This document shows positions 1 through 64,000 of a DNA stretch of 64,000 nucleotides, in pieces; within the stretch, counting starts at the first letter, position 1; the number at the start of each line of letters is the position of its first letter. The notes under the pieces were generated by a model, which saw only the letters and a program-made list of their open reading frames with translations, was not told the DNA's origin and searched no databases. The translations under genes were made by a program, and so were the position numbers. The stretch is from an uncultured bacterium (GTDB lineage Bacteria > Patescibacteriota > Minisyncoccia > Phycocordibacterales > DATDWN01). The stretch covers positions 12,632 to 76,631 of the forward strand of contig CAVSGX010000006.1 in the NCBI GenBank assembly GCA_963727715.1, read 5' to 3'.

Positions 1-84
1 TTCTGCGAAAAATTTTTCAATAAAAATAGGGGACTTATCCCCTATTTCACTATGTCTCAAATTTTTAAAAACTAATTGGATATA

Positions 85-486
85 TTATTCTGTTGTTGTG
101 CCATCGAATTCTTCTTCATTTGTCTCGGCATCTTTTTTTGTCTCGCGAACAATACCGTCTTTATGATGGGCCGGAGAGTAAATCGTATACATTTTCAGAC
201 TGTCGCTGTCCGATGTATTTATAACATTATGCTGTGAACCACACGGCACAATGATAGTATCGCCGTCCACAACCTCATATTCATTGCCGTTTACAATAAC
301 TTTGCCCTCACCGGATTCAAAACGAAAAAATTGATCATTGTCCGGGTGAACTTCCATACCGATTTCTTCATTTGGCTGAAGCGACATTAAAACAAGTTGC
401 ATATGTTCGGCGGTATAAAGCACTTGGCGAAAATTATTGTTCTCTTTTGTTAAACTTTCAATATTTGCATGATAACCTTTTTTCAT
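85..486 (-). CDS. cupin-fold protein (cupin_2 conserved barrel)
   Basis: 133-aa ORF with a His-rich metal-binding beta-barrel signature (GMEVHPDNDQFF...GDTIIVPCGSQHNVIN) typical of small cupins. Confidence 0.6.
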   Translation of the reverse strand: MKKGYHANIESLTKENNNFRQVLYTAEHMQLVLMSLQPNEEIGMEVHPDNDQFFRFESGEGKVIVNGNEYEVVDGDTIIVPCGSQHNVINTSDSDSLKMYTIYSPAHHKDGIVRETKKDAETNEEEFDGTTTE

Positions 487-533
487 ATTTTTGTTTTTTA
501 GTTTGTAATAAACACTGGTTGATTATAGCACAT

Positions 534-1058
534 TTATTTTTTAAATCGTATCGGTATTTCAAATTGATCGGCATTAGCCGGTAGGCCTGATGGATTGTCC
601 TTTTCCAAGATGATTACCCCTGAATCGGTTGTGGAAGTGGCAAAATATAACAACGCTTTAAATGGCACAAAATTTCCTGTCGTCCAATCACTTTGGGCCT
701 GTGCCGGCACGCTACCGAGCAATTTGCCATTTGCGTCATACATTTTGACTGGAAACGAAGCCTCAAAATACCAATTTCTCGCTTCTCCGTTCAATTGTAA
801 AGGACTTTCCACCGTATCCCCCACTTTTATATTAACATTTTGTACTGACACTTTTTTGGGTGTCGATGTGGCGACTGGACATGGAAAATCACAGTAAGGA
901 CTGACACGATGAACAATAGTCCCATCTAGACAAATTCTTGTTTCTGTTGATGAACAACCCTTGTCCATAATATCTTTAGCCGAATTAAATTTATAAATTT
1001 CAAAACCAACGGCTAAAATAACAACAAGTGCGACTACAATCCAGATTATTTTTTTCAT
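534..1058 (-). CDS. membrane-anchored secreted protein with Gmad2-like immunoglobulin domain
   Basis: N-terminal TM helix (IIWIVVALVVILAVGF); C-terminal stretch VESPLQLNGEARNWYFEASFPVKMYDANGKLLG...WTTGNFVPF resembles the Gmad2 Ig-like domain. Confidence 0.45.
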   Translation of the reverse strand: MKKIIWIVVALVVILAVGFEIYKFNSAKDIMDKGCSSTETRICLDGTIVHRVSPYCDFPCPVATSTPKKVSVQNVNIKVGDTVESPLQLNGEARNWYFEASFPVKMYDANGKLLGSVPAQAQSDWTTGNFVPFKALLYFATSTTDSGVIILEKDNPSGLPANADQFEIPIRFKK

Positions 1059-1069
1059 ACAGTTCTAGA

Positions 1070-2530
1070 TTAAATATTAATCGCCTTTCTTATTCTGTCC
1101 AAAGTTTCATCTTTACCAAGTATATAAATAAGCGTAAATGGATCTGGACTTTTTTCCTTTCCGGAAAGAGATACTCGAAGTGGCCACAAAACATTCCCCT
1201 TGCCTTCTTTCGTGGCATAATCAAAAATCAGCGATTTTATTTTCTCAATACTTTCAAATGAATTCTCTGTTGCATCTTCAAAAATTTTCAAAACATATTG
1301 CAAATGTTTTTTTGCATCTTCCAAAGAAGAATCTTTCCATTTAAGCATTTCTTTTTCATATTTTGGCCTATTGAGAAAATACTGCAACTCCCCTTCCGAA
1401 ATAAGATTTTCAATATCGCCCCACTTGGAAATATGATCAAAAATCACAGGACACAATCTTTCCATAAATTTTTTATCTTGTAATTTTTCATCATCAATTT
1501 TTCTTGAGAGCCACTCGGAAATTTTCTGGTTTATTTCATTTTTAGGCAAAAGTTTCAGGTGCTCTTTGTTTATCCAATCCAGTTTTTCATCGCTCCATTG
1601 CGCTCCTGATTTTTGAACTTTGGCCAGATCAAAAACAAAAATCAACTCTTCCCTTCCAAAAATCTCCTTTTCTCCACCCGGGTTAAATCCGAGAAAAGCC
1701 AAATAATTTACCATTGTCTCCGACAAATATCCTTCTTTTTCGTAATCCAAAATATCTTTGGCTCCATCACGTTTGCCGAGTTTTCTTTTGCCTCCCTCAC
1801 CCATTATCGGCGGTGTTGTGACGAAAAATGGAGGTGTCGCTCCAAGCGCTTCATAGACAGACAAAAATTTTGGCACGGAAGAAAGAAATTCCTGACCGCG
1901 CACCACATGACTGACACCCATTAAAATGTCATCAACAATATGAGCGAAATTATATGTAGGGAATCCGTCGCTTTTGATCAAAATGAAATCATCCAAAGCT
2001 TCCGGTCCGGCAGAAAGTTCTCCCCAAACAAGATCGGTCCAGGAATATCTTTTTAATTCCGGCACTTTAAATCGCAACGGCTTGCCAACTTCCCATTTTG
2101 ATAAAACGGACGGCCTGTGGTCGCGAAAAAGAAAAGCAACCTTTTGTTCCTCGGCTTTTTTTCTAAATTGTTCAAGTTCGTCTTCACTGTAAGGATCGGC
2201 ATAGGCCAAACCTTTCTCGATAAGTTTTTCGGCGTATTTTATGTAAATCGGCAGTCTCTCCGATTGAACATAAGGCCCATTTGGTCCACCCACATCTGGG
2301 CCCTCATCCCAATCCAGGCCAAGCCAACGCAAAGATTTTTTAATATGGTCTACTGATCCAGAGATCTCTCTTTCCTTGTCTGTATCTTCTATGCGTAAAA
2401 TAAAAGTGCCCTTATTTTTCCGAGCCAAAAGCCAGGCGAAAAGGGCCGTTCGAACTCCTCCAACGTGCATAAAACCGGTTGGCGACGGGGCAAATCTAGT
2501 CACTATTTTTTTGTCAGCGTTTTTCTGCAT
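1070..2530 (-). CDS. gltX: glutamyl-tRNA synthetase
   Basis: 486 aa; class I HIGH-region motif FAPSPTGFMHVGGVRTALFAWLLAR and overall GluRS layout. Confidence 0.9.
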   Translation of the reverse strand: MQKNADKKIVTRFAPSPTGFMHVGGVRTALFAWLLARKNKGTFILRIEDTDKEREISGSVDHIKKSLRWLGLDWDEGPDVGGPNGPYVQSERLPIYIKYAEKLIEKGLAYADPYSEDELEQFRKKAEEQKVAFLFRDHRPSVLSKWEVGKPLRFKVPELKRYSWTDLVWGELSAGPEALDDFILIKSDGFPTYNFAHIVDDILMGVSHVVRGQEFLSSVPKFLSVYEALGATPPFFVTTPPIMGEGGKRKLGKRDGAKDILDYEKEGYLSETMVNYLAFLGFNPGGEKEIFGREELIFVFDLAKVQKSGAQWSDEKLDWINKEHLKLLPKNEINQKISEWLSRKIDDEKLQDKKFMERLCPVIFDHISKWGDIENLISEGELQYFLNRPKYEKEMLKWKDSSLEDAKKHLQYVLKIFEDATENSFESIEKIKSLIFDYATKEGKGNVLWPLRVSLSGKEKSPDPFTLIYILGKDETLDRIRKAINI

Positions 2531-3670
2531 TTATTTTTCATGAGTCAAAGCAATATCCAGAATTTCTTTGGCGATAAGTTTGGCTGAATCACGACGGCTG
2601 AATTTCTTAGCGGCCTCACTCATTTTTCGCAACTCTTCTTTATTATTCATTAATCTATCAATTTCGGAAATCAAAATATGCCCAGTCAGATTTTTTTCTT
2701 CAATCACTTCACAGGCGCCGGTCCCGGCATAAGAATAGGCGTTTGTTTTTTGGTCATGGGAAGTTTTTTCCGGAATAGGAATAATAATACTTGGTATTCC
2801 CCAACTTGCGATTTCAAAAATTGTCGAACCGGCCCGGGAAATAACTATACTAGCAATACCCGCAGCCATTCTCATTGACAAAACGTTAAGATAATCAAAT
2901 GGTTTGTATCTGTCTTTATGTTGACTTTTATTCAAAACAATCTCGGCTGTCTGTTTTATCACCCCTATATTTTTTTTACCAGTTTGATGAATGATTTGAT
3001 ATTTTAAAACAAGATCTGGCAAAATACTCATAATAGCTTCGTTTATGTGTTGTGCTCCTTGAGAACCACCCAAAATAAATATAACCGGTATTTCTGGTTC
3101 CAGATGCAAAAATTCTCTTGCTCCCACTGAAAGTGGTTCCAGAAGTTCTTTACGAACCGGGTTGCCGGTGTAAGCAGTCTTTTCTGCTGGGAAAAATTTG
3201 GCCGACTCTGGGTAAGAAACAGCGATTTTTTTGGCAAATTTGCCCGCCCAAGCGTTGACTTTTCCTGGCTCGGTATCTGATTCGTGAATGACCACGGGGA
3301 TGCCTAAAATCCTAGCCACCAAAAGCGCAGGAAAACTGGCGTAACCGCCTTTGCCGAAAATCACATCTGGATAAATATTGAAAATTGTCACTAGGGCTTT
3401 AATAGCACCCCAAAAAGTTTTAAAAAGATCAAAAAAATTTTTGATAATGTTTTGGACAGAAAAAGATCGACGAATTTTACCAGTGCTGACCTTTTTGAAA
3501 ATTATACCGTTTTCATACAAAAGACCTTCATTGTAATTTTCTGTTGACATATAAAAAAGCTCCGGTCTAAGTATCCGATTTTCTTTGGTTAAAGTGTTTA
3601 ATTCTTCGGCAATGGCTATAATCGGATAAAAATGTCCACCCGAACCACCGCCTGTCAATAATATTTTCAT
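2531..3670 (-). CDS. murG: UDP-GlcNAc:undecaprenyl-PP-MurNAc-pentapeptide GlcNAc transferase MurG
   Basis: 379 aa; N-terminal KILLTGGGSGGHFYPIIAIAEEL glycosyltransferase-28 motif; placed in the mraY-ftsW-murG order. Confidence 0.9.
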   Translation of the reverse strand: MKILLTGGGSGGHFYPIIAIAEELNTLTKENRILRPELFYMSTENYNEGLLYENGIIFKKVSTGKIRRSFSVQNIIKNFFDLFKTFWGAIKALVTIFNIYPDVIFGKGGYASFPALLVARILGIPVVIHESDTEPGKVNAWAGKFAKKIAVSYPESAKFFPAEKTAYTGNPVRKELLEPLSVGAREFLHLEPEIPVIFILGGSQGAQHINEAIMSILPDLVLKYQIIHQTGKKNIGVIKQTAEIVLNKSQHKDRYKPFDYLNVLSMRMAAGIASIVISRAGSTIFEIASWGIPSIIIPIPEKTSHDQKTNAYSYAGTGACEVIEEKNLTGHILISEIDRLMNNKEELRKMSEAAKKFSRRDSAKLIAKEILDIALTHEK

Positions 3671-4767
3671 TTTTTTACTTTCACATTTTTTGACACATTC
3701 AGAACGATCCCGACTTCAGCCAAAGTCATAAACAAAGCTGTTCCCCCATGGCTGATGAAAGGTAAAGGAATGCCGGACAAAGGCAAAACTCCAACCATCG
3801 CCCCGATATTCACAAAAGCCTGCGACACAATCATTATAACAATCCCAACCACTATCAGTCTACCATACGGGTCTGTTACATTACCGGCGATTTTCAACCC
3901 ACGAAAAGCAAAAAATATGAAAAGGAAGATGATAAAAATAGCTCCAATGAACCCAAACTCTTCCGAAGCCACAGAAAAAATGGAATCGCCAATTGATTCC
4001 GGCAGAAAGTTGAATTTTTGAATGCTTTGACCGAATCCCCTACCGGAGAGGCCTCCGGATCCTATGGCGATAAGAGATTGTCCTATCTGATATCCGCTAG
4101 TCAACGAATTTTCTCCGGGATTTAAAAATGTTTCAAAACGACTCATGACATAAGGTCTTTCCACGGCGATAACTCCTAAACCAATCACCCCAATTATGGC
4201 CAACAAAAAAATATATCGCCATTTTCCTCCAGCAGTCAAAAAAATGGCGATGCCGGCGAAAAAAGTTATAAGAAAAGTGTCAGTGTCCGGTTGTTTTAAA
4301 AGAATTAAACCAACAATGGCGCTTAAAATAACAAAAGGCAAAAAACCATGTTTAAAAGTTCTAGCCTTGTCTTTGAGCCCGAGCCAAGCCGACAAATACA
4401 TAATGTAACCGATCTTCAAAAGTTCCGATGTTTGGAATGACAATGACCCGATGTAAATCCAGCGAGCTGCGCCACCGTGGGCTGAACCAATATGAGGGAC
4501 AAAAACCAAAAGAGTGGCAAGTATTGACAAAACAAAAATAAAAAAACTGTATTTATGATAAAGCTTGTAATTAATCTTGGAAGCAATGATACAAGCTAAA
4601 ATTCCGAAGAAGAGTCCAAAAAAAGTCTGATTGAAAGAGGCGCTAGAATATGTTGCGCTACTTCTAACCAAAAGCCCAAGCGAAGCTGAAGAAAAAATCA
4701 AAAAACCCAAGACAACCAATATGGCGACAGAGATTAGAAACGGCATGTCAACTTTTAAACTGTGCAT
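3667..4767 (-). CDS. ftsW: SEDS-family peptidoglycan polymerase FtsW/RodA
   Basis: 366 aa polytopic membrane protein; SEDS motifs (SGRGFGQSIQKFNFLPE, PLPFISHGGT); 4-nt overlap with murG. Confidence 0.85.
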   Translation of the reverse strand: MHSLKVDMPFLISVAILVVLGFLIFSSASLGLLVRSSATYSSASFNQTFFGLFFGILACIIASKINYKLYHKYSFFIFVLSILATLLVFVPHIGSAHGGAARWIYIGSLSFQTSELLKIGYIMYLSAWLGLKDKARTFKHGFLPFVILSAIVGLILLKQPDTDTFLITFFAGIAIFLTAGGKWRYIFLLAIIGVIGLGVIAVERPYVMSRFETFLNPGENSLTSGYQIGQSLIAIGSGGLSGRGFGQSIQKFNFLPESIGDSIFSVASEEFGFIGAIFIIFLFIFFAFRGLKIAGNVTDPYGRLIVVGIVIMIVSQAFVNIGAMVGVLPLSGIPLPFISHGGTALFMTLAEVGIVLNVSKNVKVKK

Positions 4768-4769
4768 GT

Positions 4770-5828
4770 TTAGCTAATTAACACAATTATGACACCAATG
4801 ATGGCAAAGACAACACTGACAATCCAATAGCGCATGACCACTTTTTCGCGCGACCAGCCGATCGCTTCAAAATGATGATGCAGAGGAGCGACTCTAAAAA
4901 CTCGCCGATGGCCGAAGTATTTATAGGAAATAACTTGAGCGATAACTGAAAGCGAAGTAATGACTAGTGGTAGGGCGATGATCGGTAAAATCATAACCGA
5001 GTTGGTCAAAAAAGCGATTACAGAAAGTGTGACTGTCAAACCAAGAATGCCAGTTTCTCCCATATAAAAACGGGCCGGTGGAATATTAAACCAAAGAAAA
5101 GCCAATATCCCACCACCGATCACGGCGCATAAAGCGGCAATGTCGATCTGGTTGTGCACGAAAGCAATAACGGCGTAGGCGGTAAAAATAGTGGCCATTA
5201 CTCCACCGGAAAGTCCGTCTAAACCATCGATTACACTAGTGGAAAAAACAGCCAGCATGACAATAATAAAAAACGGAATAAACATCCAACCTAAATTGAT
5301 ATCGTACCAAAACGGGATATGAATCATTGTCGCTCCAAGTTTGAAATAAAACCACAAGCTGATGGCAAGGCCGATAATGGTTATAAGACCAACTTTGACT
5401 CGACGATAGACTATGCTGTCTTTGGCATAAGCGCCTTTGCCGATGATCTGCAAGGTGTCATCAATCAAACCTATAAGCGAGGCCAAAATAAGCGCCGCAA
5501 GCGGAATAAGCGTTTGACTGCGACTGAAAAAATTCAATTTTTCAGTCAAAGTGGTCGGGAATATTTCCGATATCAAAAAAATTATCGCGACTGTCAGCAA
5601 AACTGAAATCCAAATAATCACCCCCCCAACTCGCGGAGTTGACAACTCACCTTTTGTGTTATGTACTTTAGCAAAATCGTCGCAAGTAATATCCCCTGCC
5701 TCGGTCCGCGGTGATTTCTTCCACATCTTGTATTTGTAGAAAAAGTTGGTGAAAAAAGGTGTGATCAAGACACCTATAAAGAAGGTCAAAACGGATGGCA
5801 CAATGACTTTTAAAACATTGATTATCAT
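4770..5828 (-). CDS. mraY: phospho-N-acetylmuramoyl-pentapeptide transferase MraY
   Basis: 352 aa polytopic membrane protein; DDTLQ...DGLDGL and HHHFE motifs of the MraY/WecA family. Confidence 0.9.
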   Translation of the reverse strand: MIINVLKVIVPSVLTFFIGVLITPFFTNFFYKYKMWKKSPRTEAGDITCDDFAKVHNTKGELSTPRVGGVIIWISVLLTVAIIFLISEIFPTTLTEKLNFFSRSQTLIPLAALILASLIGLIDDTLQIIGKGAYAKDSIVYRRVKVGLITIIGLAISLWFYFKLGATMIHIPFWYDINLGWMFIPFFIIVMLAVFSTSVIDGLDGLSGGVMATIFTAYAVIAFVHNQIDIAALCAVIGGGILAFLWFNIPPARFYMGETGILGLTVTLSVIAFLTNSVMILPIIALPLVITSLSVIAQVISYKYFGHRRVFRVAPLHHHFEAIGWSREKVVMRYWIVSVVFAIIGVIIVLIS

Positions 5829-7663
5829 GATTTATTTTTGTTTTCTATGAAAATATCATACCACAGAGCCAGCATAAGCAAAGCGTAGATTTTGCGGGAA
5901 TTGTCGGCTGATTTTGCGATGTGATCGTCGATCAGTTTTTGAATATAAATAGTGTTCATTTTCTGTTTGATATATGAATTTTTCAAAATTGTGTCGTAAA
6001 CACTTTGTCGGTCAGCCGTAAACCAGTCGCGAACAGGTGTCGGAAAGCCCAGTTTTTTCCTGTTGCGAGTTTCTTCCGGAATGACATCTTTGAACGCCTC
6101 TCGCAGAAGATATTTTGTCGTCCCACCACGCCATTTGAAATTATCCGGCAAAGTTTTGGCAAGGTCGGCCACGACGGTGTCCAAAAAAGGTACGCGCAGT
6201 TCTAAGGAGTTTGCCATTGTCATTTTGTCGGCCTTGGCCAAGATGTCGCCGATGAGCCAAGTGTTTATATCTATATATTGCATTTTGATTGAATCGCTCC
6301 AACCGTCGGTTTTTTTGTAAATAGAATCAAGCGAAAAAGTTTTTTCCGGTGTGGCTTTCCAAAGTTTTTTCAAATCATCTTGCTTGAAAATGGAAGCGTT
6401 GCCAATATACCAGTCAGAAAGTTTGCTTACGGCTCGGTGAATGTAATTTTTACCGAAAAATTCAAAAGGAATTTTCAAAAATAATTTCAGAAAATATTTT
6501 GGTAGCCAGGAAATTTTGCGATAAGCGTACGGCGCGAGATAGATGTTGTATCCGCCAAAGAGTTCATCACTTCCCTCTCCGGAAAGGACAACGGTGACAT
6601 GTTTGCGCGCTTCGCGAGCCACAAAATAGAGCCCGATTGCCGACGGATCGGCCACCGGTTCGTCGAAATGCCAGACGGCTTTAGACAAAATATCAAAATA
6701 TTCGTCCGGTCCGATTTTGATTTCGGTGTGGTCCGTTTCCAAAAAATCAGATGTCTGACTGGCTTCCCTACCCTCTGTCAATGTATCAAAGCCAACCGTG
6801 AAGGTTTTAATCTTTTTATCCCCGCGGACTTCCTGCATCAATGTGGCAATGATTGACGAATCCACTCCGCCGGAAAGAAACGCCCCAACAGGCACATCGG
6901 CAATCATATGATGCGTCACTGAATCCCGCATTGTCTCCTTGATTTTTCCAGCAGTTTTTTTCTCATCCAGTTTTTCGTTCGGAGCAAACTCAAACGACCA
7001 ATATTTTTTCATTTCCGACTCCCCTGTTTTCAAATCAATTTTTAAAAAATGCGCCGGTGGAAGCTTCCAAACTCCTTTGAAAAAAGTTTGATCAAGCGGG
7101 TTGTACTGGAAAGAAAGATAATTGTAAACAGCTTCGTCGTTCGCTTCAGCTTTAAATCCCGGGACATCCAAAAAACTTTTTATTTCCGAACTGAATGCCG
7201 TGATTTTCTGTCCGACTTTCAAATAATAAAGTGGCTTGATGCCGAAAAAGTCGCGAGCCAGAAAAATTTTTTTTGTTTCCGTATTGTAAATGCAAAAAGC
7301 AAACATTCCACGCAGTCGCGGAAGCATCGCTTCGCCGTAGGTGATGTACATTTGCAAAATAACTTCAGTGTCGCTGTGTGTATTCATTTTGACGCCGAGC
7401 TTGACCAACTCATCTCGTAGTTCTTTGTAGTTGTAAATCTCGCCGTTGAAAAAAATTAGCCACTTTCTGTTCTCCGAAAAAATCGGTTGCTGTCCAGTGG
7501 ACAGGTCAATAATGGAAAGTCGTCTCATTCCGAGGCCCACAAAATCGTCGCAAAAAAAACCGTCCTCGTCCGGTCCTCTATGTAAAATTCTCTTGACCAT
7601 CCGGTCAATGATTTGCTCCCTATTTTCCGCCTTTGGATCAATAGTTCCGGCAATTCCACACAT
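5825..7663 (-). CDS. asnB: asparagine synthase (glutamine-hydrolysing) family amidotransferase
   Basis: 612 aa; N-terminal MCGIAG Ntn-glutaminase start, PP-loop SGGVDSS in the synthetase domain; embedded in the peptidoglycan gene cluster. Confidence 0.85.
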   Translation of the reverse strand: MCGIAGTIDPKAENREQIIDRMVKRILHRGPDEDGFFCDDFVGLGMRRLSIIDLSTGQQPIFSENRKWLIFFNGEIYNYKELRDELVKLGVKMNTHSDTEVILQMYITYGEAMLPRLRGMFAFCIYNTETKKIFLARDFFGIKPLYYLKVGQKITAFSSEIKSFLDVPGFKAEANDEAVYNYLSFQYNPLDQTFFKGVWKLPPAHFLKIDLKTGESEMKKYWSFEFAPNEKLDEKKTAGKIKETMRDSVTHHMIADVPVGAFLSGGVDSSIIATLMQEVRGDKKIKTFTVGFDTLTEGREASQTSDFLETDHTEIKIGPDEYFDILSKAVWHFDEPVADPSAIGLYFVAREARKHVTVVLSGEGSDELFGGYNIYLAPYAYRKISWLPKYFLKLFLKIPFEFFGKNYIHRAVSKLSDWYIGNASIFKQDDLKKLWKATPEKTFSLDSIYKKTDGWSDSIKMQYIDINTWLIGDILAKADKMTMANSLELRVPFLDTVVADLAKTLPDNFKWRGGTTKYLLREAFKDVIPEETRNRKKLGFPTPVRDWFTADRQSVYDTILKNSYIKQKMNTIYIQKLIDDHIAKSADNSRKIYALLMLALWYDIFIENKNKS

Positions 7664-7732
7664 AATGACAGTATATAATATTTAGGCCGATAAACAAAAT
7701 CTGTCGTGCGGACTTGACTTTAAAGATGATGT

Positions 7733-8110
7733 ATGATAATTTTTTATTGGGAGAAACGATACACCATGTCTTGGAAGTGGTTTAGTTTTGGGGTAGTTTC
7801 GGCTGCCACCATTACTTTGATCATTGAACTTGTTCCAAAAATGATTGGATTTGGTATACTCGTCATTTTTTTCGTAAGCGGTCTCATTGGTATGGGTATC
7901 GCTATTGGTTCAAATGCAGGCCGGGGTCGGTGGGCAAAACGATCCTGGGAGTATAACGCAATATCTTTTGTTTTATCAGGCGGTGTTTCCGATAATGATC
8001 ACCCAATTCTAACCAAAAAATATCCACATCTTGGTGGATTCATGACTGGTTATGCAATCATTGGTGGAATTGGTATCTTTTTTAACATAATGAATATGTT
8101 GGGAAATTAG
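7733..8110 (+). CDS. small integral membrane protein, unknown function
   Basis: 125 aa with 3-4 predicted TM helices; no recognisable motif. Confidence 0.4.
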   Translation: MIIFYWEKRYTMSWKWFSFGVVSAATITLIIELVPKMIGFGILVIFFVSGLIGMGIAIGSNAGRGRWAKRSWEYNAISFVLSGGVSDNDHPILTKKYPHLGGFMTGYAIIGGIGIFFNIMNMLGN

Positions 8111-8121
8111 AATTTATCAAA

Positions 8122-8153
8122 AAGCCTAGCGAGTTGCTTAGGCTTTCTTTTTT
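8122..8153. terminator. bidirectional intrinsic terminator between the 7733..8110 gene and dnaK
   Basis: hairpin aagcctagc-N5-gcttaggctt flanked by an A-run upstream and a T-run downstream, between convergent gene ends. Confidence 0.5.
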
Positions 8154-8212
8154 ACAAAAAATCTTCCGTTTTTGGTGGAAAATTTTTGTTTTTACTCTCT
8201 ACTTTCTACCCA

Positions 8213-10135
8213 TTACTTATTATCTTCAGGTTTCTTCTCCTCAAAATCCGCGTCTCTCACTGGACCTTCGCCTTCTTTAGGTGGGGTTTGGCCTCCTTGC
8301 GACTGCGCTTGTTCCTGTGCGAATTTGTTCAGAATTTCACCGATTTTGGAAAGCTCGGTGGACAGATCAGATGTAGATTTTTTAATCAGCTCCATATCCT
8401 CGCCATCTTTGGCTTTTTTCAAATCAGTGATTTTATTTTCAATTGAAACTCTCAACTCGGCCGGCACTTTCTCTCCTGCGTCGCGCAGAGATTTTTCCGA
8501 AGTGTAGATGAGTTGTTCACCGATGTTTTTGGCCTCGGCCAAATCGCGCTTTTTCTGGTCGTCGGCAGCGTGAGCTTCGGCGTCCTTCTGCATTTTCTCA
8601 ATGTCTTCTTTTGACAAGCCGGAGCGAGCTTCAATGCGGATGGACTGTTCCTTGCCAGTAGCTTTGTCCTTGGCTTTAACAGCCAAGATGCCGTTGGCGT
8701 CCACATCAAATGTCACCTCAATCTGTGGCATACCGCGAGGGGCTGGCGGAATGCCGTCGAAGATAAATCGCCCAAGTGTTTTGTTGTCGCCCGCCATGGC
8801 TCGCTCACCTTGCACGATGTGAATTTCCACAGACGTCTGATTGTCCGAGGCTGTGGAGAAAATTTGCGAACGCGATGCCGGGATGGTGGTGTTGCGTTCT
8901 ATCAGTTTCGTCGCCACCGAGCCCATCGTCTCAATGCCGAGCGAAAGCGGAATGACATCCAGAAGCAAAACATCTTTGACATCGCCGGCCATAATTCCAC
9001 CTTGAATGGCCGCGCCGAGAGCCACCACTTCGTCCGGATTGATGGACTTGTTCGGTTCCTTGCCGAAAAATTCTTTGACCCTTTCAGCCATTTTCGGCAT
9101 GCGGGTTTGCCCGCCGACCAGAATGACTTCGTTTATTTGCGCCGTTGAGTAGCCGGAAGCATCCATCGCTCGTTTGGTTATCATCATGGCTCGATCAATG
9201 AATTCCGCGCAAAGCTCTTCCAGTTTGGCTCGAGAAAGCTTGATCAGCAAGTGTTTCGGGCCGGAGGCGTCCGAGGTGATGAACGGGATGTTGATTTCCG
9301 ACTCCATAGCGCTGGAAAGCTCAATTTTGGCCTTCTCAGCCGCTTCGTCGAGGCGTTGCAGGGCCAGCATATCCGTGCGCAAATCAATGCCTGATTCCTT
9401 TTTGAATTCATCGGCCAAGTAGTTTATGATTTTCTGATCAATATCTTTTCCGCCGAGATGTGAGTCGCCATCAGTTGATTTGACTTTAATGTCGCCACCA
9501 ACTTCATCCACATCCACTTCCAAAATGGAAACATCAAATGTTCCGCCACCGAAGTCAAAGACCACGATTTTTTCATCCTTGTGGTTTTTATCAAATCCGT
9601 AAGCCAGCGCCGCAGCGGTCGGCTCGTTGATGATGCGTTTGACATCGAGGCCGGCGATTTGTCCGGCATCTTTGGTGGCCTGTCTTTGCGAATCGTTGAA
9701 ATAAGCCGGCACGGTGATGATGGCTTCTGTTACCTTCTGGCCGAGTTTGGCCTCGGCATCGGTTTTCAGTTTTCCGATAATCATGGCCGAAATTTCCTCC
9801 GGCGTGTATTCCTTGTCGTTCATTTTGACTTTGACCCCGCCGGTGCCGGATTTCAAAACTTCAAACGGCACAATGGCTTTGTCTTTCTGCACGCCCGGAT
9901 CGTCAAATGTGTGGCCGATAAAGCGTTTGATGCCGAAAATGGTGTTTTTCGGGTTAGTCACGGCCTGACGCTTGGCCAAAAGCCCGACAATTCTCTCCCC
10001 TGTTTTGGAGATAGCCACAATGGACGGCGTTGTCCGCGCACCCTCGGCGTTCTCCAATATTTTTGGAGCTCCAACTTCCATGACTGCCACTGCGGAATTT
10101 GTGGTACCTAGATCGATCCCAATAATTTTACTCAT
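8213..10135 (-). CDS. dnaK: molecular chaperone DnaK (Hsp70)
   Basis: 640 aa; [28 protein letters not shown] and the remaining Hsp70 signatures. Confidence 0.95.
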
Positions 10136-10176
10136 ATTTTTTAATTTAATTAGATTTGTAAAACAAACAATAAATA

Positions 10177-10362
10177 ACCACTGAGTAAAATCTCCAGAAG
10201 AATTTCATTTTTGGAGGCTCCACAGGCACGGAGCACGGTTCTGTCAACGACCCGAGCAAAGCGAGGGCTCTTGACAGATCCGTGCCGAGGACAGCCGAGA
10301 ATGCCCGCTGGGGCATTTGAGGTTACTCCAAAAATGAAATTCTTCTGGAGATTTTACGATCG
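10177..10362. repeat. palindromic intergenic element, copy 1 of 3
   Basis: perfect 26-nt terminal inverted repeat tctccagaagaatttcatttttggag / ctccaaaaatgaaattcttctggaga enclosing a nested-palindrome core; homologous along its whole length to 11585..11764 and in its core to 53480..53675. Confidence 0.8.
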
Positions 10363-10366
10363 CAAA

Positions 10367-10669
10367 TTATAAAGTGGGCGCTCGAGGTTTAGAACCAGAA
10401 AAATATAAAATATCAAAATTAAAATAAGGTGAGACGATTTTGTTTTTGAAAATAACTTTGATCGGATATTTTTTCTCCAACTTGAAACCAGTCAGAACTG
10501 GAATTTTATTTTCTATTTCTCTGTATTCCTCCAAATAAACCGCGTTTAAAAGTCGCGCGCGGATGTGTCCACCGTTTTCATACACACAAAAAGACAGCCG
10601 AACCAGTCGCCCATCGGCGTCTCGCACCACCCTCTCCACAAAATTTCCTCTCGATCGTGTGATTTGCAT
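10367..10669 (-). CDS. hypothetical protein between grpE and dnaK
   Basis: 100-aa ORF, no recognised motif; occupies the position where hrcA-operon genes sit but is far too short for HrcA. Confidence 0.3.
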   Translation of the reverse strand: MQITRSRGNFVERVVRDADGRLVRLSFCVYENGGHIRARLLNAVYLEEYREIENKIPVLTGFKLEKKYPIKVIFKNKIVSPYFNFDILYFSGSKPRAPTL

Positions 10670-10713
10670 GTTTTTTGTATAGAAATTATAGCATTTTTTC
10701 TATCTTGCAAAAC

Positions 10714-10742
10714 TTGACATAATTATTACAATTTGCTTTAAT
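10714..10742 (+). promoter_or_regulatory. sigma70-like promoter (TTGACA-17-TTTAAT)
   Basis: canonical -35 TTGACA, 17-bp spacer, -10 TTTAAT, about 20 nt upstream of a GAGGA ribosome-binding site and ATG. Confidence 0.45.
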
Positions 10743-10762
10743 ATATACAGAGGAACAAAAAA

Positions 10763-10864
10763 ATGAGTTCTCAGCAAATTGTAGGAATTTTAGGAGCACT
10801 TGCTTTGTTTATTATCGGGCTCATGCAGGCAGTTGCTCTTAGGCGCATCTTTCGGGGAAATTAA
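10763..10864 (+). CDS. small hydrophobic peptide (33 aa)
   Basis: MSSQQIVGILGALALFIIGLMQAVALRRIFRGN preceded by a GAGGA RBS and the promoter above; absent from the ORF track because it is under 60 aa. Confidence 0.35.
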   Translation: MSSQQIVGILGALALFIIGLMQAVALRRIFRGN

Positions 10865-10943
10865 CAGCCCAAATGTTTCCGACTGAAACTATAAGCTATC
10901 GGGCATCATGCCGGTAGCTTTTTTAATAACTAATCACTAACAA

Positions 10944-11612
10944 CTAGTTACTATTCACTTTCTTATACTCCCCCACTTTCACCTTCGGGGCGCGGATGAG
11001 TTTGTTGTGCAATTTGTAGCCGGAGTTAATCACTTCTAAAATTTTACCGCCATCATCTTCATTTTCCACCTGCACGGTTTCTACTGCCTCATCGCGGTTG
11101 TGATCAAACTTTTCACCGAGCGGATTTACCACCGTAAGCCCGTGTTGGGCCAAGGCGTTTGAAAGCTGTGTGTGGATGTATTCAACACCCTTTCGCCAAT
11201 TTTCATCAACTTTCTCCCAAGCATCTTTGTTTTTGAAAGCCGATTCAAATGAATCAAGTGTCTGCAAAAGTTCGGTAATGATATCCTCTTTGGCGAATGT
11301 GGCAAACTTTTTCTGATTTTCCTCATCTTGTCTTCGGGCATTTACAAAGTCCGCTTTGTCTTTTTGCCAGCCGAAAAGTAGCTCGGCATTTTTCTTTTCC
11401 AGTTCTTTAATTCTCTCTTTCAGTTGTTTGACCTTCTGTGCGCTATCCGGTCCGGTCACTTCGGTGTTATCCTCAAACACAAAATCATCTCCAGCGTCGG
11501 TGTCCACCTCCGGTTCCTTTTCCTCTATCTCATTTTTTTTAATTTGGTTTGAATCGTCGTTCATGTAGGTATGATAGCAAAAAATTACCGCTGAGTAAAA
11601 TTTCCGAAACAT
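10944..11612 (-). CDS. grpE: nucleotide exchange factor GrpE
   Basis: 222 aa; coiled-coil N-terminus and GrpE C-terminal signature (FDHNRDEAVETVQVE...SGYKLHNKLIRAPKVKV); true start may be the internal MNDDS. Confidence 0.8.
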   Translation of the reverse strand: MFRKFYSAVIFCYHTYMNDDSNQIKKNEIEEKEPEVDTDAGDDFVFEDNTEVTGPDSAQKVKQLKERIKELEKKNAELLFGWQKDKADFVNARRQDEENQKKFATFAKEDIITELLQTLDSFESAFKNKDAWEKVDENWRKGVEYIHTQLSNALAQHGLTVVNPLGEKFDHNRDEAVETVQVENEDDGGKILEVINSGYKLHNKLIRAPKVKVGEYKKVNSN

Positions 11613-11764
11613 TTATTTTTCGAAGCATACGCAGGCGAGGAGCCGGTTTTGTCAATGACCCGAGCAAAGCGAGGACTCTTGACAAATCCGAGCCGAGGAC
11701 CGAGAAAGCTCGGCGCTGGCCGAGCTTTCGTCTTTGAAAAATAAATGTTTTGGAAATTTTATCG
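11585..11764. repeat. palindromic intergenic element, copy 2 of 3
   Basis: terminal inverted repeat tttccgaaacatttatttttcgaag / ctttgaaaaataaatgttttggaaa; core catacgcaggcgaggagccggttttgtcaatgacccgagcaaagcgaggactcttgacaaatccgagccgaggaccgag nearly identical to copy 3. Confidence 0.8.
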
Positions 11765-12163
11765 TTTCGACCACTTCGGCGCCTTCCTTGCTTTCTTCAA
11801 ACCGAATTTGCGTCGTTCTTTGGCACGCGGATCGCGCTTGAGCATCCCTTCTTTTTTCAGTGGTTTGCGAAGTTCGCCGGAGTGTTTGACCAGAGCCCTG
11901 GCGATACCATGACGCAGAGCTTCGGATTGTGAGTGAATTCCTCCGCCGACTATTTTGGCTGTCACTTTGAATTTCTCTGAAATATTTTCTAGAAATGGTT
12001 CACGGGCAATTTCCTGCATCTCTTCCACCGGAAAATATTGGTGCAATTCTTTTTCATTTATGATAATACTGTTTTTGGTGGCCGGTGTTAGGCGCACGCG
12101 AGCAATGGAAGTCTTGCGACGGCCGACAGCCTCAACGTATTTTTCTGTTTTTGTTTCTGCCAT
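11759..12163 (-). CDS. rpsI: 30S ribosomal protein S9
   Basis: 134 aa; GRRKTSIARVRL and C-terminal KKARKAPKWSKR. Confidence 0.9.
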   Translation of the reverse strand: MAETKTEKYVEAVGRRKTSIARVRLTPATKNSIIINEKELHQYFPVEEMQEIAREPFLENISEKFKVTAKIVGGGIHSQSEALRHGIARALVKHSGELRKPLKKEGMLKRDPRAKERRKFGLKKARKAPKWSKR

Positions 12164-12166
12164 ATT

Positions 12167-12511
12167 TTATTCTGTAATTTTTAAATTGTTCAACATTTTG
12201 GCTCTCAATTTGTTTTTCGGCAACATTCCAGAGACAGCCTTTCTAAAAATTTCACTGTAACCTTTTTTCTCAATAACCTTCAACATAGTTGGTTGGGCCA
12301 GACCGCCCGGGTAGCCGGAATACTGACTGTATTTTTTTTGCTTCATTTTTTTCGGATCAATCAAAGCTTTGCTGGCGTTTTTTATTTCAACAATCGTGTC
12401 CGGGATGGAATTTCTGGAAAAATTTTTTTCGTTTTTACCCATCAAAAAAACGGCCGCCTGCGTGGCAATCCGCCCGACTCTTTTGTTTTCAGCATCAAGT
12501 GTATATTTCAT
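12167..12511 (-). CDS. rplM: 50S ribosomal protein L13
   Basis: L13 signature; start placed at the internal MKYTLDAENKRVGRIA because the longer ORF would overlap rplQ. Confidence 0.85.
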   Translation of the reverse strand: MKYTLDAENKRVGRIATQAAVFLMGKNEKNFSRNSIPDTIVEIKNASKALIDPKKMKQKKYSQYSGYPGGLAQPTMLKVIEKKGYSEIFRKAVSGMLPKNKLRAKMLNNLKITE

Positions 12512-12515
12512 ATTT

Positions 12516-12863
12516 TTATACAAATTCAATAACGGCCTGTAGGCTGTTGTCAGAAAGCCGAGCTGGCAATTTTGTGATGCGTGTGTATCCGCCTTTTCGG
12601 TCTTTGTATTTCGGCGACAATTCACCCACTATTTTCTTGGCCCCGACATTGCCGATTTTCGCGGCTAAAGCTCTTTGAGCTGCAACAGTACCAGACATTC
12701 CTCTGGTTATCATTTTTTCCACGAAAGGTCGAAGGGCGCGGGCCTTGGCATCGGTTGTTTTTATTTTGCCTTTCAAAACCAAAGACAGGGCTAAAGAACC
12801 GATTAGAGCGTTTCTAACTTTTCTGACACGACCGAATTTTCTTTTTGAATTGTGATGTCTCAT
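12516..12863 (-). CDS. rplQ: 50S ribosomal protein L17
   Basis: 115 aa; MRHHNSKRKFGR...GGYTRITKL. Confidence 0.9.
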   Translation of the reverse strand: MRHHNSKRKFGRVRKVRNALIGSLALSLVLKGKIKTTDAKARALRPFVEKMITRGMSGTVAAQRALAAKIGNVGAKKIVGELSPKYKDRKGGYTRITKLPARLSDNSLQAVIEFV

Positions 12864-12882
12864 GATGATCAGATAATCTCTG

Positions 12883-13851
12883 TTATTTCAAAGTTATTCC
12901 CAGTTTGGTCAAAGCCTCTCTTATTTCACTTAAACCTTTTTCACCCATACCCTCAATGTTCAAAATTTCTTTTTCTTTCTTTCTGGAAAGTCCGCCGACT
13001 GTGCGGATGTTGGCATTGGACAAAGTGTTGAAAGTGCGAGCGGAAAGGTCTAATGTGTCAATGCGTGTTTTCAAAATGTCCTCACTCAATTCCATTTTTT
13101 CAGCCGAGCCGGCCTTCTTTTTTTCGGTGGCCGAAGCCGGCAAAACTTTTTCTTCTTCCTCCTTGAAACCGACGATGGCTTTAAGTTGATTTATCATTAT
13201 CTCAATTGATTTTTCCAGAGCGACCTTTGGCGTGATGGTGCCATCCGTTTCAATAAAAATTCTCAAGCGATTGAAATCAGTGCGATCTCCGACACGCATA
13301 TTTTCCACTTCATAGCTGACACGTCTGACCGGTGTAAAGATAGCGTCCAGGCCGATAAATCCTATGTCCAAGCGATTTTTTTGAAGAGTTTCTTTGGAAA
13401 CGAAACCCAAGCCTTTCTCAACAACAATCTCCATATCCAATTCGGCCGATTTGTCCGTCAATGTGGCGATGGTCATATCAGGATTTAAAATTTCCACACC
13501 ACCCGGCAGTTTGATGTCGCTGGCTTTAACTTCTTTCATACCCCTAACTTTTAAAGTCAATGTTTGTGGTTCGTCCGAAACCATTGAAATGCGAACTTTT
13601 TTCAAATTGAGCAGAATTGTGATGACATCCTCTTTGACTTTTGGCAGGACAGAAAATTCATGAGAAACGCCGGCTATTTTTACGGTAGTTATGGCCGAAC
13701 CAGGCAAAGACGACAAAATGATGCGTCGCAAAGAATTGCCCAAAGTATATCCATACCCCGGGTATAAGCCGTCAATTTCATATGTTCCATTAAAATCAAC
13801 TTCGGAGACAATCCTTGGTTTTGATGGCAAAACACTTGTGTAATCAGACAT
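12883..13851 (-). CDS. rpoA: DNA-directed RNA polymerase alpha subunit
   Basis: 322 aa; N-terminal dimerisation and alpha-CTD architecture, LGNSLRRIILSS motif. Confidence 0.9.
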   Translation of the reverse strand: MSDYTSVLPSKPRIVSEVDFNGTYEIDGLYPGYGYTLGNSLRRIILSSLPGSAITTVKIAGVSHEFSVLPKVKEDVITILLNLKKVRISMVSDEPQTLTLKVRGMKEVKASDIKLPGGVEILNPDMTIATLTDKSAELDMEIVVEKGLGFVSKETLQKNRLDIGFIGLDAIFTPVRRVSYEVENMRVGDRTDFNRLRIFIETDGTITPKVALEKSIEIMINQLKAIVGFKEEEEKVLPASATEKKKAGSAEKMELSEDILKTRIDTLDLSARTFNTLSNANIRTVGGLSRKKEKEILNIEGMGEKGLSEIREALTKLGITLK

Positions 13852-13949
13852 AAAAATAATTTTAAAATTAAAATTTTATAAAAAGTTGAAACAAAAACAA
13901 TGATACCTTATTTTTGATAAAAAATCAAATATTTCAGCCACCGATTTTC

Positions 13950-14552
13950 CTAACGACTATAAAACTCAATCACGGCGTTCAGATCAAACATATTTTCTGT
14001 CGGCACAAGCTGTGGCATACCCTGGACCTTGGCCAATTTTTTCTGCTTGTCAAAAGTCAACCATGGTGGCACAGACACCGAAGAATTGTCGTTTTTGTTG
14101 AACAAGCCGTTGGTCAAAGATCCTCCGCGGATAGAAATGGAATCGCCGATTGATAATCTTTGTGACGGTATGGTTATTCTCTTGCCATTTATAGTGATGT
14201 GACCATGAGAAACCATTTGGCGGGCAGCGCTTCTAGTCGGCGCCAGACCGAGTCTATAAACCACATTGTCTGCCCTAAGTTCTAAATTTTGAAAAATGGC
14301 GTTGGTCGGATGAGCAGATTTTTTTTGCAAAACTTCTTTGACGTAATTGGAAAATTGTCTTTCGGACAATCCGTAGATAAAGCGGGCTTTTTGTTTTTCG
14401 TTTAATTGAGCGCCGTATTCTGATTTCGGTTTGCCAAAACGAGTTGTCTTGGCTTTTCTTTCGGCGCGCAAAGAATACTTTTGAGTTTGAGTTTTCTCAA
14501 AAATCGGCGCTCCCACTCGTCTGGCTATTTTGTATTTTGGTCCGGTTTTCAT
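13950..14552 (-). CDS. rpsD: 30S ribosomal protein S4
   Basis: 200 aa; S4 N-terminal region and S4 RNA-binding domain (RLDNVVYRLGLA-like). Confidence 0.9.
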   Translation of the reverse strand: MKTGPKYKIARRVGAPIFEKTQTQKYSLRAERKAKTTRFGKPKSEYGAQLNEKQKARFIYGLSERQFSNYVKEVLQKKSAHPTNAIFQNLELRADNVVYRLGLAPTRSAARQMVSHGHITINGKRITIPSQRLSIGDSISIRGGSLTNGLFNKNDNSSVSVPPWLTFDKQKKLAKVQGMPQLVPTENMFDLNAVIEFYSR

Positions 14553-14585
14553 TTTGCGGATTACAATAAAATCAAATAATAAAAA

Positions 14586-15014
14586 TTACACACGTCGCGG
14601 TTTTTTCGGCTTCGGGCCGTTATGCGGGACCGGGGTGACGTCTTTGATGGATGTCAGTGAAATACCTTTGGAAATAAAACCCCGGATGCTTGATTCGCGT
14701 CCGGAACCGACGCCTTTAACAACAACCGAAACCTCTCTCATTCCCATAGTCCCAGCCTTTCCGCCTATCAATTCTCCGACTTTGGCCGCGGCAAAGGGAG
14801 TTCCTTTTTTGGCTCCTTTGAAACCCAAAGCTCCACTTGATGAAAATGTCAAAACATTTCCCTTTTTATCTGTCAGGACCAGTTTAGTGTTGTTGTAAGT
14901 CGATTCAACAAACAAAATACCGCTGTCGGCTTTCTTTTTGGAAATGGAAGCCACCTGAGGTTTGTTCTCTGATTCGGCTCCGTCTGTTGTTTTAACGATT
15001 CGTTTTTTACCCAT
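14586..15014 (-). CDS. rpsK: 30S ribosomal protein S11
   Basis: 142 aa; S11 signature VVVKGVGSGRESSIRG and basic C-terminus. Confidence 0.9.
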   Translation of the reverse strand: MGKKRIVKTTDGAESENKPQVASISKKKADSGILFVESTYNNTKLVLTDKKGNVLTFSSSGALGFKGAKKGTPFAAAKVGELIGGKAGTMGMREVSVVVKGVGSGRESSIRGFISKGISLTSIKDVTPVPHNGPKPKKPRRV

Positions 15015-15018
15015 ATTT

Positions 15019-15396
15019 TTATTTTTTATCCGCTATTTTTCGTCCAGTACCCATCGTCTTTTTCTTGCCCCTTAGGGTTCTGGCGTTGGTTTTGGTTCTT
15101 TGACCTCTGGAAGGCAGACCACGTGAATGACGAGCACCGCGATAAGATTTGATATCCTTCAGTCGTTTTATATTGCCAGCCACTTCCCTTTTCAAATCAC
15201 CTTCTATTTTGTAGCTCTCAACAATTTTTCTTATGGCATTTTCTTGCTCAACGGTCAGCTCGTTTGGTTTCAATCCAAAACCGACATTGGCTTTTTTCAA
15301 AATAGTGTGAGCCAACGGTCGGCCAATGCCATAAAGCACGGTCAAACCGATTTCAATTCTCTTTTTCTCCGGCAATGTGATTCCAAGTATGCGCAT
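15019..15396 (-). CDS. rpsM: 30S ribosomal protein S13
   Basis: 125 aa; MRILGITLP...GIGRPLA and basic C-terminal tail. Confidence 0.9.
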   Translation of the reverse strand: MRILGITLPEKKRIEIGLTVLYGIGRPLAHTILKKANVGFGLKPNELTVEQENAIRKIVESYKIEGDLKREVAGNIKRLKDIKSYRGARHSRGLPSRGQRTKTNARTLRGKKKTMGTGRKIADKK

Positions 15397-15402
15397 AATT
15401 TT

Positions 15403-15519
15403 TTATCCTTGTCTTTGTTTATGTCTGGCGTTGGCTTTGCAGACAACATAAACATAACCCTTACGACGAACGGTTTGACATTTCGGACATATTTTTTTAA
15501 CGGAAGATTTTACTTTCAT
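15403..15519 (-). CDS. rpmJ: 50S ribosomal protein L36
   Basis: 38-aa [41 protein letters not shown], translated by hand from the minus strand; absent from the ORF track. Confidence 0.85.
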
Positions 15520-15521
15520 TT

Positions 15522-15740
15522 TTATAATCTTTTAACTATACGGCCTTTACCGCCGTAGGGATCGATTTCCACTAAAACTTTATCACCAATCAAAACACGG
15601 ATTCTGTGCAGACGCATTTTACCAGAGAGATATGTCAATATCTCTTCATTTGTGTCGTCTATTTTGATCTTGAAGAAAGCGTTTGGCAATGCTTCTGTGA
15701 CAATGCCCGACACGACGCTATCCCTCTTGCTTTGGTTGTG
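15522..15740 (-). CDS. infA: translation initiation factor IF-1
   Basis: S1-like OB fold; [30 protein letters not shown] matches the IF-1 C-terminus; start trimmed to an internal Met to give ~72 aa. Confidence 0.8.
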
Positions 15741-15842
15741 CATTAATTTAGCTTGTAGAATTTGTTCAAAATCTGAAAACAAAAAACTAACTCCGTTAAA
15801 GCATCAGATTTTTCACAGTTTCTAATACTAGCAAGAACGGGG

Positions 15843-17231
15843 CTATTTAGTCAAGAGATCCACCCTTTTTTGATCTTTCGGAATAGTTTGATTCCAAAAA
15901 GGATTGGTTTCAATCCAAACTTCAGAGATGGCCGGGTAGCCGGCAATAACTGTCCGAGCTTGATTTTTGGTCAATCCGAGAAGGTCCGATTTTAGTTTAT
16001 TTGCGTCAAAAACCCAGATTATTTTGGCATCTCCCGTTAAAGAAAAGTTCAATACTATTTGATTTGTTGAAGGATCAAACTGTGTTGTTCCGGTAGCATA
16101 TTCAAAATCAAGATTGTCCAAATTATCTATTTTAACTGTGTCATCTATGGAATAAATTGAAGCGATTGATCTGGTGAGCGATCCTCTGTCAAATATAACA
16201 CCGTAAGCCATTCCCTTTTGGTCCAAAACAGCTCCAGTATCGGTTGTGCTGGCCTGGATTGCCGGAGAAAAAGAGAAAGTCATACTGTTTTTGTACAAAA
16301 TAAAATTGGAAGGTATTTGAGAAACTATGTCGGTGGCCAAAGAATCTTTTAAATCTTTTTGCATTTCGGCTGAAGTGCTGGCCAATAATTGCGAAGAAAT
16401 TATGGTTTGCATACCGGAGAAACCGCCGGTCATTGGTGTCTTGGATTTGGCATATATTTGGCTGTATTTGGAACTGCCTTTAAGACCCGGGATAGTAAAA
16501 TCTTTCAGGCCGACATTATATTTATCTCCGGGCAAATCGGCGGTGGCAATTGTGGCGATACTGCCAGGAACCGTCGCGCCTGATTTGACCTGTTTTCCGG
16601 GAACAGTTATCGTTGAGTTTAAATGAAAAATTAAACCTTCCGGTGTTTCTAGGCGGGTGGTGGCGATCAATTTTTGCGATTGTGCTGTGTTATTGAAAAT
16701 AATAACCGTGCCACTGGCCTTTTTTTGAACTTCCGTTTGCCCGTTTCCAGCAACCGTTTTTTGGATATCTTTGCTTATGGTGACGATTTGAAAAGAGAGA
16801 CCGGAAACGTCGTTTTTATTTGCAACAAGATTCGAGCTTAAATGAACAGTTTGGTTTTTCGGCGCCACTGTTATCTTGGCGCTTTTAAACATGGCCGAAA
16901 TGCCGAAAACCAGAGCGACAATAAGTATGACCAGAGAAACATAAAAAATTTTCCGAGAAGTTTTTTTAGGTTGATTGTATTGATATTTGTAGAGAGAATC
17001 AGTTGGTGGTGATGTCTTGTCTGACGATTCGGAGTAATCAAATGTTGATGGTGAGGATTCCTTCTCCTCCGTGTTTTGAGGTTGGATGTAATCATCTTCC
17101 TTTTTACGGATTATCTCATTGATTCTTGAATCTACCTTTGGGCTCTCGGTTCTTCCGCGACGGACAGGGATTTCTATATTACGGATAGATTTTTTAGACG
17201 GGACAATATCTTGAAAAGGATTTTTTTTCAT
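15843..17231 (-). CDS. single-pass membrane protein with large extracytoplasmic domain, unknown function
   Basis: 462 aa; ~95-aa acidic/Ser-rich cytoplasmic N-terminus, one TM (VSLVILIVALVFGISAMF), then a long Thr/Ser-rich domain. Confidence 0.45.
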   Translation of the reverse strand: MKKNPFQDIVPSKKSIRNIEIPVRRGRTESPKVDSRINEIIRKKEDDYIQPQNTEEKESSPSTFDYSESSDKTSPPTDSLYKYQYNQPKKTSRKIFYVSLVILIVALVFGISAMFKSAKITVAPKNQTVHLSSNLVANKNDVSGLSFQIVTISKDIQKTVAGNGQTEVQKKASGTVIIFNNTAQSQKLIATTRLETPEGLIFHLNSTITVPGKQVKSGATVPGSIATIATADLPGDKYNVGLKDFTIPGLKGSSKYSQIYAKSKTPMTGGFSGMQTIISSQLLASTSAEMQKDLKDSLATDIVSQIPSNFILYKNSMTFSFSPAIQASTTDTGAVLDQKGMAYGVIFDRGSLTRSIASIYSIDDTVKIDNLDNLDFEYATGTTQFDPSTNQIVLNFSLTGDAKIIWVFDANKLKSDLLGLTKNQARTVIAGYPAISEVWIETNPFWNQTIPKDQKRVDLLTK

Positions 17232-17269
17232 CTGGTAAATTGTACACTAACAAAACCTGTTTGGCAAAA

Positions 17270-17450
17270 TAAATTGTTGATAAAAGGTATTAAACCCCAG
17301 GGCAAAAGACTTTGCCCACAGAGTGTTCGCTTCACTCACACTCTGCCTTGGCAAGCCGAGGGGTTTTAAATCTTTTTTCGCTCTCCTCGGCTCGGTAATG
17401 AGAAAGATTACTTTCTCATTACTCTCGCTCTACGTCGGCGATAATTATGG
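17270..17450. repeat. intergenic double-hairpin element
   Basis: long inverted repeat ttaaaaccccagggcaaaagactttgcccacagagtg / cactctgccttggcaagccgaggggttttaa, plus a second hairpin ggtaatgagaaag-attac-tttctcattact. Confidence 0.6.
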
Positions 17451-17470
17451 GTAAAAGCATCAATTTTGAT

Positions 17471-18667
17471 TTAAAAAAAACTAGAGAAGACAGTTAAGAA
17501 AGAAAGAAAAATATTTGGCGCGAATTTTTTGTCGGCGTTGTACATATGTGACATCGATGCGGTGTCCAGAGGGAAAACTTGGACATTCTTTCTAAACTCG
17601 GAACTCTGATCGTTTTCCGGAGTTTTTATAAAATTGGAATATATATCAATGACATCACTTCCAGCCGTCAGATACATTACTTGTGGCAAAGTGACGTCTT
17701 TGGAAAGTTCTGTAAAAGAGTTTTCAAAATAAATAGACCATTCTTTTTCAGCTTCGGAGAGGACTTCCTTTATTTGTTTTGCAGTATCGTCATTTGTTTT
17801 TTTGGAGTTGTAAATTCGCAAGGAAGATTCGGCTACCTCAAATGGGACATCCAATTTTTTAGAGATTTGGCGTATGATGAAATTTCTTCCGGACGGGAAA
17901 GAGACAATTTCAGAAATGGATTTTTCAAAAACTAAAACAACATCTGTCATCTCGGCGGTGATATCCATAAATAAAAAATTATGCACTGTTGGAAATAATT
18001 TTTTTATTACAGCAAACGAAATAAAAGGAAAAGCCCTCATTGAAACATCATCTGTTTTTATGGAAAAGAATTTTAGTAATTGTTTATGAACAACATCATA
18101 CACCGGTTTTGACACAGCCGACATATATAGAGAAGCATCGAAATTTTTTGTTTTTTGTCCAAAAATATTTGTTGTTGAATAACCATTGACTCTGAAATTA
18201 CTGAAACTGCTTTCAATGACAACAAAATCGTCATCGGTGCTTTCCTCAGAAAGCGATTCTTTGATAAATACGCTTTTCTCGGATTCTAGGATGCTGTTGA
18301 AAAACTCATGATTTATTATAAAAAATCTTTCTTTTTTCAATTCAATTTTTTTTACTTTTGGGATAAACCATGGTGAAGAAAAAGAAACCAAGGCCGAATG
18401 AATGTGTTTATTTTTACCTTTCCAAAAAGGCAAATTCATTCCATTTTTCACGACCAAAGCCAGAGTCTGGCCGAGAAGCAAATCCATTTCTTTCGCCAGC
18501 TTGTTTTTCTCCGGATTTTTTTCTATTTTAAACGGCAAATGAACACTATATATGACAGTCGGTTTCTTCCCAATCCCAAAGGAAACAAGTCCGGCCGAAA
18601 CCGCACCACTACCGATATTGATGAGGAGCGTCACTTTTTCCTGTTTGACAAATAAAGAGGGAGACAT
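17471..18667 (-). CDS. hypothetical protein, possibly actin-like ATPase (FtsA/PilM-like)
   Basis: 398 aa; the N-terminal LLINIGSGAVSAGLV resembles the phosphate-1 motif of FtsA/PilM actin-fold ATPases; weak similarity only. Confidence 0.3.
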   Translation of the reverse strand: MSPSLFVKQEKVTLLINIGSGAVSAGLVSFGIGKKPTVIYSVHLPFKIEKNPEKNKLAKEMDLLLGQTLALVVKNGMNLPFWKGKNKHIHSALVSFSSPWFIPKVKKIELKKERFFIINHEFFNSILESEKSVFIKESLSEESTDDDFVVIESSFSNFRVNGYSTTNIFGQKTKNFDASLYMSAVSKPVYDVVHKQLLKFFSIKTDDVSMRAFPFISFAVIKKLFPTVHNFLFMDITAEMTDVVLVFEKSISEIVSFPSGRNFIIRQISKKLDVPFEVAESSLRIYNSKKTNDDTAKQIKEVLSEAEKEWSIYFENSFTELSKDVTLPQVMYLTAGSDVIDIYSNFIKTPENDQSSEFRKNVQVFPLDTASMSHMYNADKKFAPNIFLSFLTVFSSFF

Positions 18668-18688
18668 GAGTATATTTTATCACAAATT

Positions 18689-20470
18689 TTATTCCAGTAC
18701 CGCTTTGATGCGACGAACACCGGCGGAGACGGCTTCTTCTTTGATGATTTTAAAGTGGCCGAGTTCGCCGATATTTTCCACATGCGGACCACCACAAAAT
18801 TCTTTGGAATAAGAGGTTTCAAGCGAATCGCCTATATAATAGACAGAAACCTCGTCGCCGTATTTGTCGCCAAATGTATGTGAGGCGCCTGTTTTTTCGG
18901 CCTCTTCCCTTTTCATTATAATTTTATGCACAGGAAGTTTTTCGGAAATTTTTTGGTTGACCATATCTTCCACTTTTTTCTTTTCCTCATCTGTCATCTT
19001 GTGCGGAAATGTAAAATCAAAACGCAATCGCTCCGCGGTAATATTACTCCCTTTCTGGGTAATCTCCGTTTTCAAAACATCCTCCAACGCTTGACGCAAG
19101 AGATGCGTAGCAGTGTGTAGTTTTTTATTTTCTTCACCAGCATCCGAAAGCCCACCCTTGAACATGCCAGCTGAAGATGTGCGAGAAAGCTCTTGGTGTT
19201 TTTGAAATTCTTTGTCAAATTCTTCTTTTATTGTTTTGGTCATAAACACTCCTTTTTCTCTGGCAACTTCGGTTGTTAATTCCAATGGCAAACCATATGA
19301 TGAGAAAAACATAAAAGCATCAGTGCCAGTCAATGTCATTCCATGTATTGAAAATTTTTCAAATTCTTTCAAACCGTTCTCCAAAGTTTTCTCAAACTTT
19401 TTTTCTTCTTGCTCGAGATTTTGCAAAACGAAATTTTTGTTTTTCAAAAGTTCCGGATAAATGTCTTTGTAAATTTCAATTACAACTTCAGCGACATCTT
19501 TTGTGAAAGATTTCATACCAAGCTGTTTGCCGTAGCGGACAGCGCGACGGATCAAACGACGCAAAACATAACCCTGTCCAGTGTTTGACGGTGCAATCCC
19601 TTTCTCATCGCCCAAAATGAACGTACCGGCTTTCATGTGATCGGCAATGATGCGCATAGCTTTCAAATTTTCCTCGTATTTTTTGCCGGAAAGTTTTTCA
19701 ATATTCTCTATTATCGGCCAGAACAAATCAGTTCTATAATTGTCGTCTAAATCATTAACTACTACCAAAGTTCTCTCCAAGCCCATTCCGGTATCCACAT
19801 TTTTTTGTGCCAGTTGTTCAAACTTTCCATCCTTTGTTTTATTGTACTGCATAAAAACATCATTCCAGATTTCCAGCCAAAGCGGATTGTCGTCGTTGAA
19901 AATTTCCGGCACCTGTTCGGGATCACCGACCCAATAAAACATTTCGGTGTCAGGTCCGCATGGGCCACTCTCGCCGGCCGGTCCCCACCAGTTGTTTTTT
20001 TTCGGCAGTTTGGCAATTCTTTTTTTCGGGATGCCCAAACTTTTCCAAGTTTCAAAAGCTTCGTCGTCAAAGGGCGCGTCCGAGTCTCCGGCAAAAACTG
20101 AAACAGCTAGACGATCTTTATCTAGTCCAAGCCATTTTGGCGATGTTAAAAATTCAAAACTCCAAGAGATTGCTTCTTTCTTCCAATAATCTCCCAAAGA
20201 CCAGTTGCCGAGCATTTCGAAAAAAGTGTGGTGGCAATAATCACCAACCTCGTCGATGTCGCCTGTGCGAATGCATTTTTGGACATCAACCAGTCGCGGG
20301 CCAAGCGGGTGTTTTTCGCCGAGAAGATACGGCACCAAAGGGTGCATTCCGGCTGTAGTGAAAAGAACCGATGGATCGTTTTCGGGTACAAGAGAAGCCG
20401 ATGGGATAATTGCATGTCCCTTTTCCTTGAAAAACTGCAAATATTTTTGGCGAATTTCTTTTGATGTCAT
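18689..20470 (-). CDS. alaS: alanyl-tRNA synthetase, short form lacking the C-Ala domain
   Basis: about 593 aa; class II catalytic core (FTTAGMHPLVPYLLG), tRNA-recognition and editing domains (HTATHLL, CGGPHV) present; ends directly after the editing domain. Confidence 0.85.
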   Translation of the reverse strand: MTSKEIRQKYLQFFKEKGHAIIPSASLVPENDPSVLFTTAGMHPLVPYLLGEKHPLGPRLVDVQKCIRTGDIDEVGDYCHHTFFEMLGNWSLGDYWKKEAISWSFEFLTSPKWLGLDKDRLAVSVFAGDSDAPFDDEAFETWKSLGIPKKRIAKLPKKNNWWGPAGESGPCGPDTEMFYWVGDPEQVPEIFNDDNPLWLEIWNDVFMQYNKTKDGKFEQLAQKNVDTGMGLERTLVVVNDLDDNYRTDLFWPIIENIEKLSGKKYEENLKAMRIIADHMKAGTFILGDEKGIAPSNTGQGYVLRRLIRRAVRYGKQLGMKSFTKDVAEVVIEIYKDIYPELLKNKNFVLQNLEQEEKKFEKTLENGLKEFEKFSIHGMTLTGTDAFMFFSSYGLPLELTTEVAREKGVFMTKTIKEEFDKEFQKHQELSRTSSAGMFKGGLSDAGEENKKLHTATHLLRQALEDVLKTEITQKGSNITAERLRFDFTFPHKMTDEEKKKVEDMVNQKISEKLPVHKIIMKREEAEKTGASHTFGDKYGDEVSVYYIGDSLETSYSKEFCGGPHVENIGELGHFKIIKEEAVSAGVRRIKAVLE

Positions 20471-20514
20471 ACATATATATTGACACAAAACAGAAGAAAA
20501 TTAAAGGTTAAATT

Positions 20515-21120
20515 TTACAAAAATTTTTTCAGAATCTGAAAATCGTCCAGCAAAGTTTTTTTGTTGGAGCCGTTGTAAAGGGCTACGGCTGGGTGGTAAA
20601 GAGGTACGATGGTCACGGCGCCGTAGCCGGCTGTGCTATTACATTCCTTGCCGTGCATCTGGCTAATGGAAAGAAGTGGTGAATCGGAAAGCAGGCGGTT
20701 CATTATGTAGACCATAGAAAATCTGCCGAGTGTGGCGATGACTTTTGGCTCTATAATTTCAATTTGTCTGTCCAAAAACGGCGCGTACAAATCAATTTCC
20801 TCTTGTGTCGGATCGCGATTTTCTGGCGGGCGATCTTTAACCACATTGGTCACATAAACATCTTCACGTTTGAGGCCGATAGAGGCAATCATCTCGTCTA
20901 AAATTCGTCCCGATGCTCCGCAAAAAGGTCGAGCCTTTTCGGCTTCGTTTTTGCCCGGCGCTTCGCCGACAAACATTATGCTGGCATCATGATTCCCTTC
21001 CCCGACCACCGGAAAATATTTGTTCTCGGTGCGATATTTATAAAGTGGAGATTTTTTGAAAATCAAAAGCTCGTCACGAATTTCCCGCAACTTTTCTGTT
21101 TTTTCGGCATTAGTGAGCAT
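20515..21120 (-). CDS. uracil-DNA glycosylase, family 4
   Basis: 201 aa; GEAPGKNEAEKARPFCGASGRILD family-4 UDG motif. Confidence 0.8.
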   Translation of the reverse strand: MLTNAEKTEKLREIRDELLIFKKSPLYKYRTENKYFPVVGEGNHDASIMFVGEAPGKNEAEKARPFCGASGRILDEMIASIGLKREDVYVTNVVKDRPPENRDPTQEEIDLYAPFLDRQIEIIEPKVIATLGRFSMVYIMNRLLSDSPLLSISQMHGKECNSTAGYGAVTIVPLYHPAVALYNGSNKKTLLDDFQILKKFL

Positions 21121-21122
21121 GG

Positions 21123-21569
21123 TTATCTTTTTATGTAAAATTTCCCCTGCAAATAATTTTCAATAACTTCAAAGCTTGGAAAATATCTGGGTTGTGGCAA
21201 ATTTTTCAGATCAAACCATTGCCAGTCAACAATCTCATCCGGCTCCATCACTTTGGCCTCACCTTTCCACTCGTGGGTCAAAAGCCCTACGGTCATAAAA
21301 TGGGCATGCTCGTTTTTGCAGTTGTGAACTGAAATAACCTGCGGATTTTTTATTTCAATGCCGGTTTCTTCTTTGGTTTCGCGAATGGCGCCGTCCTCCA
21401 ATGTCTCTCCCCACCCCAACTTGCCTCCGGGCAGACACCACTCTCCACTACTGCGAAAAGCCGAATCGGCCTTGTCCGGATCGGGGTGTCGCATACCCAA
21501 AAGTATTTTGCCGTCCTTTTCCAAAATAACTCCAAACCCCGCACCAACTCTCTTTTTTTCTTCTGCCAT
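21123..21569 (-). CDS. NUDIX hydrolase
   Basis: 148 aa; Nudix box GGKLGWGETLEDGAIRETKEETGIE. Confidence 0.85.
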   Translation of the reverse strand: MAEEKKRVGAGFGVILEKDGKILLGMRHPDPDKADSAFRSSGEWCLPGGKLGWGETLEDGAIRETKEETGIEIKNPQVISVHNCKNEHAHFMTVGLLTHEWKGEAKVMEPDEIVDWQWFDLKNLPQPRYFPSFEVIENYLQGKFYIKR

Positions 21570-21595
21570 AAAATTATTAATTAGACGAATAATTC

Positions 21596-22210
21596 TTATT
21601 TTTCATCTCTATTAATCCACCACTTACTCCTCTGACTTTTCTTATCAAACCACCAATCATTTGAATCCATATTCACTATTTCTTTCGCCAATTTTTTGGC
21701 ATTGTCAGTCCTCAATCTTTTCAAAGCAGAAGTGATCCATTTTAAAGCTCTGGTATTTCCTGTGTCCACCTCTTCTTTCAAAGCCAAAATCCATTCCAGG
21801 TTATCGGCGTCTTTGACGATTATAGATTCTTTTGTTTTTCTCTCCTCATATTCGTTTATCAGATCAAACATTTGCTTGCCGAAAGGTATGGAGTTGGTGA
21901 TATCCTTGTTGGCCTGACTTTCTTTTCGTTCAACATATTTTTGATGAACATAATTCAAATCGGAAATACGCGTTTCGGAAATATCATGCAAGAGGCACAT
22001 TTGCAAAACTTTTGACAAATCCGCCTGACCATCCATCAAAGCCAGCATATACCCGATGTAACTGACTCTATTTATATGTTCAGCTACAGTCTGATCACCC
22101 GTGCCCAGAAAATAAAAACCGCTTCTTGGAGTTTTGGCAAGTATGCCAACTTCAAAAAGAAAATTGGCGATTTTTTCATTGTTTGTTTTGCTATTAGTTT
22201 TCTTTTTCAT
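21596..22210 (-). CDS. HD-domain phosphohydrolase (YfbR-like 5'-deoxynucleotidase family)
   Basis: 204 aa; HD motif (H..H...LLHDISE..D). Confidence 0.7.
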   Translation of the reverse strand: MKKKTNSKTNNEKIANFLFEVGILAKTPRSGFYFLGTGDQTVAEHINRVSYIGYMLALMDGQADLSKVLQMCLLHDISETRISDLNYVHQKYVERKESQANKDITNSIPFGKQMFDLINEYEERKTKESIIVKDADNLEWILALKEEVDTGNTRALKWITSALKRLRTDNAKKLAKEIVNMDSNDWWFDKKSQRSKWWINRDEK

Positions 22211-22216
22211 ATTTTT

Positions 22217-23056
22217 TCATAAGGCTTTAATTTCCTCCAACACTTTTTCTTTTTCGGTTGAAGTCAAATTAATTGCATCAAGCAATTGAGGATTACTTAT
22301 CAGTGTTTTGCATAAAACGATGCCTCGGTCCAGCAATTCTTTTTTCCCACGGCCGTTTAAAGTGGAAAGACAGGTTAGCGGGTGTAATTTCTCTTCCAAA
22401 ATCAAATCATGCAGATTGCCGTTTGTTGGATAGTTCCAGCCGATCATTACCAATTCCTTGCCTTGCTGACTACCGTACTCAATGGCTGTGGAGGTGAATT
22501 TAGTGTTTGTCACAAGCCAGCCTTCGTCAATTTTTCGTCCCGGTCGACCATAGTCAAAAGTCGCGCCGGAGAGATCATCAAACCTTTCTTTGACATACAA
22601 AATAACTTTCAAATCTGTTTTGACGCCGAGTTGGTTGTGGAATTTGGCCTCAACCATTATCAGTTTTTCGGCGTTCCAAGCCACCACATCTATTTCGTGT
22701 TCAACAAGTTTGCCCCGCACTTTTTGATCGGTTAAAGTTTCAAAACCTTTCTCGCGCAAAATCTCGGCCACGAATTTTTCAAACGGGAAACCAGACGGAC
22801 CGAGTTCCATAATGGCTCGTTTCAAAGAATATTTTATTGCCACCGGTTGTTCGGCGCGGTTGAGCATCTCAAAAGCCCGATGATATATGTCGTGGGTGCT
22901 CATGCCATCAACCATCAAGTCTCTGATGTCGTCTAGAATGAGTTCCACTGATCTGCTACTGGCCCCGGCCCGCTTAAGGGATCCTTTCAGCTTGCTACTG
23001 TCGAAAACTTCCCGACTGCCGTCGGCTTTTGTGATATAGATTGGTTCAGCGTTCAT
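22217..23056 (-). CDS. ATP-cone domain fused to restriction-endonuclease-like (Mrr-type PD-(D/E)xK) domain
   Basis: N-terminal ATP-cone (YITKADGSREVFDSSKLKGSLKRAG); C-terminal EIDVVAW...IMVEAKFH PD-(D/E)xK-like core; start trimmed to MNAEP to avoid overlap with mnmA. Confidence 0.55.
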   Translation of the reverse strand: MNAEPIYITKADGSREVFDSSKLKGSLKRAGASSRSVELILDDIRDLMVDGMSTHDIYHRAFEMLNRAEQPVAIKYSLKRAIMELGPSGFPFEKFVAEILREKGFETLTDQKVRGKLVEHEIDVVAWNAEKLIMVEAKFHNQLGVKTDLKVILYVKERFDDLSGATFDYGRPGRKIDEGWLVTNTKFTSTAIEYGSQQGKELVMIGWNYPTNGNLHDLILEEKLHPLTCLSTLNGRGKKELLDRGIVLCKTLISNPQLLDAINLTSTEKEKVLEEIKAL

Positions 23057-23063
23057 ATCGATA

Positions 23064-24311
23064 TTATTGCACAACATTAATAATGCCGCCACCGAGGCAG
23101 ATATCGTTGTCATACAAAACAGCCGACTGGCCAAGAGCCACGCCGTTTTGTGGTTCGGTGAAAGTAATGTGCCAACCGTTGGATTTTTTGGTCACTGAGC
23201 ATTTTTGCTTTTCTTGGCGATAGCGGATGCGAATCGAGCAATCAAAATTTTCTTTTTCTTTTCCGGAAACAAAATGCAAATCTTTGACAACAATTTCTTT
23301 TGTTGAATAAACCGCGCCACTTTCCGTTTTTTTGTCGGCCACAATGATTGTATTTTTTTCTAAATCTTTAGTCACAACAAAAAGTCGCGAGTCGTTCGGA
23401 GATTTCTTGGTGATGGTAAAACCATGCCTCTCCCCGATAGTGTAAAAAATCGCGCCGTTGTGCCAGCCGATTTTTTCTCCGCGCGTGTTTAACACATCTC
23501 CTTTTTTCGTTTCAATGTAATGCGACAAAAATTCTTTCAAATCCACCTTGCCTAGAAAACAAATTCCCTGACTGTCTTTTTTCGTGGCTGTCGGCAACCT
23601 GAACTTTTCGGCCAGCTTGCGCACTTCCGGTTTTGTCAGATGCCCAATCGGGAAAAGAGTATGTGAAAGTTGTTTCTGATCAAGCGTGTACAAAAAATAG
23701 GACTGATCCTTGTTTTCGTCTGTTCCTTCATGCAGTTCAAACAATTTAGATTTCTTTCTCGGAAAATCTTTTGCAGAGCACGCGTCAAAAATCTGCTGAT
23801 TTTTGCGCTCTCTCTCGCCTGCCCGGCTCCGAGAGGTTTCCAAAAATAATTTCTCTTCGCCAAAATTTGAAATTTTTTCAACTCGCGAGTAATGTCCAGT
23901 GGCCACAAAATCTGCGCCAAGCCCGAGAGCTTTTTTTAGAAAAACGCCGAATTTGACATATTTGTTACAAAAAACATCAGGATTTGGCGTCCGGCCGGCG
24001 CGATACTCGGCAATCATATAGTCGGCCACTTCTTTTTTGTATTCTTTCTCACAATCCATCGTTAAAAATGGTACACCGAGCGTGGCACAAACTCGCATAG
24101 CGCTTTGTCTCTCCTCTTTCCAATCGCAAGACAAAAAATCCGGATACCAAACTTTCAAAAACACACCAATCACATCATAACCTTGTTCTTTGAGTAGCGC
24201 CAAAGCCACAGACGAATCCACTCCGCCCGAAACTCCAACAAAAACTTTGGTTTTGCTGTTATCTTGACTTTTCATTTTGATTATGATATCAAATACACGG
24301 GAGAAAAACAA
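23064..24311 (-). CDS. mnmA: tRNA-specific 2-thiouridylase MnmA
   Basis: PP-loop VGVSGGVDSSVALALL; central and C-terminal MnmA domains present; contains a lineage-specific insertion. Confidence 0.85.
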   Translation of the reverse strand: MFFSRVFDIIIKMKSQDNSKTKVFVGVSGGVDSSVALALLKEQGYDVIGVFLKVWYPDFLSCDWKEERQSAMRVCATLGVPFLTMDCEKEYKKEVADYMIAEYRAGRTPNPDVFCNKYVKFGVFLKKALGLGADFVATGHYSRVEKISNFGEEKLFLETSRSRAGERERKNQQIFDACSAKDFPRKKSKLFELHEGTDENKDQSYFLYTLDQKQLSHTLFPIGHLTKPEVRKLAEKFRLPTATKKDSQGICFLGKVDLKEFLSHYIETKKGDVLNTRGEKIGWHNGAIFYTIGERHGFTITKKSPNDSRLFVVTKDLEKNTIIVADKKTESGAVYSTKEIVVKDLHFVSGKEKENFDCSIRIRYRQEKQKCSVTKKSNGWHITFTEPQNGVALGQSAVLYDNDICLGGGIINVVQ

Positions 24312-24552
24312 TAATTTCTCTAAGTTCCCATAATCGTTTTAAGCTATTTGTATTGATGGCGGTCATTTCATCTGGTTTTGCTTTCGCAAAAAATTGGCTT
24401 GCTGGATTTGTTATCTTTTTTGGCTGGTTAGCCATTTACTTTCTAGCCAGCACGATGATGAAAGATCTCTTAGACAAAGATTGAATAAACCACGGCGACC
24501 GGGAAATCTCGGCTGCTTTTGTTTTTTTTCACCACATCCAGTCTGTTGAAAA

Positions 24553-25554
24553 CTATTTCAAATACTTGGCGATATTTTTTTGATGCTCGGCGAAAGTCGT
24601 AGCGTAGTGCATCTGTCCATCCTTGCCGGTCAAGTAGTAAAAATATGGCGTTTCTGTCGGCATGACAGCGGCGGTCAGTGAGTCAAGTCCGGGGTTGTCG
24701 ATTGGTTTTGGTGGCAGGCCGGTGTGCAAATATGTATTGTATGGCGAGTTGATTTTCAAATCGCTAGACGAGAGTTTGTCCAGACTTTTGCCAGTGATGT
24801 AAGAAATAGTGGAATCAACTTGTAGAGGCATACCTAGTGTCAGACGTTTCCACAAAATGCCAGCCACGATTTGTCTGTCTCTCGTATTGGTGGCTTCGTC
24901 TTCAAGCATTGAGGCCATAATGACGACTTGAAAAATGGGTTTGTCTGAATTTTTAATCTGTGGAACGGAATTTATTTTTTGCTGAAAATTATTTTCCATT
25001 TTTCCCATAAGCAATTCCGGGGTTATGTTCGGCGAAACAAAATACGTGTCCGGGAAAAGATAACCTTCGGACGAACTGGCCAAATTTTGAAACTTCACTC
25101 CGTCAAAATTCGGCAACCGGCTCGGCAAATAACTGGTTATTTGTTTTACACTCCAACCTTCCGGAATGGTGATTTTGGTCAGTTCTATATCCGTTTTGCC
25201 GAAAGCGAAACGATAAGCCAAAGTCAAAGTGTTTTCCGGTTTTTTCAAAAGATAATCTCCGGCCACCACTTTTTTCTCGCTACCGAGCAATATGACCGCG
25301 CTGCGAAAAATAAAAGCCGAACGAATAATGTGTACTGTTTTCAATTCATTTGTTATTTGTTCTAGGGATTCGCCCTGACTTACATTTATAACTTTGCCTG
25401 CTGGAAAGTCTGGTCTTGGGCTGATTGAAAAACAAAACAAAAATATCAAAATGAAAATAATCAAAACAACCAACCAATTTCTTTTTTCAGAAAAACAAGC
25501 CTGAATTTTTTCAGGCCAAGTTTTTGAAACGGATGTAATCTGATCTTTGTCCAT
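24553..25554 (-). CDS. mltG: endolytic murein transglycosylase MltG (YceG family)
   Basis: 333 aa; N-terminal TM and YceG-like domain (FYYLTGKDGQMHYATTFAEHQKN). Confidence 0.8.
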   Translation of the reverse strand: MDKDQITSVSKTWPEKIQACFSEKRNWLVVLIIFILIFLFCFSISPRPDFPAGKVINVSQGESLEQITNELKTVHIIRSAFIFRSAVILLGSEKKVVAGDYLLKKPENTLTLAYRFAFGKTDIELTKITIPEGWSVKQITSYLPSRLPNFDGVKFQNLASSSEGYLFPDTYFVSPNITPELLMGKMENNFQQKINSVPQIKNSDKPIFQVVIMASMLEDEATNTRDRQIVAGILWKRLTLGMPLQVDSTISYITGKSLDKLSSSDLKINSPYNTYLHTGLPPKPIDNPGLDSLTAAVMPTETPYFYYLTGKDGQMHYATTFAEHQKNIAKYLK

Positions 25555-25563
25555 AATTTAAAA

Positions 25564-26814
25564 TTATACAGGAAGATTGGATGGAGCTTCGGATTTCTTG
25601 GAACCAATGCGGGTAAAGGCCGGCGTGGTGGAAACACCGCCTGGGAAGTGATAAATAGTGGCCAGCTCCTCGGTGTTCAGAACAAAACACGGCTTCTTGA
25701 ACGGAGCGTAAAAATAAGCTCGATGCTTGTAAGCGTCCAAAAGTCTTTTTTTCTCCCTGATAATTTTTTTCTCCGGTCTTTCTTTCCACAAAAGAAAAGT
25801 ATTGGTGTAATTGGACTCTACCCCGCGAGCCGGTTTGAAACCGTTCAGGTTGTTGGAATTATAATTGCGAAATCCACCAGTAATGCCACCTTGATTGGCC
25901 TTGTTGAAAATATCTTTCGGAGCGACATAAATAGCGCGGATACCTACATCAAAACCAAGCTTGGAAACGCTTCTCTCCAAAGCGGCAATGACTTCTGCCT
26001 CGCCTTTTGTCGGCGGCCGACCCGGCAAAGTTTTTCCCTCCTTGTCTTTTTCTCCTTTCGTTTTTTCCAATATTTTTTTCACTTCCTCTTTTGCCCCCTC
26101 GGCCCATTTTTTATCAAGTGGCTTGCCTGTCTCTGGGTCTTTACTCTCGGCTTTGTGGGCTCGGATAATAATTTGCACCCAGATTTGATGTTCTCGCCCA
26201 ATGCCTCCCAAAAATTCTATGAGAGGAGTCATCGGATCAATCTTAAACTCTTCTTTTGGATCTTCATCCATACCGTAATCAACATAAGTTTTTATAGGAT
26301 AAGCGTCAGGTTTGGTCAAATCAAATTCCGTAGCCCACATTGAATTTTTCTCCGGGTCATAGGAAACAGGTAGTGTGTAGTCAGTCGCTTCATAGATTTC
26401 GATGCCCGGAAATTGTGAATATAGATTAGCTTCGATAACATTTCTCATCCCAGCTCGTGTCCAAATGAAAAAATGAATGGCCCCGTCAATAGCGACTAAT
26501 TCCAGAGAAAACCACGGACGGACTTGGCCTTTCCAATAAACATCGTGCCAATTCCCTTCACCGCCGGTCTGGTACAAACCATTTAGAAAGATTTCCATTG
26601 ACAATGGCGATTTGAACATTTCACGCGGTACTTTTACTTCCAACAGGACATAGGTTTGTTTGGCGAAAAACTGCGCTCGGCGATAATTGATCCACAAATC
26701 CCACAGTACAAATAAAAGTAAAATAGGCAACCACACAAAAGAGGTGTGATAAAAAATGTTAAAAACAGAAACTATTTGACCGCTCATTAAAAAACCACCA
26801 AATAGATTTGTCAT
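25564..26814 (-). CDS. membrane-anchored hypothetical protein
   Basis: 416 aa; two N-terminal TM helices then a large soluble domain rich in Lys/Glu; no recognisable motif. Confidence 0.4.
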   Translation of the reverse strand: MTNLFGGFLMSGQIVSVFNIFYHTSFVWLPILLLFVLWDLWINYRRAQFFAKQTYVLLEVKVPREMFKSPLSMEIFLNGLYQTGGEGNWHDVYWKGQVRPWFSLELVAIDGAIHFFIWTRAGMRNVIEANLYSQFPGIEIYEATDYTLPVSYDPEKNSMWATEFDLTKPDAYPIKTYVDYGMDEDPKEEFKIDPMTPLIEFLGGIGREHQIWVQIIIRAHKAESKDPETGKPLDKKWAEGAKEEVKKILEKTKGEKDKEGKTLPGRPPTKGEAEVIAALERSVSKLGFDVGIRAIYVAPKDIFNKANQGGITGGFRNYNSNNLNGFKPARGVESNYTNTFLLWKERPEKKIIREKKRLLDAYKHRAYFYAPFKKPCFVLNTEELATIYHFPGGVSTTPAFTRIGSKKSEAPSNLPV

Positions 26815-26829
26815 ACATTTAATTTTACA

Positions 26830-27510
26830 TCAACCAAGCGAAATCATCAAATTTTCCAGAATCATTTTAATAGGCGCTCCACGGTCATGAAGACTCTCTC
26901 GGGTTTTCTGACAAAGGGCCAAATTGTCAGCTTCTTTTTCCATTCCGTTTTGATAAAGCTCGCTCTCTATTTGGTTGACCAAATCCACAGCATCCTGTTT
27001 GGTTTTTTCTTCATCTAAAATTTCTTCGGTCATTTTTTTTACTATTCCAAGTTTTTCAGCAATCGGCTTGGCCAAGATATTTTCCGAATTTTTGGTTTTT
27101 TGATTTTCCGACTTTATGACTTGCACTCTTGATCTTAAAGTCGTAAGCAATGTATCTTGTGGCATCAAAATAAAAAAATGGGTTTTATCTGTCGGTTCCT
27201 CAAAAATTTTGAGCAAAGCATTTTGGGCCTCCTCTGTCACGATGTTCGTTTCAATTAAAAAGAATTTTCTTTTGCCGGCGAAACTTTTTCGACTGGCGTC
27301 TTGAGCGATTTTTCTGGCAAAATCGATCGTCAATGTATCGCAAAAAATATTCTGGACATCCGGATTTCCGGAAATAATTAAATCGCATTTTTCAGTCAAA
27401 AAATTTCCTACACTTTTTCTAGTTGCTTCTTTTTCTCCCACCACCAAATAAGCGTGATGCAAATTTTCAGCTGAAATGTTTTCGAATGGGTTCATTTTAT
27501 CTTTTGGCAA
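26830..27510 (-). CDS. holB: DNA polymerase III delta' subunit
   Basis: 226 aa; AAA+-like clamp-loader delta' layout (HAYLVVG, LLKIFEEP, SRVQ). Confidence 0.7.
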   Translation of the reverse strand: MPKDKMNPFENISAENLHHAYLVVGEKEATRKSVGNFLTEKCDLIISGNPDVQNIFCDTLTIDFARKIAQDASRKSFAGKRKFFLIETNIVTEEAQNALLKIFEEPTDKTHFFILMPQDTLLTTLRSRVQVIKSENQKTKNSENILAKPIAEKLGIVKKMTEEILDEEKTKQDAVDLVNQIESELYQNGMEKEADNLALCQKTRESLHDRGAPIKMILENLMISLG

Positions 27511-28510
27511 TAATGGATTTTTTGTATGTATTTAAGTGTTCCAATGCGATGCCAGTGCCATTGGCCACGCAGTACAGCGGATCTTTGGCCATGACAGCTT
27601 TGACCCCGATGCGACGAAAAACCAGCTCGGGGAAATTGCGCAACTGCGATGTGCCACCGGTCATAATAATGCCACGGTCAATAATGTCGGCCGAGAGTTC
27701 CGGCGGAGTGTCTTGCAAAACATCTTTGATGGCCGAAATCATTTCGCGCAAATCTTTGGAAATGGCTTTGACAATTTCGTTTGTTTTGATTTCAACCGAG
27801 CGTGGCAAGCCACTCACGAAATCCCGCCCCTTGATGGTGACAGAAAGTTCTTCATCCAAGGGAATGGCCGAGCCAATCTGGATTTTGATATCTTCAGCTG
27901 TTTTATCTCCAATGCCGAGGTTGAAAGATTTTTTGATGTAATCGGCAATAGCCGAGTCTATTTTATTTCCAGCGCATTTGACCGAAGTTGAAGCTACGAT
28001 ACCGCCGAGAGAAATAACCGCCACGTCCGTTGTGCCTCCGCCGATATCCACGATCATATGTCCCATCGCCTCGTTGATCGGAATGCCTGCGCCGATGGCC
28101 GCCAGAATCGGTTCCTTGACCACATAAGCGTTCTTGGCTCCGGCTTTAATGGCCGCTTCAATAACCGCGCGGCGCTCGGTGGATGTCACGCCGGCCGGCA
28201 CGGAAAGCAAAACCTCCGGCCTGACAAAATTCCATTTGCCGAGAGCCTTATCAATATAATATCGCAACATCGCTTCAGTCACGCGATAGTCGGCGATGAC
28301 ACCGTCTTTCATCGGTCGGTAAGCGACAATGCTCTCTGGGGTGCGGCCGATCATCTGTTTGGCTTCAAGACCAATGGCCATAATGCGATTATCTTCCTCG
28401 GAGACGGCCACAACAGACGGTTCGTTCAGCACAATTCCCTTTCCCGGCACAAAAACCAAGGTGTTAGCCGTGCCTAAATCAATTCCGAGTTTTTTAGAGA
28501 AGAATGACAT
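27497..28510 (-). CDS. mreB: rod-shape-determining protein MreB
   Basis: actin-fold ATPase; GIDLGTANTLV, DIGGGTTDVAV. Confidence 0.9.
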   Translation of the reverse strand: MSFFSKKLGIDLGTANTLVFVPGKGIVLNEPSVVAVSEEDNRIMAIGLEAKQMIGRTPESIVAYRPMKDGVIADYRVTEAMLRYYIDKALGKWNFVRPEVLLSVPAGVTSTERRAVIEAAIKAGAKNAYVVKEPILAAIGAGIPINEAMGHMIVDIGGGTTDVAVISLGGIVASTSVKCAGNKIDSAIADYIKKSFNLGIGDKTAEDIKIQIGSAIPLDEELSVTIKGRDFVSGLPRSVEIKTNEIVKAISKDLREMISAIKDVLQDTPPELSADIIDRGIIMTGGTSQLRNFPELVFRRIGVKAVMAKDPLYCVANGTGIALEHLNTYKKSIIAKR

Positions 28511-28587
28511 GGAGATACAATAGCACAAAGAATTTCTAATTTCTAATCACTAATTTCTAAACAATTTCCTCATGTTATAATACCCCC

Positions 28588-30504
28588 ATGTTTATCATCA
28601 CCATCATCCCCATCTCCCGAGGTATTGGCAAGGACACGCTCTCCTATTTCACGGCCGAAAAAATCGCGCCGGGCTCGCTTGTTTCTGTGCCGATTCGCGG
28701 TAAAAAATCGTACGGACTCGTCGTCGAAATCAGGGAGGCGCGCGAAGCCAAAACCGAGCTGAAAAATTTGCCGTATGCTATGAAAAAAATTGAAAAAGTG
28801 GAACAACATTTTTTTCTGCAGAATTCTTTTATTGAATCCGCGCAAGCTATGGCCGACTATTATGCCACGACAGTCGGCAGTGTGCTCTCGCAACTTGTGC
28901 CCAAAGCCATCTTGGAATCAAATGTTTCGTTGACCGGTAAAATAAAAGATCTAGTGGAACCCGAAACAGAACATCAAATTCATCATCGTGAGATCCTGCT
29001 TGTCCAATCAGCCGATGAAGAGCGCTACGGCGCGTACAAAAGTGTCATTCGCGAGGAGTTTGCCCGTGGCAAAAGTCTTTTTTTCTGCTTGCCGACCATT
29101 GAAGATATAAAAAATCTTGGCCAGACTTTGCAGAAAGGCATTGAGAATTACACTTTTGTTTTGCATAGTCGGCTCTCCAAAAAAGAAATCATTAATGTTT
29201 GGCAAAAAATTCTGGCCGAAAAACATCCTGTGCTCATCATCGCCACGGGCTCGTTTTTATCTCTACCTAGAGTCGACATTGGCACGGTTATTGTTGAAAA
29301 AGAAAGTTCGCGGGTTTACAAAATGCAAACTCGGCCGTTTTTAGATATTCGGACAGTGGCCGAAATCATAACCAAGAAATCTGGAGTCCGTCTTATTTTT
29401 GGAGATCTGTTTTTGCAGGTTGAAACGATTTGGCGACAAAAAAATGGTGACTGCAGCGAATTATCCCCTCTTTCTTTTCGTCTGCTTTCAACTTCCGATT
29501 GTGTCAAAGTTGATATGCGCCAGCCGGCTGATATGAGAAGGAAAGAATTTAAAATTATAGACGACAAAACCAAAGAGACTTTGCTTGTGGCCAGAGAAAA
29601 TTCGGAGCGGACATTTATTTTTTGCAGTCGCAAAGGTCTTTTCCCCCAGACCGTTTGCGCCGATTGCGGGACTACGGTAGTCTGCAAAAACTGTGGCGCG
29701 CCTGTTGTTTTGTATAAAAAAAAGCTTGGTAATGTTTTAAAAAATCTTTTTGTTTGTCATCATTGCGGAGAAAGAAGCGAGGCTGATGTTTTGTGTCAAA
29801 AGTGTCACGGCTGGAGACTTTTGACTCTCGGCATCGGTATCCAAAATGTGGCCGAAGAGGTTAAAAAAATTCTACCAAAATCTGAAATTTTTGTGATGGA
29901 TTCCGACAGCGCGACCACTTACAAAAGAGCAGTCAAGATTGGCGATGATTTTTTCAAAACTCCCGGCGCGGTTCTCTTGGGTACCGAGATGGCTCTGCCA
30001 TTTTTAAATCAAAGCGTGGAAAACAGCATCGCTTCTTCTCTTGATTCATTTTTTTCCATTCCAGATTTTAAAATCAATGAAAAAGTTTTTCACATTCTTC
30101 TTCAGATGCGCGTTGCCACAAGCAAAAAAATGTTGGTCCAAACTCGTCAACCGGAAATTTCTCTTTTTGATCAAGCTCTCTCCGGCAATCTGATAGATTT
30201 TTATCGCGACGAAGTGAAAGAACGCAAAAATCTGAATTACCCACCATTTGTCAGATTTATAAAATTGACCATTCAAGGAAACAAACCGGCAATCAAAGAA
30301 CAAATGGGAAAAATCAAAGATTCTTTGAGACCATTTGAACTTTCCATTTTTGAAGCCTTTAACTCCGGTTCTGAAAAAAAATCAACCATACACGGTCTTC
30401 TATCTATCTTGCCGACAGATTGGCCGAATGAAAACCTTTTGGAAAAATTACGCGCGCTTCCGCAATTTGTTCAGATTAAAATAGACCCAGACACACTTTT
30501 ATGA
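28588..30504 (+). CDS. priA: primosomal protein N' (PriA) with degenerate ATPase motifs
   Basis: 638 aa; PriA zinc-binding cysteine cluster (CADCG...CKNCG...CHHCG...CQKCH) and helicase C-terminal domain. The Walker A position reads SADEERYG (expected GSGKT) and the Walker B position reads VEKESS (expected DEEH). Confidence 0.75.
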   Translation: MFIITIIPISRGIGKDTLSYFTAEKIAPGSLVSVPIRGKKSYGLVVEIREAREAKTELKNLPYAMKKIEKVEQHFFLQNSFIESAQAMADYYATTVGSVLSQLVPKAILESNVSLTGKIKDLVEPETEHQIHHREILLVQSADEERYGAYKSVIREEFARGKSLFFCLPTIEDIKNLGQTLQKGIENYTFVLHSRLSKKEIINVWQKILAEKHPVLIIATGSFLSLPRVDIGTVIVEKESSRVYKMQTRPFLDIRTVAEIITKKSGVRLIFGDLFLQVETIWRQKNGDCSELSPLSFRLLSTSDCVKVDMRQPADMRRKEFKIIDDKTKETLLVARENSERTFIFCSRKGLFPQTVCADCGTTVVCKNCGAPVVLYKKKLGNVLKNLFVCHHCGERSEADVLCQKCHGWRLLTLGIGIQNVAEEVKKILPKSEIFVMDSDSATTYKRAVKIGDDFFKTPGAVLLGTEMALPFLNQSVENSIASSLDSFFSIPDFKINEKVFHILLQMRVATSKKMLVQTRQPEISLFDQALSGNLIDFYRDEVKERKNLNYPPFVRFIKLTIQGNKPAIKEQMGKIKDSLRPFELSIFEAFNSGSEKKSTIHGLLSILPTDWPNENLLEKLRALPQFVQIKIDPDTLL

Positions 30505-30516
30505 TAAAGTGAAGTT

Positions 30517-31050
30517 ATGGTAAAAATTATTCAAAAGGAAAATCCAATATTGAGAAAAAATGCGCTGGAGGTGCCGATTAAAGAAATCCGAACACCAAAA
30601 ATTAAAAAAATCATTGCCGATATGAAAGTGGCTTTGGCTAGAGAAGAAGATGGTGTGGCCATCGCCGCTCCACAGATTGGTTATCTCTTGCGCATTTTTG
30701 TGGTTTCCGGCAGAGTGGCTCATTTGACCGGAAAAGCTGGCAAAGACGAATTTAGAGTAGATGATTCAATTTTCATAAATCCGGCTATCAAAAAATTATC
30801 TCGCAAAAAAGAAATGGACGAAGAAGGTTGTCTTTCCGTCAGATATTTATACGGCAAAGTTAAAAGATCTTCAAAAGTGACGATTGAAGCTTATGATGAA
30901 AATGGTAAAAAACGTTTGACTGGCGCTTCCGGACTTTTGGCCCAGATCTTTCAACACGAAGTGGATCATTTAAACGGTGTGCTTTTTACCGATAAAGCTT
31001 CTGATGTTGAAGAAATAATTCCACACCACATCATCACAAAACAAAAATAA
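30517..31050 (+). CDS. def: peptide deformylase
   Basis: 177 aa; GVAIAAPQIG, EGCLS and HEVDHLNG motifs. Confidence 0.9.
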   Translation: MVKIIQKENPILRKNALEVPIKEIRTPKIKKIIADMKVALAREEDGVAIAAPQIGYLLRIFVVSGRVAHLTGKAGKDEFRVDDSIFINPAIKKLSRKKEMDEEGCLSVRYLYGKVKRSSKVTIEAYDENGKKRLTGASGLLAQIFQHEVDHLNGVLFTDKASDVEEIIPHHIITKQK

Positions 31051-31051
31051 A

Positions 31052-31930
31052 ATGTCTGATTCAAAGAAAAATTGGATGTTTTTTGGCACCTCGCGTTTCA
31101 GTGTTTTGGTGCTGGAAGAATTAAAAGCTGGTGGTTTTTTGCCGAATCTCCTTGTGACCGTGCCGGACAAACCAAAAGGTCGCAAACTTGTCCTGACTCC
31201 GCCGGAAGCGAAAGTTTGGGCCGAACAAAATCAGGTCGCCTGCATTCAACCTCAATCTCTACGAGAAGAAAAAAATCCAGGCATTTTGGAAAAAATCAAA
31301 TCATATTGTCATGATGGTTTTGATTTTGCCGTTGTTGCTTCATACGGCAAAATTATTCCACAAAATGTTTTGGATATTCCTCGACTCGGTATGCTCAATG
31401 TTCATCCTTCACTTTTGCCAAGATTGCGCGGGGCTTCTCCCCTGCAAAGCGCTATTCTAAATGAAAACGAAACCGGTCTCTCCATAATGCGTTTGGACGC
31501 GGAAATGGACCACGGCCCGATTGTGGCTCAAAAAAAAGTTGCTGTGGAAGAATGGCCACCGTATGAAAGTGATCTGGAAAACTTGTTGGGACGCGAAGGA
31601 GGAAAATTGTTCGTTGAAAAATTGTCTGATTGGCTGGACGGAAAAATTAAAGAAGTTGAACAAGATCACAGCAAAGCCACTCTTTGTCAAAAAATAGAAA
31701 AAGAAAATGGGTTACTGAATCTGGAAGACTCAGCCGAGACTAATCTGCGCAAGATTCGCGCTTATCATGTCTGGCCCGGAGCATATTTTTTTGCAGAACG
31801 TAACGGCCAAAAAATTAGGGTTATTGTTAAAAAAGCCAGTATTTCAGACGGCAAACTTGTTTTGGAAAGAGTTGTGCCGGAAGGAAAAAAAGAAATGGAT
31901 TACAGCGCATTCCAGAGAGGTTTGCACTGA
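31052..31930 (+). CDS. fmt: methionyl-tRNA formyltransferase
   Basis: 292 aa; formyltransferase N-domain (FFGTSRFS...NVHPSLLPRLRGASPLQ) and C-terminal domain. Confidence 0.85.
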   Translation: MSDSKKNWMFFGTSRFSVLVLEELKAGGFLPNLLVTVPDKPKGRKLVLTPPEAKVWAEQNQVACIQPQSLREEKNPGILEKIKSYCHDGFDFAVVASYGKIIPQNVLDIPRLGMLNVHPSLLPRLRGASPLQSAILNENETGLSIMRLDAEMDHGPIVAQKKVAVEEWPPYESDLENLLGREGGKLFVEKLSDWLDGKIKEVEQDHSKATLCQKIEKENGLLNLEDSAETNLRKIRAYHVWPGAYFFAERNGQKIRVIVKKASISDGKLVLERVVPEGKKEMDYSAFQRGLH

Positions 31931-32085
31931 CTATTCGCTGTAACCGGAAATGGATGTGGACGCCAAATTATCGCCGACAGATGCGCCGGTTTGCATCAAG
32001 TATAGGAGCACGATAATAATAAAGATACATCCAAAAACAAAACTTACCAAAACTGGATTGGCCTTTTGATTAAAACTACCAATTT

Positions 32086-32448
32086 TCATCTGTATAATCT
32101 TTTTATCAAATTTTTTATTCTGCCTGAGCCATGCCGGAAAACAGTCAGATATTTTTTTCGGCTAGAAACAATTTCTCTTTCAACCTCGTCGCGCATTTTA
32201 TCAACAGCAGCGTAAAGGTCGTCCTTTTCGGCCAACACATAAAATTGTCTGCCTTCACAGCTCACGTTGGCTTCGGCCTTGAAAATTTCGCCGGATTTAT
32301 GATGGCCGGTCGTTTTGGCCAACTCAATTTCGACCAGTGTATTATCCCGATCCTTCAAAAATTTGGACAATGACGACAATTTTTTAAAAACATAATCCTC
32401 AATCGCTGGCGACTTTGGCAAATTGGTAAATTTAATTTTAATATTCAT
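32086..32448 (-). CDS. hpf: ribosome hibernation-promoting factor (HPF/RaiA family)
   Basis: 120 aa; sigma-54 modulation protein / S30EA fold signature. Confidence 0.75.
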   Translation of the reverse strand: MNIKIKFTNLPKSPAIEDYVFKKLSSLSKFLKDRDNTLVEIELAKTTGHHKSGEIFKAEANVSCEGRQFYVLAEKDDLYAAVDKMRDEVEREIVSSRKKYLTVFRHGSGRIKNLIKRLYR

Positions 32449-32499
32449 GTTTGAATTATATCACTGGCAAAATTTTACTACCAGTTTTCATTTAAAAAA

Positions 32500-32715
32500 C
32501 TAATCACCGACTGACAAGAGCTTGCTTGGCGAGTGATGACCGCTAATAATCCTGACCTTTTTAGTTTTGTAAATATCGGAAATAATTTCCAAGACTCGCC
32601 GATTAGCCAAATTGTTTTTGGCTTTTTCTTTAATTGATATTACGAAATGATCATCCGATTTTTTCTCCACCTTTTCACTTTTGGCCCCAGCTATGACCAT
32701 GACTTTGATGTACAT
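32500..32715 (-). CDS. DUF167/YggU-family small protein
   Basis: 71 aa; VISIKEKAKNNLANRRVLEIISDIYKTKKVRIISGHHSPSKLL matches the YggU pattern (..GKAN.al..fLa......v.ivsG..sr.K.l). Confidence 0.45.
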   Translation of the reverse strand: MYIKVMVIAGAKSEKVEKKSDDHFVISIKEKAKNNLANRRVLEIISDIYKTKKVRIISGHHSPSKLLSVGD

Positions 32716-32828
32716 AAAGATATTGTATCACCTTTTAATTTTGCTTTTTTACCCAACTTTGATATTATGGAATTGCGCAAAAACGCGCAAACATTCCGCG
32801 GTAGCTCAGTGGTAGAGCGATCGCCTGT

Positions 32829-33436
32829 GTCGAAAGGTTCTGTGGTATACTTTATATATGTATACCAAAAAAAAAAGAAACCAGAACCTATGCCGACCGT
32901 GCCGAGTATATGCGCATGGCCGTAAAACGTAGAAGAAAAAAACTTCGCGAAATGGCCAGAGCATCCAAAGGCAATAAATGTGCAATCTGCGGTTACAAAA
33001 AGTGTCAACGAGCTTTAAGTTTTCATCATATAAATCCTTCCAAAAAAGAGTTTGATCTGTCATCAAGAGGACTGACCAGATCTTGGAAGAAAATAGAAAA
33101 TGAAATTGAAAAATGTATTCTCGTTTGTGCTAATTGTCACGCAGAAATACATGACGGCATTACGCAGCTTCCTAAAGTAATTTAGGTTGAAAAATGAGGT
33201 GAATTGCTGGAAACCCTAATCTCGCAAAAGAAGGGCAATCAGCAGCCAAGTCCCTCACCAGATTTGTTTTGAAAATTTTCAAGACAAATCTGGTGAGGGG
33301 AAGGTTCAGAGACTATCTCGCAAGAGAGTAGCCCGATGCAAATCGGTCGAAGCGCCCCACATCCGACTAAATTTTTGAAAACGAAAATTTTAGGGATGAT
33401 GATATAGTCCATCCCAGAAGAAACTCTGGATTCTAT
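32829..33436 (+). other. group I intron (~608 nt) with an HNH homing-endonuclease ORF
   Basis: conserved group I core elements: P aattgctggaaa (33211), Q aatcagcagcc (33240), R gttcagagacta (33304), S gatgatatagtcc (33393), a long P6 hairpin, and a terminal G before the 3' exon. The 5' exon ends in U. The HNH ORF lies in the 5' peripheral region. Confidence 0.8.
32910..33185 (+). CDS. HNH homing endonuclease (intron-encoded)
   Basis: 91 aa; CAICGYKKC...HHINP...N...CANCHAEIH, the classic HNH/His-Me finger with two zinc-binding Cys pairs. Confidence 0.75.
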   Translation: MRMAVKRRRKKLREMARASKGNKCAICGYKKCQRALSFHHINPSKKEFDLSSRGLTRSWKKIENEIEKCILVCANCHAEIHDGITQLPKVI

Positions 33437-33463
33437 GTAAGCGATTGGTCGTAGGTTCGATCC

Positions 33464-34948
33464 CTACCCGCGGAGCCAAATTGTATGTTGCGAGTTTATT
33501 GCCTCGGCGCTTCGCGCCTCGGCAGGCAGATTGTATAGTATTTGCCAAGATTTTTTGGGTTCAATCGCCACTTTTTGCGAAAGCAAAACGCGGTTCGAGC
33601 CAATCCTTTTGAGAAAATCCCGTCCCGCGACGGGATTTTCTTGCAAAGCGATAATTTTGGCTTGTTGAGCCGCTAAAATGAATTGTCTTGCCGGTTCGAG
33701 CCAATGATTGCCGTTTCGCTCAAAATCCTTTGATTTTTCGGAAAGCTCGGATTTTTCGTTGATGATTTTTTCTTTTTTAGCGGTATATTCCTCGCGCGAA
33801 ATTGTGCCGTCCAAATGCGCGTCTAAAAGCAGGTCGAGCTTTCCTTCAAGCTCTTTTATTTTGTCTTTAAGATTTTGAGCGAAAACGGCTCCGCTTTGGG
33901 CGGCTTCCGCTTCTTCCTTGTTTAATTCGCCTGAGCATCCACTCCGCCCAAGCGGAAGACAAAGAAACTTTTTGAAGCTCGTTTGAAACTTCTGGCGGCC
34001 AAAACTTCCTCGCGGATATATTTTTGCGAACATTGATTATCCCGCTTTTTGGTGCAACGATAATAGTTATGTCCTTTTTGCGTTTCGGAAGTGATGGCGC
34101 ATCCGCACTCTCCGCAAACGAGCATATTCCTAAACGGATATTCTTTTTGGCTCGGCTTTTTCGGGCGCGAACGATCCGCCATAACTTTTTGGCACGCTTC
34201 AAAAAGTTTCTTTGGAATCATTGGCTCGTGCTTTCCGTCATACATTTCGCCGTTGTATTTGAAAACTCCGTAATAAAATGAATTGGAAAGTATGCTTTGG
34301 ATATTGGAGACGGAAAGCATATTTTTCTTTCGGCTCAACAAGCCGGCGGAAGTTATTAACTTCCGCACATCTTTCAGAGAATAATTGCCGGTTGCGTAAA
34401 GTTCAAAAATTTTGCGAACGAGGCGAAATCTTTCAGGGTCTTTATACATTGTATGCTTTAGCAAGTCGTTCAAATATCCAAGTGGCGCGTAGCCGGGCAA
34501 TTCGCCTCGGCGCAATTTTTGACGCAACCCTCGTTTTAGTATTCTCTGAAAGATTATCAACAAAGTATTTTGATTGCCCAAAAGCGATATTCAACATGAA
34601 TTTGCCTTGCGGGGTTGGCTCAAACCAAAATGTCGGGGATTTTAGCGCTTTGATTTTTCCCGTATCGATCAAGAAAATAATCCGTCCGCCGTCTATGCTG
34701 TTTCTCGCTAATCTGTCGGGGTGCCACGCTAAAATCCCCTCGGCTTCGCCGCTTTCCATTCGTTTGAGCATATCGTTAAAAATCGGTCTGCCCGGCTCTT
34801 TGGCAGTTTGTGATTCGCGAAAAGTCGCGGCGATCAAAAGATTTTCCCGCAAGGCAAATTCTTTCAATTCGGTTTCTTGCGCTTCCAGCGACAAAACTTG
34901 TCTGTCGTCCTCGTCCGTTGATTTTCTAATGTATAAAAAATATTTCAT
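33464..34948 (-). pseudogene. large serine recombinase split over three frames
   Basis: frame 1 (34442..34948): resolvase catalytic domain YIRKSTDEDDRQVLSLEAQ...HPDRLARN. Frame 2 (33922..34581): recombinase domain plus zinc ribbon GELPGYAPLGY...CGECGC...YYRC. Frame 3 (33464..34033): coiled-coil C-terminus. The two frame switches lie near 34530 and 33990. Confidence 0.75.
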
Positions 34949-35175
34949 ATCGCTTTTGGGCTGTTAAAAATTATCGCTTTGCTTTCCGCCTTCGGCGGAA
35001 TAAAAAGGATTGGCTCATAAACTTCGTTTATCCGTTGCTTCGCAACGGCGAACCGCGTTTTGCTTTCGCAAAAGGTGGCGATTGAACCGAAAAAATCTTG
35101 GCAAATACTATACAATCTGCCTGCCGAGGCGCGAAGCGCCGAGGCAATAAACTCGCAACATACAATTTGGCTCCG
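33470..35175. mobile_element. serine-recombinase element bounded by ~130-bp terminal inverted repeats (element A)
   Basis: 33470..33600 and the reverse complement of 35046..35175 are about 97% identical (cggagccaaattgtatgttgcgagtttattgcctcggcgcttcgcgcctcggcaggcagattgtatagtatttgccaag...). The left inverted repeat overlaps the last 8 nt of the tRNA-Asn (cggagcca). Confidence 0.8.
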
Positions 35176-35461
35176 AACGCTGAACGAAATCCGAACTTTT
35201 TTTAGCGAAAATCCGAACGCTGAATTTTGAAAAACTTTTAAGCTCGGGCGGGCAAAAAGGAAGGGGGTTGGGGGGAAGGAATTTTTGCCCGCCCTCGCTT
35301 TTCCGCCGCCGCCGAATTTCGTATTTCGCTTTGCGAAATGCGCCGCCAAAGAAGATGTTGCCCTTGCCCCAGCCCTCCCGTGCGCGGGCAACGACAAGGA
35401 ACTCCCTTTTAGTTTGCCAAATTTTAATATTTTTGATACCATTACATTAAGCAAGTTGATA

Positions 35462-35483
35462 TACACTCACTATAAGTAGTGTA
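35462..35483 (+). promoter_or_regulatory. palindromic candidate operator upstream of the HTH gene
   Basis: tacact-N10-agtgta perfect inverted repeat 30 nt upstream of the HTH start, beside TTGATA and TATTAT/TATAAT-like hexamers with non-ideal spacing. Confidence 0.3.
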
Positions 35484-35512
35484 TTATAATAGTTTAACAA
35501 AGTCAAAACAAT

Positions 35513-35713
35513 ATGGCAAATTCAGTAAGCGAAAACATCCGAAAATTGCGAATCAAAAAAGGAATCTCCCAAGATCGCCTCTCAAAAGACGCTGATTTAG
35601 CGTTAAATACAGTTGTGAAGATAGAAACAGGCGAAAGCCCGAATCCTACCGTGGATACATTAGAAAAAATAGCCAAGGCCCTCGGCGTGCCGGTGGCGGA
35701 ATTATTTAAATAA
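35513..35713 (+). CDS. XRE-family helix-turn-helix transcriptional regulator (controller-protein-like)
   Basis: 66 aa; IRKLRIKKGISQDRLSKDADLALNTVVKIETGESPNPTVDTLEKIAKALGV, a typical Cro/C1-type HTH. Confidence 0.8.
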   Translation: MANSVSENIRKLRIKKGISQDRLSKDADLALNTVVKIETGESPNPTVDTLEKIAKALGVPVAELFK

Positions 35714-35720
35714 AAAAACT

Positions 35721-36644
35721 ATGACTAAAGAAACAAAATTTTATAAAGCACTTCAAGATATTTTTATTGGCGCCAAAATTGAAGGTGAAGGCGGGTTTAT
35801 CAATTTAATGCGGATTAAAGCCGGATACTATTCGCAGATTGAAAAACTGCTTAAAGAAGATATAAACAAAGCCGTCGTAAAATATCCCGCTTTTAGAGAA
35901 GAACTTTTTGACAAGCTCCATTCATTTTTTAGTCGTTACTTTACCGAAAGCGGATCAATTTATTTTAATTCAACGCCTTTCCATAACAATATTTACGAAA
36001 AAGTTTATACCGATGAAAAAGATGTCATTCTGTTTTGGAAAACGCAGATGCTCTACTATGTCAAAACTGACCGCATTTTTAGAAGTATGCCGGTTGAGTT
36101 TGACGGCCTGAAATTTTATTTTGACGCCAGCCAAATGGAAAATAAAAAAGCGAATGAAAAACGCGCTTTATATTTTGAAATTAAGCAGATTCGCGAAGAT
36201 GAAACAGTCGTCTTTACTGTTAAATATTCCGAGCGAGGAACGAAGACAAAATCCGATGAAATTCTAAAGGATTTAAAAAAGAAGAATATCAAAATTACCG
36301 AAGAATTGCTTGAAAAAGCTTTCCGCATTTTTGAAAAACAAAGTGAAGTTGATTTCTTTATCAATAAAAATGCGAATGCTTTTTTGCAGGAACAATTTAA
36401 ACTTTGGAGCTATCAGTATTTTTGGGAAGGAGCTAAGGAATGGTCTGGGGACAGGGTTAATCAATTACAGATTTTGAAAAGCATCGCTTTCAAAGTAATT
36501 GATTTTATTTCTCAATTTGAAGATGAGTTGGTGAAAGTTTGGAATAAGCCAAAATTTGCACGCAAAAGCAATTATGTGATTACACTGGATAGAATCACAG
36601 ATAAAAAAATAGTTGAAAAAATACTAAAACATGTCTGGAATTAA
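35721..36644 (+). CDS. hypothetical protein (307 aa), intact, co-transcribed with the R-M genes
   Basis: uninterrupted ORF with no motif I can name; its stop overlaps the mod start (ATGTCTGGAATTAA), which is operon-type coupling rather than a frameshift. Confidence 0.5.
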   Translation: MTKETKFYKALQDIFIGAKIEGEGGFINLMRIKAGYYSQIEKLLKEDINKAVVKYPAFREELFDKLHSFFSRYFTESGSIYFNSTPFHNNIYEKVYTDEKDVILFWKTQMLYYVKTDRIFRSMPVEFDGLKFYFDASQMENKKANEKRALYFEIKQIREDETVVFTVKYSERGTKTKSDEILKDLKKKNIKITEELLEKAFRIFEKQSEVDFFINKNANAFLQEQFKLWSYQYFWEGAKEWSGDRVNQLQILKSIAFKVIDFISQFEDELVKVWNKPKFARKSNYVITLDRITDKKIVEKILKHVWN

Positions 36645-36915
36645 AGATCAAATAAAAGAATGGCAGGAGCTTGGTATCGTTGATGGTAAATTTAAGGTAA
36701 AAGATGTAGAAGATAAAAAATATGAGCATTTACCGGTAGACACAAAGTATTTTAAGGATTTAGAAATTGAAATTTTGTCTTTGTTTGACGATTTAGACAA
36801 TCAGTTAGATGGCTGGCTGATAAAAAGCGAAAATTATCAGGCGTTAAATACAATACTGCCGAAATTTAAAGAACAAGTACAAACAATATACATTGATCCG
36901 CCATTCAATTCTTGA
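36631..36915 (+). pseudogene. Type III R-M methyltransferase (Mod) N-terminal fragment, truncated after motif IV
   Basis: GWLIKSENYQALNTILPKFKEQVQTIYIDPPFNS* is the beta-class N6-adenine MTase N-terminus ending at DPPF. Downstream 36916..37970 is stop-riddled, but a degenerate motif I can still be read out of frame (VMDYFCRFGALVWLSAHKMKMKWIGVE, compare D.F.GSGTT...GR.wIGiE). Confidence 0.7.
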
Positions 36916-37972
36916 GGGATAGATTTTTACTATGCAGATCAATTATCAAAATAGCTAGTTGGACTTTCGTTAATTGATAATAGACCGAAAATTATAAGCA
37001 GTTTTCGAGAAAAGACAATTAATACTTATATAGTTGCATTTTGATTCCGAAGGAGAGTTACGCATAATTGATAATTATATTCTACGGCTTTACTGATCTT
37101 GATTTCAAAGTCGCATAATTAAATATCAGTTAATGAGATAGTTTTTAAATAATTTATTAATAAGTATCATGGTTATTTATTTTCAGAAAGCGATGAAATA
37201 ATGTGGCATTATGAAAGTATTATGGTACTAGGTCGAAAGACTATTTAGAAAGCACAGATACAATCACGATTTTTTATAGAAATGATCGAAAGACATACTT
37301 TATTTAAAACGAAATGAAGATATTGGCGAAACAAATGCTGATAAGATTGGAGAAAGTATATTGTAAATGAAAACGAGTCGTGGGAAATTACATCATGATG
37401 TTGATTTAAAAGGAATTGGATAAATGGATGAAAGAAAATGGCAGATCAACCAATGAAGATAAGATGTTGATTTATGTATTTTAAATACGCAACCATACGA
37501 AGATGTATGGGATATACAATACATAAGATCACGCCAAAGATAAAACAGAAAAGACTGGATATGACACTGCAAAAGCCAGAAGCTCTTATTGAAAGGATAA
37601 TTCGATGCGGTTTCATAATCCAGGACGATTTAGTCATGGATTATTTTTGTAGGTTCGGAGCACTAGTGTGGCTGTCTGCCCATAAAATGAAAATGAAATG
37701 GATTGGCGTAGAGAATTAGGCGAAGCATATTATGAGACATATGACACGATTAAGGTATTTTTAAGAAAAAATAGAAAGACGATTGTTGAAATATTGGAAA
37801 TAGTTTAGAGTCAAACTATATTACCGCATGTAAGACTGGTAAAGTTGACGCTTGAAGAGATTGGTTAGTGGCTAAAAGTCTGGAATATCAGACAAGGTTG
37901 AATATGCTGGTGGCGGATTTTTCAAGTATTATGAGCTTGAACAGTATGAGGATGCATTAAAAAATTGTAAAT

Positions 37973-38266
37973 ATGGCGACGGGTGATTTATTTAGTAAGA
38001 CAAGCGATAAAGCATATCAGGATTATGTATTTATGAAAGATGAAAAAATGCTTTCCGCTTTGGAAATAGATTACAAGAATAAAAAAGTGAGGGTAGATTT
38101 AAACAAGCTTTATCCCGATATTGATATTGCGGAAACACTATCAAACCTAACCGGAAAATGGATTAAGGCAATAAAAGACGGTGATGTGGAATTTACCGAT
38201 GGTAGCAAGATAAATACGAAAGAATTGGACTATAAAATTATCAAACCTTTAATTTGGTGGGAATAA
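37973..38266 (+). pseudogene. probable C-terminal remnant of the decayed mod gene
   Basis: 97-aa ORF whose stop is 1 nt before the res start; the position fits a Mod C-terminus; no motif. Confidence 0.3.
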
Positions 38267-38267
38267 C

Positions 38268-41196
38268 ATGAAGACCTATTTGCAATCAATCGTTGATGAC
38301 TTTTCTTTTGATAACTTGCCGGCAAAATGGCAGGATTTTGATTTTGTCAGATTTTCTTCCGATAAAACACTATTTGATTTTCAAAAGCAAGGTTTGCAGA
38401 ACGCGCTGAAAGCACTTTGGTTGTTTTATAAAGAGAAAAAAAGCAATAAGGAAGATTTTTTTGAACAATATAAGGCCAATGGATTTGAAACTAATTTTGA
38501 TTATGATTTAAGTCGTGAAAGAAAATCTGCCGGTCATCTTTTGGAATTTGATAAGGATTATCCGATTACGAACGAAAAAATTGCTTTCGCTCACTTCATC
38601 AACCGAATGAGTTTCTGGATGGCAACTGGCTCTGGCAAAACTTTGATTATCGTAAAGTTGATTGATTTGCTCGGACAGCTTATTCAAAGAAAAGAAATAC
38701 CGAAAAACGACATTCTTTTTTTGGCTCATAGAGATGACCTTTTAGAGCAATTTAGAAATCATGTAAATGAGTTTAACAGTTATAATTTTGAAACGAAAAT
38801 AAATTTGAAAAGTTTAAAAGATTATGAAAGTGTTAAGCGAGAAAATTCTTTGCCATTTGCGAAAAATGAAATAACTGTTTTTTATTACCGTTCTGATTTA
38901 ATTTCCGATGAGCACAAGGAAAAAATAGTCAATTTTAAAAATTACGACAATAGCGGCAAGTGGTACATCCTTTTAGATGAAGCTCATAAGGGCGACAAAG
39001 AGGATAGCAAACGACAGGTACTATATTCAATACTTTCAAGAAACGGTTTTCTTTTTAATTTTTCTGCGACATTCACAGACCCACGAGATTATGCAACATG
39101 TGTTTTTAACTTCAATTTATCTAAATTTATTGAGGAAGGTTATGGAAAACATATTTATGTATTCAAACCAATGTGAAGGTTTTCGGGACAAAACGATTTT
39201 GCTCCACTGAAAAGCAGAAAATTGTTTTGAAAGACGCTTATTTTGCAAACATATATCAATAAATATTTTGCGAGAGTCAGAAAAGAAGATAAGACACTAT
39301 ACCATCGACCACTACTTTTGACGCTAGTCAATTCGGTTGATACAAAAGAAGCCGACTTAAAATTATTTTTTTCAGAGCTGGAAAAAGTGGCAAAAAATAA
39401 AATAAGCTCAGGAACTTCTTAAAAAAGCTAGAGAAGAAGTTGATAGAAGATTTTGAAAATAATCCCCAGTATGAATTTGAGAGTATTAATTTTTCAGTTG
39501 ATAAAAAGATAATTGAAAAGATAGAGTATGGTGATATTTTGAAGCAAATTTTTAATGCGAAATCTCCGGCAAAATCGAGGTTTTAAAGATTCCGGGCAAT
39601 AAAAAGGAGATAATTTTCAAATTGCAAAGATCAGAAAAACCTTTCGGACTTATTAAGATTGGTGATATTTCTGGCTGGTTCAAGGAAAAACTTGAAGGTT
39701 ATGAAATCATTGAAAGTTTTGAAAATGAAAGTATTTTTAAAAAAATCAATCACGACGATTCGGAAATAAATATTTTAATGGGTTCTCGTGCTTTTTATGA
39801 GGGGTGGGATTCTAATCGTCCGAACATTATTTTGTTTGTGAATATCGGCGTGGGAAGCGATGCTAAAAAGTTTGTTTTGCAGTCAGTTGGACAGAGGCGT
39901 AAGGATTGAACCGCAAAAAAACAAACGGAAAAGGATTTTGAATTTATACAATGCGAAAGAGATAAAAGAAGAAATATTTAATAAAGTACGACAAAATATT
40001 ATGCCACTTGAAAGTTTGTTTATTTTCGGGACCAATGCAGAAAACCTTAAAGAGATTATCAAAGCCCTTAAAGAAGAAAAACAAGAAAAGGATTTAGGAC
40101 AAGAGTTTATTATCAATAAAGAAGCTGAAAAGCGATTATTGCTAATTCCGATATATAAAAAATCGGACAAAATATTTGCGGAAGAAAAAGAACCTCAAAA
40201 ATATGGAATTAACAAAGATGATTTTGATTTGGCCAAGTGAAATGTTTAATTATCTTGGCACAAAAATCGCGTTAACGAAATATGAATGTGATGTCAGGGT
40301 TGTTGAGAAAGCAAGCGAAAGTTTTGAAAAGCCAGATCAATATTTTGACTTTGAAGAAGCGAGGACAATTTCTGAGCCGGATTTGTTAGTGGATAGAATC
40401 ATTAAATTATTTTAGCGTTAGAGATAAAGAATTTGATAAATTTAAAAAACTAGAAAATGAAATTGTCCATTTCAAGAGAATAAAATTTAGCGATGGCGAA
40501 AAATATGAGCAAATAAAGAAAAAAATTGAGGAAATGAGACAATATCCTGAAAAACAGAAAGAACTTGATAACAATATGGAAAAATGCCAAGAGAAGAATT
40601 TGCCCGAAAACAAATAGTTTATTTGAGGCGCAAAAATTTGAATATAAAGGGAAAAATTAAAAATAAAATATATTCAAAATCATTATTATATTCCGCTTAT
40701 CGTTTCTGAAAATGAAAAAGTTGATTATTTAAACCACATTATTGATGTTCCTAGCGAAGTTAAATTTATTGAACAGCTTGAGGAGTATTTACAAAATGAA
40801 AATAATGTTTTTAAACAATTTGATTGGTGGATGTTTTCCAAACTAGACCAAACATTAGACGAGGTACATATTCCGTATTACAATCCAAAAGAAAACAATA
40901 TGGCTAGGTTTAAGCCGGACTTTATTTTTTGGATGCAGAAAGGAAATGAGTATGTAATTTTGTTTGTAGATCCAAAAGGAACAGAACATGCAGACGGATA
41001 TAGGAAAATTGATGGCTATTCGCGCATATTTGAAACTAGAGAAAGAAAAGAAAGCAGAGCATATCCGTTCAACGGCTTTAATATAAAAACAAAATTACTT
41101 CTGAAGCCAAAAAGAGGAATAGCTGAAACACTTGAGAATTATCGAAAATATTGGTTTGACAATTTTGGCGATTTTGCGACAAAGTTAAATAATTGA
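38268..41196 (+). pseudogene. Type III restriction endonuclease (Res), fragmented
   Basis: 38268..39176 is intact for 302 aa with helicase motifs (Q-like LFDFQKQ, Walker A MATGSGKT, DEAH ILLDEAHKG, motif III FSATF). Later motifs follow in shifted frames (39622..39909 EGWDSNRPNIILFVN; 39860.. QSVG-RGVRI motif VI). A C-terminal PD-(D/E)xK nuclease remnant (FKPDFIFW...VILFVDPKG) lies at 40831..41196. Confidence 0.7.
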
Positions 41197-41509
41197 TTTT
41201 GGCGGCGCGCCAGCTTCGCTGGCACAAAATTCGGCGGTGGCGGAAAAGCGAGGGCGGGCAAAAATTCCTTCCCCCCAACCCCCTTCCTTTTTGCCCGCCC
41301 GAGCTTAAAAGTTTTTCAAAATTCAGCGTTCGGATTTTCGCTAAAAAAAGTTCGGATTTCGTTCAGCGTTCGGAGCATAGAAATTATTTTGAGCAATATT
41401 GAGTATCTCATTGAACGGAGAACGCAATGAAATACAGGGTTTTTTACCATTCACAATACCCACATGAACCGGGAAAAAGTTGATTAAAATATTCCTACTT
41501 ATAAACGGT

Positions 41510-42373
41510 TTACAGTGGCACCACTTGACCTTTCGGGACACAAACTTTGTGAACCGGCTGATTGGCGATGAGTGGTCCTTCCACCATACATGAAGCTCCA
41601 TTTTGGCAATCGCTGTTTGTGTTGCATCCGGTTGTTTGACTTGGATTTGTAAATTTAAAAGTGGAGATTATTTGTTTCAATATTATCGGCTGATTTGTGT
41701 TTGTGGTCAGGCAGTCATTGTAGTTTTTTTGTTGTTCGATGTTTTCTGTCTCAATTGGTAGATAGACATCACAATTTGTTGTGCTTGTGTTTAAATTGAT
41801 GACCAAACATTTGTTATTTGTCACAGTGGCATAGTAATAGCTGTTGTATTGGTGATTCATTGCTACGTCGCTCGTTTGATACAAGCAATATGTGACATTG
41901 TTCACGGCTGATTTTTGTCCGGCGGGATTCCAATAATTTGAGTTGGAAAGATTACTTTTGATCGCGTTTATGTCGCCACCTGCCGATGCCTGGTCATTTA
42001 TGACTATGTTGTTTATGTTCGGACAGGCATTTGGGAAGACATTGTAATTGCAATCCCCGATCAACACTTTCGGCTGATGGCCTGAATCGAAAAAACCGGA
42101 TGGATATTGAAACTGAAATCCGTACTGACTATTTGTGTATATTTGCCAGCCGGTAGTTTGGTTGGTCGTGGTTGTGGCTTGGGTATTGTTTGTTAGTTGA
42201 TTGGTTGAAGTCTTGGCTTGCTGTTCGTTGCTTACTTTTGGTGTCGAAAAGTGTTGATAGACGGAGACTCCGCCAAAAGCAACGATCATTACAGCAGCGA
42301 TGATCAGAATACCAACCAAAATTGAAATTCCTTTGTTCATATCCTCCATTGTATCAAATTTGTTTCGAAACAT
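41510..42373 (-). CDS. secreted/surface protein, Thr/Asn-rich with Cys-rich C-terminus
   Basis: 287 aa; N-terminal TM/signal anchor (ISILVGILIIAAVMIVAFGG), low-complexity Thr/Asn region, C-terminal CNTNSDCQNGASC...VCVPKG. Confidence 0.45.
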   Translation of the reverse strand: MFRNKFDTMEDMNKGISILVGILIIAAVMIVAFGGVSVYQHFSTPKVSNEQQAKTSTNQLTNNTQATTTTNQTTGWQIYTNSQYGFQFQYPSGFFDSGHQPKVLIGDCNYNVFPNACPNINNIVINDQASAGGDINAIKSNLSNSNYWNPAGQKSAVNNVTYCLYQTSDVAMNHQYNSYYYATVTNNKCLVINLNTSTTNCDVYLPIETENIEQQKNYNDCLTTNTNQPIILKQIISTFKFTNPSQTTGCNTNSDCQNGASCMVEGPLIANQPVHKVCVPKGQVVPL

Positions 42374-42411
42374 ACACTGACCATTTACTACAAAATAACT
42401 CTAAATTCATT

Positions 42412-43014
42412 TTATTTTTTTCTATCATATCTGCCGATCAGCGTGGTTTGTGAAATGATATGCCCGGCCATTGCGTCCAGCACCTCTTTTTTTGTCGCGC
42501 CGGCTTGTAGAGGAGGCGTTGAATCCAGAGCGTACAAATAAAAAATATATCGGTGTTCCCTATCGGGCGGGCACGGAGGCATGTATTTTGTCGCGCCACT
42601 AGTTCCGCTTCCATAAACACCCTTTATAGTCTGTCCTTCTTTTATCTCGCTCTGGTCCGGAGGAATATTAAAAACAATCAAATGGTCCCATATGCCGTCT
42701 GGGCGGATATTTTTGGGGACATCAGGATCTTCCAAAATCAAAACCAATGATTTCGTCTCACTCGGCACATTAGAGATGGCAAGTGGCGGACTTATACTTT
42801 CCCCATCGCAAGTGTATTTTGACGGGATCATCCCACCATCTTCAAAAGCCAAACTTGTTAATTTCATATTTGTAATATTATTTTCGTTATTAAAAATTTC
42901 TCGCGAATTTTGAATTGCTATTCCATTTTTGTTCGGTACCACGGAATGCAGAATCAAAAAAATCAACACCAAAACCACAATTACCGCAAAAATCAGCAAA
43001 TACTTCATACACAA
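42412..43014 (-). CDS. YbhB/YbcL-family phosphatidylethanolamine-binding protein (PEBP)
   Basis: 200 aa; signal/TM N-terminus; SPPLAISNVP...LEDPDVP...HRYIFYLYALD PEBP signature. Confidence 0.7.
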   Translation of the reverse strand: MCMKYLLIFAVIVVLVLIFLILHSVVPNKNGIAIQNSREIFNNENNITNMKLTSLAFEDGGMIPSKYTCDGESISPPLAISNVPSETKSLVLILEDPDVPKNIRPDGIWDHLIVFNIPPDQSEIKEGQTIKGVYGSGTSGATKYMPPCPPDREHRYIFYLYALDSTPPLQAGATKKEVLDAMAGHIISQTTLIGRYDRKK

Positions 43015-43110
43015 ATTATATCAAATATTGTGTAAAACAACCCAAATCTCCCCTTCTGTATTTTTCCAGTATGTGCGATAATTTAATCATTAATAAACTA
43101 AAAATCACTT

Positions 43111-43518
43111 ATGTTAAAAGAATTCAAACAATTTTTGCTTCGCGGAAATGTTGTTGATTTGGCTGTTGGTGTCGTGGTCGGGGCTGCTTTTGGCACAGTT
43201 GTTACAGCGCTGGTGTCTGATCTACTCACTCCATTTATTGCCGCCATCGCCAAAGTCCCTGATTTTTCAGGATTGTATTTTGTCATCAACAATAGCAAAT
43301 TTATGTACGGCCACTTTATCAATGCTTTCATTTCATTTCTACTGGTATCGGTCGCGATATTTTTCTTTGTTATCAAACCGATGAATTTTTTGATTTCTCG
43401 TTCAAAAAAAGAATTGCCGGCAGATCCAACCACCAAAAAATGTCCGGAATGTTTAAGCGAAATTCCTATTGAAGCCAAGCGCTGTTCTCACTGCACTCAA
43501 ATTGTAATTTCCAAATAA
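43111..43518 (+). CDS. mscL: large-conductance mechanosensitive channel MscL with C-terminal zinc-ribbon tail
   Basis: MLKEFKQFLLRGNVVDLAVGVVVGAAFG plus TM2 are canonical MscL; C-terminus KKCPECLSEIPIEAKRCSHC replaces the usual C-terminal helix. Confidence 0.8.
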   Translation: MLKEFKQFLLRGNVVDLAVGVVVGAAFGTVVTALVSDLLTPFIAAIAKVPDFSGLYFVINNSKFMYGHFINAFISFLLVSVAIFFFVIKPMNFLISRSKKELPADPTTKKCPECLSEIPIEAKRCSHCTQIVISK

Positions 43519-43863
43519 TCGTTTATTATTTGACTTTTGTCAAAAGAACTGGTATTTTTAATAGTGGAGATTTAATATGTCTTGCAGAAAAAGGTAATTA
43601 AGACTATGTTATGAAATTTTAAAAAATTTTGGAAGATTTTTTACTTCTAGTTTTTGGAAAGGAGTTTTTAAAAATGATTTTTGGTTTGGTACCAGAACTA
43701 CCCTTATCATTTTGCGAGCATTTGTCGTGGTAGGAATTCGAGATATAATCTCAATAATTCTTATTCCCGGATATCCTCCAAAACCAGATAAAGCTGAAGT
43801 AAATGAAATCGTGACACATTTTCATAATGATTGAACGGGTAGTGATTCTACTCGTCTTTCTTT

Positions 43864-44136
43864 TTATAAAAAGGGTATCCAAGAAAAATCTTCTCTGTTG
43901 TATTCTGATGAATGTTCTTTCAGAATGGAAACAGCCTTTTCTCCGTTGATATATCCCAGCACATCATTTGTTCCGGGGTTAACAATAGTAAAACCGCTTT
44001 CAGGGAAGTGGTTGGTACTTTTCTCACCATTTTTCCAGACTACAGGGACCAGATAATAACCATTTTCAATTTTGATGTCTCCTCGTCCATTTCCCTCTTT
44101 TGAACCTTTACCGTTTGAAATTTTTTCGAAAGTCAT
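43864..44136 (-). CDS. hypothetical small protein
   Basis: 90-aa ORF, Gly/Asn-rich, no recognisable motif. Confidence 0.3.
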   Translation of the reverse strand: MTFEKISNGKGSKEGNGRGDIKIENGYYLVPVVWKNGEKSTNHFPESGFTIVNPGTNDVLGYINGEKAVSILKEHSSEYNREDFSWIPFL

Positions 44137-44215
44137 ACTGGTATCCTAACAAATAAATACAAAAAAACATAATTTCAAAAATGCGGATGATGTGTTCTTG
44201 TGCTAGAATTTCCGT

Positions 44216-45478
44216 ATGGCTCATCACAAATATTTTTTTGATTATGCTTCCACTACTCCGCTTGATCCGAAAGTTCTTTCGGCTATGCTCCCATATTTCA
44301 ATGAAAAATTCGGCAACCCCTCCAATCTTTATAAATTTGGTCGTGAGGCCAATCGAGCTGTGGCAGAAGCGACAAAAACTATTTCTGGTGTTTTGAATTG
44401 CCGGCCGGATGAATTCATCTACACCGGCTCGGCCACTGAGGCCGATAACTTGGCCATTCTTGGCGTGGCTCGGGCAAATAAAAACAAAGGCCGGCGGGTT
44501 ATCGTTTCGCAAGTGGAACACAAAGGAATTCTAGCCATGTCTGAAATTTTGAAAAAGGAAGGATTTGAAGTTGTGGAGTTGCCGGTAGGCAGTGACGGAC
44601 TCGTCAAAATTTCCAATCTGTTAAAACTTTTGATCCCGGAGACAATTTTAATTTCCGTCACTTCAGCCGACAGCGAAACAGGCACTCTTCAGCCGATTGA
44701 CGAGATTGCCGAAATTATTAAAAGATTTCGTCAAAAAAATAAATCCACACTCCCATATTTTCACACCGATGCCAGCCAAGCCGCGACTTATCTTGATCTG
44801 GATACAGAGAAACTTGGCGTGGATATGATGACCATTTCGGCGCATAAAATTTACGGGCCAAAAGGTGTCGGCGGACTTTATGTGCGTCGTGGAGTCAACA
44901 TCCAGCCGATTATTTATGGAGGAAGTGGAGGTCTGCGAAGCGGTACCGAAAATGTACCGGGCATTGTCGGTTTGGCTGAGGCTTTGCAAATGAACAAGAA
45001 AAATAAAAAAACGGAAAACGCGCGAATAAAAAAACTACGCGACATTCTGGAAAAAGGAATTTTCAAGTCAGTTCCAAAAGTGGTGTTAAATGGTCACAAA
45101 ACAAAACGTCTGCCGAATTTTCTGAACATTTCCATTTTGGATGTTGAAGGCGAGGCGATGCTTCTCATGCTAGATGAGCTTGGTATAATGGTTGGCACGG
45201 GCTCGGCTTGCAATTCGCTTTCGCTTGAGCCGTCGTATGTTTTGACCGCGCTAGGTAATCCATATGAATTTGTCCACGGCAGTTTGAGATTTACCCTAGG
45301 CCATGGCAATACAATGTCCGATATTAAATATGTTTTAAAACACCTGCCGATTATTGTTAAAAAATTGCGGGCCATCTCGCCACTTGATCTGTCGCTTCAG
45401 CAAAAGAAAAAAATTTCTGATCCGCGGGCTTTTGTCGGAAATCAAACGCCACATTTTTTAAGAAATAAAAAGAAATGA
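44216..45478 (+). CDS. cysteine desulfurase (NifS/IscS, class V aminotransferase)
   Basis: 420 aa; FDYASTTPLDPKVLSAMLPY..., PLP-lysine region ISAHKIYGPKGVG, active-site loop SGSACNS. Confidence 0.85.
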   Translation: MAHHKYFFDYASTTPLDPKVLSAMLPYFNEKFGNPSNLYKFGREANRAVAEATKTISGVLNCRPDEFIYTGSATEADNLAILGVARANKNKGRRVIVSQVEHKGILAMSEILKKEGFEVVELPVGSDGLVKISNLLKLLIPETILISVTSADSETGTLQPIDEIAEIIKRFRQKNKSTLPYFHTDASQAATYLDLDTEKLGVDMMTISAHKIYGPKGVGGLYVRRGVNIQPIIYGGSGGLRSGTENVPGIVGLAEALQMNKKNKKTENARIKKLRDILEKGIFKSVPKVVLNGHKTKRLPNFLNISILDVEGEAMLLMLDELGIMVGTGSACNSLSLEPSYVLTALGNPYEFVHGSLRFTLGHGNTMSDIKYVLKHLPIIVKKLRAISPLDLSLQQKKKISDPRAFVGNQTPHFLRNKKK

Positions 45479-46146
45479 AAAAAAAGATTACAAAAAAATC
45501 AAAACCCGATGTGGTCAACAAACACACAGGCGACTCATGGGCTTACACGAAAGAAGTACGAGAGCATTTTTTCAAGCCGAAAAATCTGCTTTGGCAGAAA
45601 CCAAGCGAGGCAAAATACGATGCCGAGGGCATTGTCGGTTCGCCGGCTTGCGGAGATGTTATGCGGGTTTGGCTCAATATCAATCCAAAAAAAGACACAA
45701 TCACCGAATTTAAATGGCGGACATTCGGTTGCGCTTCAGCCATCGCTTCCACCTCAATTCTTTCTGTCATGGTCACGGAAAAAGGTGGAATGAAAATCAA
45801 CAAAGCTTTGCAGATTCGCCCGCAGGATATTTTGAAACGGCTCGGCGGACTGCCGGACAGAAAAATCCACTGCTCGGTTCTCGGCGACAAAGCTTTGCGA
45901 GCGGCGCTGAATGATTGGTTCAAGAAAACGGGACAATTCTCGCGGATTGTCATTGATGGCCGACAAATTATTGATCCGAACACAAAAGTGACCGAAGCGG
46001 ATATTGAAGAAGCGGTGTTGGAAGGGGCCACTACTCTTCTTGCCGTGCAAAAGCGTACCAAGGTCGGCATTGGCTACCCTGAATGTTTGCCGAAAGTGGA
46101 AGAGCTCATCCGTTTTTATCGCGAAAAATATTTTGGCAAAGAATGA
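45475..46146 (+). CDS. Fe-S cluster assembly scaffold, NifU/IscU type
   Basis: 223 aa; IscU-like N-domain with the three scaffold Cys (GSPACGDVMRV, FGCASAIASTS); extra C-terminal domain. Confidence 0.75.
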   Translation: MKKKITKKSKPDVVNKHTGDSWAYTKEVREHFFKPKNLLWQKPSEAKYDAEGIVGSPACGDVMRVWLNINPKKDTITEFKWRTFGCASAIASTSILSVMVTEKGGMKINKALQIRPQDILKRLGGLPDRKIHCSVLGDKALRAALNDWFKKTGQFSRIVIDGRQIIDPNTKVTEADIEEAVLEGATTLLAVQKRTKVGIGYPECLPKVEELIRFYREKYFGKE

Positions 46147-46388
46147 AAAAAAATAATTCAAAAAAAATAGAAAAGCAGATAGAAAAAATAATCGCCAAAG
46201 TCCGTCCGTATGTGCAAATGCACGGTGGTGATGTTTTTTTGCTTGATGTCAGTGACAATGTAGTGACACTTCAGGTCGTCGGTGCCTGCAAAGATTGCTC
46301 TTTGTCCGATTTGACATATAATAAGATGTTGGGGGGAATCATCAGAGATGAAATTCCGGAGATTAAAGAAATAATAATTAAAAAATAA
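46143..46388 (+). CDS. Nfu/NifU C-terminal-domain protein
   Basis: about 82 aa from the internal Met (ATGA overlap with the upstream stop); CxxC motif VVGACKDCSL of Nfu-type carriers. Confidence 0.65.
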   Translation: MKKNNSKKIEKQIEKIIAKVRPYVQMHGGDVFLLDVSDNVVTLQVVGACKDCSLSDLTYNKMLGGIIRDEIPEIKEIIIKK

Positions 46389-46402
46389 TAGGCTAAAACA
46401 TT

Positions 46403-46693
46403 TTGATTACAAAATGTTCGCCCGAGAAAAATATGACAAATACAAAAGAATACGTTCGTAGCAAAGAAGGTTCAAATATCGGCAAAATTGTTATTGATCG
46501 CGATCTTTGTATCGGAGCGGCCAGTTGTGTAGCTGTTTCTGGCGTGACATACGAGCTGGACGGCGAAACCAAAGCGGTCGTTTTGGATGCAAACACCGTT
46601 GATGACGAAACACTGATAATGTCAGCTGAATCCTGCCCAACTAAAGCTATAATTTTATTTGACAAAGAAGGCAAGCAAATTTTTCCAAAATAG
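46403..46693 (+). CDS. small [Fe-S] ferredoxin
   Basis: 96 aa; IVIDRDLCIGAASCVAV...SAESCPTKAI, single-cluster ferredoxin pattern. Confidence 0.65.
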   Translation: MITKCSPEKNMTNTKEYVRSKEGSNIGKIVIDRDLCIGAASCVAVSGVTYELDGETKAVVLDANTVDDETLIMSAESCPTKAIILFDKEGKQIFPK

Positions 46694-46698
46694 TTTTC

Positions 46699-47964
46699 AT
46701 GCAATCTTACAAATATCTAATCATCGGTGGTGGCGCGGCTGGGACTTCGGCGGCCGAAACAATACGACAAAAGGATGTCGATGGGACTATTGCCATTGTC
46801 AGCGATGAGGTTCACCCGCTTTACTCGCGGGTTATGCTTTCCAAACCGAATTTTTTTCTGGGCAAAATTCCTTTTGATCAGATTTGGATGAAAGGGCTGG
46901 ATTGGTATGACAAAAATAAAATAATTTTTATCGGTGGCAAAACAGCGACCACTCTTGACGCGGAGAAAAAAATTATCACTTTGGATAGTGGCGAGCAAAT
47001 TTCCTACGAAAAACTTTTGTTGGCCACGGGGGTCCGTCCTCGCTTGTGGACTGTGTCCGGCAAAGACAAAAAGGGCGTTTATTATTTGCGGACACTTGAG
47101 GACGGCAAGACAATAATGGAAGCTATAAAAACAGCAAAAAAAGCAGTGACCATCGGTGGTGGGTTCATTGGTTTTGAAATGGCCGACCTAATGCAGTTGG
47201 CCGGTTTGGATACCACTATGATTTTGCGCGAGGATTATTTCTGGCAACCGACTCTGGACGAAGCATCCGGCAAAATGATTGAAGATGCTCTGACAAAATC
47301 CGGAGTAAAAATTTTGAAAAATGCCGAAGTGGCAGAAGTGCTTGGCGATGAAAATGTTAAAGCTGTGGCACTCAAAGACGGTACGAAAATAAACTGCGAA
47401 ATGATAATTTGTGGCATCGGCATTGTTCCGCCTGCTCTTGATTGGCTGAAATCGGCCGGTCTTGGTGTTGGTAACGGTATTTTGGCTGATGAATTTTTAC
47501 AAACGAATTTGTCCGATGTTTGGACAGCCGGCGACATCGCCGAGTACAAAGATTTGCTTTTGGAAGAAAAAATCCAGCTCGGCAACTGGGTCAACGCTCA
47601 CGAGCAAGGTCGCGTGGCAGGGCTCAATATGGTCGCTTCGGCAAATGTTTCCGGCGCGGAGAAAACCGCTTTTCGTTTTGTTTCTTTTTACACCACTGCC
47701 GGCGCCGGCATCAGTATCGCTTTTGTTGGCGACACTCGTCCCCTGCCGGATCGTGTCATAATAAAACGCGGTTCGCCGGAGATAAATTCATACGCGCGAA
47801 TTTTAATTGATGAAAAAAATGAACTTGTCGGCGCCACGATGATAAACCGCATCGCCGAGATGTCCACCATTTCCAAACTAATTGAAAACAATATAGATGT
47901 CTCTTCTCATCACCCTGACCTGGCCAACCCAAATTTTGATTTGAAAAAATTGTTGGCAAAGTAA
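46699..47964 (+). CDS. FAD-dependent pyridine nucleotide-disulfide oxidoreductase (ferredoxin/rubredoxin reductase-like)
   Basis: 421 aa; N-terminal FAD Rossmann IIGGGAAGTSAAE, second GxGxxG VTIGGGFIGFEMA, TAGDIAE FAD motif; adjacent to the ferredoxin gene. Confidence 0.8.
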   Translation: MQSYKYLIIGGGAAGTSAAETIRQKDVDGTIAIVSDEVHPLYSRVMLSKPNFFLGKIPFDQIWMKGLDWYDKNKIIFIGGKTATTLDAEKKIITLDSGEQISYEKLLLATGVRPRLWTVSGKDKKGVYYLRTLEDGKTIMEAIKTAKKAVTIGGGFIGFEMADLMQLAGLDTTMILREDYFWQPTLDEASGKMIEDALTKSGVKILKNAEVAEVLGDENVKAVALKDGTKINCEMIICGIGIVPPALDWLKSAGLGVGNGILADEFLQTNLSDVWTAGDIAEYKDLLLEEKIQLGNWVNAHEQGRVAGLNMVASANVSGAEKTAFRFVSFYTTAGAGISIAFVGDTRPLPDRVIIKRGSPEINSYARILIDEKNELVGATMINRIAEMSTISKLIENNIDVSSHHPDLANPNFDLKKLLAK

Positions 47965-47972
47965 TTTTTTAT

Positions 47973-48009
47973 AAAAAAAACCCGTGTGATTGGTCACGGG
48001 TGGTGTTTT
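47973..48009. terminator. bidirectional intrinsic terminator
   Basis: aaaaaaaa-cccgtg-tgattggt-cacggg-tggtgtttt between convergent genes. Confidence 0.55.
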
Positions 48010-48010
48010 C

Positions 48011-48457
48011 CTATCTATTCACCAGAACTTCGTACATCTCTTTGATTGGACGAGGAGGATAACAATAATGGCAATTGTCATCATTGAAAATCATATAGAC
48101 CCCGAAACTCATTTCAAATCTGAGTTGACGCACGTTGAACTTCATTCGTTCGACAGGTATTCTGTCAACAAAAATTTTTCCGTCTCTTTTGGAGATTTCT
48201 ATTCTTCTGACACCAGTGCTTGAAAGATCCGCTCCAGTGACAAACACCAAATCTTCACCGGACAAACTTTTGTCTTCTAGAAAAGAACTTATGCATCCAA
48301 TCTTTTCATCTGGGATTTCAATTTCCAACCCACAATTTCTCAACTCATCGAAAATGCTAAAATTGGCGTCAATTTGATGACGTGACAATTGGCCTAAAAA
48401 ATTTCTCAATTCTGTCAATTGAAAAGCATTGAATACCTGTCCAACTGTCAGTTTCAT
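48011..48457 (-). CDS. hypothetical protein
   Basis: 148-aa ORF, no recognisable motif. Confidence 0.35.
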   Translation of the reverse strand: MKLTVGQVFNAFQLTELRNFLGQLSRHQIDANFSIFDELRNCGLEIEIPDEKIGCISSFLEDKSLSGEDLVFVTGADLSSTGVRRIEISKRDGKIFVDRIPVERMKFNVRQLRFEMSFGVYMIFNDDNCHYCYPPRPIKEMYEVLVNR

Positions 48458-48479
48458 TGGATTGTCTCCGTATACTATA

Positions 48480-50522
48480 CTACATAGAAATCGTAATATG
48501 TAAAGTGCTACCTATCATCATTCTGGCATCTATCACGGTCGCGCTAAGATCGGTGGCCATAACTGGGTTGAGGTCAATCTCTTTTATTTCAGGATGATGA
48601 ATGGCCAGTTCCGAAAGATTTACAATAATTTCGGCGAGCAAATCAAAATCAACCGACTTCTCGCCACGCAAACCTCGCAAAATTTCAATACCCTTTATTT
48701 CACTCATCATTTCCAAAGCTTCTTCTTTTTTGATCGGGGCGACACGCAGTGAAGTGTCTTTGATAGCTTCGGCTAAAATTCCACCGAGACCGAAAAGAAT
48801 TGTTGGGCCGAAAGTCTCGTCGCGCTTCATACCGATAATGACTTCCCTGCCGGAAACCATCGGTTGAATAAGCATACCGTCGATATGAACCCTCGGATTG
48901 TTGTGGCGAATAGTGTCCCAAGCTTTCTCGGCATCGTTTATTGTTTTTAAGTTTAAAATTATGGCGCCGGAATCTGTTTTGTGAACAATGCACGGCGACT
49001 CGGCTTTCATGGCAAAGTTTGTAAATTTCAACTTTTTCAAGATAGGCCCAAGCTCAAATTTTTCTTTAACCAAAATTCCGCTAAGCGGGATATTGTATTC
49101 GGCCAACAAGTCAAAAGTATTTTCAAAGTTCATCATTTTGATTTTTTGGTTAGCGTTTTTTACAAACTCCTGGTGGTTTTTGTGAAGACCGAAAGCCAGT
49201 GAGTCTAAGGCCGAAATGGCGTCTTCAGGAAAACTGAAATTAACCATTTTATTTTGTCGCAAAATTTTCAGGGCCGGGTCAATTTGCGATCCACCAAGAA
49301 AAACCGGAATAATCGGTTTCTTGTCGTGATACTTTTGAACCAACTCGGCTGTTTTTTCCGTCTCGGTCATCATTTGAGGCGTAACTAAAAGCAAAATAGC
49401 GTCGCTGTTTTTTTCTTCCGACAAAATTTCCAAAGCTTTTTCGAACCTGTCGGCTAAAGCGTCGCCGATAATATCCACAGGGTTTCCTACCGCGGCCATT
49501 GGGGGCAAAACCGCTCGCAATTTTTCTTTTGTTTTTTCTGGAATATTGGCCAATGAAAGAGAATATGATGTGTCCACTAAATCAGCCACTATCACTGATG
49601 GTCCGCCACCATTTGTCAAAATACAGATTTTTTGCAGTGGTTTGTAAAGGCCTGTTTGAAAAAGTTTGGCCATATCGAAAAACTCATGAATAGAATTTAC
49701 ACAAATGACCCCGGCTTGTTTGCAAGCCGACGAGAAAACAGCGTCGTCCGGGGCCAAAGAACCGGTGTGAGACGAGACGGCTTTAGCTCCACCGACGCTT
49801 CGGCCGGCTTTGAGGACGATGATCGGTTTTGTTTCAGTTATTTTTTTAGCTAATTCTATAAAAGCTGGTCCATCGGAAAGTTTTTCCAAATAAATCAAGA
49901 TGGATTTCGTTTCCTGATCTTCTGCCAGAAATCTCAGAAAATCAATTTCCGTCAAATTGGCTTCATTACCCAAACTTATGAATTTGGAAAAACCGACATT
50001 TTCGGAAAGAGCCATGTCCAAAAGGGCGGCGCCTAAAGCGCCCGACTGTGACAGAAAAGCGATGCTCCCCGTCGGAGGATTATCGGGAGCAAATGTGCAA
50101 TTAAAGTTTTCCTGCGTGGAGATTGTGCCTAGACAATTTGGTCCAAGTAGATTGATTCCATTTTGTTTGGCGATTTCAGCTATTTTTTTCTCAAGTTCTT
50201 CGCCGGACGGACCGATTTCTTTAAAACCGGCAGAGATGACAATGACATTTTTAATTTTCTTTTCGGCGCATTCTGACATAATTTTCGGCACCAAATTGGA
50301 ACGAACGGCGATGATAGCCAGATCAACCGGCCCCTTGATGTCTAGAACAGATAAACAAGCAGCAACACCCAAAATTTTTTTCTCGGAAATGCTGACGGGG
50401 AAAACAACCCGTTTGCTTCCGCCTAGCAGGTTTTTCATCAGAGCGAATCCAACTTTGCTTTCGTCGCTTGAAGCGCCGATCACAGCTACTGATTTTGGAT
50501 TGAAAAAATTTTCAAGATTCAT
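48480..50522 (-). CDS. acetyl-CoA synthetase (ADP-forming), fused alpha/beta (NDP-forming acyl-CoA synthetase)
   Basis: 680 aa; CoA-binding N-domain (VAVIGAS...), succinyl-CoA-synthetase-like ligase domains and C-terminal ATP-grasp domain. Confidence 0.8.
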   Translation of the reverse strand: MNLENFFNPKSVAVIGASSDESKVGFALMKNLLGGSKRVVFPVSISEKKILGVAACLSVLDIKGPVDLAIIAVRSNLVPKIMSECAEKKIKNVIVISAGFKEIGPSGEELEKKIAEIAKQNGINLLGPNCLGTISTQENFNCTFAPDNPPTGSIAFLSQSGALGAALLDMALSENVGFSKFISLGNEANLTEIDFLRFLAEDQETKSILIYLEKLSDGPAFIELAKKITETKPIIVLKAGRSVGGAKAVSSHTGSLAPDDAVFSSACKQAGVICVNSIHEFFDMAKLFQTGLYKPLQKICILTNGGGPSVIVADLVDTSYSLSLANIPEKTKEKLRAVLPPMAAVGNPVDIIGDALADRFEKALEILSEEKNSDAILLLVTPQMMTETEKTAELVQKYHDKKPIIPVFLGGSQIDPALKILRQNKMVNFSFPEDAISALDSLAFGLHKNHQEFVKNANQKIKMMNFENTFDLLAEYNIPLSGILVKEKFELGPILKKLKFTNFAMKAESPCIVHKTDSGAIILNLKTINDAEKAWDTIRHNNPRVHIDGMLIQPMVSGREVIIGMKRDETFGPTILFGLGGILAEAIKDTSLRVAPIKKEEALEMMSEIKGIEILRGLRGEKSVDFDLLAEIIVNLSELAIHHPEIKEIDLNPVMATDLSATVIDARMMIGSTLHITISM

Positions 50523-50665
50523 TTATCCGCACACTAACATTACCATCGCTTTTCTATTCTGCTTTGGAATATTTGTGTTATTTATATTTATTATTAAATT
50601 CGACATTTTATTTTGATGTTCACTGAAAAAGCAGAATAATGGCAATGTTAGTGTGCGGATTTATT
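50523..50665. repeat. solo inverted-repeat hairpin element related to the GIY-YIG element termini
   Basis: termini ttatccgcacactaacattaccat / atggcaatgttagtgtgcggat(aa) form a perfect 24-nt inverted repeat; inner second IR ttctattctgcttt/aaagcagaataa; fills the acd-porB intergenic space exactly. Confidence 0.75.
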
Positions 50666-51443
50666 TGTACAATTCTTCCTCAAATGTTGACTTCTCGACT
50701 TGATAAAAAATGCCAAGAGGAACTTTGTCGCTGACCTCGGAAACTTTTTCCATCGCCGTTTTCAAATCGGTTTTTGGAAAATCTTCCGAGATCCAATAGA
50801 TCCGTTCTTTGAAATAATCTCTGGTATCAAAAAATGTGATGCATGGCTGAATAATGTCCACAAAAGAAAAACCTTTGTGAGCAATCGCCTCCCCCATTAT
50901 TTTTTCCGTGCCAGCGATGTCTCCGGCGTATGTCCGAGCCACGAAAGTCGCGCCGGCGGAAAGCAAAAGCAAAAGTGGATTGATCGGTTCCTCAATACTG
51001 CCAAATGGCGTTGATTTTCCTTTGAAACCTTTCGGGCTGACCGCGTCAAACTGGCCGGTGGTTAGAGCAAAAATACGGTTGTCGTGCACAAACAAATTTA
51101 CGTCGGAATTTCTTTTGGCAGCGTGGATCAAATGTTCTAGCCCTTCGTCGTATGAGTCGCCGTCGCCGGAAAAACCGATAATGGTCAGCGAAGGATTAGC
51201 TATTTTGGCGCCGGTCATAGATGGGATCAACCGCCCGTGAAGCGAGGTGAAAGAATTGAGATTCAAATAATCGGAAATTTTACCATGGCAACCAATGCCG
51301 GCAAATGTGGCAATATTTTCCGGTTCCAATTTTCCTTCAGTCACCAAATCGGAAATAACTTTACGGAAAGCTACCAAAATCTGCGAGTTTGGACAACCCG
51401 GGCACCATGTTATTTTTGCTGTAGTTTGTAAATTTAGTTCCAT
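50661..51443 (-). CDS. 2-oxoacid:ferredoxin oxidoreductase beta subunit (TPP-binding)
   Basis: 260 aa; WCPGCPNSQI N-terminal motif and TPP-binding GDG...N region. Confidence 0.85.
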   Translation of the reverse strand: MELNLQTTAKITWCPGCPNSQILVAFRKVISDLVTEGKLEPENIATFAGIGCHGKISDYLNLNSFTSLHGRLIPSMTGAKIANPSLTIIGFSGDGDSYDEGLEHLIHAAKRNSDVNLFVHDNRIFALTTGQFDAVSPKGFKGKSTPFGSIEEPINPLLLLLSAGATFVARTYAGDIAGTEKIMGEAIAHKGFSFVDIIQPCITFFDTRDYFKERIYWISEDFPKTDLKTAMEKVSEVSDKVPLGIFYQVEKSTFEEELYK

Positions 51444-51444
51444 T

Positions 51445-51760
51445 TATCCCGCACACTAACTCTCATTTTGATTCGCCAGTGTGTCTTTTAATCTTAATTT
51501 TAATTGATTCCTTGCCTGACCACGTAATTTTAACATTTTTTCTCTTCTTCGCGAATCAGTTCCTACTTCATATGCTTCGTAATATATAAGTTTGTAAGGT
51601 TTCTTATTTTTTGTTGATTCAACCCCACCTTTATTATGTTCTATGATTCTACGTTTGAGATTATTTGTCGAACCGATGTAAAGCTGACCATATTTTTTAC
51701 TTTTTATCACATAGACATAGAACATAATGAAATGAGAGTTAGTGTGCGGATTTATTTTAA
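51445..51760. mobile_element. GIY-YIG gene cassette bounded by inverted repeats
   Basis: ttatcccgcacactaactctcatt (51445) and its reverse complement aatgagagttagtgtgcggat (51740) flank the GIY-YIG ORF; same terminal sequence family as 50523..50665. Confidence 0.7.
51456..51725 (-). CDS. GIY-YIG nuclease-domain protein (UPF0213/YhbQ-like)
   Basis: 89 aa; YVYVIKSKKYGQLYIGSTNNLKRRIIEHN matches the GIY-(10-11)-YIG...R...E...N catalytic motif. Confidence 0.8.
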   Translation of the reverse strand: MFYVYVIKSKKYGQLYIGSTNNLKRRIIEHNKGGVESTKNKKPYKLIYYEAYEVGTDSRRREKMLKLRGQARNQLKLRLKDTLANQNES

Positions 51761-53464
51761 AATTTTGTTAATTTGTTCAGAGAGTTCAGTCGGATCAAAA
51801 GGTACAGAATCATATTTCAAAATTTTATCAACAATTTCAATCCCTGTTTTTTCCATAATCAATCCAGCCAATTGGGCGTTGTGATTCCCCTCCACACAAA
51901 TTATTTTTTTAGCGCCAACCAATTCTTTTTTTATTTTTTCTGTGTCAAAGGGCTCTAACCAAACGATTTGCAAAAATTTTGCCGGCTTTTCAAAATATTT
52001 TGACGCTTCCAAGACTGCGCTTTTTGTTGAGCCGAAAAAGACAATTACATTTTCGCTACCTGTGTCGCCGTACATTTTGACTGTCTCCCTACTTTGCATT
52101 TCTGTCTCGATGGTTTTTCCTTTTGCGAATCTTTTGTCAAGCATTGCTTTGACTTCGGCTGGTTTGTCCGTTGTAATTCCATATTCGTCATGTTCGTAGC
52201 TCGTCACTTTAACCACGGCGTTTTTCGTACCCGGGAAAGCCAAAGGTGAGACACCGTCTGGAGTGATTTGATAGCGAGCATAATTCTCCCCTGCATCTTT
52301 GGCGATTTTACCACTTTCCGCCGAAACTGATTTTTTATCAATATCGCAAGTCATCATGTGTTCGGACAAAATTTTATCCAAGAGAACAATCACTGGTGTT
52401 TGAAATTTCCATGCCAAATTCAGAGATTCGGCCCCGGCCAGAAAACTTTCTTCCGGATCGCCAGGAGCGAGAACAATTCGTGGAAACTCGCCGTGGCCTC
52501 CATGCAAAGCAAAACGCAAATCGGATTGCGACGAATGTGTGGGCAAACCGGTGGCTGGCGCTTGGCGTTGCGAAACAGCCACAACAAGTGGCAACTCGGC
52601 ACCACCGGCGAAAGACAAAGCTTCCTGCATCAGAGCGAAACCGCCTGTGGCCGAGCCAACGGCCACGCGTTTGCCAGCGTAGGCCATGCCGAGCGCCATG
52701 TTAATAACTGAAATCTCATTTTCCGGCTGAATGACTTTGAGACCATCTTTTTTTTGTTGTGTGGCGAGATAATGCAAAATGCTGGATGACGGCGTCATCG
52801 GATATGCAATATAGAAATTCAAACCCGCACTTTGCAAACCTTTGGCGAAAGCAGTGTTGCCGTCGAGAAATTCTCCATGCACTTCTCCAGGCTCAAGTTT
52901 TTTACTATGTCGGAAATTTATTTTTTGTAAATACCAGTAACCAACCTCGGCCAGCTTCTCATTTATTTTCGGCATTTTGTCAGCAAAAACCATTTTCAAA
53001 ATTTCCGCCATTTTTGGAAGTGGCAAATCCAAAAGATAGCACAACGCGCCAAGAGCGACGGAATTTCTGGTAATAGCCGGTGCCGAAATCTCTGCCACCG
53101 CGCTTTTCATCGGCACCAGCACGGCGTTTTCTCCGAGTGTTGCGATATCACTGGGTTCAAACTCATCGGCAAAAACAATACCGTTTGAGGCAAGCTCACC
53201 GAGGTGCAGTTTGACCGTTTCTTCGTTTAGCGCGATCAGAACATCGAGTGGCGCGTGGTCGCACCAGACTTTTTGTTTGGAAAAAGTTAGTCGTGTGAAG
53301 TTGTGTCCACCGCGAATGAGCGATGGATAGTCGGTTGACAGGTAGACTTCATAGCCGAGATCACGCAAAAGTAGTCCCAAGTTTGATCCGGCTTCCATCA
53401 CCCCATCGCCGGCCGCTCCACCTATGCCGATTGTGAAAATATTATTGTCTAAATTTTGGGTCAT
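51752..53464 (-). CDS. 2-oxoacid:ferredoxin oxidoreductase alpha subunit with fused N-terminal gamma domain
   Basis: 570 aa; N-terminal gamma-type domain (IGIGGAAGDGVMEAGSNLG), then alpha domains; immediately upstream of the beta subunit. Confidence 0.8.
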   Translation of the reverse strand: MTQNLDNNIFTIGIGGAAGDGVMEAGSNLGLLLRDLGYEVYLSTDYPSLIRGGHNFTRLTFSKQKVWCDHAPLDVLIALNEETVKLHLGELASNGIVFADEFEPSDIATLGENAVLVPMKSAVAEISAPAITRNSVALGALCYLLDLPLPKMAEILKMVFADKMPKINEKLAEVGYWYLQKINFRHSKKLEPGEVHGEFLDGNTAFAKGLQSAGLNFYIAYPMTPSSSILHYLATQQKKDGLKVIQPENEISVINMALGMAYAGKRVAVGSATGGFALMQEALSFAGGAELPLVVAVSQRQAPATGLPTHSSQSDLRFALHGGHGEFPRIVLAPGDPEESFLAGAESLNLAWKFQTPVIVLLDKILSEHMMTCDIDKKSVSAESGKIAKDAGENYARYQITPDGVSPLAFPGTKNAVVKVTSYEHDEYGITTDKPAEVKAMLDKRFAKGKTIETEMQSRETVKMYGDTGSENVIVFFGSTKSAVLEASKYFEKPAKFLQIVWLEPFDTEKIKKELVGAKKIICVEGNHNAQLAGLIMEKTGIEIVDKILKYDSVPFDPTELSEQINKILK

Positions 53465-53479
53465 TAAAATATAATTTGG

Positions 53480-53675
53480 TAAATTTTGAATTTCAAAATT
53501 TCATCGAGTGCAAATGTTTTCCGGAGCATACGCAGGCGAGGAGCTGGTTTTGTCAATGACCTGAGCAAAGCGAAGGCTCTTGACAAATCCGAGCCGAGGA
53601 CCGAGTAAACTTTTCGCTGGAAAAGTTTACGTCTCCGGAAAACTTTTGCCGAGATGGGTTTTGAAATTCAAAATC
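53480..53675. repeat. palindromic intergenic element, copy 3 of 3
   Basis: core catacgcaggcgaggagctggttttgtcaatgacctgagcaaagcgaaggctcttgacaaatccgagccgaggaccgag is about 95% identical to copy 2, within its own terminal inverted repeat (attttgaatttcaaaa...gttttccggag / ctccggaaaac...ttttgaaattcaaaat); lies in the divergent porA/SDR promoter region. Confidence 0.8.
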
Positions 53676-53742
53676 GTGCACAATAATTATATCACTAACA
53701 TATGATATAATGAAAGCAATTATTATTTTCACAAAAACTTTC

Positions 53743-54486
53743 ATGTTTCAAAATAAAATCGCAATTGTCACAGGTTCTGCCAAAGGTATCGGCTACGGCA
53801 TCGCGCTTTATCTGGCCAAAAATGGCGCGAGCGTGGTCATGGCCGACTTTGACCAAGCGACAAACGAAAAATCAGCGACAGAAATCCAGTCCGCAACCGG
53901 CGCAAAGTGCCTGGCGGTGCAATGTGACGTTTCCAAAAAGGAAGATATTGATAATTTGATAAAAACCGCGATGGAAAAATTTGGCGGGGTGGATATTTTG
54001 GTCAACAACGCCGGCGTCTACCCTTTCAAACCATTTTTGGAAATGACAGAATCCGACTGGAACAAAGTCATTGATATAAATTTGAAAAGTATTTTCCTAG
54101 CTTCGCAAGCTGCAGCCAAAGTGATGAAAGACGGCAGTAAGATAGTCCAGATTTCTTCCATTGCTTCGCTCGTCGGCTTTGAAGGTTTGACACATTACTG
54201 TGCCAGTAAAGGTGGCATCAACAGTATGATTCGGGCAATGGCTTTGGAACTCGCTTCAAAAAAAATAAATGTCAATGCTATCGCGCCCGGTGCTATCAGA
54301 ACTCCTGGTGCGGACTGGGAATCAATGACCGAAGATGAAATGAAGAAGCAACTCTCCTTAATACCTTGGGGCAGGATAGGCACACCCGAAGACATTGCCG
54401 GCGCTGTCACATTCCTTTGCTCCCCTTCGGCCGATTACATCACTGGCCAAGTCGTTGTGGTGGACGGTGGCTGGACACTGCGATAA
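53743..54486 (+). CDS. short-chain dehydrogenase/reductase (FabG-like)
   Basis: TGSAKGIGYGIA Rossmann motif, NNAG, catalytic YCASK; start set at MFQNK. Confidence 0.8.
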   Translation: MFQNKIAIVTGSAKGIGYGIALYLAKNGASVVMADFDQATNEKSATEIQSATGAKCLAVQCDVSKKEDIDNLIKTAMEKFGGVDILVNNAGVYPFKPFLEMTESDWNKVIDINLKSIFLASQAAAKVMKDGSKIVQISSIASLVGFEGLTHYCASKGGINSMIRAMALELASKKINVNAIAPGAIRTPGADWESMTEDEMKKQLSLIPWGRIGTPEDIAGAVTFLCSPSADYITGQVVVVDGGWTLR

Positions 54487-54571
54487 AACGGCTTAAAATA
54501 TAGGTTTTTACAATTTAACTTGACAGATTAATATAATTTATGTTAGTATCTCGAACAGAAGGAGAACAACC

Positions 54572-55249
54572 ATGTCAACTGGCATGCTTGGAAAGCTCCC
54601 GCTCTCCGCGGTGCGGGGACCGAGAGACACCCTGGAACAGTGTTTGGCTGGCGAAAGTGGAGAGCGATGGCTTAAAGCTCTCAATCAATTCTTACGCGGT
54701 GAAAATCCATGGCCGATAGTTACGAAAGTCGTCGACCTTGATTGCAAAATCACCGTTGGAGATGGAAAGACTGTCAACGATCTCGTGCAAAGTGCACAGC
54801 GTTGTCGCATCAATGTTAACGCATTGGATGTCATCAACTCGGCCCAGTTTACACTGGATGTCGACAAGGCAAGCTACGATATCGTTATGCTTGAATTTGA
54901 TGACACCAACCCTCATCAGACCGACTTCGTGCCCCAGCATGTTTTCGCCGAGATGAGACGCTTGGGACTGGAACCTCCATCCTACGAAGACATTCTTCGT
55001 TTTACTGTGGGTTCAACGGAACACCAATTTAGGAATTTTGATCAAATCACCTTTCTTCATACACCGGTCCGTATTTTTCCGGACGTTGGGCCCGGTGGAA
55101 TGAGCATCGGCACAGGTGAGGATGGCAAGATTCCGGCAGTTCTTGCCATGAGGTTTGAGAGGGTGCAAGACAGGATTACCACGGTCAACACATCTCTCGT
55201 GATTGGAAAGAAGTTCGCTGCTCGTCGCTTTAGATCACAAGGTGAATAG
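54572..55249 (+). CDS. hypothetical protein, compositionally distinct
   Basis: 225-aa ORF preceded by TTGACA-N18-TAGTAT and a strong AAGGAGAA RBS; GC visibly higher (~50%) than neighbours; no recognisable motif. Confidence 0.45.
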   Translation: MSTGMLGKLPLSAVRGPRDTLEQCLAGESGERWLKALNQFLRGENPWPIVTKVVDLDCKITVGDGKTVNDLVQSAQRCRINVNALDVINSAQFTLDVDKASYDIVMLEFDDTNPHQTDFVPQHVFAEMRRLGLEPPSYEDILRFTVGSTEHQFRNFDQITFLHTPVRIFPDVGPGGMSIGTGEDGKIPAVLAMRFERVQDRITTVNTSLVIGKKFAARRFRSQGE

Positions 55250-55323
55250 GGTTGGAAAAATATGCCGGGCGGTATTATACTGCCCGGCACTTTCTATTAA
55301 AAAATTATGGTATAATTTCTCAT

Positions 55324-55800
55324 ATGCGAGAAAAAATAAAAATCGGTTGGTTTTCATTTTCCTGTTGTGAAGATAACACTGTGGTTATGACCGAGGTTAT
55401 GAACGACCATTGGCAGGAATGGAAACAAATTTTTGATTTTCGCCACATTCGCGTTTTGAAATCAAAAAATATTTATGATGCTTTTGACATTGCTTTCATT
55501 GAAGGCGCGATGGCTGGACCAGACCAAGAGAAGTCAGTTAAAGACATTCGCTCGCGCAGTAAAAAGCTCGTGGCTGTCGGCTCATGCGCCGTCACAGGTC
55601 TGCCTTCAGGTCAGCGCAACAACTTCACACCGGAGCAACGCCAAGCCATTGACTTTTTGGTCACTCGCTTTGGCGCTCTGCCGTCGGTCAAAAAAGTTTC
55701 CGACGTCGTCAAGGTGGATGTGGAGATTCCAGGGTGCCCAATGGATCCGAAAGTTTTTTTGGAAAAGGTGAATTTGCTTGTGACAGAATTAAGGAATTAG
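55324..55800 (+). CDS. [NiFe]-hydrogenase small subunit, minimal NuoB-like form
   Basis: KIKIGWFSFSCCEDN (tandem-Cys CCxxE-type N-terminal motif), DIAFIEGAM, VAVGSCAVTG, PGCPM; only the proximal-cluster domain is present; start taken at MREKIKIG. Confidence 0.7.
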   Translation: MREKIKIGWFSFSCCEDNTVVMTEVMNDHWQEWKQIFDFRHIRVLKSKNIYDAFDIAFIEGAMAGPDQEKSVKDIRSRSKKLVAVGSCAVTGLPSGQRNNFTPEQRQAIDFLVTRFGALPSVKKVSDVVKVDVEIPGCPMDPKVFLEKVNLLVTELRN

Positions 55801-56008
55801 TTTTCAAAATCTCGTTTGCCAAAAACTTTTCCGGCACATTGCGCAGGCAATTTAGAAAACAATGACGCAGACCTGAGTGGCACAGGTCGAGGAGATTGTT
55901 TTCTTAGATTGACGAGCAGGAAGAAAATTTTCACCAGAAAATTATTCTGGTGATGGAAAAGATTTTGGTAATAAGAGATTTTGAAAAATTACAAATAACA
56001 AAAATATT

Positions 56009-57322
56009 ATGCACAGCTTTGATCTAAACATGGAGCACATCACTAAAGTGGAAGGTAATGCTTCCCTATCGCTCAAAGTGGAGGATGGTAAAGTTACGGA
56101 TGTTAAATTCGCCATCGTTGAATACAAACGCTTTTTCACTGAGGCGCTGAAAGACAAAGTCATAGCAGCTGTTCCGCAACACTTGGCGCGCATTTGCGGG
56201 ACCTGTTCTAACGCGCACATCATGTGCAGTATTGAAGCTTGCGAGGATGCACTCGGAATTACACCTAGCGAGCAAACAAAACTTCTGCGCGCGCTTGTGA
56301 TGCATGGGCTTATCATACGCGACCACGCTTTGCATTTGTATTTGTTTTCAATGCCGGACATTTTCGGCAAGGATGCATTTCTGGACCTTGATGAAAGTGA
56401 CTCCATTCAACACCAGCTCCTCCACGACGGTTTTGACACCAAATCGGCCGGCAACTTTTTAGCGACACTCATCGCCGGCAGAAGTGTGCATGCCACCTAC
56501 CCGATCATCGGCGGATTTTTGAAATTCCCCGACCATGCCGGTGTGGAAGAAGCGATAAAAAAACTAACCAACATCCGCCCCGCTGTTTTGCGATTAGTAG
56601 AAGTTTTCAAAAACGCGCCGTTCCATTTTGATCGTCAGACCAAATTTATAGCCCTTGTGCCAGAAAAAAGTTTTGGTTATACCGGTGGAGAGATAATCAC
56701 AAGCACTGGAGAAAAATTTACCGAAAAAGATTTTCGTTCGCATTTGGAACACACTGTTTTGCCATACTCGGAGGCTTCCGCTTATACATACCATGGCGAA
56801 GGTTACATGGTTGGCGCGCTGGCCCGAGTAAACTTGGCCAAGGACAAACTACACCCGAAAACAAAAGAGTCACTCGGCGCAACCCTGGACCTTTTCCCTT
56901 CCACGGACATTTTCCACAACAACCTGGCCCAAGCAATCGAGATTTTGCACTCTGTTGATGAGTCGATTGATATTTTAACGAACAACAAATTTGCGCCGGA
57001 GCCGATTGTCAAGGCAACAAAAACGGAAGGTGTCGGAGTTGGAGTCATTGAAGCTCCGCGCGGGACACTTTACCACAAGGTTGTTTTGGGGGCTGACGGC
57101 AAAGTCAGTGAGGGTGAAGTTGTCGTGCCGACAGGCCAGAATCAAGTCAATATAGAAAAAGATGTGGCAACTTTGGTCAACGGGCTTCTAGAAAAACCGG
57201 AATACGCTGACGGCTCGGACTCGGCCAAAGAAAAAATCGCATTTGAAATTGAAAAACTTATCCGCGCATACGACCCGTGTATGTCGTGCGCATCTCACTT
57301 TTTGAAGATTGACTGGCAGTGA
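56009..57322 (+). CDS. [NiFe]-hydrogenase large subunit
   Basis: 437 aa; N-terminal nickel-binding motif RICGTCSNAH and C-terminal DPCMSCASH followed by a 7-aa extension. Confidence 0.8.
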   Translation: MHSFDLNMEHITKVEGNASLSLKVEDGKVTDVKFAIVEYKRFFTEALKDKVIAAVPQHLARICGTCSNAHIMCSIEACEDALGITPSEQTKLLRALVMHGLIIRDHALHLYLFSMPDIFGKDAFLDLDESDSIQHQLLHDGFDTKSAGNFLATLIAGRSVHATYPIIGGFLKFPDHAGVEEAIKKLTNIRPAVLRLVEVFKNAPFHFDRQTKFIALVPEKSFGYTGGEIITSTGEKFTEKDFRSHLEHTVLPYSEASAYTYHGEGYMVGALARVNLAKDKLHPKTKESLGATLDLFPSTDIFHNNLAQAIEILHSVDESIDILTNNKFAPEPIVKATKTEGVGVGVIEAPRGTLYHKVVLGADGKVSEGEVVVPTGQNQVNIEKDVATLVNGLLEKPEYADGSDSAKEKIAFEIEKLIRAYDPCMSCASHFLKIDWQ

Positions 57323-57353
57323 CAGTAATGGTAGAATCTACCTCGGAGATGTT

Positions 57354-57803
57354 ATGAAAGAACAAATGAGTGGTCCAAAAAGGTTTGGACGTTTTGCTGG
57401 CGAAGTGTGCCTGAAAAAAAAGTATGCTGCCGGTCTTATCAGCGAGGAAGATTTCAATGAATTTCAAGCATGTTTGAGAGAGGATATTGAGCCGAGCGTA
57501 GAGCTCATCAATAGGTGTCTTCCCAACGCCGTGAAGAGTTATTTTAAATATTGTGAGGCCAAGGGCATTAAAGCCGACTGGTCTTACGAAAGCGTTGGCG
57601 ATTATTGGCTAAATGGTCACGGGGAAAAGCAAGGGCACATTGGAGAATGCGCGACTCGGACCGTTGTGGTTCTTTCAATAAGAGATGGAATCATTTCAGC
57701 AGGGTTGAAAAGTCCATTAAGTAATCCCTACAATCTTGAGTTGGAACCACTTATGGAAGCTGTTATCCACTATTGGCAAATAGTGGAAATAGCTGAAGAT
57801 TAA
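57354..57803 (+). CDS. hypothetical protein downstream of the hydrogenase large subunit
   Basis: about 150-aa ORF with several Cys; no recognisable motif. Confidence 0.35.
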   Translation: MKEQMSGPKRFGRFAGEVCLKKKYAAGLISEEDFNEFQACLREDIEPSVELINRCLPNAVKSYFKYCEAKGIKADWSYESVGDYWLNGHGEKQGHIGECATRTVVVLSIRDGIISAGLKSPLSNPYNLELEPLMEAVIHYWQIVEIAED

Positions 57804-57804
57804 G

Positions 57805-57832
57805 CACTGTCTTGTGACAGTGTTTCTTTTTT
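57805..57832. terminator. intrinsic terminator
   Basis: cactgtc-ttgt-gacagtg followed by tttctttttt. Confidence 0.5.
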
Positions 57833-58196
57833 ACAAAATCTCTGTGATTTTTTGCGAGGCTTCAGACTCCCCCATCTCTGGTGGGAGACCAATGATTTTT
57901 ACAGATTTTATTTTGCCGAGCTTCCACAGGTAGCGTAGGTTGGTTAGTGCGTCAAAGTCGTGCATACCGACTCGCGGTGGCGCGGAGAATTTTTCCAGAT
58001 TGTCAAAAACAGTCACATCTTTGATGCCGACAGCTGTGTCTATAATCATTATATTTTCTGGCACATCCCAGTCTTCATTCGGGTCCACAACAACAAATTC
58101 AATGTCAGGAAATTTTTCCGAAAGTTTTGGCAAAATCCTCAGAGGAAGAGAATCTATTTGCAAGTCTTCATTTCCAAATATAAATATTTTTTGCAT
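57831..58196 (-). CDS. hydrogenase maturation endopeptidase (HybD/HycI family)
   Basis: 121 aa; aligns with HybD: IFIFGNEDLQIDSLPLRI (compare ILVLGVGNILLTDEAIGVRI), MIIDTAV (compare IIADAI), GMHDFDALTNLRYL (compare SPHQLGLADVLSAL); the Glu/Asp/His nickel ligand positions are conserved. Confidence 0.6.
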   Translation of the reverse strand: MQKIFIFGNEDLQIDSLPLRILPKLSEKFPDIEFVVVDPNEDWDVPENIMIIDTAVGIKDVTVFDNLEKFSAPPRVGMHDFDALTNLRYLWKLGKIKSVKIIGLPPEMGESEASQKITEIL

Positions 58197-58379
58197 AAAT
58201 TTAAAGTATTATGACTTCCAAAATTTTCTCGGAATATTTTGGGAACCTGTTATATCGTCTGATTTGCAAAAGCGATGCTTTGCAAAATATATTTGCGCAA
58301 ATTTTTTGCTTGTGCTTCACTGATAATTTCACACGGTACCGACCAGTGAAAAGAGACAAGCTGTCCCGGTCTGATTTGT

Positions 58380-59033
58380 TCAATGTCGTACTCCACCTCC
58401 AACCGCCTGACGATTTTTTTCTCCGCCGGCTGGGCCAAAAAAAAGTTTGCCGTTGGTGTATGACAAACTTTCGGTCAAAACAGTGATTTCCGGCCCGCTG
58501 ACTCGCAGAACCTTGCCGAAGTTGACCAAGCATTCATCCATTCTTTCTACTTCATCCAGTTTGTCATTGTGTCCAGACATTTGCCAGATATTGAGCACAT
58601 GAAATGAATGATGAGGCACGGCGCCTTGCCGGATTTTTTCTTCCAACCATTCAAATTCTTTCGGTTTGATTTTTTTCTTGACTCCGAGATCATCGGTCAA
58701 AAATCTGTAAAATCTTTCCAGCTTGTTAGTTTCCAATAACTTATTGCCGAGCCAATAGGCCTCAACTACCCGTTCGTCAAATGGTTCGGCGATTCCATTT
58801 GTTCTGGAAATATATTGCAAGTATGGATAGAGAGTCTTGAATTGTTTAAGCAAAATAGAAATTTCCGGATTTTGCTCACCGTGTTCAATCAAACTTTTTA
58901 ATTCTCTGCTCTGATCGGGTCCACAATAATGCAGACGATTCGGACCGAAAGAATATCGGCTACAACGCACAATACCATCCATAATCTCTTTTTGGCTAAT
59001 CATATCTTTCTGAAATATGGATTTTTTAAACAT
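58380..59033 (-). CDS. hypothetical protein, possibly truncated by a homopolymer frameshift
   Basis: 217-aa ORF; a 62-aa continuation (58250..58438) exists in another frame across A8/T8 runs at 58415..58446. Confidence 0.35.
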   Translation of the reverse strand: MFKKSIFQKDMISQKEIMDGIVRCSRYSFGPNRLHYCGPDQSRELKSLIEHGEQNPEISILLKQFKTLYPYLQYISRTNGIAEPFDERVVEAYWLGNKLLETNKLERFYRFLTDDLGVKKKIKPKEFEWLEEKIRQGAVPHHSFHVLNIWQMSGHNDKLDEVERMDECLVNFGKVLRVSGPEITVLTESLSYTNGKLFFGPAGGEKNRQAVGGGVRH

Positions 59034-59434
59034 TAAATTTTTAATACTCCACTATCGATTTCGTTGTAAACCATTGATGAAATATCACTGATGATTTTGG
59101 AAAGTTTAGCGAAATCCTGGCCCTTAGTCATAATACAAAGAAGATATGGATTTCTCGGGTAATAAATGATGCCACAGTCATGCAGTTCGCGGTAGTCAAC
59201 AGTCGTCATTCCTGTCGTGGTGTTTTTTGTTTCCACTGTTCGCTCGCCGAATTTGTTAGAACTTGGAATATCAGGTGGCAAACCAGCCTCGATTCCTTCC
59301 GGAAAATAAGATTCACTCAAAAGCTGAAGTGCATATTGCGACATGGGTTTGGAGAGGTATGTGGCGTTGTATAGAATCCTGAAAATATAAGAATGAATGT
59401 ATGTGCTGCCTCCATCGGTCGAGAAGGGCCACAA
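59033..59434 (-). pseudogene. C-terminal half of a class-A beta-lactamase-like serine hydrolase, N-terminus replaced at the compositional junction
   Basis: TKNTTTG...HDCGIIYYPRNPYLLCIMTKG parallels the KTG...RGIIAAL...IVVIYTTGS region of class A enzymes; the SxxK and SDN parts are absent; upstream DNA switches to high GC. Confidence 0.5.
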
Positions 59435-59439
59435 GTTGG

Positions 59440-59846
59440 TAATTGATAGCGGATGTATCGCTGGTCGCTGTCCATGTCACAGTATGCGTGCTGCCGGCGC
59501 TCCAGTTTTCACCGCCATTAGGAGAAGTCACCGCCAGCGTCGGAACGGGTTCCAGATAGAGGTCCACCGAATAGCCGGAATAGCCATTGTCCCAGTTGAT
59601 ATACCACCATGTGTACGTGCCATCGTAATAGGAGCTCGAGGCCATGGTGCCTCTCGATCCTTCTGTCTCAGTTGTAACGACTGTTCCGCTGGTACTGTGA
59701 GTCGCGTGAACGACAAGATTGGCAGTGGTTTGTACGCGGCTTCCATTGGAGAATGAATAGGCTCCTGCTTGCAAGATGCTTGCTAAGAAGAGCACGACGG
59801 AGCAAACGAGAATTTGAACACTTTGCTTGATTTTCATGGTTATCAT
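59440..59846 (-). CDS. GC-rich secreted protein fragment (Ser/Thr-rich Kre9/KNH-like domain), C-terminally truncated at the junction
   Basis: signal peptide MKIKQSVQILVCSVVLFLASILQAGA; domain VTSPNGGENWSAGSTHTVTWTATSD; the reading frame turns to nonsense where low-GC DNA begins (~59435). Confidence 0.45.
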
Positions 59847-60435
59847 TTTTCTCTTCCTTCTTTGCGCTCTTGGCCGTTGAAACGGTAGGGGCGTGACCTA
59901 CTCACGCTCCACTACAGGCACTGGCGTGCCCTCAACGGAACGTTTTCAGGCACGCCCGTTCTGGGCGTGCCTCGAATGTGTCCGTTGAGAGAAAGTGCCA
60001 GTTTCGTAGTGGACAGCAGCCGAAGCCGCAAATCTGTTGTTGGTAATATTTTACATTGGTTTTCTTTGCGAACGCTCAAAATTTGTCTTCATTGTTGATG
60101 GTTGGCGTACCGTTCTTCAAAATCGCAATGGTGCGGCGGCGGATGCTGCGTGAAAAACAATGCCTCTTGATTGGTACGTTTGGGGAAATGACCCGCCATG
60201 GAAATCGCCGTCACCGGATACAATCCTTGCCCCAGCTTTGCAACCTCAGCTTCATCGAACCGACCTGCCTGAAAGTCTGTGCCCATCCCAAATTCCGGCT
60301 GTTTTGTTAATTCACCAGCGCCAAAGAACCTGTGTCAGAGGAACAATACGCCGATTCCGAATAATAAATCTTGAGGGAATTCATGTATTCTGTCTCACCA
60401 TATTTTGCTAAATACTCACCGTGGGTTGCAGGACG

Positions 60436-60768
60436 GATTTAGGGAACCCCTGCCCATGAGCCAGTGAGGAACCTGCTCTCCCGGCCCTCCCTCTACAAGC
60501 GTGTGGAGGGGAGGGAGTTTAGGGAACCCCTGCCCATGAGCCAGTGGGGGGCCTCCTCTCCCGCGGCCCTCCCCTCCACAAGTTGTGGAGCGGAGGGAGT
60601 TTGGCGAACCCCTTCCCATGAACCAGTGGGGAACCTCCTCTCCCCGCCCCTCCCCTCCACAAGTGTGTTGAGAGGGGAGGGAGTTTGGGAACCCCCGGCC
60701 ATGAACCGGTGAGGAACCTTCTCTCCCCCGGCCCTCCCCTCCACAAGTGTGTGGAGGGGAGGGAGCAG
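60436..60768. repeat. tandem array, about 4.3 copies of a ~78-bp unit with embedded hairpin
   Basis: unit gggagtttagggaacccctgcccatgagccagtg.ggaacct.ctctccc.gccctcccctccacaagtgtgtggaggggag; units are about 80-90% identical; each holds the palindrome ctcccctccacaag(t)gtgtggaggggag. Confidence 0.8.
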
Positions 60769-60798
60769 AGGAACGCGAAGAATTTTGTCGTGCGCCCG

Positions 60799-61822
60799 TC
60801 ATCGTGTTTTAATCGCGTTAAGTTGCGGGGGCGGGTTTCCAGGCGTCGGCTTCGAGTTCGAAGAGGAGGTCGTCGCGGCAGATGCCGCAGCGGGCGGAGA
60901 CGGCGGGAAGGGAACGGAGGTCGCGGGCGGCACACCAGGCGGGGAATTCGGACTGGCCGGCGGGGTCCTTGAAGTAGGCGGTTGCGCGGGTGATGTCGGC
61001 AAAATCAAAGCCGCGGAGGCGAGGATGACTTCAATGACTTCCATTGTAGTCTGGATTTGCCGGCTCAGGTTGCCGAGCCATAGTGTCTGGCCCCCGGGCG
61101 CAACGCTGGCGGTGCCGGAGATCAAGAGGCGGCGGCCATGCAGGGAGGAGATTTCCATGGCGCGGCTGAAGGAGCTGCCGTAGGCGGTGGCCGGACATTG
61201 CAAGGGGGAGTGGACTTGGGCGATCTGCACGGTGGAGTTGAGGGGTTGAAGCGCCCAAGCGCCGGCGACCAGGGCGGCGCCGGCAGGGTTCTTTGCTGAA
61301 ATGCCGGTGCTGGCGGGCAGGGAGCCGCCGCGGAATTTGACGCGGGAGTAGGCCTCGGTTCTGGCCTGGTTGAAGGGGCCGTACGAAGAGAGGAGGTCGT
61401 CGAGGTAAAAACCAGGTGCGCACGACGTCGCCGAGGGAGAAGTTGGCTCGGGCGAGGGCTGTTTCCAAGTTGGCCAGGGTTTGGCGGAATTGGTCGGGGC
61501 GGGAGGCGGACCCAGGCTGCGGCCCCAAGCCGCCGAGCAGGCAATATCGAATGGCGCCGTCTTCAAAGACGGAACCGACAACGCGGCCGTTGAGGGTGAC
61601 GGGGTGAACGCGGCCGGCGGTGAAAGCGAAGGCCTGCAATCCGGCGATTGGCTCGTTGTTGCAGGCCGCGCCTTCGACCCAGGTGACTGGCCAGTCAATT
61701 TTTCCGAAGACCCGGCGCATGGCATCTTCGGCGGCCGGCCAGGCGCTGAGTGAACCGAAGGCCATCAATTTGACGAGCGTCGAGGAGGAGTCTTTCAAGG
61801 CGAGGGCGAGCCGGCTGAACAT
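60799..61822 (-). pseudogene. tandem RidA (YjgF/UK114) domain protein split across three frames
   Basis: RidA domain 1: DQFRQTLANLETALARANFSLGDVVRTWFL, continuing in another frame as FYLDDLLSSYGPFNQARTEAYS...PAGAALVAGAWAL. RidA domain 2: HGRRLLISGTASVAPGGQTLWLGNLSRQIQTTMEVIEVILASAA, continuing in a third frame as GDITRATAYFKDPAGQSEFPAWCAARDL... Frame switches fall at short homopolymers (~61395, ~60995). Confidence 0.55.
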
Positions 61823-62021
61823 TTGGATAATCCCTTCGCCAGGCAGGGGCTTGACTGTGAAACAGAATTCCGAGCCGCGGGACAGATTGCCGACGGCGGT
61901 TTTTGGACCTGTGATGGAAGCAGGCTTGAGGGATGGGATAATAAGAACGACGGTGGCCTAGACGGCGGCTGTCCGGGAGCGGTTACGAGGGGCGGCGGGT
62001 GCGCGCAGAAGTTGCGCAGGG

Positions 62022-62092
62022 TTGGAGTGGTGGAGTGGTGGAGTGGTGGAGTGGTGGAGTGGTGGAGTGATGGAGTGATGGAGTGGTGGGTG
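62022..62092. repeat. tandem decamer repeat (ggagtggtgg, about 7 copies)
   Basis: read directly in sequence; produces spurious VVEWW-repeat ORFs on both strands. Confidence 0.85.
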
Positions 62093-62615
62093 GCTGGACT
62101 TGACCATCTGCCCATTACTCCAATGCTCCAACACTCCGTTGGGTTTCTGCCGGGAATGGCTTTGCGCGTCATAGAAAAATCATTTGTTGGCTTGATTTAC
62201 CTTGATTTGGCTTGATTTTCAGCCTTCACAGGCTCTGGTTTTTGGGGTGATTTTGAGGGGATCGCGGCGGCTCCCGGAAGAAAGCAGCCTCAAAGAGCGT
62301 TCGGCGGGACGCCGACGGCGGTGATCGGGACGGTCGCGCTCCCAATCCCCAAGCCCCAATCCCCAATGTGCAATGCGCAAACGGTAATGCGGAATGGCGG
62401 GGAAATCCGGCCTTTGAGCCGTTGGCATCCGATATATTGCCTCCTTTCATCACGGGTGAAATAATAGCGGGCAAGCTGGAGTTGTCAACGGGGAAATGAA
62501 AAATATTTTGGGGTGATGATGATAAGGTACTGGCATAGGCAGCGCACAGGGTGGAGAGGTGGGATAATGGGCGGCGCGGCAGCACCGCCCTGCCTGGATT
62601 GCCATATTCGGCATA

Positions 62616-64000
62616 TCAGCCTTTGGATGGCGCGGTCGGCAGGCGGAGGGTGAAGGTGGCGCCGGCGCCGGGCAGGCTGGCGGCTTCGAGGGTGCCGCCG
62701 TGCGCCTCGACAATGGCCTTGGAAATAGCCAGGCCCAGGCCGGTGTGGCCGCCGGTGCCGGAGCGGGCTTTGTCGGCGCGGTAGAATCGCTCGAAGATGC
62801 GGGGCAAGTCCTCTGGGTCAATTCCCGGGCCGGTGTCGCTGACGCTCAAGAAGAGCCCCGTCTCGTTTGCCGCCGGTGATGCGGACCTCGCCGGATTCGC
62901 GGTTGTATTCGATGGCGTTGCTGAGGAGGTTGGTGATGACCTGCCCATGCGTTCGGGGTCGCCGACGCATGGCAAGGGCGGGAGTGCGGAAAGGACTTTC
63001 AGGCGGCGCGCTTCGGCGAGCGGGGCCATCAATTGTTCGCAGTCGCTGACGGTTTGGGACAAGTCGAAGGGGACGCGTTTGAGGGATTCCTGGCCGGCGT
63101 CGAGCCTGGCGAGTTCGAGGAGGGATTCTGTGAGCTTGCGCATTCGTTGTGCAGCGCGGAGGCATGTTTCGACGGTGGCGCGATATTCCGCGGCGCCGCG
63201 CTCGCGGTTGAGGATGGTCTGAGTCTGGGCGAGCATGACGGTGATGGGAGTGCGCAATTCGTGGGCGGCGTCGGAAGTGAATTGTTGTTGCTGTGCGAAG
63301 GCGGCTTCAAGGCGGGCGAAGGTGGAATTAAGAACGGCCGCCAGACGGCCCAGTTCGCTGTCGGTGTCGGCGGCGCTGATGCGCTGGGAAAGGTCGCCGG
63401 CGGCGATTTTGACGGCGGTGGAGCTGATGCCTTCGATGGGCCGGATGGCGCGGGAGGCCACACCACCAACCGCCGGTCAAGCCGAGCAACAGGACGATGC
63501 CGCCGGCGCCGGCCAGTTCCCACGCCAGGAGGCGCAGGCCGGCGAGTTCCTCTGCAAGGGAGCGACCGAGCAGGACGACGCCCCTGCCCGGCGTGGCGCG
63601 GGCAAGTTCGCGGAAGACGCCGCGCATTTGGGGTTCTGGCGGCGGTTGGGCGGCTCCGGCGGCAGCGGCAGCGGCGGCGGCGGCGGCGGGTCCGGCGGTT
63701 GCGGCGGCGACAGCGGCTTTGGTTGCGGCGGCGACAGCGGCGGCTCCGGCGGCGGCGGCGGCGGCAGGATAGGGCACATCGCGCGGCGCGGCTTCGGAGC
63801 GGGCCACTTCCTTGCCGTCCGCAAAGACCACATAGTAAAAAGAATTGGTCTCGCTGCCGAACAGGCCCATCTGGTCAGGTGCGAGATAGAATAGAAATCC
63901 CGGGGTGGGCTGGCCAGGAAATCCCCACTCTCCCGGCGTACCGCCATTGGTAAAATCAGCGCCCCAGATCACCACCACCGCCCCAACCGCCCCAATCACC
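62616..64000 (-). CDS. sensor histidine kinase (partial, continues past the window end; one internal frameshift)
   Basis: HAMP (GDLSQRI...ELGRLA), HisKA H-box AAHELRTPITV, HATPase_c (DTGPGIDPEDLPRIFERFYRAD...GLGLAISKAIVEAHGG) in 62616..63461. The N-terminal sensor part with a poly-Ala/GCG-repeat tract continues in a different frame (63328..63999), switching near 63465. Confidence 0.65.

Follow-up and report, generated by a model that had tools for sequence, protein, structure and literature searches.

An interspersed intergenic element of Patescibacteria with a covarying three-way-junction fold and a one-strand wobble bias

Genes and element copies in the window

The window analysed here, a stretch of 64,000 nucleotides with a base composition of 42% G+C, carries a small family of palindromic elements between genes that were assigned by Pfam as HSP70/DnaK (8213–10135, − strand), GrpE (10944–11612, −), ribosomal protein S9 (11759–12163, −), pyruvate:ferredoxin oxidoreductase (POR; 51752–53464, −) and SDR (53710–54486, +). 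The nearest relatives of the DnaK protein are found in MAGs of Zambryskibacteria, Paceibacterota and Minisyncoccia, which identifies the host as a Parcubacteria-type bacterium within the Patescibacteria (CPR). A previous sequence-only reading of this DNA had placed three copies of the element 5′ of dnaK, between grpE and rpsI, and in the divergent region between the POR and SDR genes. The Pfam assignments agree with these locations, with one correction: copy 1 is situated between dnaK and a conserved 100-aa ORF (ORF100; 10367–10669, −). It is flanked by the start of dnaK and the end of ORF100, and copy 2 by the start of grpE and the stop of rpsI, each element being antisense to both of its neighbours. 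The stop codon of rpsI falls inside the final bases of the 3′ arm of copy 2. Copy 3 occupies the divergent POR/SDR intergenic region.

The core sequence quoted in the sequence-only reading was recovered three times on the + strand, at 10241–10281 (2 mismatches), 11649–11689 (0) and 53550–53590 (0), with 0 matches expected from 100 shuffles. The outer inverted repeat said to enclose each copy was likewise present. In copy 1 it pairs 10185–10216 with 10326–10357 (32 nt, 32/32 bases, 100% complementary), and in copy 2 it pairs 11596–11625 with 11732–11761 (30 nt, 28/30, 93% complementary), where both mismatches are G·T wobbles on the + strand. The repeat of copy 3 is parted by an internal loop into two segments, 53483–53498/53659–53674 (16/16) and 53510–53526/53633–53649 (16/17). 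The resulting limits of the elements, 10185–10357 (173 nt), 11596–11761 (166 nt) and 53483–53674 (192 nt), all on the + strand, lie a few bases inside the coordinates given previously. A covariance model built from 24 distinct copies (R1) scored them at 132.9 bits (E = 1.3e-35), 120.2 bits and 125.1 bits, respectively.

Two features were absent from the sequence-only reading, namely a third hairpin (P3, see below) and a fourth, divergent member of the family with a variant core, located at 55801–55987 on the + strand (R1 with filters off, 14.7 bits, E = 0.048). This member is flanked by two + strand ORFs and begins directly after a stop codon. Its closing stem displays the distal motif of the family as CAAAATCTC-GTTTG...TAATAA-GAGATTTTG, its junction reads GCGCAG...GACGAGCAGGAAG, its P3 hairpin is located at 55931–55953, and it can be aligned with variants from three other loci (L035, L037 and L021; L-numbers, from L002 to L037, denote fetched genome or metagenome loci that bear copies or are syntenic by DnaK).

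A three-way junction with fixed unpaired nucleotides

The minimum-free-energy fold of every copy examined is the same three-way junction of three stems, P1, P2 and P3. P1 is the closing stem of about 30 bp, with a sequence that varies from copy to copy and with A4 and T4 flanking its base. Most members contain a conserved P1 internal loop, GUYGA/GAGAAA, and in most members outside the window the distal part of P1 reads AAAAUCUC-GUYGA...GAGAAA-GAGAUUUU, that is, an outer helix followed by the conserved internal loop. At its inner end P1 is prolonged into the junction by three covarying pairs, which read ACC/GGU, CCC/GGG or CAU/AUG in the sequences. The junction itself consists of a CCGCAG/YGAGG helix with one G·A mismatch, forming the base of P2, followed by AC.

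P2 comprises a variable lower helix, an invariant one-sided bulge of 8 nt (AGCAUGGU), a GUCAA/UUGAC helix and a 22-nt tip. The tip, GACCYGAGCAAAGCGARGGCUC, is a mini-hairpin closed by tandem G·A pairs, is optional among members, and has one C-G pair that becomes U-A in copy 3. P3 combines a free stem sequence with a constant GCNG tetraloop, which is GCTG in window copies 1–3. The variants, tabulated by eye, showed no covariation that would support pseudoknot pairing of the P3 loop with the P2 bulge. A K-turn, a sarcin-ricin motif and an attC site were considered for the P1 internal loop and the junction and set aside on inspection, as the motif consensus did not fit.

In copy 1, the 3′ arm of P1 identified by the inverted-repeat search (10326–10357) ends in GGAGATTTTAC. 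P2 (10225–10286) has the base GGCACGGA/TCCGTGCC, the bulge AGCACGGTT and the tip module GACCCGAGCAAAGCGAGGGCTC at 10249–10270, and it is followed by the junction segment GAGGAC (10287–10292), located 5′ of P3, and by P3 itself (AATGCCC-GCTG-GGGCATT, 10300–10317). The corresponding hairpins of copy 2 are P2 at 11634–11694, with the base GGCGAGGA/TCCGAGCC including a tandem G·A and the tip module at 11657–11678, and P3 at 11704–11729 (GAAAGCTCGGC-GCTG-GCCGAGCTTTC). In copy 3, P2 spans 53535–53595, with a compensated CCT...AGG pair in the tip module (53558–53579), and P3 spans 53605–53630 (GTAAACTTTTC-GCTG-GAAAAGTTTAC); all of these features are on the + strand.

Pairing is under selection, with a bias towards one strand

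The sequence-only reading proposed that pairing rather than primary sequence is conserved, on the basis of paired changes among the window copies. These changes are real: the TTGTCAA/TTGACAA halves of the core pair with each other, with a compensated change to CTGTCAA/TTGACAG in copy 1, and of the two outer-arm pairs that were quoted, pairing is complete in TTTTTGGAG/CTCCAAAAA and is preserved via one G·U in TTTTTCGAAG/CTTTGAAAAA. The support became stronger with more copies. In a sequence-only MAFFT alignment of 24 distinct copies (A2), RNAalifold predicted 29 pairs, 17 of which show double compensatory changes. Standard pairs filled 97.4% of the paired cells, as compared to 78.3% in column shuffles (0/500 reached the observed value) and 28–48% when the 3′ partners were slid. 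Double-change cells numbered 141 against 40 expected, and the covariation score was 0.544 against 0.169. Among 30 copies, each P1 arm is complementary to its own partner despite unrelated sequences; in a partner-specificity matrix the own partner scored best for 20/30 arms, in a test that is blurred by the shared end motif and flanks.

The distribution of wobble mismatches provides information on which strand is selected. Isolated transition mismatches in P1, read on the element strand, were G·U in 16 cases and A·C in 1, where 2 of the 16 are common to the near-identical copies of L005 and L015. The corresponding numbers for P2 and P3 were 12 and 3, giving 28 G·U against 4 A·C in total, and the bias extends to window copies 1 and 2, which are antisense to both neighbours. 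A mechanism that acts on double-stranded DNA only, or a symmetric mutational one, would be expected to yield equal numbers of G·T and A·C on a given strand. The large excess of G·U on the element strand thus indicates selection on a single-stranded form with a defined polarity. The simplest and most likely candidate for this strand is RNA, although G·T wobbles are also tolerated in single-stranded DNA hairpins and a strand-specific ssDNA intermediate may be the alternative. Of the three options left open previously, a structured RNA, a REP/MITE-like DNA element and a protein-binding site, the asymmetry hence makes a single-stranded form (most likely RNA) a better fit than a protein-binding site in duplex DNA.

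Copies beyond the window

Pattern scans and the covariance model yielded about 40 further copies, all of them in Patescibacteria MAGs and metagenomes. In a scan of 185,579 species genomes, a degenerate core pattern had 8 matching loci, each of them in a Patescibacteria MAG (Minisyncoccia, Paceibacterota and Zambryskibacteria, plus one that carries the label Saccharibacteria); the metagenome scan gave 21 stretches. Core-pattern scans of viral contigs and blastn searches of phage and plasmid collections gave no matches. The covariance model revealed further, more diverged copies in the fetched loci: R1 detected 5 copies in 13.8 kb of L021 and 3 in 8 kb of L008, pairs of copies in L002, L003, L014 and L022, and more in the DnaK-syntenic loci. 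When the copy that led to each locus is left out of the count, there is about 1 copy per 10–20 kb, in agreement with the window, which holds 4 in 64 kb; with copies of about 170 nt, this corresponds to about 1% of the sampled sequence.

Most copies are 162–192 nt long, and the variation among them is modular. At the P2 tip the hairpin is plain in some copies, expanded in others or cut to 3–4 bp, P3 is absent in some variants, and L014 and L022 have in common an extra 80-nt module of three hairpins. Subtypes with their own junction and P3 reappear in different genomes. A scan with the end motif for ORF-carrying, potentially autonomous versions gave chance matches and one core-less hairpin only, the latter being a solo P1 hairpin in L022 at about 7130–7195, and no copy with an internal ORF was found in about 340 kb of loci. 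Similarly, a peptide or toxin ORF within the element was considered and rejected, as the apparent ATG (ATGACC) is not conserved and other copies have CAACGACC or CATAGACC in its place. A guide-like role was also considered, and no other match to the P1 arm of copy 1 was found within the window.

Gain, loss and mosaic similarity

Orthologous sites were compared in six syntenic loci from the DnaK relatives together with L003 from the genome scan. The rpsI–grpE site is occupied in the window and in L032 by canonical copies with the same orientation and a related P3, in L036 by a variant lacking P3 and in L037 by a mini variant; it is empty in L030 and L034, where DnaK is 93% and 91% identical, respectively. 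The ORF100–dnaK site is occupied in the window and L003 (canonical), in L035 (a variant like the fourth window copy) and in L037 (two variants); it is empty in L030 and L034, and in L036 no family member was detected there. Likewise, a site occupied in L028 is empty in L005. The empty sites of L030 hold plain A-run/stem/T-run hairpins. In L034 the closest relative of window copy 2 is at another locus, just after dnaK. The copies of L005 and L015 are about 96% identical over their full length (by eye), including P1 and one compensated pair, and their flanking genes are unrelated. Conversely, some copies share a site despite flanking proteins that are only 50–84% identical, as observed for the window and L003 and for L014 and L021; upstream of rplY, the latter two both carry two elements in inverted arrangement, the proteins on either side being only 59–62% identical. 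The occurrence of occupied, variant and empty orthologous sites shows that copies are both long-lived and gained, lost or replaced.

The ends of the elements were also examined. No consistent direct repeat that could represent a target-site duplication was found in the flanks of 30 copies, and the L005/L015 pair offers merely 2–3 AT-rich bases readable as one. Often, one flank is the inverted repeat of the other and so prolongs the palindrome. Most members have 8-bp ends in common, AAAATCTC...GAGATTTT, which are absent in window copy 3 and in the copies of L009 and L021; beyond these ends the pairing runs outward with locus-specific bases, and the arm interiors are unrelated between copies. 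Since neither an autonomous partner (transposase or reverse transcriptase) nor a target-site duplication was found in the loci and flanks covered, the argument for mobility comes down to the site polymorphism and the one near-identical pair. The sequence-only reading held that copy-number polymorphism, together with target-site duplications, would speak against a structured element. That opposition did not hold up: site polymorphism is present alongside strong covariation, and their coexistence implies that the mobile-repeat and structured-element readings are not exclusive.

Similarity among the copies is mosaic. P2 is identical among the copies of one genome and different between genomes. 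The cores of window copies 2 and 3 are about 95% identical over about 75 nt, but the P1 and P3 stems are unrelated, and the distal P1 of copy 2 is shared with copy 1. L009 and one L021 copy (L021_5596) share the core and P3, not the distal P1, the arms of which are unrelated and perfectly self-complementary, and two copies of L037 have an identical core and P1 stems that differ, with pairing kept by compensation. Copying of whole elements does not explain this within-genome pattern, which could derive from gene conversion between copies or from insertion of the core module into existing hairpins.

Orientation, neighbouring genes and expression signals

The orientation of the elements relative to the neighbouring genes looks random, with no clear bias: 8 copies are antisense within a co-directional gene pair, 3–4 are sense, 4 lie between divergent genes and 5 between convergent ones. 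As all four classes occur, the element is not a 5′ or 3′ UTR device. Local orientations are mixed as well (−,+,−,−,+ in L021 and −,+,+ in L008). The genes adjoining the copies are housekeeping genes, including those for ribosomal proteins S2 and L25, a release factor, RmuC, DnaK, POR and SDR, and among the flanking ORFs of the copies checked by Pfam no transposase or reverse transcriptase was found. The position next to dnaK and grpE is no clue to function: copies adjoin a variety of unrelated housekeeping genes, whichever way they face, and the element is missing from the dnaK and grpE sites of some close relatives.

When the upstream gene and the element share a strand, a canonical short terminator may stand before the element (L008, L021, L027 and L003), which fits a separate transcription unit. 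A comparison of −10 boxes upstream of the element with the mirrored downstream flank was only suggestive (p = 0.057), and the fourth window copy, which starts right after a stop codon, leaves no room for a promoter of its own. An internal sigma-70 promoter derived from the TTGACA of P2 was rejected, as no −10 box is found at the correct spacing on either strand, and the outward −35-like hexamers at the ends of the elements are consensus matches only.

The base of P1 and the plain bidirectional terminators of these genomes have the same AAAATC...GATTTT shape. A scan for intrinsic terminators (G+C-rich stem of 5–20 bp, loop of 3–8 nt, T-run of at least 5 within 8 nt) did not call the elements, because their loop is far too large and their T-run is 4 nt. 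Terminator activity of P1 is therefore uncertain, given that this short T-run is itself paired. Canonical short terminators are situated right beside some of the elements, as in the second copy of L003 and at the rpsI site of L037.

Comparison with known systems

The family is apparently undescribed. No description of the element was found in the literature searched, which included the core sequence as a text string, and in searches of Rfam 15 with the whole window and with window, canonical and expanded copies, at the gathering threshold as well as permissive E-values, no family reached threshold. The best scores on the elements were 10–20.4 bits against gathering scores of 38–114, with HEARO at 16.8 against 83. 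The element nevertheless resembles the structured RNAs of Rfam, including multi-copy ones such as HEARO/omega RNA, in that its junction and loops are conserved, its helices covary and its peripheral domains are optional. As expected of a structured functional RNA, it also shows covariation above controls and a one-strand wobble bias.

REP/BIME/REPIN, ERIC, Correia/NEMIS, RUP and BOX elements are short, non-coding, multi-copy and intergenic, occur in either orientation and are variably present at orthologous sites. They can fold into long hairpins and often double as terminators or supply promoter hexamers. The present element is likewise short, non-coding, multi-copy, intergenic, found in either orientation, variable at orthologous sites and capable of forming a long hairpin. 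However, the ends of REP/MITE-like families (TIRs or REP palindromes) are conserved and their copies within a genome are alike over the full length, whereas here the centre is conserved, the stems are free, and a three-way junction with invariant loops is maintained by pervasive, strand-biased compensation; a cognate transposase, RAYT or target-site duplication was not found for the copies checked. More specifically, a REP/REPIN is a 20–40-nt imperfect palindrome with a conserved 5′ tetranucleotide that is mobilized by a RAYT, in contrast to the 165–190-nt three-way junction described here, and no Y1 transposase was seen in the neighbourhoods of the copies. As in MITEs, copies are present at some orthologous sites and absent from others; unlike in MITEs, no consistent target-site duplication was seen beside them.

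Integron attC sites offer a further parallel, combining low sequence with high structure conservation and a strand-specific single-stranded fold of basal helix, unpaired spacer, second helix and variable, sometimes branched tip. This assignment was rejected: inverted RYYYAAC/GTTRRRY core sites are missing, as GTTGAAY occurs in the 5′ arm only, opposite GAGAAAG, and the 3′ arm reads GAGAAAGAGATTTT. Moreover, there are no same-orientation arrays behind cassettes, orientations are mixed, and the element is longer than attC sites. A retron msr-msd was rejected as well. The likeness there lies in an a1/a2-like terminal pairing around one conserved and one variable hairpin in about 170 nt; against it stand tens of dispersed copies among housekeeping genes and, by Pfam, no adjacent reverse transcriptase or effector gene. 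Finally, the A-run, stem and T-run geometry is that of a bidirectional intrinsic terminator, but in the element a stem of about 30 bp surrounds a domain of about 110 nt that is conserved and structured, and the T-run is only 4 nt.

Interpretation

In combination, these observations are in our view best accounted for by a CPR-specific, interspersed structured-RNA element built on terminator-like hairpins, which comes and goes as mobile repeats do, yet stays foldable on one strand and probably has a protein as its binding partner; we give this account roughly even chances of being correct. The working form would be single-stranded, most likely an RNA with the sequence of the element's (+) strand, that folds into the junction of P1, P2 and P3. 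The stems would be free to drift provided that pairing holds, with the unpaired nucleotides remaining fixed, a combination characteristic of recognition through a protein or a tertiary contact. Copies would be gained, lost and partly exchanged among intergenic sites in the manner of a non-autonomous mobile or duplicative element (REP, ERIC or Correia-like), and resident copies would be kept foldable on one strand. A further role of P1 is probably to stop transcription or to insulate closely spaced genes from each other.

A related view, which we regard as possible though distinctly less probable, is that the copies are abundant paralogous small-RNA genes peculiar to Patescibacteria, the RNA forming an RNP with a partner that would read the bulge, loop and junction. 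The helices would then act as identity or processing determinants, or else the RNA would be the copying intermediate of a bacterial SINE-like retroelement. If 1 copy per 10–20 kb holds genome-wide, a genome of about 1 Mb would contain a few tens of such genes. A more conventional version, considered somewhat unlikely, involves ordinary chromosomal genes for trans-acting small RNAs (e.g. a CPR-specific RNP part) that are vertically inherited, gene-converted and non-mobile. Strong covariation, invariant loops, one-strand wobble bias and random orientation are all in line with this proposal, as are the same-site copies shared by the window and L003 and by L014 and L021 next to proteins of 50–84% identity, the subtypes that recur across genomes, the canonical terminator before some elements, and a P2 that is uniform within a genome and differs between genomes, as expected from concerted evolution. 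It is harder to reconcile with close relatives (DnaK 91–93% identical) that have no element, or another variant, at the window sites, with the closest relative of window copy 2 being at a different locus in L034, or with the near-identical L005 and L015 copies between unrelated neighbours, and a conserved promoter was not found. The fold could alternatively be a transposase-recognized DNA hairpin without any RNA function, in a transposon with an ssDNA intermediate (IS200/IS605-PATE-like or another HUH substrate). Such elements would provide for a strand-specific structure that tolerates G·T, for the lack of a target-site duplication and of sharply defined ends, as in IS200/IS605-type elements, and for both presence/absence polymorphism and a near-identical pair at different loci. 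Still, no Y1/HUH or other transposase gene adjoins any copy checked, the local orientation bias is absent (L021 and L008), and the three-way junction, tandem G·A, 8-nt one-sided bulge and optional domains are typical of RNA and not of known transposon ends. Furthermore, inactive transposon copies would be expected to decay, which the full pairing of old copies at shared sites contradicts, and we accordingly judge this origin unlikely.

The element might also be viewed as a long bidirectional intrinsic terminator or DNA palindrome, the arms of which are kept complementary by template-switch (quasipalindrome) correction. The A4...T4 flanks and AAAATC...GATTTT shape shared with plain terminators agree with this, together with the plain hairpins at empty orthologous sites, the frequently 100% complementary arms and the solo P1 hairpin in L022. 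Template-switch correction is, however, symmetric between strands and does not predict 28 G·U against 4 A·C; it also leaves the invariant unpaired nucleotides and the junction conserved across CPR classes unexplained, and canonical short terminators right beside some elements (the second copy of L003 and the rpsI site of L037) further weaken an explanation that appears improbable overall. A cis-regulatory heat-shock element for dnaK and grpE, acting as an operator or RNA thermometer, was suggested by the two window copies immediately 5′ of these genes and by occupation of the dnaK-proximal site in L003, L035 and L037 as well. Nevertheless, the selected strand is antisense to both genes, other copies flank genes for POR, SDR, ribosomal proteins S2 and L25, a release factor and RmuC, the relatives in L030 and L034 (DnaK 91–93% identical) have no element at the dnaK and grpE sites, and a search of the whole window for CIRCE (TTAGCACTC-N9-GAGTGCTAA, up to 3 mismatches) gave no match, rendering such a role extremely improbable.

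Patescibacteria have genomes that are among the smallest and most streamlined of all bacteria, and to our knowledge almost nothing is known about their non-coding RNAs. An element that is found in several CPR classes and displays covariation with one-strand selection would represent either a selfish, RNA-shaped element that succeeds in spite of strong pressure for deletion, or a family of functional RNAs overlooked because its hosts are uncultured. In practical terms, it provides a concrete RNA target for studies of a partner protein, of processing and of termination, as well as a marker for genome dynamics in CPR lineages. It also calls for caution with gene callers, which place short spurious ORFs over the element; in the window, the calls at 10146–10316 and 10211–10372, which overlie copy 1, are of this kind.

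Variants and ends of the structured repeat

Two members of the three-way-junction repeat family, found in separate metagenomes (L014:308-560 and L022:1900-2143), have in common an extra module of ~80 nt, which consists of three hairpins and is inserted between P2 and P3. In the window, elements 2, 3 and 4 each carry, at their outer ends, outward-facing -35-like hexamers (TTTACT, TTGAAA) with the correct spacing to -10-like hexamers, the assignment of both hexamers being by consensus match only. The -10-like hexamers paired in this manner (hexamer pairs at 11571-11599, 53468-53496, 53661-53690 and 55981-56010) precede grpE, the pyruvate:ferredoxin oxidoreductase gene, the SDR gene and the ORF at 56009.

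Mechanically predicted ORFs of 53-56 aa lie wholly over element copy 1, at 10146-10316 (-) and 10211-10372 (+), and in a relative, L033, gene callers placed short genes into the neighbouring intergenic gaps. Both the ORFs over copy 1 and the short intergenic genes of L033 are likely to be false gene calls. A conserved ORF of 100 aa is located in the grpE-dnaK interval at 10367-10669 (-), and no Pfam match was obtained for it. Its synteny is kept in the comparison loci L003, L030, L032 and L034-L037, so the chaperone operon of these bacteria may include it as an uncharacterised component.

Other features of the window

A tRNA gene at 32795-33475 (+) appears to be in two halves, with a group I intron of ~600 nt between them. 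Its 5' half starts at 32795 (+) and begins TCCGCGGTAGCTCAGTGGTAGAGC, the Rfam Intron_gpI core spans 33117-33430 (+), and the 3' half, comprising the T arm, acceptor and CCA, ends near 33475 (+). ARAGORN made zero tRNA calls over the whole 64-kb window.

Further repeats were observed outside the family. A ~115-nt sequence that includes the hairpin AAGCTCGGGCGGGCAAAAA...TTTTTGCCCGCCCTCGCTT occurs twice in opposite orientation, at 35200-35315 and 41230-41346, enclosing a segment of ~6 kb; this could be a sign of an inverted duplication, or of a composite or invertible segment. A near-perfect 22-nt inverted repeat (ATCCGCACACTAACATTACCAT/ATGGCAATGTTAGTGTGCGGAT, 21/22) at 50525-50546 and 50639-50660 appears to consist of the beginnings of two divergently oriented ORFs that share their N-terminus, and the same arrangement was found again in an unrelated Paceibacterota MAG (L005:1325-1470). 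Finally, ~3.5 tandem units of ~88 nt, each with the palindrome CCCTCCCCTCCACAAGTGTGTGGAGGGGAGGG, occupy 60480-60770; this repeat is G+C-rich, unlike the remainder of the window (42% G+C).

Follow-up and report, generated by a model that had tools for sequence, protein, structure and literature searches.

Do two tRNA halves lying ∼600 nt apart form a working gene, and what separates them? Across the window (the whole stretch of DNA analyzed, 64 kb in length), ARAGORN in its default mode without introns detected zero tRNAs. When introns were allowed, it returned a single match, tRNA-Asn(gtt) at 32795-33478, in which 609 nt are inserted after position 35, and this makes tRNA-Asn the sole tRNA of any kind found by this program in the 64 kb. 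We consider it very likely that 32795-33478 on the forward strand is a tRNA-Asn(GUU) gene interrupted by a group I intron between anticodon positions 35 and 36, with the following parts:

32795..32828, + strand: 5' exon of tRNA-Asn, positions 1 to 35 without nucleotide 17, ending C32 U33 G34 U35 (ARAGORN, introns allowed)
32829..33437, + strand: group I intron, 609 nt (RF00028, 96.6 bits), its boundaries lying after CTGT and between a final G and TAA in ∼70 homologous loci
33438..33478, + strand: 3' exon of tRNA-Asn, comprising U36 A37 A38, the 3' strand of the anticodon stem, the variable loop, the T arm, the acceptor strand, G73, and the encoded CCA

The exons joined in silico gave a 75-nt tRNA-Asn with a canonical cloverleaf, the loop CUGUUAA, and the anticodon GUU (ARAGORN, spliced and native sequences). 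The U1-A72 pair, the discriminator G73, and A37, all tRNA-Asn identity features, were read directly from the sequence, and the first two agree with Escherichia coli tRNA-Asn. Moreover, the two halves of the anticodon stem covary across the intron in ∼70 homologous loci, with U35 closing the 5' exon and U36 opening the 3' exon. The original prediction, made by eye, had put the halves at these places (the 5' exon ending in AUCGC CUGU and the 3' exon running from UAA GCGAU onward), had read the joined loop, U1-A72, and G73 as tRNA-Asn, and had placed the insertion between positions 35 and 36; all of this was reproduced by the intron-aware tRNA search that it had proposed, done here with ARAGORN.

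The identity of the insert was established with the Rfam model Intron_gpI (RF00028), the covariance model suggested in the original prediction, which matched 33117-33430 over its full length (positions 1-253) at 96.6 bits (gathering score, 50; E, 1e-23) and was the sole Rfam match in the window. The helices of the core are as follows:

33195..33429, + strand: ribozyme core with helices P3 to P9 (Rfam, RNAalifold, covariation)
33195-201/33353-59, + strand: P3, core helix
33205-10/33239-44, + strand: P4, core helix
33214-17/33232-35, + strand: P5, core helix
33245-47/33303-05, + strand: P6, core helix
33251-33300, + strand: P6a, long hairpin within the P6 region
33311-15/33405-09, + strand: P7, core helix
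33316-19/33324-27, + strand: P7.1, extra helix, 2 pairs with compensatory change
33333-37/33342-46, + strand: P7.2, extra helix, 5 pairs with compensatory change
33360-64/33394-98, + strand: P8, core helix
33414-19/33424-29, + strand: P9, core helix
33437, + strand: omega-G, the final intron nucleotide, a G before TAA in every aligned homolog

Comparison of 73 homologous introns, for which RNAalifold was also run, revealed that 91.8% of the cells were paired (34 to 50% with the partners slid), that 43 of the 61 pairs had changed on both sides, and that the covariation score was 0.46 versus ≤0.13. Compensatory changes backed P2 to P9, including the P3/P7 pseudoknot and P7.1/P7.2; P3 was 96.9% paired with four covarying pairs, and P7 was invariant. 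The P, Q, R, and S elements named in the original prediction could be assigned to the P4 5' strand, the P4 3' strand plus P6, J6/7 plus the P7 5' strand, and the P7 3' strand, respectively, and its long P6 hairpin, its U at the 5' splice site, and its G before the 3' exon correspond to P6a, U32828, and G33437. Two A.C mismatches were observed, one within P3 (33197/33357) and one at the closing pair of P9 (33419/33424). We judge the intron to be IA-like from the presence of P7.1 and P7.2.

The pairing that selects the 5' splice site had escaped the original prediction, and its internal guide sequence could now be placed:

32825..32830, + strand: P1 5' strand, exon CUGU plus intron GU, with U32828 in the G.U wobble at the 5' splice site
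33162..33167, + strand: P1 3' strand and internal guide sequence ACGCAG, in which G33164 pairs with U32828 and which also codes for Thr-Gln of the endonuclease
33171..33186, + strand: P2 hairpin CCUAAA-GUAA-UUUAGG with a GNRA-type loop, containing the last sense codons of the endonuclease and its TAG stop

P1 comprises six pairs and has to close a loop of 331 nt. Covariation cannot occur in its exon part, whose sequence is dictated by the anticodon loop, and the support for P1 is positional: the guide GCAG (33164-33167) is invariant in all homologs, the position of GCAG, CUUCC, and P2 is invariant among them, and in introns lacking the endonuclease the guide GCAG occurs 6 to 13 nt after the splice site. 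In P2, compensatory changes were found at all six pairs. A second ACGCAG at 33139-33144 is a possible competitor for P1, and the Rfam alignment places this helix there; it was rejected as the guide because the codons there vary (His-Ala-Glu here and His-Met-Glu in most homologs) and those at 33162-33167 do not. The accompanying check for P10, a visual one that covered long as well as short introns, yielded no consistent register.

Considering these elements together, splicing may proceed as follows. The entire gene would be transcribed into a pre-tRNA, in which CUGU and the first two intron nucleotides would pair with ACGCAG (33162-33167) to form P1, leaving the U32828.G33164 wobble at the splice site, and the P3-P9 core would fold after this step. 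Free guanosine would then attack after U35, G33437 would enter the same site, and the exons would be ligated into the 75-nt tRNA-Asn with its loop CUGUUAA. Without a consistent P10, the anticodon stem spanning the intron probably aligns the exons, a feature shared with the classical tRNA introns such as that of Anabaena, whose exons are held by the anticodon stem and whose P10 is weak or absent.

The loop closed by P1 harbors a homing-endonuclease gene with the following features:

32858..33185, + strand: HNH homing-endonuclease gene in the P1 loop, start codon ATG 32858, frame broken at the A10 run, Pfam HNH
32867-32876, + strand: A10 run, site of a +1 frameshift in the endonuclease gene
32910-33185, + strand: open 91-aa remainder of the endonuclease gene from the internal ATG 32910, Pfam HNH
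32835..32889, + strand: hairpin in two tiers where the endonuclease gene starts, with an outer stem (32835-42/32882-89) and an inner stem (32843-50/32860-67)

The 91-aa ORF of the original prediction (32910..33185) exists in the 5' periphery of the intron and passes the Pfam HNH model PF01844 (23.4 bits, cut-off 21.4), but it proved to be the remnant of a frameshifted 108-aa gene: translation from ATG 32858 runs into a stop after 24 codons, and deletion of one A restores 108 aa. Homologs of the endonuclease form more than 400 clusters of 104 to 118 aa, and C24, C27, H39, H40, C73, N75, C76, H77, and H81, the residues of the motif C-x2-C, HH, N, C-x2-C-H, H, are invariant in the 16 homologs compared. 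Sequence and fold searches of the PDB gave weak matches, all of them HNH nucleases (best E values, 0.06 and 0.08), and the AlphaFold model had a pLDDT of 71. Exact-sequence queries with three proteins of the window had no match on record, whereas a homology search led to a 99.9% identical Logan contig of 3.4 kb, and sequencing run ERR11594402 contains a near-identical strain. The same A10 run occurs in an independent contig (L088); a metagenome scan for the context of the A-run gave no matches. No homolog uses a long A-run, the nearest carrying AAAAAGAAA, and the A10 run looks as if a G had mutated to A and a +1 slip had then occurred.

With the +1 frameshift in the 10-A run, the intron has probably lost its mobility, unless slippage or an internal start still allows it to move. 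The alternative that the endonuclease is still expressed despite the run, by transcriptional or ribosomal slippage or from ATG 32910, and that the intron still moves, appears unlikely, though several points favor it. Long A-runs are known slippage sites, the frame beyond the run is fully open and 87 to 89% identical to intact homologs, every HNH motif residue is retained, and the 91-aa product includes the entire Pfam domain. Conversely, no homolog makes use of such a run, an internal start would remove the conserved N-terminal segment RTYADRA, and the endonuclease frames of at least two homologs (L035 and L080) are broken too, as expected of decaying homing genes. The frameshifted state would fit the decay phase of the homing cycle, and the intron must still splice.

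The hairpin at 32835-32889, with ATG 32858 at its loop/stem junction, has a predicted energy of -19 kcal/mol (z, -5.1) and is found with compensatory variants in most homologs. Its 5' strand, TGGTATACT, resembles an extended -10 box; a sigma-70 pattern scan indicated no promoter at this motif, and a leaderless promoter at TGGTATACT is speculation.

A decayed endonuclease might also suggest that the whole locus has decayed, namely, that it is a pseudo-tRNA with a dead intron and that another part of the genome encodes the functional tRNA-Asn, and a second tRNA-Asn is indeed conceivable beyond the 64-kb window. Besides the frameshift, the adjacent serine recombinase is split over three frames, and P3 and P9 have one mismatch each. 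However, all stems of the cloverleaf are perfect; the splicing signals (U-1, the G.U wobble, omega-G, and the guide) are intact, as is each helix of the core; and the RF00028 score is far over the threshold. The P3 A.C mismatch is also present in four other loci and is thus tolerated, and the 64 kb holds no other tRNA. Taken together, such decay is very improbable, and the split gene is probably the source of all tRNA-Asn for this genome. Least credible of all is a tRNA-Thr(UGU) gene with its intron at 33/34, the ARAGORN/tFind call for many homologs (∼25 loci are labeled Thr(tgt) i(33) by ARAGORN, and the same two-base ambiguity is documented in PMC13011429), since that boundary would make the intron end in A33435 rather than G, ARAGORN itself calls Asn at the window locus, U1-A72 and G73 match tRNA-Asn (as in E. 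coli), and the sequenced spliced products of homologs have the junction at 35/36 (PMC13011429).

The original prediction had not recognized a tRNA-Asn host with a 35/36 insertion site; this class is in fact already published, with self-splicing shown (PMC13011429; bioRxiv 10.1101/2020.01.27.920355). New tRNA intron types were catalogued by Williams 2020 (bioRxiv 10.1101/2020.01.27.920355), and the tRNA-Asn 35/36 introns of Patescibacteria, four of them with HNH genes, were described by Nakagawa et al. (mSystems 2026; PMC13011429), who demonstrated self-splicing in vitro and used a change of omega-G to C as a control. One of the introns tested in vitro (GCA_016700035.1) aligns over 216 nt with the ribozyme portion in the window (33162-33437) at 75% identity, a similarity that points to catalysis by the 609-nt intron as well. 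The window intron shares with the published class the host gene, the insertion site, U-1, omega-G, the phylum, and, in some members, an HNH (PF01844) gene, and its P7.1/P7.2 are in line with subgroup IA, to which nearly all Patescibacteria tRNA introns were assigned by subgroup-specific covariance models (PMC13011429). The GCA_016699425.1 intron (Table S3 of PMC13011429) begins in the same way as the one here (tggtatac...atgcca...RTYADR). Different here are the genome, the endonuclease broken by A10, and the unusually long P6a. Thus, this kind of intron is already known, described in 2020 and with splicing shown in 2025-2026; the locus adds one more, well-resolved member with a full helix map and opens no new category. 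Several details go beyond the description in PMC13011429: the endonuclease gene lies in L1, the loop of P1; its coding sequence doubles as part of P1 and P2; a hairpin holds its start codon; its frame is shifted; and related genes occur free-standing, as considered below. As standard finders miss the split gene (zero tRNAs by default ARAGORN), an annotation would be in error, scoring an essential tRNA as absent and the completeness as lower, which is the practical point of the 2026 paper (PMC13011429).

Classical bacterial tRNA introns occur in tRNA-Leu(UAA) at 34/35 and tRNA-fMet at 33/34 in cyanobacteria and in tRNA-Ile(CAU) and tRNA-Arg(CCU) at 36/37 in proteobacteria (PMC13011429; Williams 2020). 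Like the intron here, for which catalysis is predicted from its sequence, they are self-splicing ribozymes of the anticodon loop that form P1 from anticodon-loop nucleotides; they differ in belonging to subgroup IC3, in being devoid of P7.1/P7.2, in their positions and tRNAs, and in mostly lacking an endonuclease. The td intron of phage T4, of subgroup IA2, carries the homing endonuclease I-TevI, a GIY-YIG enzyme encoded in the P6 region, and interrupts a protein gene. Common to both are an IA-type core with P7.1/P7.2, an endonuclease gene in a peripheral loop, and an RNA hairpin over the translation start that may silence the gene in the precursor, whereas the ORF here lies in L1 of an intron with a tRNA host, encodes an HNH enzyme, and has its 3' end recoded as P1 and P2.

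HNH relatives were detected in 222 GTDB species genomes, with a best protein identity of 88% and with the species of the window not among them, and the best 80 of these genomes are almost all Patescibacteria-type assemblies. Free-standing relatives are located beside tRNA-Asn genes in other Patescibacteria and also in phage tRNA arrays; in some Patescibacteria, the free-standing gene adjoins a tRNA-Asn gene whose intron lacks it. The Thr-Gln (guide) codons are lost in the free-standing relatives. Free-standing homing endonucleases also occur in phage tRNA regions, for instance SegB of T4 and the F-Tfl enzymes of T5, in contrast to the window, where the gene is inside the intron. In 'collaborative homing', exemplified by the cyanophage psbA intron and its neighboring endonuclease and for which Bonocora and Shub reportedly offered a model, the two elements stand side by side. 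As the family is constantly linked to tRNA-Asn genes, these are presumably its target, and the enzymes presumably nick or cut intron-less copies, thereby spreading the element. We tentatively suggest that a tRNA-Asn-specialized HNH lineage moves among phage tRNA arrays (free-standing), patescibacterial tRNA-Asn flanks (free-standing, beside genes that have an intron or lack one), and the P1 loop of the intron, each entry into an intron recoding the last codons (Thr-Lys to Thr-Gln, ACG CAG) into guide and P2. If true, the transition would have happened repeatedly and independently, and this lineage would provide a natural series in which to test how endonuclease genes come to join group I introns. 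Such movement was not a subject of the published intron survey (PMC13011429).

With regard to the host, the best named relatives of the window fmt are Zambryskibacteria, Patescibacteria, and Minisyncoccia; names among the fmt and HNH relatives include Patescibacteria, Zambryskibacteria, Minisyncoccia, and Paceibacterota; and the gene order def-fmt-hpf-yggU-tRNA is common to the window and two other loci (L004, with an intron-less tRNA-Asn gene, and L006). Judging from these relatives and this gene order, the host is a small-genome member of the Patescibacteria (Paceibacteria/Minisyncoccia type). An Rfam search of the insert shared by loci L068 and L071 gave nothing beyond the intron itself, and a directly repeated copy of the tRNA 3' end, which would mark an island boundary, was not found.

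Two tRNA halves, 609 nt apart, were read from the sequence within 32795-33478, in agreement with the spacing of ~600 nt in the original prediction. Across the 64-kb window, ARAGORN predicted no tRNA under default settings; when introns were permitted, its sole prediction was a tRNA-Asn(gtt) (32795-33478) in which position 35 is followed by a 609-nt insert. Joining 32795-32828 to 33438-33478 gave a 75-nt cloverleaf with all stems perfect, in which the loop CUGUUAA, the pair U1-A72, the discriminator G73 and an encoded CCA are present; together with the ARAGORN call, this fold upheld the asparagine assignment. The Rfam group I intron model (RF00028) matched 33117-33430 at 96.6 bits (threshold, 50; E value, 1e-23), no other family reaching its threshold in the Rfam scan of the window, and the HNH reading frame predicted inside the intron (32910-33185) passed Pfam HNH. 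These results therefore confirmed the observation, for which chance is no reasonable alternative. Considering the fold, the covariation and the published class described below, the original interpretation was correct, and the locus is a genuine tRNA-Asn gene interrupted by a group I intron, which carries an HNH homing gene that is probably decaying.

Using tFind, Williams (2020) brought the number of tRNA intron types in bacteria to 21, up from four (bioRxiv 10.1101/2020.01.27.920355). From 95 complete Patescibacteria genomes, Nakagawa et al. (mSystems 2026, preprint 2025; PMC13011429) then reported group I introns at position 35/36 of 15 tRNA-Asn and 3 tRNA-Asp genes, which annotation tools miss or label Thr(UGU) 33/34; nearly all of these introns were classed as IA, four of those in tRNA-Asn carried HNH (PF01844) genes, and precise self-splicing was demonstrated in vitro, an omega-G to C change serving as the control. 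The introns in their Table S3 have the same layout as the window intron, and the in vitro-tested intron of GCA_016700035.1 is 75% identical to its ribozyme part (33162-33437) over 216 aligned positions. Thus, a tRNA-Asn host with a 35/36 insertion, unrecognized in the original prediction, belongs to a class already published and shown to splice (PMC13011429), and the window intron is an added member of this experimentally supported class.

P1 and its guide sequence were located by comparing long introns with those lacking the endonuclease gene. In the HNH-less introns (216 to 317 nt), GCAG lies 6 to 13 nt past the 5' splice site and precedes CUUCC and a hairpin capped by a GNRA-type loop; in long introns, the same GCAG string lies ~325 to 345 nt in. 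The layout in the window is therefore as follows:

C32825-U32830 with A33162-G33167, plus strand: P1, with a U32828.G33164 wobble, from comparison with short introns
331-nt loop closed by P1, plus strand: L1, containing the endonuclease gene
33171-33186, plus strand: P2, from comparison with short introns

The guide sequence that had escaped the original prediction is thus A33162-G33167, and the final codons of the endonuclease gene (Ile-Thr-Gln-Leu-Pro-Lys-Val-Ile-stop) overlap the P1 3' strand and P2. A second ACGCAG (33139-33144), which precedes the true guide sequence by 23 nt, corresponds to the HNH-motif codons His-Ala-Glu, where most homologs encode His-Met-Glu, and could act as an alternative P1 strand.

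The other helices were mapped by Rfam alignment and by hand and were then evaluated against an alignment comprising 73 distinct homologs. Standard pairs filled 91.8% of the cells in the proposed structure versus 34 to 50% when partners were slid by 1 to 3 columns; likewise, 43 of 61 pairs were changed on both sides (21 to 27 when slid), the covariation score was 0.46 (≤0.13 when slid), and none of 500 shuffles attained the observed values. Covariation was strong in P2, P4, P6a, P7.2, P8 and P9, the P3 pseudoknot had four covarying pairs, and P6 and P7 were invariant. RNAalifold independently recovered P2, P4 to P8 and the T arm. P7.1 and P7.2 follow the P7 5' strand and precede the P3 3' strand, the hallmark arrangement of subgroup IA. 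No consistent P10 pairing was found when long and short introns were compared. The exons are probably held together by the anticodon stem, as in other tRNA introns; among homologous loci, its halves covary across the intron (e.g., AUCGC/GCGAU, CUCCC/GGAGG and ACCGG/CCGGU). A.C mismatches occur in P3 (33197/33357) and at the P9 closing pair (33419/33424), the former being inherited rather than a sequencing error, since it is common to four homologous loci (L009, L010, L012 and L051).

Homologs of the reading frame formed >400 clusters at 70 to 89% identity, those with names being Patescibacteria or Kaiserbacteria. In a scan that represented each species by a single genome, HNH relatives were detected in 222 species, and the best 80 were nearly all of the Patescibacteria type (Paceibacterota, Nomurabacteria, Zambryskibacteria, Parcubacteria and Minisyncoccia), along with one Burkholderiales and one Nitrospira bin, probably mis-binned contigs. 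The fmt gene of the window has relatives of the same kind, and the order def-fmt-hpf-yggU upstream of the tRNA is common to the window and two related loci. In 69 of 88 loci, the HNH gene lies inside a tRNA-Asn intron that has identical boundaries (exon ...CTGT, intron ending in G, then TAA...).

The HNH homologs are 104 to 118 aa long and begin with MYTKKKETRTYADRAEY or a close variant, and a start of this type is encoded from ATG 32858 in the window. The frame from 32858, shifted by a run of ten A (32867-32876), stops after 24 codons, and deletion of one A yields a 108-aa protein with the family layout. As the nearest relatives carry AAAAAGAAA at this site, the run apparently arose when a G mutated to A and a +1 slip ensued. 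Either the frame is truly mutated here or the run is a slippage site; the remainder of the frame is open with all motif residues retained, which points to a break that is recent or is bypassed, decay of the gene being more likely than bypass. Assembly error is unlikely, because an independent Logan contig (L088), 99.88% identical over 3,424 nt without gaps, has the identical run.

The endonuclease start is contained in a two-tier hairpin (32835-32889; -19 kcal/mol; z, -5.1), which is kept through compensatory or G.U changes in most homologs, including those with another N-terminus (Met-Pro...). We infer that, in the pre-tRNA, this hairpin makes L1 more compact and conceals the start codon. Its 5' strand, TGGTATACT, lies 6 nt ahead of the ATG and resembles an extended -10 box, which could serve a leaderless transcript; a simple promoter scan gave no support for a promoter there. 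The motif is also retained in the free-standing gene copies L004, L036, L041, L060 and L068.

Directly downstream of the tRNA, a large serine recombinase gene is split over three frames on the minus strand (33464-35175):

34442-34948, minus strand: resolvase domain
33922-34581, minus strand: recombinase domain and zinc ribbon
33464-34033, minus strand: C-terminus

The gene is flanked by a 127-nt inverted repeat (33471-33597/35049-35175; 98%), the left arm of which begins within the final 8 tRNA nucleotides; candidate readings are a rearrangement, a segment capable of inversion or an element bounded by long terminal repeats. At least 15 other loci (L010, L011, L015, L027, L029, L054, L058, L065, L067, L069, L080 and L082 to L085) have serine recombinase homologs ~0.6 to 1.7 kb downstream of their intron-containing tRNA-Asn, and integration at the tRNA-Asn 3' end thus seems to recur in this group.

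Among these results, follow-up is most warranted for the free-standing and phage-borne endonuclease relatives, the free-standing copies being unmentioned by Nakagawa et al. (PMC13011429). The HNH gene lies outside the intron in 13 of 88 loci. It accompanies a tRNA-Asn with an HNH-less intron of 216 to 317 nt in L021, L032, L036, L041, L042, L047, L051, L060, L063 and L068, located just upstream in five, divergent in four and convergent in one. In the other three (L004, L005 and L016), the gene (83 to 86% identical) and an intron-less tRNA-Asn on the other strand (L004 2337-2409, minus strand) are ~90 nt apart, with no group I core nearby. All 13 have lost the ACG CAG (Thr-Gln) codons, with Thr-Lys or similar in their place, and they are scattered over at least four places in a neighbor-joining tree. 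The short intron of L068 starts GGCATAAC|GCAG, a relic of the HNH gene 3' end. A structured insert of ~95 nt (...ACGAACGGCGGATTGC...AATGAG-hairpin-GA(G/A)TGA...GCAAA(T/A)CCGGCAAGT...) is common to the introns of L068 (2481-2575, in P6) and L071 (2412-2507, in P7.2), differing in the peripheral loop occupied; it has no Rfam match, neither the window nor any of the other 169 loci contains it, and it may represent a small RNA element, either mobile or modular.

Viral contigs contained at least 539 relatives of the HNH family at 45 to 64% identity, and 72 of the best 80 (L089 to L168) sit in phage tRNA arrays, where tRNA-Asn occupies 47 of 132 immediate neighbor slots (36%) versus 10 of 369 other tRNAs (2.7%). 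The annotated phages (L170 and L171) have the same setting, and these neighborhoods suggest that the lineage is tied to tRNA-Asn genes. In one viral contig (L110), a tRNA-Asn has a 211-nt intron at 35/36, with the HNH gene 117 nt downstream. In Acinetobacter phage Aci05 (L170 2097-2168), a tRNA is annotated as "tRNA-Val-GTT"; since GTT is the asparagine anticodon, the record probably contains an annotation error.

What the first reader, a model, noticed from the sequence alone, without database searches (positions are those of the whole stretch)
50523..51760. GIY-YIG (UPF0213-type) gene bounded by inverted repeats between porB and porA, with a matching solo inverted-repeat hairpin between acd and porB
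The 89-aa GIY-YIG ORF (51456..51725) is flanked by ttatcccgcacactaactctcatt and its reverse complement (51445/51740).

The neighbouring intergenic space (50523..50665) is filled exactly, from the acd start codon to the porB stop codon, by a 143-bp hairpin. Its termini are the same sequence family (ttatccgcacactaacatt...). It looks like a cargo-less derivative.

Both intergenic gaps of the acd-porB-porA operon are therefore occupied by related elements. This points to a mobile GIY-YIG cassette with a preferred intergenic target. It could also affect transcript processing of this central fermentation operon.
Basis: seen in the sequence. Interest (0 to 1): 0.65.

Follow-up and report, generated by a model that had tools for sequence, protein, structure and literature searches.

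The report
Tiny palindromic GIY-YIG mobile element
Two small palindromic mobile DNA elements, one carrying only an 89-residue GIY-YIG nuclease gene and one carrying no gene, are inserted exactly at the stop/start junctions of a fermentation operon in a Patescibacterium, and they belong to a widespread, so far undescribed branch of the recently discovered Ssn nuclease/hairpin-repeat systems that shows the marks of real transposition.

Summary
On the minus strand the order is porA, a 304-nt inverted-repeat cassette with an 89-aa GIY-YIG ORF, porB, a 134-nt gene-less hairpin, then acd. The shared 14-mer occurs only at these four arms in 64 kb.

It is a mobile-element family, not a regulatory palindrome.
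- About 60 of 81 homologous GIY-YIG genes, mostly Patescibacteria, sit inside the same kind of inverted repeat. The outer core CC[C/G]CACAC is conserved and the inner stem covaries.
- The closest syntenic por operons lack both insertions.
- Exactly 4-bp direct repeats flank 28 of 81 elements, against 5.5 expected. In the window the repeat is TAAA, so a TAAATG stop/start junction was duplicated and both reading frames stayed intact.
- A contig with more divergent por genes carries both elements at 88% nucleotide identity while porB is 69% identical (dS 0.40 versus saturated).

The nuclease is a distant relative of Ssn, the site-specific single-strand DNA nucleases flanked by hairpin repeats. 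Its repeats do not match the published Ssn motif.

The solo hairpin shares termini and duplication with the cassette, but its interior is homologous to hairpins that accompany another GIY-YIG subfamily elsewhere. It is therefore not a simple deletion derivative.

The transposition chemistry is inferred, not shown.

The parts
51447..51750 (-). Autonomous-type element (cassette): terminal inverted repeats enclosing the GIY-YIG ORF. It is 304 nt, including one extra base at 51448.
   Evidence: Inverted repeat. Element boundary set by the 4-bp direct repeats. The same architecture is seen in about 60 of 81 homologous loci. The site is absent from the closest por orthologues.
51456..51725 (-). GIY-YIG nuclease ORF, 89 aa, single domain, Ssn-like.
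   Evidence: Pfam PF01541, E 4.6e-14. The catalytic-type residues Y3/Y5, Y16, G18, R26, H30 and E62 are invariant or nearly so. hhalign against SRM-flanked Ssn-like proteins gives 98% probability, E 3.7e-14. The AF2 model has pLDDT 87 and a GIY-YIG core resembling Slx1 and UPF0213. dN/dS against L085 is about 0.19.
51730..51750 (-). 5' (porA-side) terminal inverted-repeat arm of the cassette. It reads T-CCGCACAC-TAACTCTCATTT on the minus strand and ends 4 nt before the ATG.
51447..51468 (-). 3' (porB-side) terminal inverted-repeat arm of the cassette. It overlaps the last codons and the stop codon of the ORF.
51751..51754 (-). Upstream copy of the 4-bp direct repeat TAAA (minus strand). It contains the porA stop codon TAA.
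   Evidence: Strain contig L001 shows a clean TAAA...TAAA pair.
51443..51446 (-). Downstream copy of the direct repeat TAAA. Its last A is the A of the porB ATG. It is displaced by one base in the window because of the extra G at 51448.
50526..50659 (-). Gene-less (non-autonomous) palindromic element, 134 nt. It has outer arms, an inner stem TATTCTGC/GCAGAATA, an 8-nt asymmetric bulge (GAAAAGCG) and an AT-rich loop.
   Evidence: It is homologous over its full length to hairpins in L085, L027, L030, L073 and L080, with compensatory changes in the stem. It is absent from the closest por orthologues.
50660..50663 (-). Upstream copy of the direct repeat TAAA flanking the solo element. It contains the porB stop codon.
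50522..50525 (-). Downstream copy of the direct repeat TAAA flanking the solo element. Its last A is the A of the acd ATG.
51752..53464 (-). Host gene: 2-oxoacid:ferredoxin oxidoreductase alpha(/gamma) subunit (porA).
   Evidence: Pfam and NCBIfam.
50661..51443 (-). Host gene: 2-oxoacid:ferredoxin oxidoreductase beta subunit (porB).
48480..50522 (-). Host gene: ADP-forming acetyl-CoA synthetase (acd).
53468..53496 (-). Promoter-like site (TTGAAA-17-TATATT) directly upstream of the porA ATG. It is the likely source of the transcript that runs through both elements.
   Evidence: Consensus scan only. No promoter-like site lies within either element on the minus strand.

Best explanation
Both insertions belong to one family of very small palindromic mobile DNA elements that is widespread in Patescibacteria.

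Structure of an element (shown):
- Terminal inverted repeats of about 20 bp.
- Outer 10-12 bp conserved: 5'-(C/T)CC(C/G)CACAC(C/T)AA.
- Inner part varies but stays complementary.
- A 4-bp target-site duplication on each side.

Two forms exist (shown):
- The gene-carrying form is about 285-310 bp. It holds a single ORF for an 85-90-aa single-domain GIY-YIG nuclease, filling the space between the arms.
- The gene-less form is about 100-140 bp, with the same termini.

In the window both forms were inserted at TAAATG stop/start junctions of the porA-porB-acd operon. Duplicating TAAA kept the upstream stop codon and the downstream start codon intact.

Inferred steps, by analogy with Ssn nucleases and supported by near-exclusive Watson-Crick pairing of the arms and a Slx1-like fold:
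- The nuclease recognises the conserved base of the stem when the palindrome folds out of DNA, either as a single-stranded hairpin or as a cruciform.
- It cuts at the element/flank boundary.
- A staggered 4-nt cut at the target, followed by host repair or ligation, completes movement.
- Gene-less copies are served in trans by the resident nuclease.

Inferred consequences:
- The element has no promoter of its own, so it depends on host read-through transcription.
- In RNA the long stem occludes the nuclease start codon.
- The folded stem brings the host stop and start codons back together, which would limit polar effects on the operon.
For: Family-wide architecture:
- 740 homologues were found, mostly 84-90 aa. 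There are 3075 clusters at 50% identity with E <= 1e-10.
- In 81 loci, about 60 genes are enclosed by an inverted repeat that ends 0-8 nt before the ATG and begins about -13 to +4 nt from the end of the stop codon.
- Over 53 anchored loci, stem positions -1 to +18 are 68-100% Watson-Crick paired. The core is invariant. Compensatory changes occur at positions 2, 8 and 11-18, and G:T pairs are few.

Insertion and empty sites:
- The closest PorB orthologues (86% and 84% aa) are syntenic. Their gaps are 1 or -4 nt (porA|porB) and 17 or 2 nt (porB|acd), against 308 and 138 nt here.
- Most of about 80 further por loci have gaps of -11 to +17 nt.

Target-site duplication:
- Identical 4-nt direct repeats occur in one exact register in 28 of 81 elements. 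Shuffling gives a mean of 5.5 and a maximum of 11 in 500 trials.
- There is no signal at other lengths or in other registers.
- The sequences are diverse: TTTA, TAAA, CCTA, CCTG, CCAG, CGCG, CAAG, CGTG and others.

Younger than the host genes:
- L085 carries both elements at the same junctions. Nucleotide identity is 88.7% (cassette) and 87.9% (hairpin, loop included), against 69% for porB and 73% for the porA 3' end.
- pS is 0.31 (dS 0.40) for the nuclease gene, against 0.79 (saturated) for porB and 0.67 for porA.
- Identity steps up sharply at the element borders, and the flanks show no co-conversion.

Other points:
- Purifying selection acts on the nuclease: dN 0.074, dS 0.40.
- No larger element with the same termini was found in 1.6 Mb of sampled loci. 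Sizes are bimodal, 120-150 nt and 270-320 nt.
- Termini of cassette and solo copies in the same locus are more alike than between loci: 11.7 versus 10.3 of 14 positions, permutation p about 2e-4.
- Relation to Ssn: tblastn hits are alpha-proteobacterial GIY-YIG genes flanked by canonical SRM repeats. BLASTP gives 38% identity, E 6e-15. hhalign gives 98% probability.
- Ssn biochemistry and its IS-like architecture are described in PMC11893778.
- Structural neighbours are UPF0213 protein BH0048 (top hit), the structure-specific nuclease Slx1 and I-TevI.
Against: - No biochemical activity is known for this clade.
- GIY-YIG enzymes hydrolyse DNA and are not known to catalyse strand transfer, so insertion would need host functions or another factor.
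- Only about a third of elements have perfect 4-bp repeats. A recurrent flank pair, TTCA...TAAA (11 loci), is not a direct repeat.
- Several counted elements are orthologous insertions, so the number of independent events is nearer 20.
- I found no genome with several near-identical copies. The source genome outside this window could not be searched, and the window holds only these two copies.
- Shared occupancy of the same two junctions in the window and in L085 could reflect one old insertion plus unusual constraint, rather than transfer.
- The published Ssn repeat motif does not match these termini.
- Assignment to CDD family cd10448 could not be tested.
Confidence: 0.75

Rival explanations
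1. The palindromes are MITE-like elements moved by an unlinked conventional transposase. The GIY-YIG gene is only a passenger, or an addiction or defence cargo.
For: Terminal inverted repeats plus a short target-site duplication are the classical signature of DDE-transposase elements. Gene-less copies are common. GIY-YIG enzymes have no known strand-transfer activity (general knowledge).
Against: No element of 0.5-4 kb with these termini carries any gene other than GIY-YIG in 1.6 Mb of sampled loci. The ORF fills the element to within 0-8 nt of the arms, and its last codons lie inside the arm. The core motif follows the GIY-YIG gene across distant lineages. Cassette and solo termini match within a locus.
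Confidence: 0.1
2. A classical free-standing homing endonuclease gene. The nuclease cuts the empty allele, and the gene is copied in by homologous recombination. The inverted repeats are incidental or serve only expression control.
For: GIY-YIG is a homing-endonuclease fold, with weak PHROG and NCBIfam matches. The same junctions are occupied in two diverged genomes, and the elements are younger than their flanks. Free-standing homing genes often sit between conserved genes (general knowledge).
Against: Homing leaves no target-site duplication, yet a 4-bp duplication is seen. Flanks next to the elements show no co-conversion; identity falls to 53-70% immediately outside. The 89-aa protein has no DNA-binding domain to read a 14-40-bp host site. 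Insertion contexts are very diverse, and gene-less copies with the same ends exist.
Confidence: 0.07
3. The hairpins are primarily host regulatory RNA structures of the por-acd operon, for example processing sites, stabilisers or devices for translational coupling. The GIY-YIG gene lodged in one of them secondarily.
For: Both elements lie inside one transcription unit, and the only promoter-like site is upstream of porA. The stems are very stable as RNA. The hairpin places the host stop and start codons side by side (sequence).
Against: The closest orthologous operons work without them, with gaps of -4 to 17 nt. The same termini occur at unrelated sites such as tRNA genes, downstream of rpsG, and upstream of pfk and ftsK. 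The arms avoid G:T pairs, which an RNA helix would tolerate. There is no Rfam family; only sub-threshold chance hits appear. This genome does not use Shine-Dalgarno sites, so the G-rich end is not a ribosome-binding site.
Confidence: 0.05
4. A domesticated Ssn-type system. The nuclease and its hairpins are now kept by the host to act on single-stranded DNA, for example to restrict or modulate incoming DNA as in Neisseria, and they no longer move.
For: Ssn in Neisseria meningitidis modulates natural transformation through its repeats (PMC11893778). The nuclease is under purifying selection. Copy number in this window is low.
Against: The patchy distribution among close relatives, the target-site duplications and the young age relative to host genes all indicate recent movement. 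Two repeats in 64 kb is far too sparse for a genome-wide marking system like NTS, which has hundreds of copies. This reading is not exclusive of the best explanation.
Confidence: 0.1

Closest known systems
Ssn nucleases with NTS/SRM hairpin repeats (Chenal et al. 2025, Nat Commun, PMC11893778; CDD cd10448)
   Same: A single-domain GIY-YIG protein of about 90 aa. Its gene is bracketed by its own kind of hairpin-forming repeat. Extra gene-less repeat copies lie elsewhere. Homology is detectable to SRM-flanked members (38% identity, hhalign 98%). The core CC[C/G]CAC fits the stem half (YYVSBRH) of the degenerate SRM. An IS-like layout was already noted by those authors.
   Different: The repeat family is different: the full SRM pattern matches at 1 of 82 loci. 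Here the two arms of one long palindrome enclose the ORF, rather than a complete short hairpin on each side. The C-terminal third of the protein differs, and the W..W...NP.W.DL tail is absent. Copy number is low. This analysis adds target-site duplications, empty sites and age discordance, which the Ssn paper did not report. Host lineage is mostly Patescibacteria.
REP/BIME repeats with RAYT (REPtrons) and IS200/IS605 elements
   Same: A small nuclease gene is associated with palindromic repeats that are read as folded DNA. Gene-less repeats outnumber or accompany the gene. Clusters of hairpins of several subtypes occur (L002, L047).
   Different: Those use HUH/Y1 enzymes with a covalent intermediate and leave no target-site duplication. 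Here the enzyme is GIY-YIG and a 4-bp duplication is present.
Bacterial MITEs, for example Neisseria Correia elements
   Same: They are 100-150-bp elements with terminal inverted repeats and a short target-site duplication, inserted between genes and co-transcribed with them.
   Different: Correia and most MITEs derive from, or depend on, DDE transposase elements. Here the only associated protein is an 89-aa GIY-YIG nuclease nested inside the full-length form.
Free-standing GIY-YIG homing endonucleases (I-TevI, T4 Seg proteins)
   Same: GIY-YIG catalytic core. Selfish genes lodged between conserved host genes. Patchy distribution.
   Different: Those are 200-300 aa with a separate DNA-binding domain, spread by recombination with co-conversion, and have neither terminal inverted repeats nor a target-site duplication.
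GIY-YIG-encoding insertions in rRNA genes of CPR bacteria (Tsurumaki et al. 2024, PMC11270868)
   Same: Small GIY-YIG ORFs sit in non-intron insertions in the same bacterial radiation. [quoted passage not shown]
   Different: Their ends and duplications were not described, and I did not test whether they are the same element family.
Slx1 and UPF0213 (YhbQ, BH0048) GIY-YIG proteins
   Same: They are the nearest solved folds: BH0048 is the top Foldseek hit and Slx1 superposes at rmsd 2.1 A over 55 residues. UPF0213 proteins match by sequence with E 1e-4 to 1e-3. Slx1 is a structure-specific nuclease acting on branched DNA.
   Different: Those are housekeeping genes without flanking repeats.

Membership tests
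GIY-YIG nuclease superfamily | GIY-YIG domain with the conserved Tyr...Tyr-x-Gly, Arg and Glu residues. | tested here: met
   Pfam PF01541, E 4.6e-14, above the gathering score. Y3, Y5, Y16, G18, R26 and E62 are invariant and H30 nearly so across 26 homologues.
GIY-YIG nuclease superfamily | beta-beta-alpha-beta core fold. | tested here: met
   The AF2 model has pLDDT 87, with E2-9, E15-20, H23-32, E44-52 and H58-88. The best PDB neighbours are BH0048, Slx1 and I-TevI, but all Foldseek E-values are above 1e-3.
Ssn family (site-specific ssDNA nucleases) | Single-domain GIY-YIG protein of about 90-100 aa with no extra DNA-binding domain. | tested here: met
   89 aa with one Pfam domain spanning residues 1-71, followed by a single C-terminal helix.
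Ssn family (site-specific ssDNA nucleases) | Membership of CDD cd10448, or BLASTP E < 1e-10 with at least 75% coverage against N. meningitidis SsnA (CAX49033.1). | not testable with these tools
As a proxy, comparison with three SRM-flanked alpha-proteobacterial homologues gives BLASTP E 6e-15 but only 66 of 89 residues aligned (74%). hhalign gives 98% probability over 65 columns. The C-terminal region does not align.
Ssn family (site-specific ssDNA nucleases) | Gene flanked by repeats matching the degenerate SRM motif HGTCWYN(0-2)YYVSBRHN(0-5)WNVSBRGN(0-2)RNCYNB. | tested here: not met
   The regex was validated on the NTS sequence. It finds no match within 500 nt of the window gene, and matches at 1 of 82 homologous loci. 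The same regex finds 1-5 matches around the alpha-proteobacterial controls.
Ssn family (site-specific ssDNA nucleases) | Gene bracketed by hairpin-forming inverted repeats of its own kind, in the general sense. | tested here: met
Ssn family (site-specific ssDNA nucleases) | Cleaves single-stranded DNA only, next to its repeat. | not testable with these tools
   This needs biochemistry.
Transposable element with terminal inverted repeats (IS/MITE sense) | Terminal inverted repeats that define the ends. | tested here: met
Transposable element with terminal inverted repeats (IS/MITE sense) | Target-site duplication of fixed length. | tested here: met
   4 bp in a single register, in 28 of 81 elements against 5.5 expected. 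TAAA flanks the window's solo element, and also the cassette in strain contig L001.
Transposable element with terminal inverted repeats (IS/MITE sense) | Empty orthologous sites. | tested here: met
   L086-L091 and most of 80 por loci.
Transposable element with terminal inverted repeats (IS/MITE sense) | Several copies at different sites within one genome. | tested here: inconclusive
   Several loci hold a cassette plus 1-3 solo copies within 20 kb, and one assembly has two cassettes on two contigs (L003, L008). No whole genome could be scanned, and no near-identical copies were seen.
Transposable element with terminal inverted repeats (IS/MITE sense) | Encodes a recognised transposase. | tested here: not met
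   The only ORF is a GIY-YIG nuclease. No transposase lies between matching ends anywhere in the sampled loci.
   UPF0213 structures match only weakly (E 1e-4 to 1e-3). The profile match to YhbQ is 85% probability, against 98% for SRM-flanked Ssn-like proteins.

The most novel reading that the evidence does not exclude
These are autonomous DNA transposons of about 300 bp, smaller than any known insertion sequence. Their only protein, an 85-90-aa GIY-YIG nuclease, acts as the transposase equivalent. It would make structure-specific cuts at the base of the element's extruded hairpin or cruciform, with host ligation or repair doing the rest. That would make Ssn-type GIY-YIG enzymes a new mechanistic class of mobility enzyme. 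It would also explain the origin of the Ssn repeat families in many bacteria.
Probability: 0.35. Interest if true: 0.9.

Novelty: new variant of a known kind. Interest (0 to 1): 0.7.

Why it matters
Ssn nucleases were described in 2025 as site-specific single-strand DNA cutters whose genes look 'IS-like', but no evidence of movement was given. This Patescibacterial branch supplies that evidence in sequence form: defined ends, a 4-bp target duplication, empty sites, and elements younger than their host genes.

If the nuclease itself drives movement, three things follow:
- It would be the smallest self-contained mobile DNA known.
- It would be a new kind of mobility enzyme.
- Each lineage would offer a natural nuclease/recognition-hairpin pair for single-strand DNA tools.

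It also shows how a streamlined genome tolerates insertions inside an essential operon. Insertion at a TAAATG junction with a 4-bp duplication preserves both reading frames. A perfect palindrome may keep the stop and start codons adjacent in the folded transcript.

Tried and rejected
1. The G-rich 3' end of the element supplies a Shine-Dalgarno site for the downstream gene. Rejected: only 3 of 46 long ORFs in the window have any such motif, and many look leaderless.
2. A known RNA family. Rfam gives only sub-threshold plant miRNA-precursor hits, as expected for any long hairpin.
3. A canonical Ssn repeat. The SRM regex does not match.
4. A defence or phage family. PADLOC and PHROGs give only weak partial GIY-YIG motif matches.
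5. An internal promoter in the solo hairpin. A TTGCCA-17-TATAAA arrangement exists in copies from other genomes, but the -10 element is not kept in the window copy and the scan finds none on the minus strand. Not pursued.
6. Looking up one exact protein seen on 22 contigs (P0104) to find multi-site copies. All places were the same locus with variable neighbours, so it was uninformative.
7. A search for larger elements with the same ends found none.
8. The third 'core-like' hairpin in the window (33251-33300) is a different sequence, CCCTCACC..., and not part of the family.
9. The supplementary files of the Ssn paper are not held, so the SsnA sequence could not be obtained.
10. The source genome is not among the species representatives that were scanned, so genome-wide counting of the motif was impossible.
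Full report
**1. What is in the window**

The region is one minus-strand gene string:
- porA, 51752-53464 (2-oxoacid:ferredoxin oxidoreductase alpha subunit, TIGR03710)
- an 89-aa GIY-YIG ORF, 51456-51725 (PF01541, E 4.6e-14)
- porB, 50661-51443
- acd, 48480-50522 (ADP-forming acetyl-CoA synthetase)

The GIY-YIG ORF is enclosed by a perfect 20-nt inverted repeat, 51449-51468 and 51730-51749. The porA-side arm ends 4 nt before the ATG. The other arm contains the last three sense codons and the stop codon.

The 138-nt porB-acd spacer is almost entirely one hairpin, 50526-50659. Folded as RNA its minimum free energy is -46.2 kcal/mol with z = -7.3.

The 14-mer ATCCGCACACTAAC, allowing up to 2 mismatches, occurs only at the four arms in 64 kb. 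The expectation is 0.29.

**2. The inverted repeat is a property of the gene family**

- The protein has 740 detectable homologues, almost all 84-90 aa and mostly from Patescibacteria/Paceibacterota.
- A full-library profile search finds 3075 clusters at 50% identity with E <= 1e-10.
- I fetched 80 genomic loci from species-representative genomes.
- In about 60 of 81 loci the gene sits inside the same kind of inverted repeat.

I anchored 53 loci on the core CC[C/G]CACAC:
- Stem positions -1 to +18 are 68-100% Watson-Crick paired.
- Positions 0-7 are essentially invariant in sequence.
- Positions 2 and 8 switch between C:G and G:C, and between T:A and C:G.
- Positions 11-18 show three or four pair types each.
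- G:T pairs are rare. This argues for a constraint on DNA pairing, or on copying one arm from the other, rather than on an RNA helix.

Element sizes are bimodal:
- 270-320 nt with the gene
- 120-150 nt without it
- a few shorter elements

**3. Evidence that these are insertions**

The closest PorB orthologues are L086 (86% aa) and L089 (84% aa). They lie in syntenic loci: hydrogenase, SDR, porA, porB, acd. Their junctions are tight: 1 nt or a 4-nt overlap between porA and porB, and 17 or 2 nt between porB and acd. Among about 80 further por loci from metagenomes, most gaps are -11 to +17 nt.

Some relatives carry other palindromes at these junctions. These include canonical Ssn-type repeats in L115, L147 and L154. 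Such junctions are therefore generally permissive sites in these compact genomes.

**4. Target-site duplication**

I placed the element boundary one base outside the core. In that register the four flanking bases on the two sides are identical, as direct repeats, in 28 of 81 non-redundant elements. Shuffling left and right flanks gives a mean of 5.5 and a maximum of 11 in 500 trials. Other lengths and other registers show no signal.

The repeats are diverse: TTTA, TAAA, CCTA, CCTG, CCAG, TTGA, CGCG, CAAG, CGTG, TGTG and others. Allowing for orthologous insertions, about 20 events are independent.

In the window:
- The solo element is flanked by TAAA...TAAA.
- The cassette is flanked by TAAA...TAAA in the near-identical strain contig L001. 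In the window itself one extra G at 51448 shifts the right copy.

In both cases the upstream copy contains the host stop codon, and the last A of the downstream copy is the A of the next ATG. The pre-insertion sites were therefore TAAATG junctions. The duplication explains why each element 'fills' the gap exactly from stop codon to start codon.

At tRNA genes the element end overlaps the acceptor-stem sequence. The 4-bp repeat (CCTA, CCTG, CGCG) sits next to a natural sequence that resembles an element terminus, so the tRNA end is regenerated.

**5. The elements are younger than the genes around them**

Contig L085 has both elements at the same two junctions. The identities between the window and L085 are:

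| Segment | Identity | Synonymous difference |
|---|---|---|
| PorB | 74% aa, 69% nt | pS 0.79 (saturated) |
| PorA 3' end | 73% nt | pS 0.67 |
| Cassette | 88.7% nt | pS 0.31 (dS 0.40), nuclease gene |
| Solo hairpin, AT-rich loop included | 87.9% nt | not applicable |

Por operons that are more similar to the window's than L085's is lack the elements. Identity rises and falls sharply at the element borders, and the flanks show no co-conversion. This pattern fits movement of the elements themselves. It does not fit recombination-based homing or plain vertical descent, although an old insertion under unusual constraint is not strictly excluded. dN/dS of about 0.19 shows that the nuclease is kept functional.

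**6. The solo hairpin**

It shares with the cassette the outer 14-17 nt and the TAAA duplication, but nothing internal.

Its interior is homologous over its full length to hairpins in L085, L027, L030, L073 and L080. The shared features are:
- the outer stem
- the inner stem TATTCTGC/GCAGAATA
- an 8-nt asymmetric bulge (AAAAAGCT-like)
- compensatory changes in the stem (GCCAT/ATGGC, GTCAT/ATGAC, TCCGT/ACGGA, GCCGT/ACGGC)

In L027, L030, L073 and L080 the hairpin lies beside, not around, a GIY-YIG gene of a different 84-aa subfamily, just downstream of rpsG. It is therefore a separate gene-less lineage, not a deletion product of the neighbouring cassette.

Its termini in the window and in L085 match the resident cassette (TCCG[C/T]ACACTAAC) rather than the CCCGCACACTTAA found elsewhere. 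Across loci, cassette and solo termini are more alike within a locus than between loci. This is what trans-recognition by the resident nuclease would predict. The sample is small, at 15 pairs.

**7. Relation to known systems**

A literature search points to the Ssn family (Chenal et al. 2025). Its features are:
- GIY-YIG proteins of about 94 aa, assigned to cd10448
- cleavage of single-stranded DNA next to a hairpin repeat (NTS/SRM)
- genes usually flanked by such repeats in an 'IS-like' layout

Results of the comparison:
- tblastn of the window protein against plasmids finds alpha-proteobacterial GIY-YIG genes. Their flanks carry textbook SRMs (CGTCATCCCCGCGAAGGCGGGGATCCAG), and one lies between sufB and sufC.
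- Similarity to these is significant but limited to the catalytic core: 38% identity with E 6e-15, and hhalign 98%.
- The C-terminal helix differs.
- The published SRM pattern does not match the termini here.
- The AF2 model (pLDDT 87) is a GIY-YIG core plus one long helix. Its best solved neighbours are BH0048, the structure-specific nuclease Slx1 and I-TevI.

I therefore file this as a new variant of the Ssn-type nuclease/hairpin kind. I do not file it as a demonstrated Ssn family member.

**8. Mechanism: what is shown and what is inferred**

Shown:
- defined ends and a 4-bp duplication
- empty orthologous sites
- age discordance between the elements and their host genes
- exclusive association with a conserved, selected GIY-YIG gene
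- no other candidate enzyme between matching ends in 1.6 Mb of sampled loci

Inferred:
- The nuclease recognises the conserved stem base in folded DNA and cuts at the boundary.
- A 4-nt staggered break at the target, plus host ligation or repair, completes insertion.
- Gene-less copies move in trans.

The main difficulty is that GIY-YIG enzymes only hydrolyse DNA, so the joining step is unexplained.

At the RNA level, also inferred:
- The element has no promoter, and its upstream neighbour is co-oriented in 53 of 68 loci where this could be scored.
- The stem, and a second pairing between the start region and the I-E-H-N codons, would mask the nuclease start codon in read-through transcripts.
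- The folded palindrome would bring the host stop and start codons together again.

**9. Verdict**

The finding is real, and its interpretation is essentially right. It uncovers a large, apparently undescribed family of miniature palindromic elements with an Ssn-like GIY-YIG nuclease as their only gene. Interest is 0.7. Novelty: new variant of a known kind. The boldest reading is that GIY-YIG is the sole mobility enzyme of the smallest autonomous transposon; I give that about 0.35 probability.

Noticed in passing
window 60001-64000: GC content jumps to 0.60-0.64 from about 0.40 in the rest of the window, and upstream regions of the ORFs there are GC-rich. This could be an assembly chimera or foreign DNA at the contig end.
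   Followed up: no
window 36001-42000: A low-GC stretch (0.32-0.35) with strongly positive GC skew (+0.16 to +0.27), unlike its surroundings.
   Followed up: no
whole window, for example 53468-53496 upstream of porA: Only 3 of 46 long ORFs have a Shine-Dalgarno-like motif. Many have a TATAAT-like box 5-10 nt before the ATG, which suggests widespread leaderless or SD-independent initiation in this organism.
   Followed up: partly
window 51630-51645 and 51716-51731: A 16-nt inverted repeat, 94% complementary, pairs the nuclease start region (TTATGTTCTATG) with the codons of the conserved I-E-H-N motif. ATG:CAT and TTY:GAA complementarity holds at 73-100% per position (G:T allowed) in 71 homologues. 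It may sequester the start codon, but coding constraints confound the test.
   Followed up: partly
window 33251-33300: A 48-nt hairpin, CCCTCACCAGATTTGT...ACAAATCTGGTGAGGG, in an intergenic region. It only superficially resembles the element core and was judged unrelated.
   Followed up: partly
L115 (porB-acd gap), L147 (both por gaps), L154 (both por gaps): Other Patescibacterial por operons carry canonical Ssn SRM/NTS-like hairpin pairs (GTCATTCCCGCGAAGGCGGGAATCC) at the same junctions. Others carry unrelated long AT-rich or G-rich palindromes. Stop/start junctions of this operon are recurrent landing sites for palindromic elements.
   Followed up: partly
L027, L030, L073, L074, L078, L080 (about 10260-10400 in the 20-kb loci): An 84-aa GIY-YIG subfamily, not enclosed by an inverted repeat, lies with its hairpin immediately downstream of, and convergent with, ribosomal protein gene rpsG (uS7) in several genomes. 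L047 shows tandem arrays of two hairpin subtypes, resembling BIMEs.
   Followed up: partly
solo hairpins of two subtypes (window 50526-50659; L074 10265-10400; L002 9013-9147): The two arms carry the same three blocks, but in order A-B-C on one arm and A-C-B on the other. Two mutually exclusive inner pairings (B:B' or C:C') are therefore possible in every subtype despite different sequences. The meaning is unknown.
   Followed up: partly
L017, L019, L054, L062 (tRNA-Gly 3' ends); L028, L051, L060, L064, L081 (tRNA 5' ends): Cassettes inserted in tRNA acceptor-stem sequence regenerate the tRNA end from their own terminus and leave a duplicated fragment. This suggests that targets resembling an element end are favoured.
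   Followed up: partly
L067 1463-1751: A cassette with intact inverted repeats but a truncated 40-aa ORF. It appears to be a decaying copy.
   Followed up: no
L082 (Azospirillum lipoferum plasmid AZO_p3, 255506-255799): A canonical SRM-flanked Ssn-like gene sits between sufB and sufC, inside an operon. This parallels the por-operon insertion here.
   Followed up: no
hits (for example P0250, P0260, P0277, P0304): Many profile hits are 200-480 aa with the GIY-YIG module at the N-terminus. They could be real fusions, or gene calls that read through into the downstream host gene.
   Followed up: no

Follow-up and report, generated by a model that had tools for sequence, protein, structure and literature searches.

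The window analysed here, i.e. the whole 64,000-nt stretch of DNA, consists of two unequal parts that meet near position 59,400. The left side, up to the break, can be assigned to a Patescibacteria (CPR) genome: it carries intact genes for DnaK, AlaRS, PriA, POR and a NiFe hydrogenase, and the best relatives of its DUF6390 protein are found in Paceibacteria/Vogelbacteria MAGs. In a scan of genome contigs, these DUF6390 relatives reached at most 64% identity, and the gene upstream was conserved in none of them. The right side, hereafter the tail, extends from the break to position 64,000 (~4.6 kb) and is best read as DNA from an unrelated, GC-rich Verrucomicrobiota-like bacterium. An independent assembly, Logan (run ERR11594402; contigs L069, L070 and L071), served for comparison. 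The features on which the analysis rests are listed below with their coordinates in the window.

~33.4-41.2 kb: recombinase and Type III restriction-modification island, 31.6% GC, fragmented
58,437-58,444, plus strand: A8 homopolymer splitting a CPR DUF6390 gene (single ORFs in relatives; A7 in the Logan assembly)
59,033-59,398, minus strand: 3' remnant of a beta-lactamase-like (Beta-lactamase2) gene, CPR (Pfam, L070 comparison)
59,395-59,399, no strand: probable chimeric breakpoint (three-way comparison of the window with L070, CPR native, and L026, a Verrucomicrobial relative)
59,399-59,846, minus strand: 5' part of a secreted-protein gene, Verrucomicrobiota-like (homologues P0122-P0124, L026 DNA, Big_7 profile)
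60,184-60,423, minus strand: 245-nt conserved stretch with a small ORF (80% DNA identity to L023 4506-4749)
60,431-60,765, no strand: tandem repeat, 4.1 copies of an 82-nt hairpin-containing unit (Tandem Repeats Finder)
60,824-61,942, minus strand: RidA/YjgF-family two-domain gene (Ribonuc_L-PSP; P0001 alignment, tblastn, Pfam)
62,616-64,000, minus strand: histidine kinase gene (HAMP, HisKA, HATPase_c; Pfam, L023 comparison), with its 5' end beyond the window

Position of the break and the genes cut at it

A preliminary description of this DNA had reported an abrupt switch near position 59,400, and a sharp break in both composition and taxonomy is indeed found there. The onset of GC-rich sequence had been placed at ~59,435; the three-way comparison moves the join to 59,395-59,399, since identity between L070 and the window stops at exactly 59,398 and the homology of L026 to the tail reaches down to ~59,399. 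The same comparison indicates an essentially blunt breakpoint, at which microhomology of at most 2-3 nt is possible. No inserted adapter-like sequence was seen by eye at the join, and there is no run of N.

The GC content amounts to 40.8% for positions 1-59,397, 50.2% for 59,398-60,420 and 64.1% for 60,421-64,000. The tail as a whole has a GC content of 61.0%, below the ~65-70% initially attributed to it. Tetranucleotide profiles, the comparison of which between the tail and the remainder had been proposed as a check, correlate at 0.92 among CPR segments and at 0.80-0.93 between the tail and Verrucomicrobial loci, and the correlation of the tail with CPR segments lies around zero (r = -0.15 to 0.16). 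No sequence common to the tail and the remainder of the window was found. A second junction at ~60,420, where the GC content jumps to 64%, was considered and rejected because the secreted-protein gene and the 60,184-60,423 stretch are syntenic with the Verrucomicrobial relative L023.

Both boundary genes are truncated at the join, as the preliminary description had stated, and each is cut within a domain. The CPR remnant corresponds to the C-terminal ~121 aa of a Beta-lactamase2 protein, with a Pfam match limited to profile positions 142-214 of 214; given that the native gene in L070 encodes 327 aa, the N-terminal ~206 aa are missing from the window. L028, the closest beta-lactamase-like relative, shows no synteny with the window. 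On the GC-rich side, the secreted protein retains its signal peptide and N-terminal domain, followed by the beginning of a Big_7/Kre9-like Ig domain, of which only profile positions 1-43 of 70 are matched. Its homologues P0122-P0124 are 81-84% identical and extend at least 45 aa beyond the cut, and its DNA shares 83% identity with L026 across 59,840-59,412. This gene carries a +1 indel at ~59,430, where the window reads 'INYQLVA-FSTDGGSTY' and P0123 reads 'INYQLLEYSTDGGSTF'. The frame change at ~59,430 that had been taken for the join is thus an indel within the GC-side gene, and the two genes do not meet in different frames: at the true join, their remnants happen to share one.

The surroundings of the join were also searched for traces of a mobile element. 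No tRNA was found at the boundary, no direct or inverted repeats flanking the join and no target duplication were detected, and none of the tail ORFs scanned with Pfam contains an integrase or transposase domain.

Gene content, frameshifts and consensus quality

The gene order in the tail, namely kinase, RidA-like gene, conserved 245 nt and secreted protein, is the same as in L023, the Band_7 gene of which is absent from the tail. Once reconstructed, the RidA-like protein is 84% identical to the JGI protein P0001 across 100% of its length; one named relative is a Verrucomicrobiota MAG, and gene neighbours in the relatives encode PSCyt2, PSD1 and DUF1501 domains. The HATPase_c match of the kinase begins at profile position 36 (Pfam), and the intact counterpart in L023 is 413 aa long. 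The 245-nt stretch sits between the RidA-like and secreted-protein genes and directly downstream of the RidA-like gene in L023; this conservation shows the ~50% GC stretch to be a native part of the GC-side genome. Its candidacy as a structured RNA was dropped, with no Rfam match and no excess folding energy (z = +1.7). Within the window, the 82-nt repeat is confined to the tail, and it is absent from the orthologous site in L023. Its core hairpin was recovered on 40 JGI loci, where unit copies are 75-89 nt long with 85-96% identity, and the unit is dispersed, mostly as a single copy, in metagenome contigs of 53-66% GC.

Every alignable tail gene is frameshifted, which confirms the initial observation, with at least six frame-shifting short indels in ~2.8 kb of alignable coding sequence (~2 per kb), each being +1, -1 or, in one case, a 2-nt gap (equally +1). 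The details differ from those first given. The RidA-like gene, described as spread over three frames, occupies two, its frame changing through a +1 indel at 61,411, within a T5 run, and reverting through a -1 indel at 61,016 (tblastn frames -1/-2/-1). The kinase gene, described as split over two frames, is frameshifted as claimed, but its shifts number three, at 63,462 (+1), 62,946 (-1) and 62,854 (2-nt gap or +1). The location of the switches at short homopolymers holds for 4 or 5 of the 6, which adjoin runs of 2-5 nt, but fails for 63,462, which falls within a TGG-TGG-TG repeat.

The indel density of the tail exceeds that of the CPR bulk more than 50-fold, and this excess, made up entirely of short frame-shifting indels without nonsense codons, agrees with the characterization of the tail as error-prone. 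The ~51 kb of CPR bulk contain one confirmed frameshift, in the DUF6390 gene, the corrected protein of which (260 aa) is present exactly in Logan (P0402). Two further candidates were rejected, namely the splitting of NifU (45,475-46,388) by a homopolymer error, Logan L071 having the same two genes, and the MnmA/Mrr overlap (23,064-23,134) as a frameshift, these being two separate genes.

Frameshifts are not restricted to the tail, as one occurs in DUF6390 at the A8 run and the 33.4-41.2 kb island is equally fragmented. The latter harbors a serine recombinase and flanking repeats, with CPR sequence on either side, and its restriction-modification part displays five alternating frame changes within ~100 nt relative to the 95%-identical P0263. 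Such an alternation is a sequencing-error pattern, from which it follows that the contig contains uncorrected indel errors. Since the island looks like a real accessory element in CPR sequence, a poor consensus is not by itself the mark of a chimera. The patchiness of the contig consensus means that ORF-level conclusions in the island call for equal caution.

These data bear directly on the alternative named in the preliminary description, i.e. an old, fixed foreign insertion decaying into pseudogenes. Decay would account for a frameshift in each alignable tail gene. However, only short frame-shifting indels are present, with neither in-frame stops in the parts of the tail genes aligned by tblastn nor large deletions inside their alignable coding sequence, and the composition shows no shift toward the CPR genome. 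Moreover, the frame changes of the island relative to P0263 reveal that this contig retains uncorrected indel errors, and the same CPR population occurs without the insertion (L070, see below). We consider an old insertion extremely improbable.

The native locus in an independent assembly

Over the 15,169 nt compared, Logan ERR11594402 and the window differ by 3 mismatches and 1 indel, which identifies them as the same CPR population. L069 matches window positions 1-6,613 at 100%, and L071 aligns to 42,716-49,989 without a gap, differing at 2 positions. L070 (ERR11594402_1482772, 6,165 bp) matches 58,117-59,398 with a single mismatch, at 59,395 (C vs T), and a single gap, at the A8 homopolymer at 58,437. 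Past 59,398, L070 runs on for 4,884 nt of CPR sequence at 39.8% GC, encoding the remaining 206 aa of Beta-lactamase2, at L070 positions 4884 down to 4267, followed by a PG_binding_1 protein, DUF4446, IF-2 and RbfA. The CPR chromosome in the Logan assembly is uninterrupted through the breakpoint; in the window, there is no return to CPR sequence before the end at 64,000.

The putatively chimeric ORF P0121 and the tail ORF P0246 are present only on one 83,751-bp NCBI/ENA contig, of which ~19.75 kb lie outside the window, and were not found in Logan. The other tail ORFs tried, among them the incomplete kinase ORF ending at 63,999, are absent from the protein collection, and no JGI metagenome contig contains the 40-mer across the join.

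An intact site in the same population could in principle coexist with a genuine, very recent event in which Verrucomicrobial DNA entered the beta-lactamase-like gene of a minority CPR subpopulation, the majority remaining uninterrupted there and the scarcity of the variant accounting for the poor consensus. That the tail is genuine genomic sequence from another organism, in its native synteny, is compatible with such an event, as is the existence of a second low-quality segment, the 33.4-41.2 kb island, that looks like a real accessory element; besides, tail indels below raw-read level make more than one supporting read probable. Against these points stand the uninterrupted site in the independent assembly, a join devoid of integrase, transposase, tRNA, target duplication and flanking repeat, two genes that are both cut mid-domain, a tail composition that has not moved toward that of the CPR genome (tetranucleotide r ~0), the lack of a return to CPR sequence within the window, and a junction unique to one contig. 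We therefore hold a minority integration to be very unlikely. Slighter still is the chance that 4.6 kb or more of a Verrucomicrobial chromosome was integrated illegitimately, and very recently, into the CPR genome in a small fraction of cells; if true, this would be a case of an ultra-small epibiotic bacterium caught in the act of taking up DNA from another phylum. A rare real variant carried by a minority of cells would look identical by sequence alone.

Probable origin of the tail and comparison with known systems

The sequence from 59,399 onward is, in all probability, a chimeric assembly join onto a CPR contig and not the product of gene transfer. The preference for a chimeric join over horizontal transfer that had been expressed at the outset finds support in the native path followed by L070, in the Verrucomicrobial synteny, composition and lineage-specific repeat of the tail, in the lack of a mobile-element signature, in the restriction of the chimeric ORF to one contig and in the indel density of the tail. 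In the scenario that we favor, DNA of a Verrucomicrobiota-like organism from the same sample would have been joined to the right end of the CPR contig during assembly. The contig would come from a long-read or hybrid assembly, and the join may have arisen via a chimeric read or a false extension at the contig end; misassembly is documented to result from chimeric long reads, whether formed by ligation or in silico (PMC7967992). Both the tail and the 33-41 kb island would be backed by few reads, a low coverage of the tail being suggested by its indel density, and with few supporting reads the consensus would keep single-base indels that then appear as frameshifts. The indel density of the tail is well below raw long-read error, which points to a multi-read consensus or to partial polishing rather than to one raw chimeric read.

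An artefact of binning or scaffolding other than a chimeric read, for example two accurate contigs bridged by a hybrid assembler via a wrong long-read link, or a template-switch chimera produced during amplification, would differ from the favored scenario only in the pipeline step at fault. A near-perfect bulk combined with raw-like patches in the island fits long-read gap-filling, but the join displays no N run, no adapter and a microhomology not exceeding 2-3 nt, and an artefact of this kind has little probability in our view, less than either form of recent integration.

If the tail was joined by an assembly error, as we believe, it is an artefact to trim and not a biological event, and the place to cut is 59,398/59,399. 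The value of this correction is one of data hygiene, as 4.6 kb or more of Verrucomicrobiota-like DNA sits on a public Patescibacteria MAG contig (83,751 bp, in NCBI and ENA). Left untrimmed, the tail could be mistaken for gene transfer between phyla, for two-component signalling or RidA-family metabolism encoded by a CPR genome, or for pseudogene decay.

The locus shares traits with several known situations. Like a horizontally acquired genomic island, it appears as a block of atypical GC content and foreign genes in an otherwise uniform contig; unlike such islands, it lacks an integrase, a tRNA and direct repeats at its boundary, the CPR flank is seen on one side only within the window, the tail keeps the donor synteny and donor-specific repeats, and the same population has the site in its intact form. 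In this respect, the 33.4-41.2 kb island differs from the tail, since it has a serine recombinase, is flanked by repeats and lies between two stretches of CPR sequence. As in pseudogenised foreign DNA, there are several frame disruptions per gene, but the tail indels are 1-2 nt long, mostly beside short homopolymers, and are accompanied by neither nonsense mutations nor large within-gene deletions. With inter-genome chimeric MAG contigs, as produced by a chimeric long read or a false end extension, the locus shares a blunt join of unrelated genomes with truncation of both boundary genes, an abrupt change in composition, taxonomy and consensus quality, and an independent assembly that takes the native path; the quality of its tail, better than that of raw reads, sets it apart from them.

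The breakpoint and its intact counterpart

The discontinuity at 59,395-59,399 is real in the deposited sequence, but it is an assembly artefact. We compared the window with Logan contigs of run ERR11594402, an independent assembly of the same CPR population, in which some CPR proteins of the window recur identical residue for residue. The window proteins themselves come from one 83,751-bp contig (NCBI and ENA), of which the window represents 64,000 nt, about 19.75 kb lying outside it.

Logan contigs aligned to the window
L069 (8,785 bp), window 1-6,613: no differences (100%)
L071 (7,274 bp), window 42,716-49,989: 2 mismatches, no gaps
L070 (6,165 bp), window 58,117-59,398: 1 mismatch (59,395), 1 gap (A8 versus A7 at 58,437)

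Altogether, 15,169 nt were compared, with 3 mismatches and 1 indel. The match of L070 ends exactly at 59,398, and this contig extends a further 4,884 nt (39.8% GC) encoding the remainder of a 327-aa β-lactamase-like protein, a PG_binding_1 protein, DUF4446, IF-2 and RbfA. Since L070 runs on past 59,398 in CPR genes, the chromosome of this population is uninterrupted through the breakpoint. The chimeric join to foreign sequence proposed in the preliminary description is thus supported by an intact site, with its coordinates and frame counts corrected below. Its alternative, a fixed, decaying insertion of foreign DNA, is contradicted both by this site and by a mutation spectrum made of short indels only.

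ORF 59,313-59,846 on the minus strand indeed crosses from the GC-side gene into AT-side sequence with no intervening stop. Three homologues of this secreted protein (P0122-P0124, 81-84% identity) read '...TWTATGDTSAINYQLLEYSTDGGSTF...' and extend beyond by at least 45 aa, while the window reads '...SAINYQLVA' and then 'FSTDGGSTY' one base out of frame. The frame change at ~59,430, previously taken for the join, is therefore a +1 indel inside the secreted-protein gene. DNA homology to L026, a Verrucomicrobial relative, extends down to ~59,399, and CPR sequence starts at 59,398, placing the join at 59,398/59,399, where the two gene remnants lie by chance in the same frame and not in different ones. 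Both boundary genes are truncated, as first described: the secreted protein breaks off within its Ig-like domain (position 43 of 70 in the Big_7 profile), and the β-lactamase-like protein lacks ~206 of 327 residues at the join, its minus-strand ORF 59,033-59,434 matching only Beta-lactamase2 profile positions 142-214 of 214.

The join is blunt, with microhomology of at most 2-3 nt and no adapter visible by eye. Checks with tRNA, Pfam and repeat searches revealed neither a tRNA nor a domain of an integrase or transposase there, nor any repeats on its flanks. In the protein collection, the chimeric ORF across the join (P0121) and the sole recorded tail ORF (P0246) occur on the 83,751-bp contig only, the other tail ORFs tried having no entry; a 40-mer across the junction was not found in JGI metagenome contigs. 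Genuine integration in a small fraction of cells is unlikely, given that the independent assembly has the site intact, that the join bears no integration signature, that the composition of the tail has not shifted and that the junction is unique to one contig.

Two genomes on one contig

Left of the join, the sequence is that of a Patescibacteria (CPR) chromosome. The best relatives of its DUF6390 gene (58,380-59,033) are found in Paceibacteria, Vogelbacteria and Saccharibacteria MAGs (57-64% identity), and elsewhere in the window long proteins with housekeeping roles are encoded unbroken (DnaK, asparagine synthase, AlaRS, PriA, an ADP-forming acyl-CoA synthetase, POR and NiFe hydrogenase). 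The sole confirmed frameshift in the CPR bulk is an A8 homopolymer at 58,437-58,444 (A7 in Logan), which splits DUF6390 into ORFs 58,380-59,033 and 58,250-58,438. The frame-corrected 260-aa protein (P0402) has an exact match in Logan, and the A8 run is a consensus error of the deposited contig. A second candidate, a split of NifU (45,475-46,388) at A8 runs, was rejected: these are two overlapping genes, one for NifU_N + BFD (223 aa) and the other for the C-terminal NifU domain, and the identical arrangement in L071 indicates that it is native.

The tail shows Verrucomicrobial affinities. Once corrected for frame, its RidA-family gene (minus strand, 61,942 to 60,824) matches P0001, the RidA-like protein of the JGI contig L023, from end to end with 84% identity; one of the gene's named relatives is a Verrucomicrobiota MAG. 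L023 carries a histidine kinase, Band_7, the RidA-like gene and a secreted protein in this order, and its DNA is 85-87% identical to the window across the kinase and RidA-like gene. Relatives on longer contigs adjoin genes with PSCyt2, PSD1 and DUF1501 domains, families typical of the Planctomycetes-Verrucomicrobia group.

The abrupt compositional switch was confirmed, although not to the 65-70% GC initially reported: GC rises in two steps, from 40.8% (1-59,397) to 50.2% (59,398-60,420) and 64.1% (60,421-64,000), the whole tail averaging 61.0%. Tetranucleotide correlations of the tail are -0.15 to 0.16 with CPR segments (0.92 among themselves) versus 0.80-0.93 with Verrucomicrobial loci, and no sequence common to the tail and the remaining window was found. 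A third fragment at 59.4-60.4 kb (~50% GC) was ruled out by alignment and gene order shared with L023: the 245 nt 3' of the RidA-like gene (60,423 to 60,184, minus strand) align with L023 4506-4749 at 80% identity and a signal-peptide protein comes next in both, so this stretch is native to the GC-side genome. The 245-nt stretch contains a small ORF (MGTDFQAGRFDEAEVAKLGQGLYPVTA...) whose differences from L023 are mostly non-synonymous; it displays neither an Rfam match nor excess folding stability.

At 60,431-60,765, an 82-nt unit built around a hairpin (CCTCCCCTCCACAAG-N-GTGTGGAGGGGAGG) is repeated in 4.1 tandem copies, in the window exclusively within the tail. The repeat is missing from the orthologous site of L023, and its core occurs on 40 JGI loci (L029-L068; 53-66% GC), where most are lone copies of 75-89 nt with 85-96% identity. 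The GC-side lineage thus has a dispersed repeat of REP/MITE-like type.

Other differences were observed between the tail and its relatives. The Band_7 gene is missing from the kinase/RidA-like spacer (61,960-62,616), which harbors a (TGGAGTGG)x9.5 microsatellite (62,023-62,098; a sub-threshold Rfam mir-H1 hit there is spurious). ATT occupies the ATG start position of the L023 RidA-like orthologue, and the periplasmic region of the kinase contains a ~111-nt GCC-rich Ala-coding repeat (63,640-63,765) that its L023 orthologue lacks. In L026, a DDE_3 transposase gene (5,429-5,839) directly follows that of P0122, the closest secreted-protein homologue, and this copy may itself be interrupted.

Frameshifts in the tail and in a low-GC island

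Tail frameshifts were called against intact orthologues.

Frame-shifting indels in the tail
59,430: +1, short GG/CCC run
61,411: +1, T5 run
61,016: -1, adjoins CC/GG
63,462: +1, TGG-TGG-TG repeat
62,946: -1, adjoins GGG
62,854: 2-nt gap, or +1, adjoins GGGG

These six indels fall in ~2.8 kb of alignable coding sequence (~2 per kb), and the tail-gene alignments contain no in-frame stop codons. The RidA gene, first described as spread over three frames, occupies two, and the kinase contains three frame shifts.

Frameshifts are not restricted to the tail, since an island at ~33.4-41.2 kb (31.6% GC) is equally fragmented.

Features of the island
33,467-34,963, minus strand: large serine recombinase, split over three frames
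35,498-35,710: HTH protein
35,700-41,193: Type III-like Mod/Res pair
38,268-41,193: Res gene, frames 3/2/1/2/3/1 versus full-length homologues of 960-1,025 aa

On either side of the recombinase lies a ~150-200-nt repeat (near 33.45-33.6 kb and 35.0-35.2 kb). All large genes of the island are broken up by frame changes, with no clear nonsense mutations; Res undergoes at least 7-9, ~5 of them alternating within 100 nt at ~39,150-39,250 (against its homologue P0263, 95% identity). Dense alternating single-base indels without nonsense mutations are a pattern of sequencing error, not of evolutionary decay, and the island probably represents a mobile element, specific to the strain, whose consensus is poor.

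Origin of the join

In practice, the contig needs a cut at 59,398/59,399, and the genes of the tail should not be counted as CPR content. We infer that the assembly was long-read or hybrid and that its consensus would be excellent under deep support and poor under thin support, the latter presumably applying to the possibly strain-specific island and the foreign tail. Raw reads would carry more errors than the ~2 indels per kb of the tail, which probably represents a consensus of a few reads, their likely source being a Verrucomicrobiota-like organism of low abundance in the same sample. Lying at or near the end of well-supported CPR sequence, the blunt join fits a chimeric-read event or a false end extension. 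Misassembly is known to result from chimeric long reads, which arise when two molecules are ligated at library preparation or, in silico, when they follow each other rapidly through one pore (PMC7967992).
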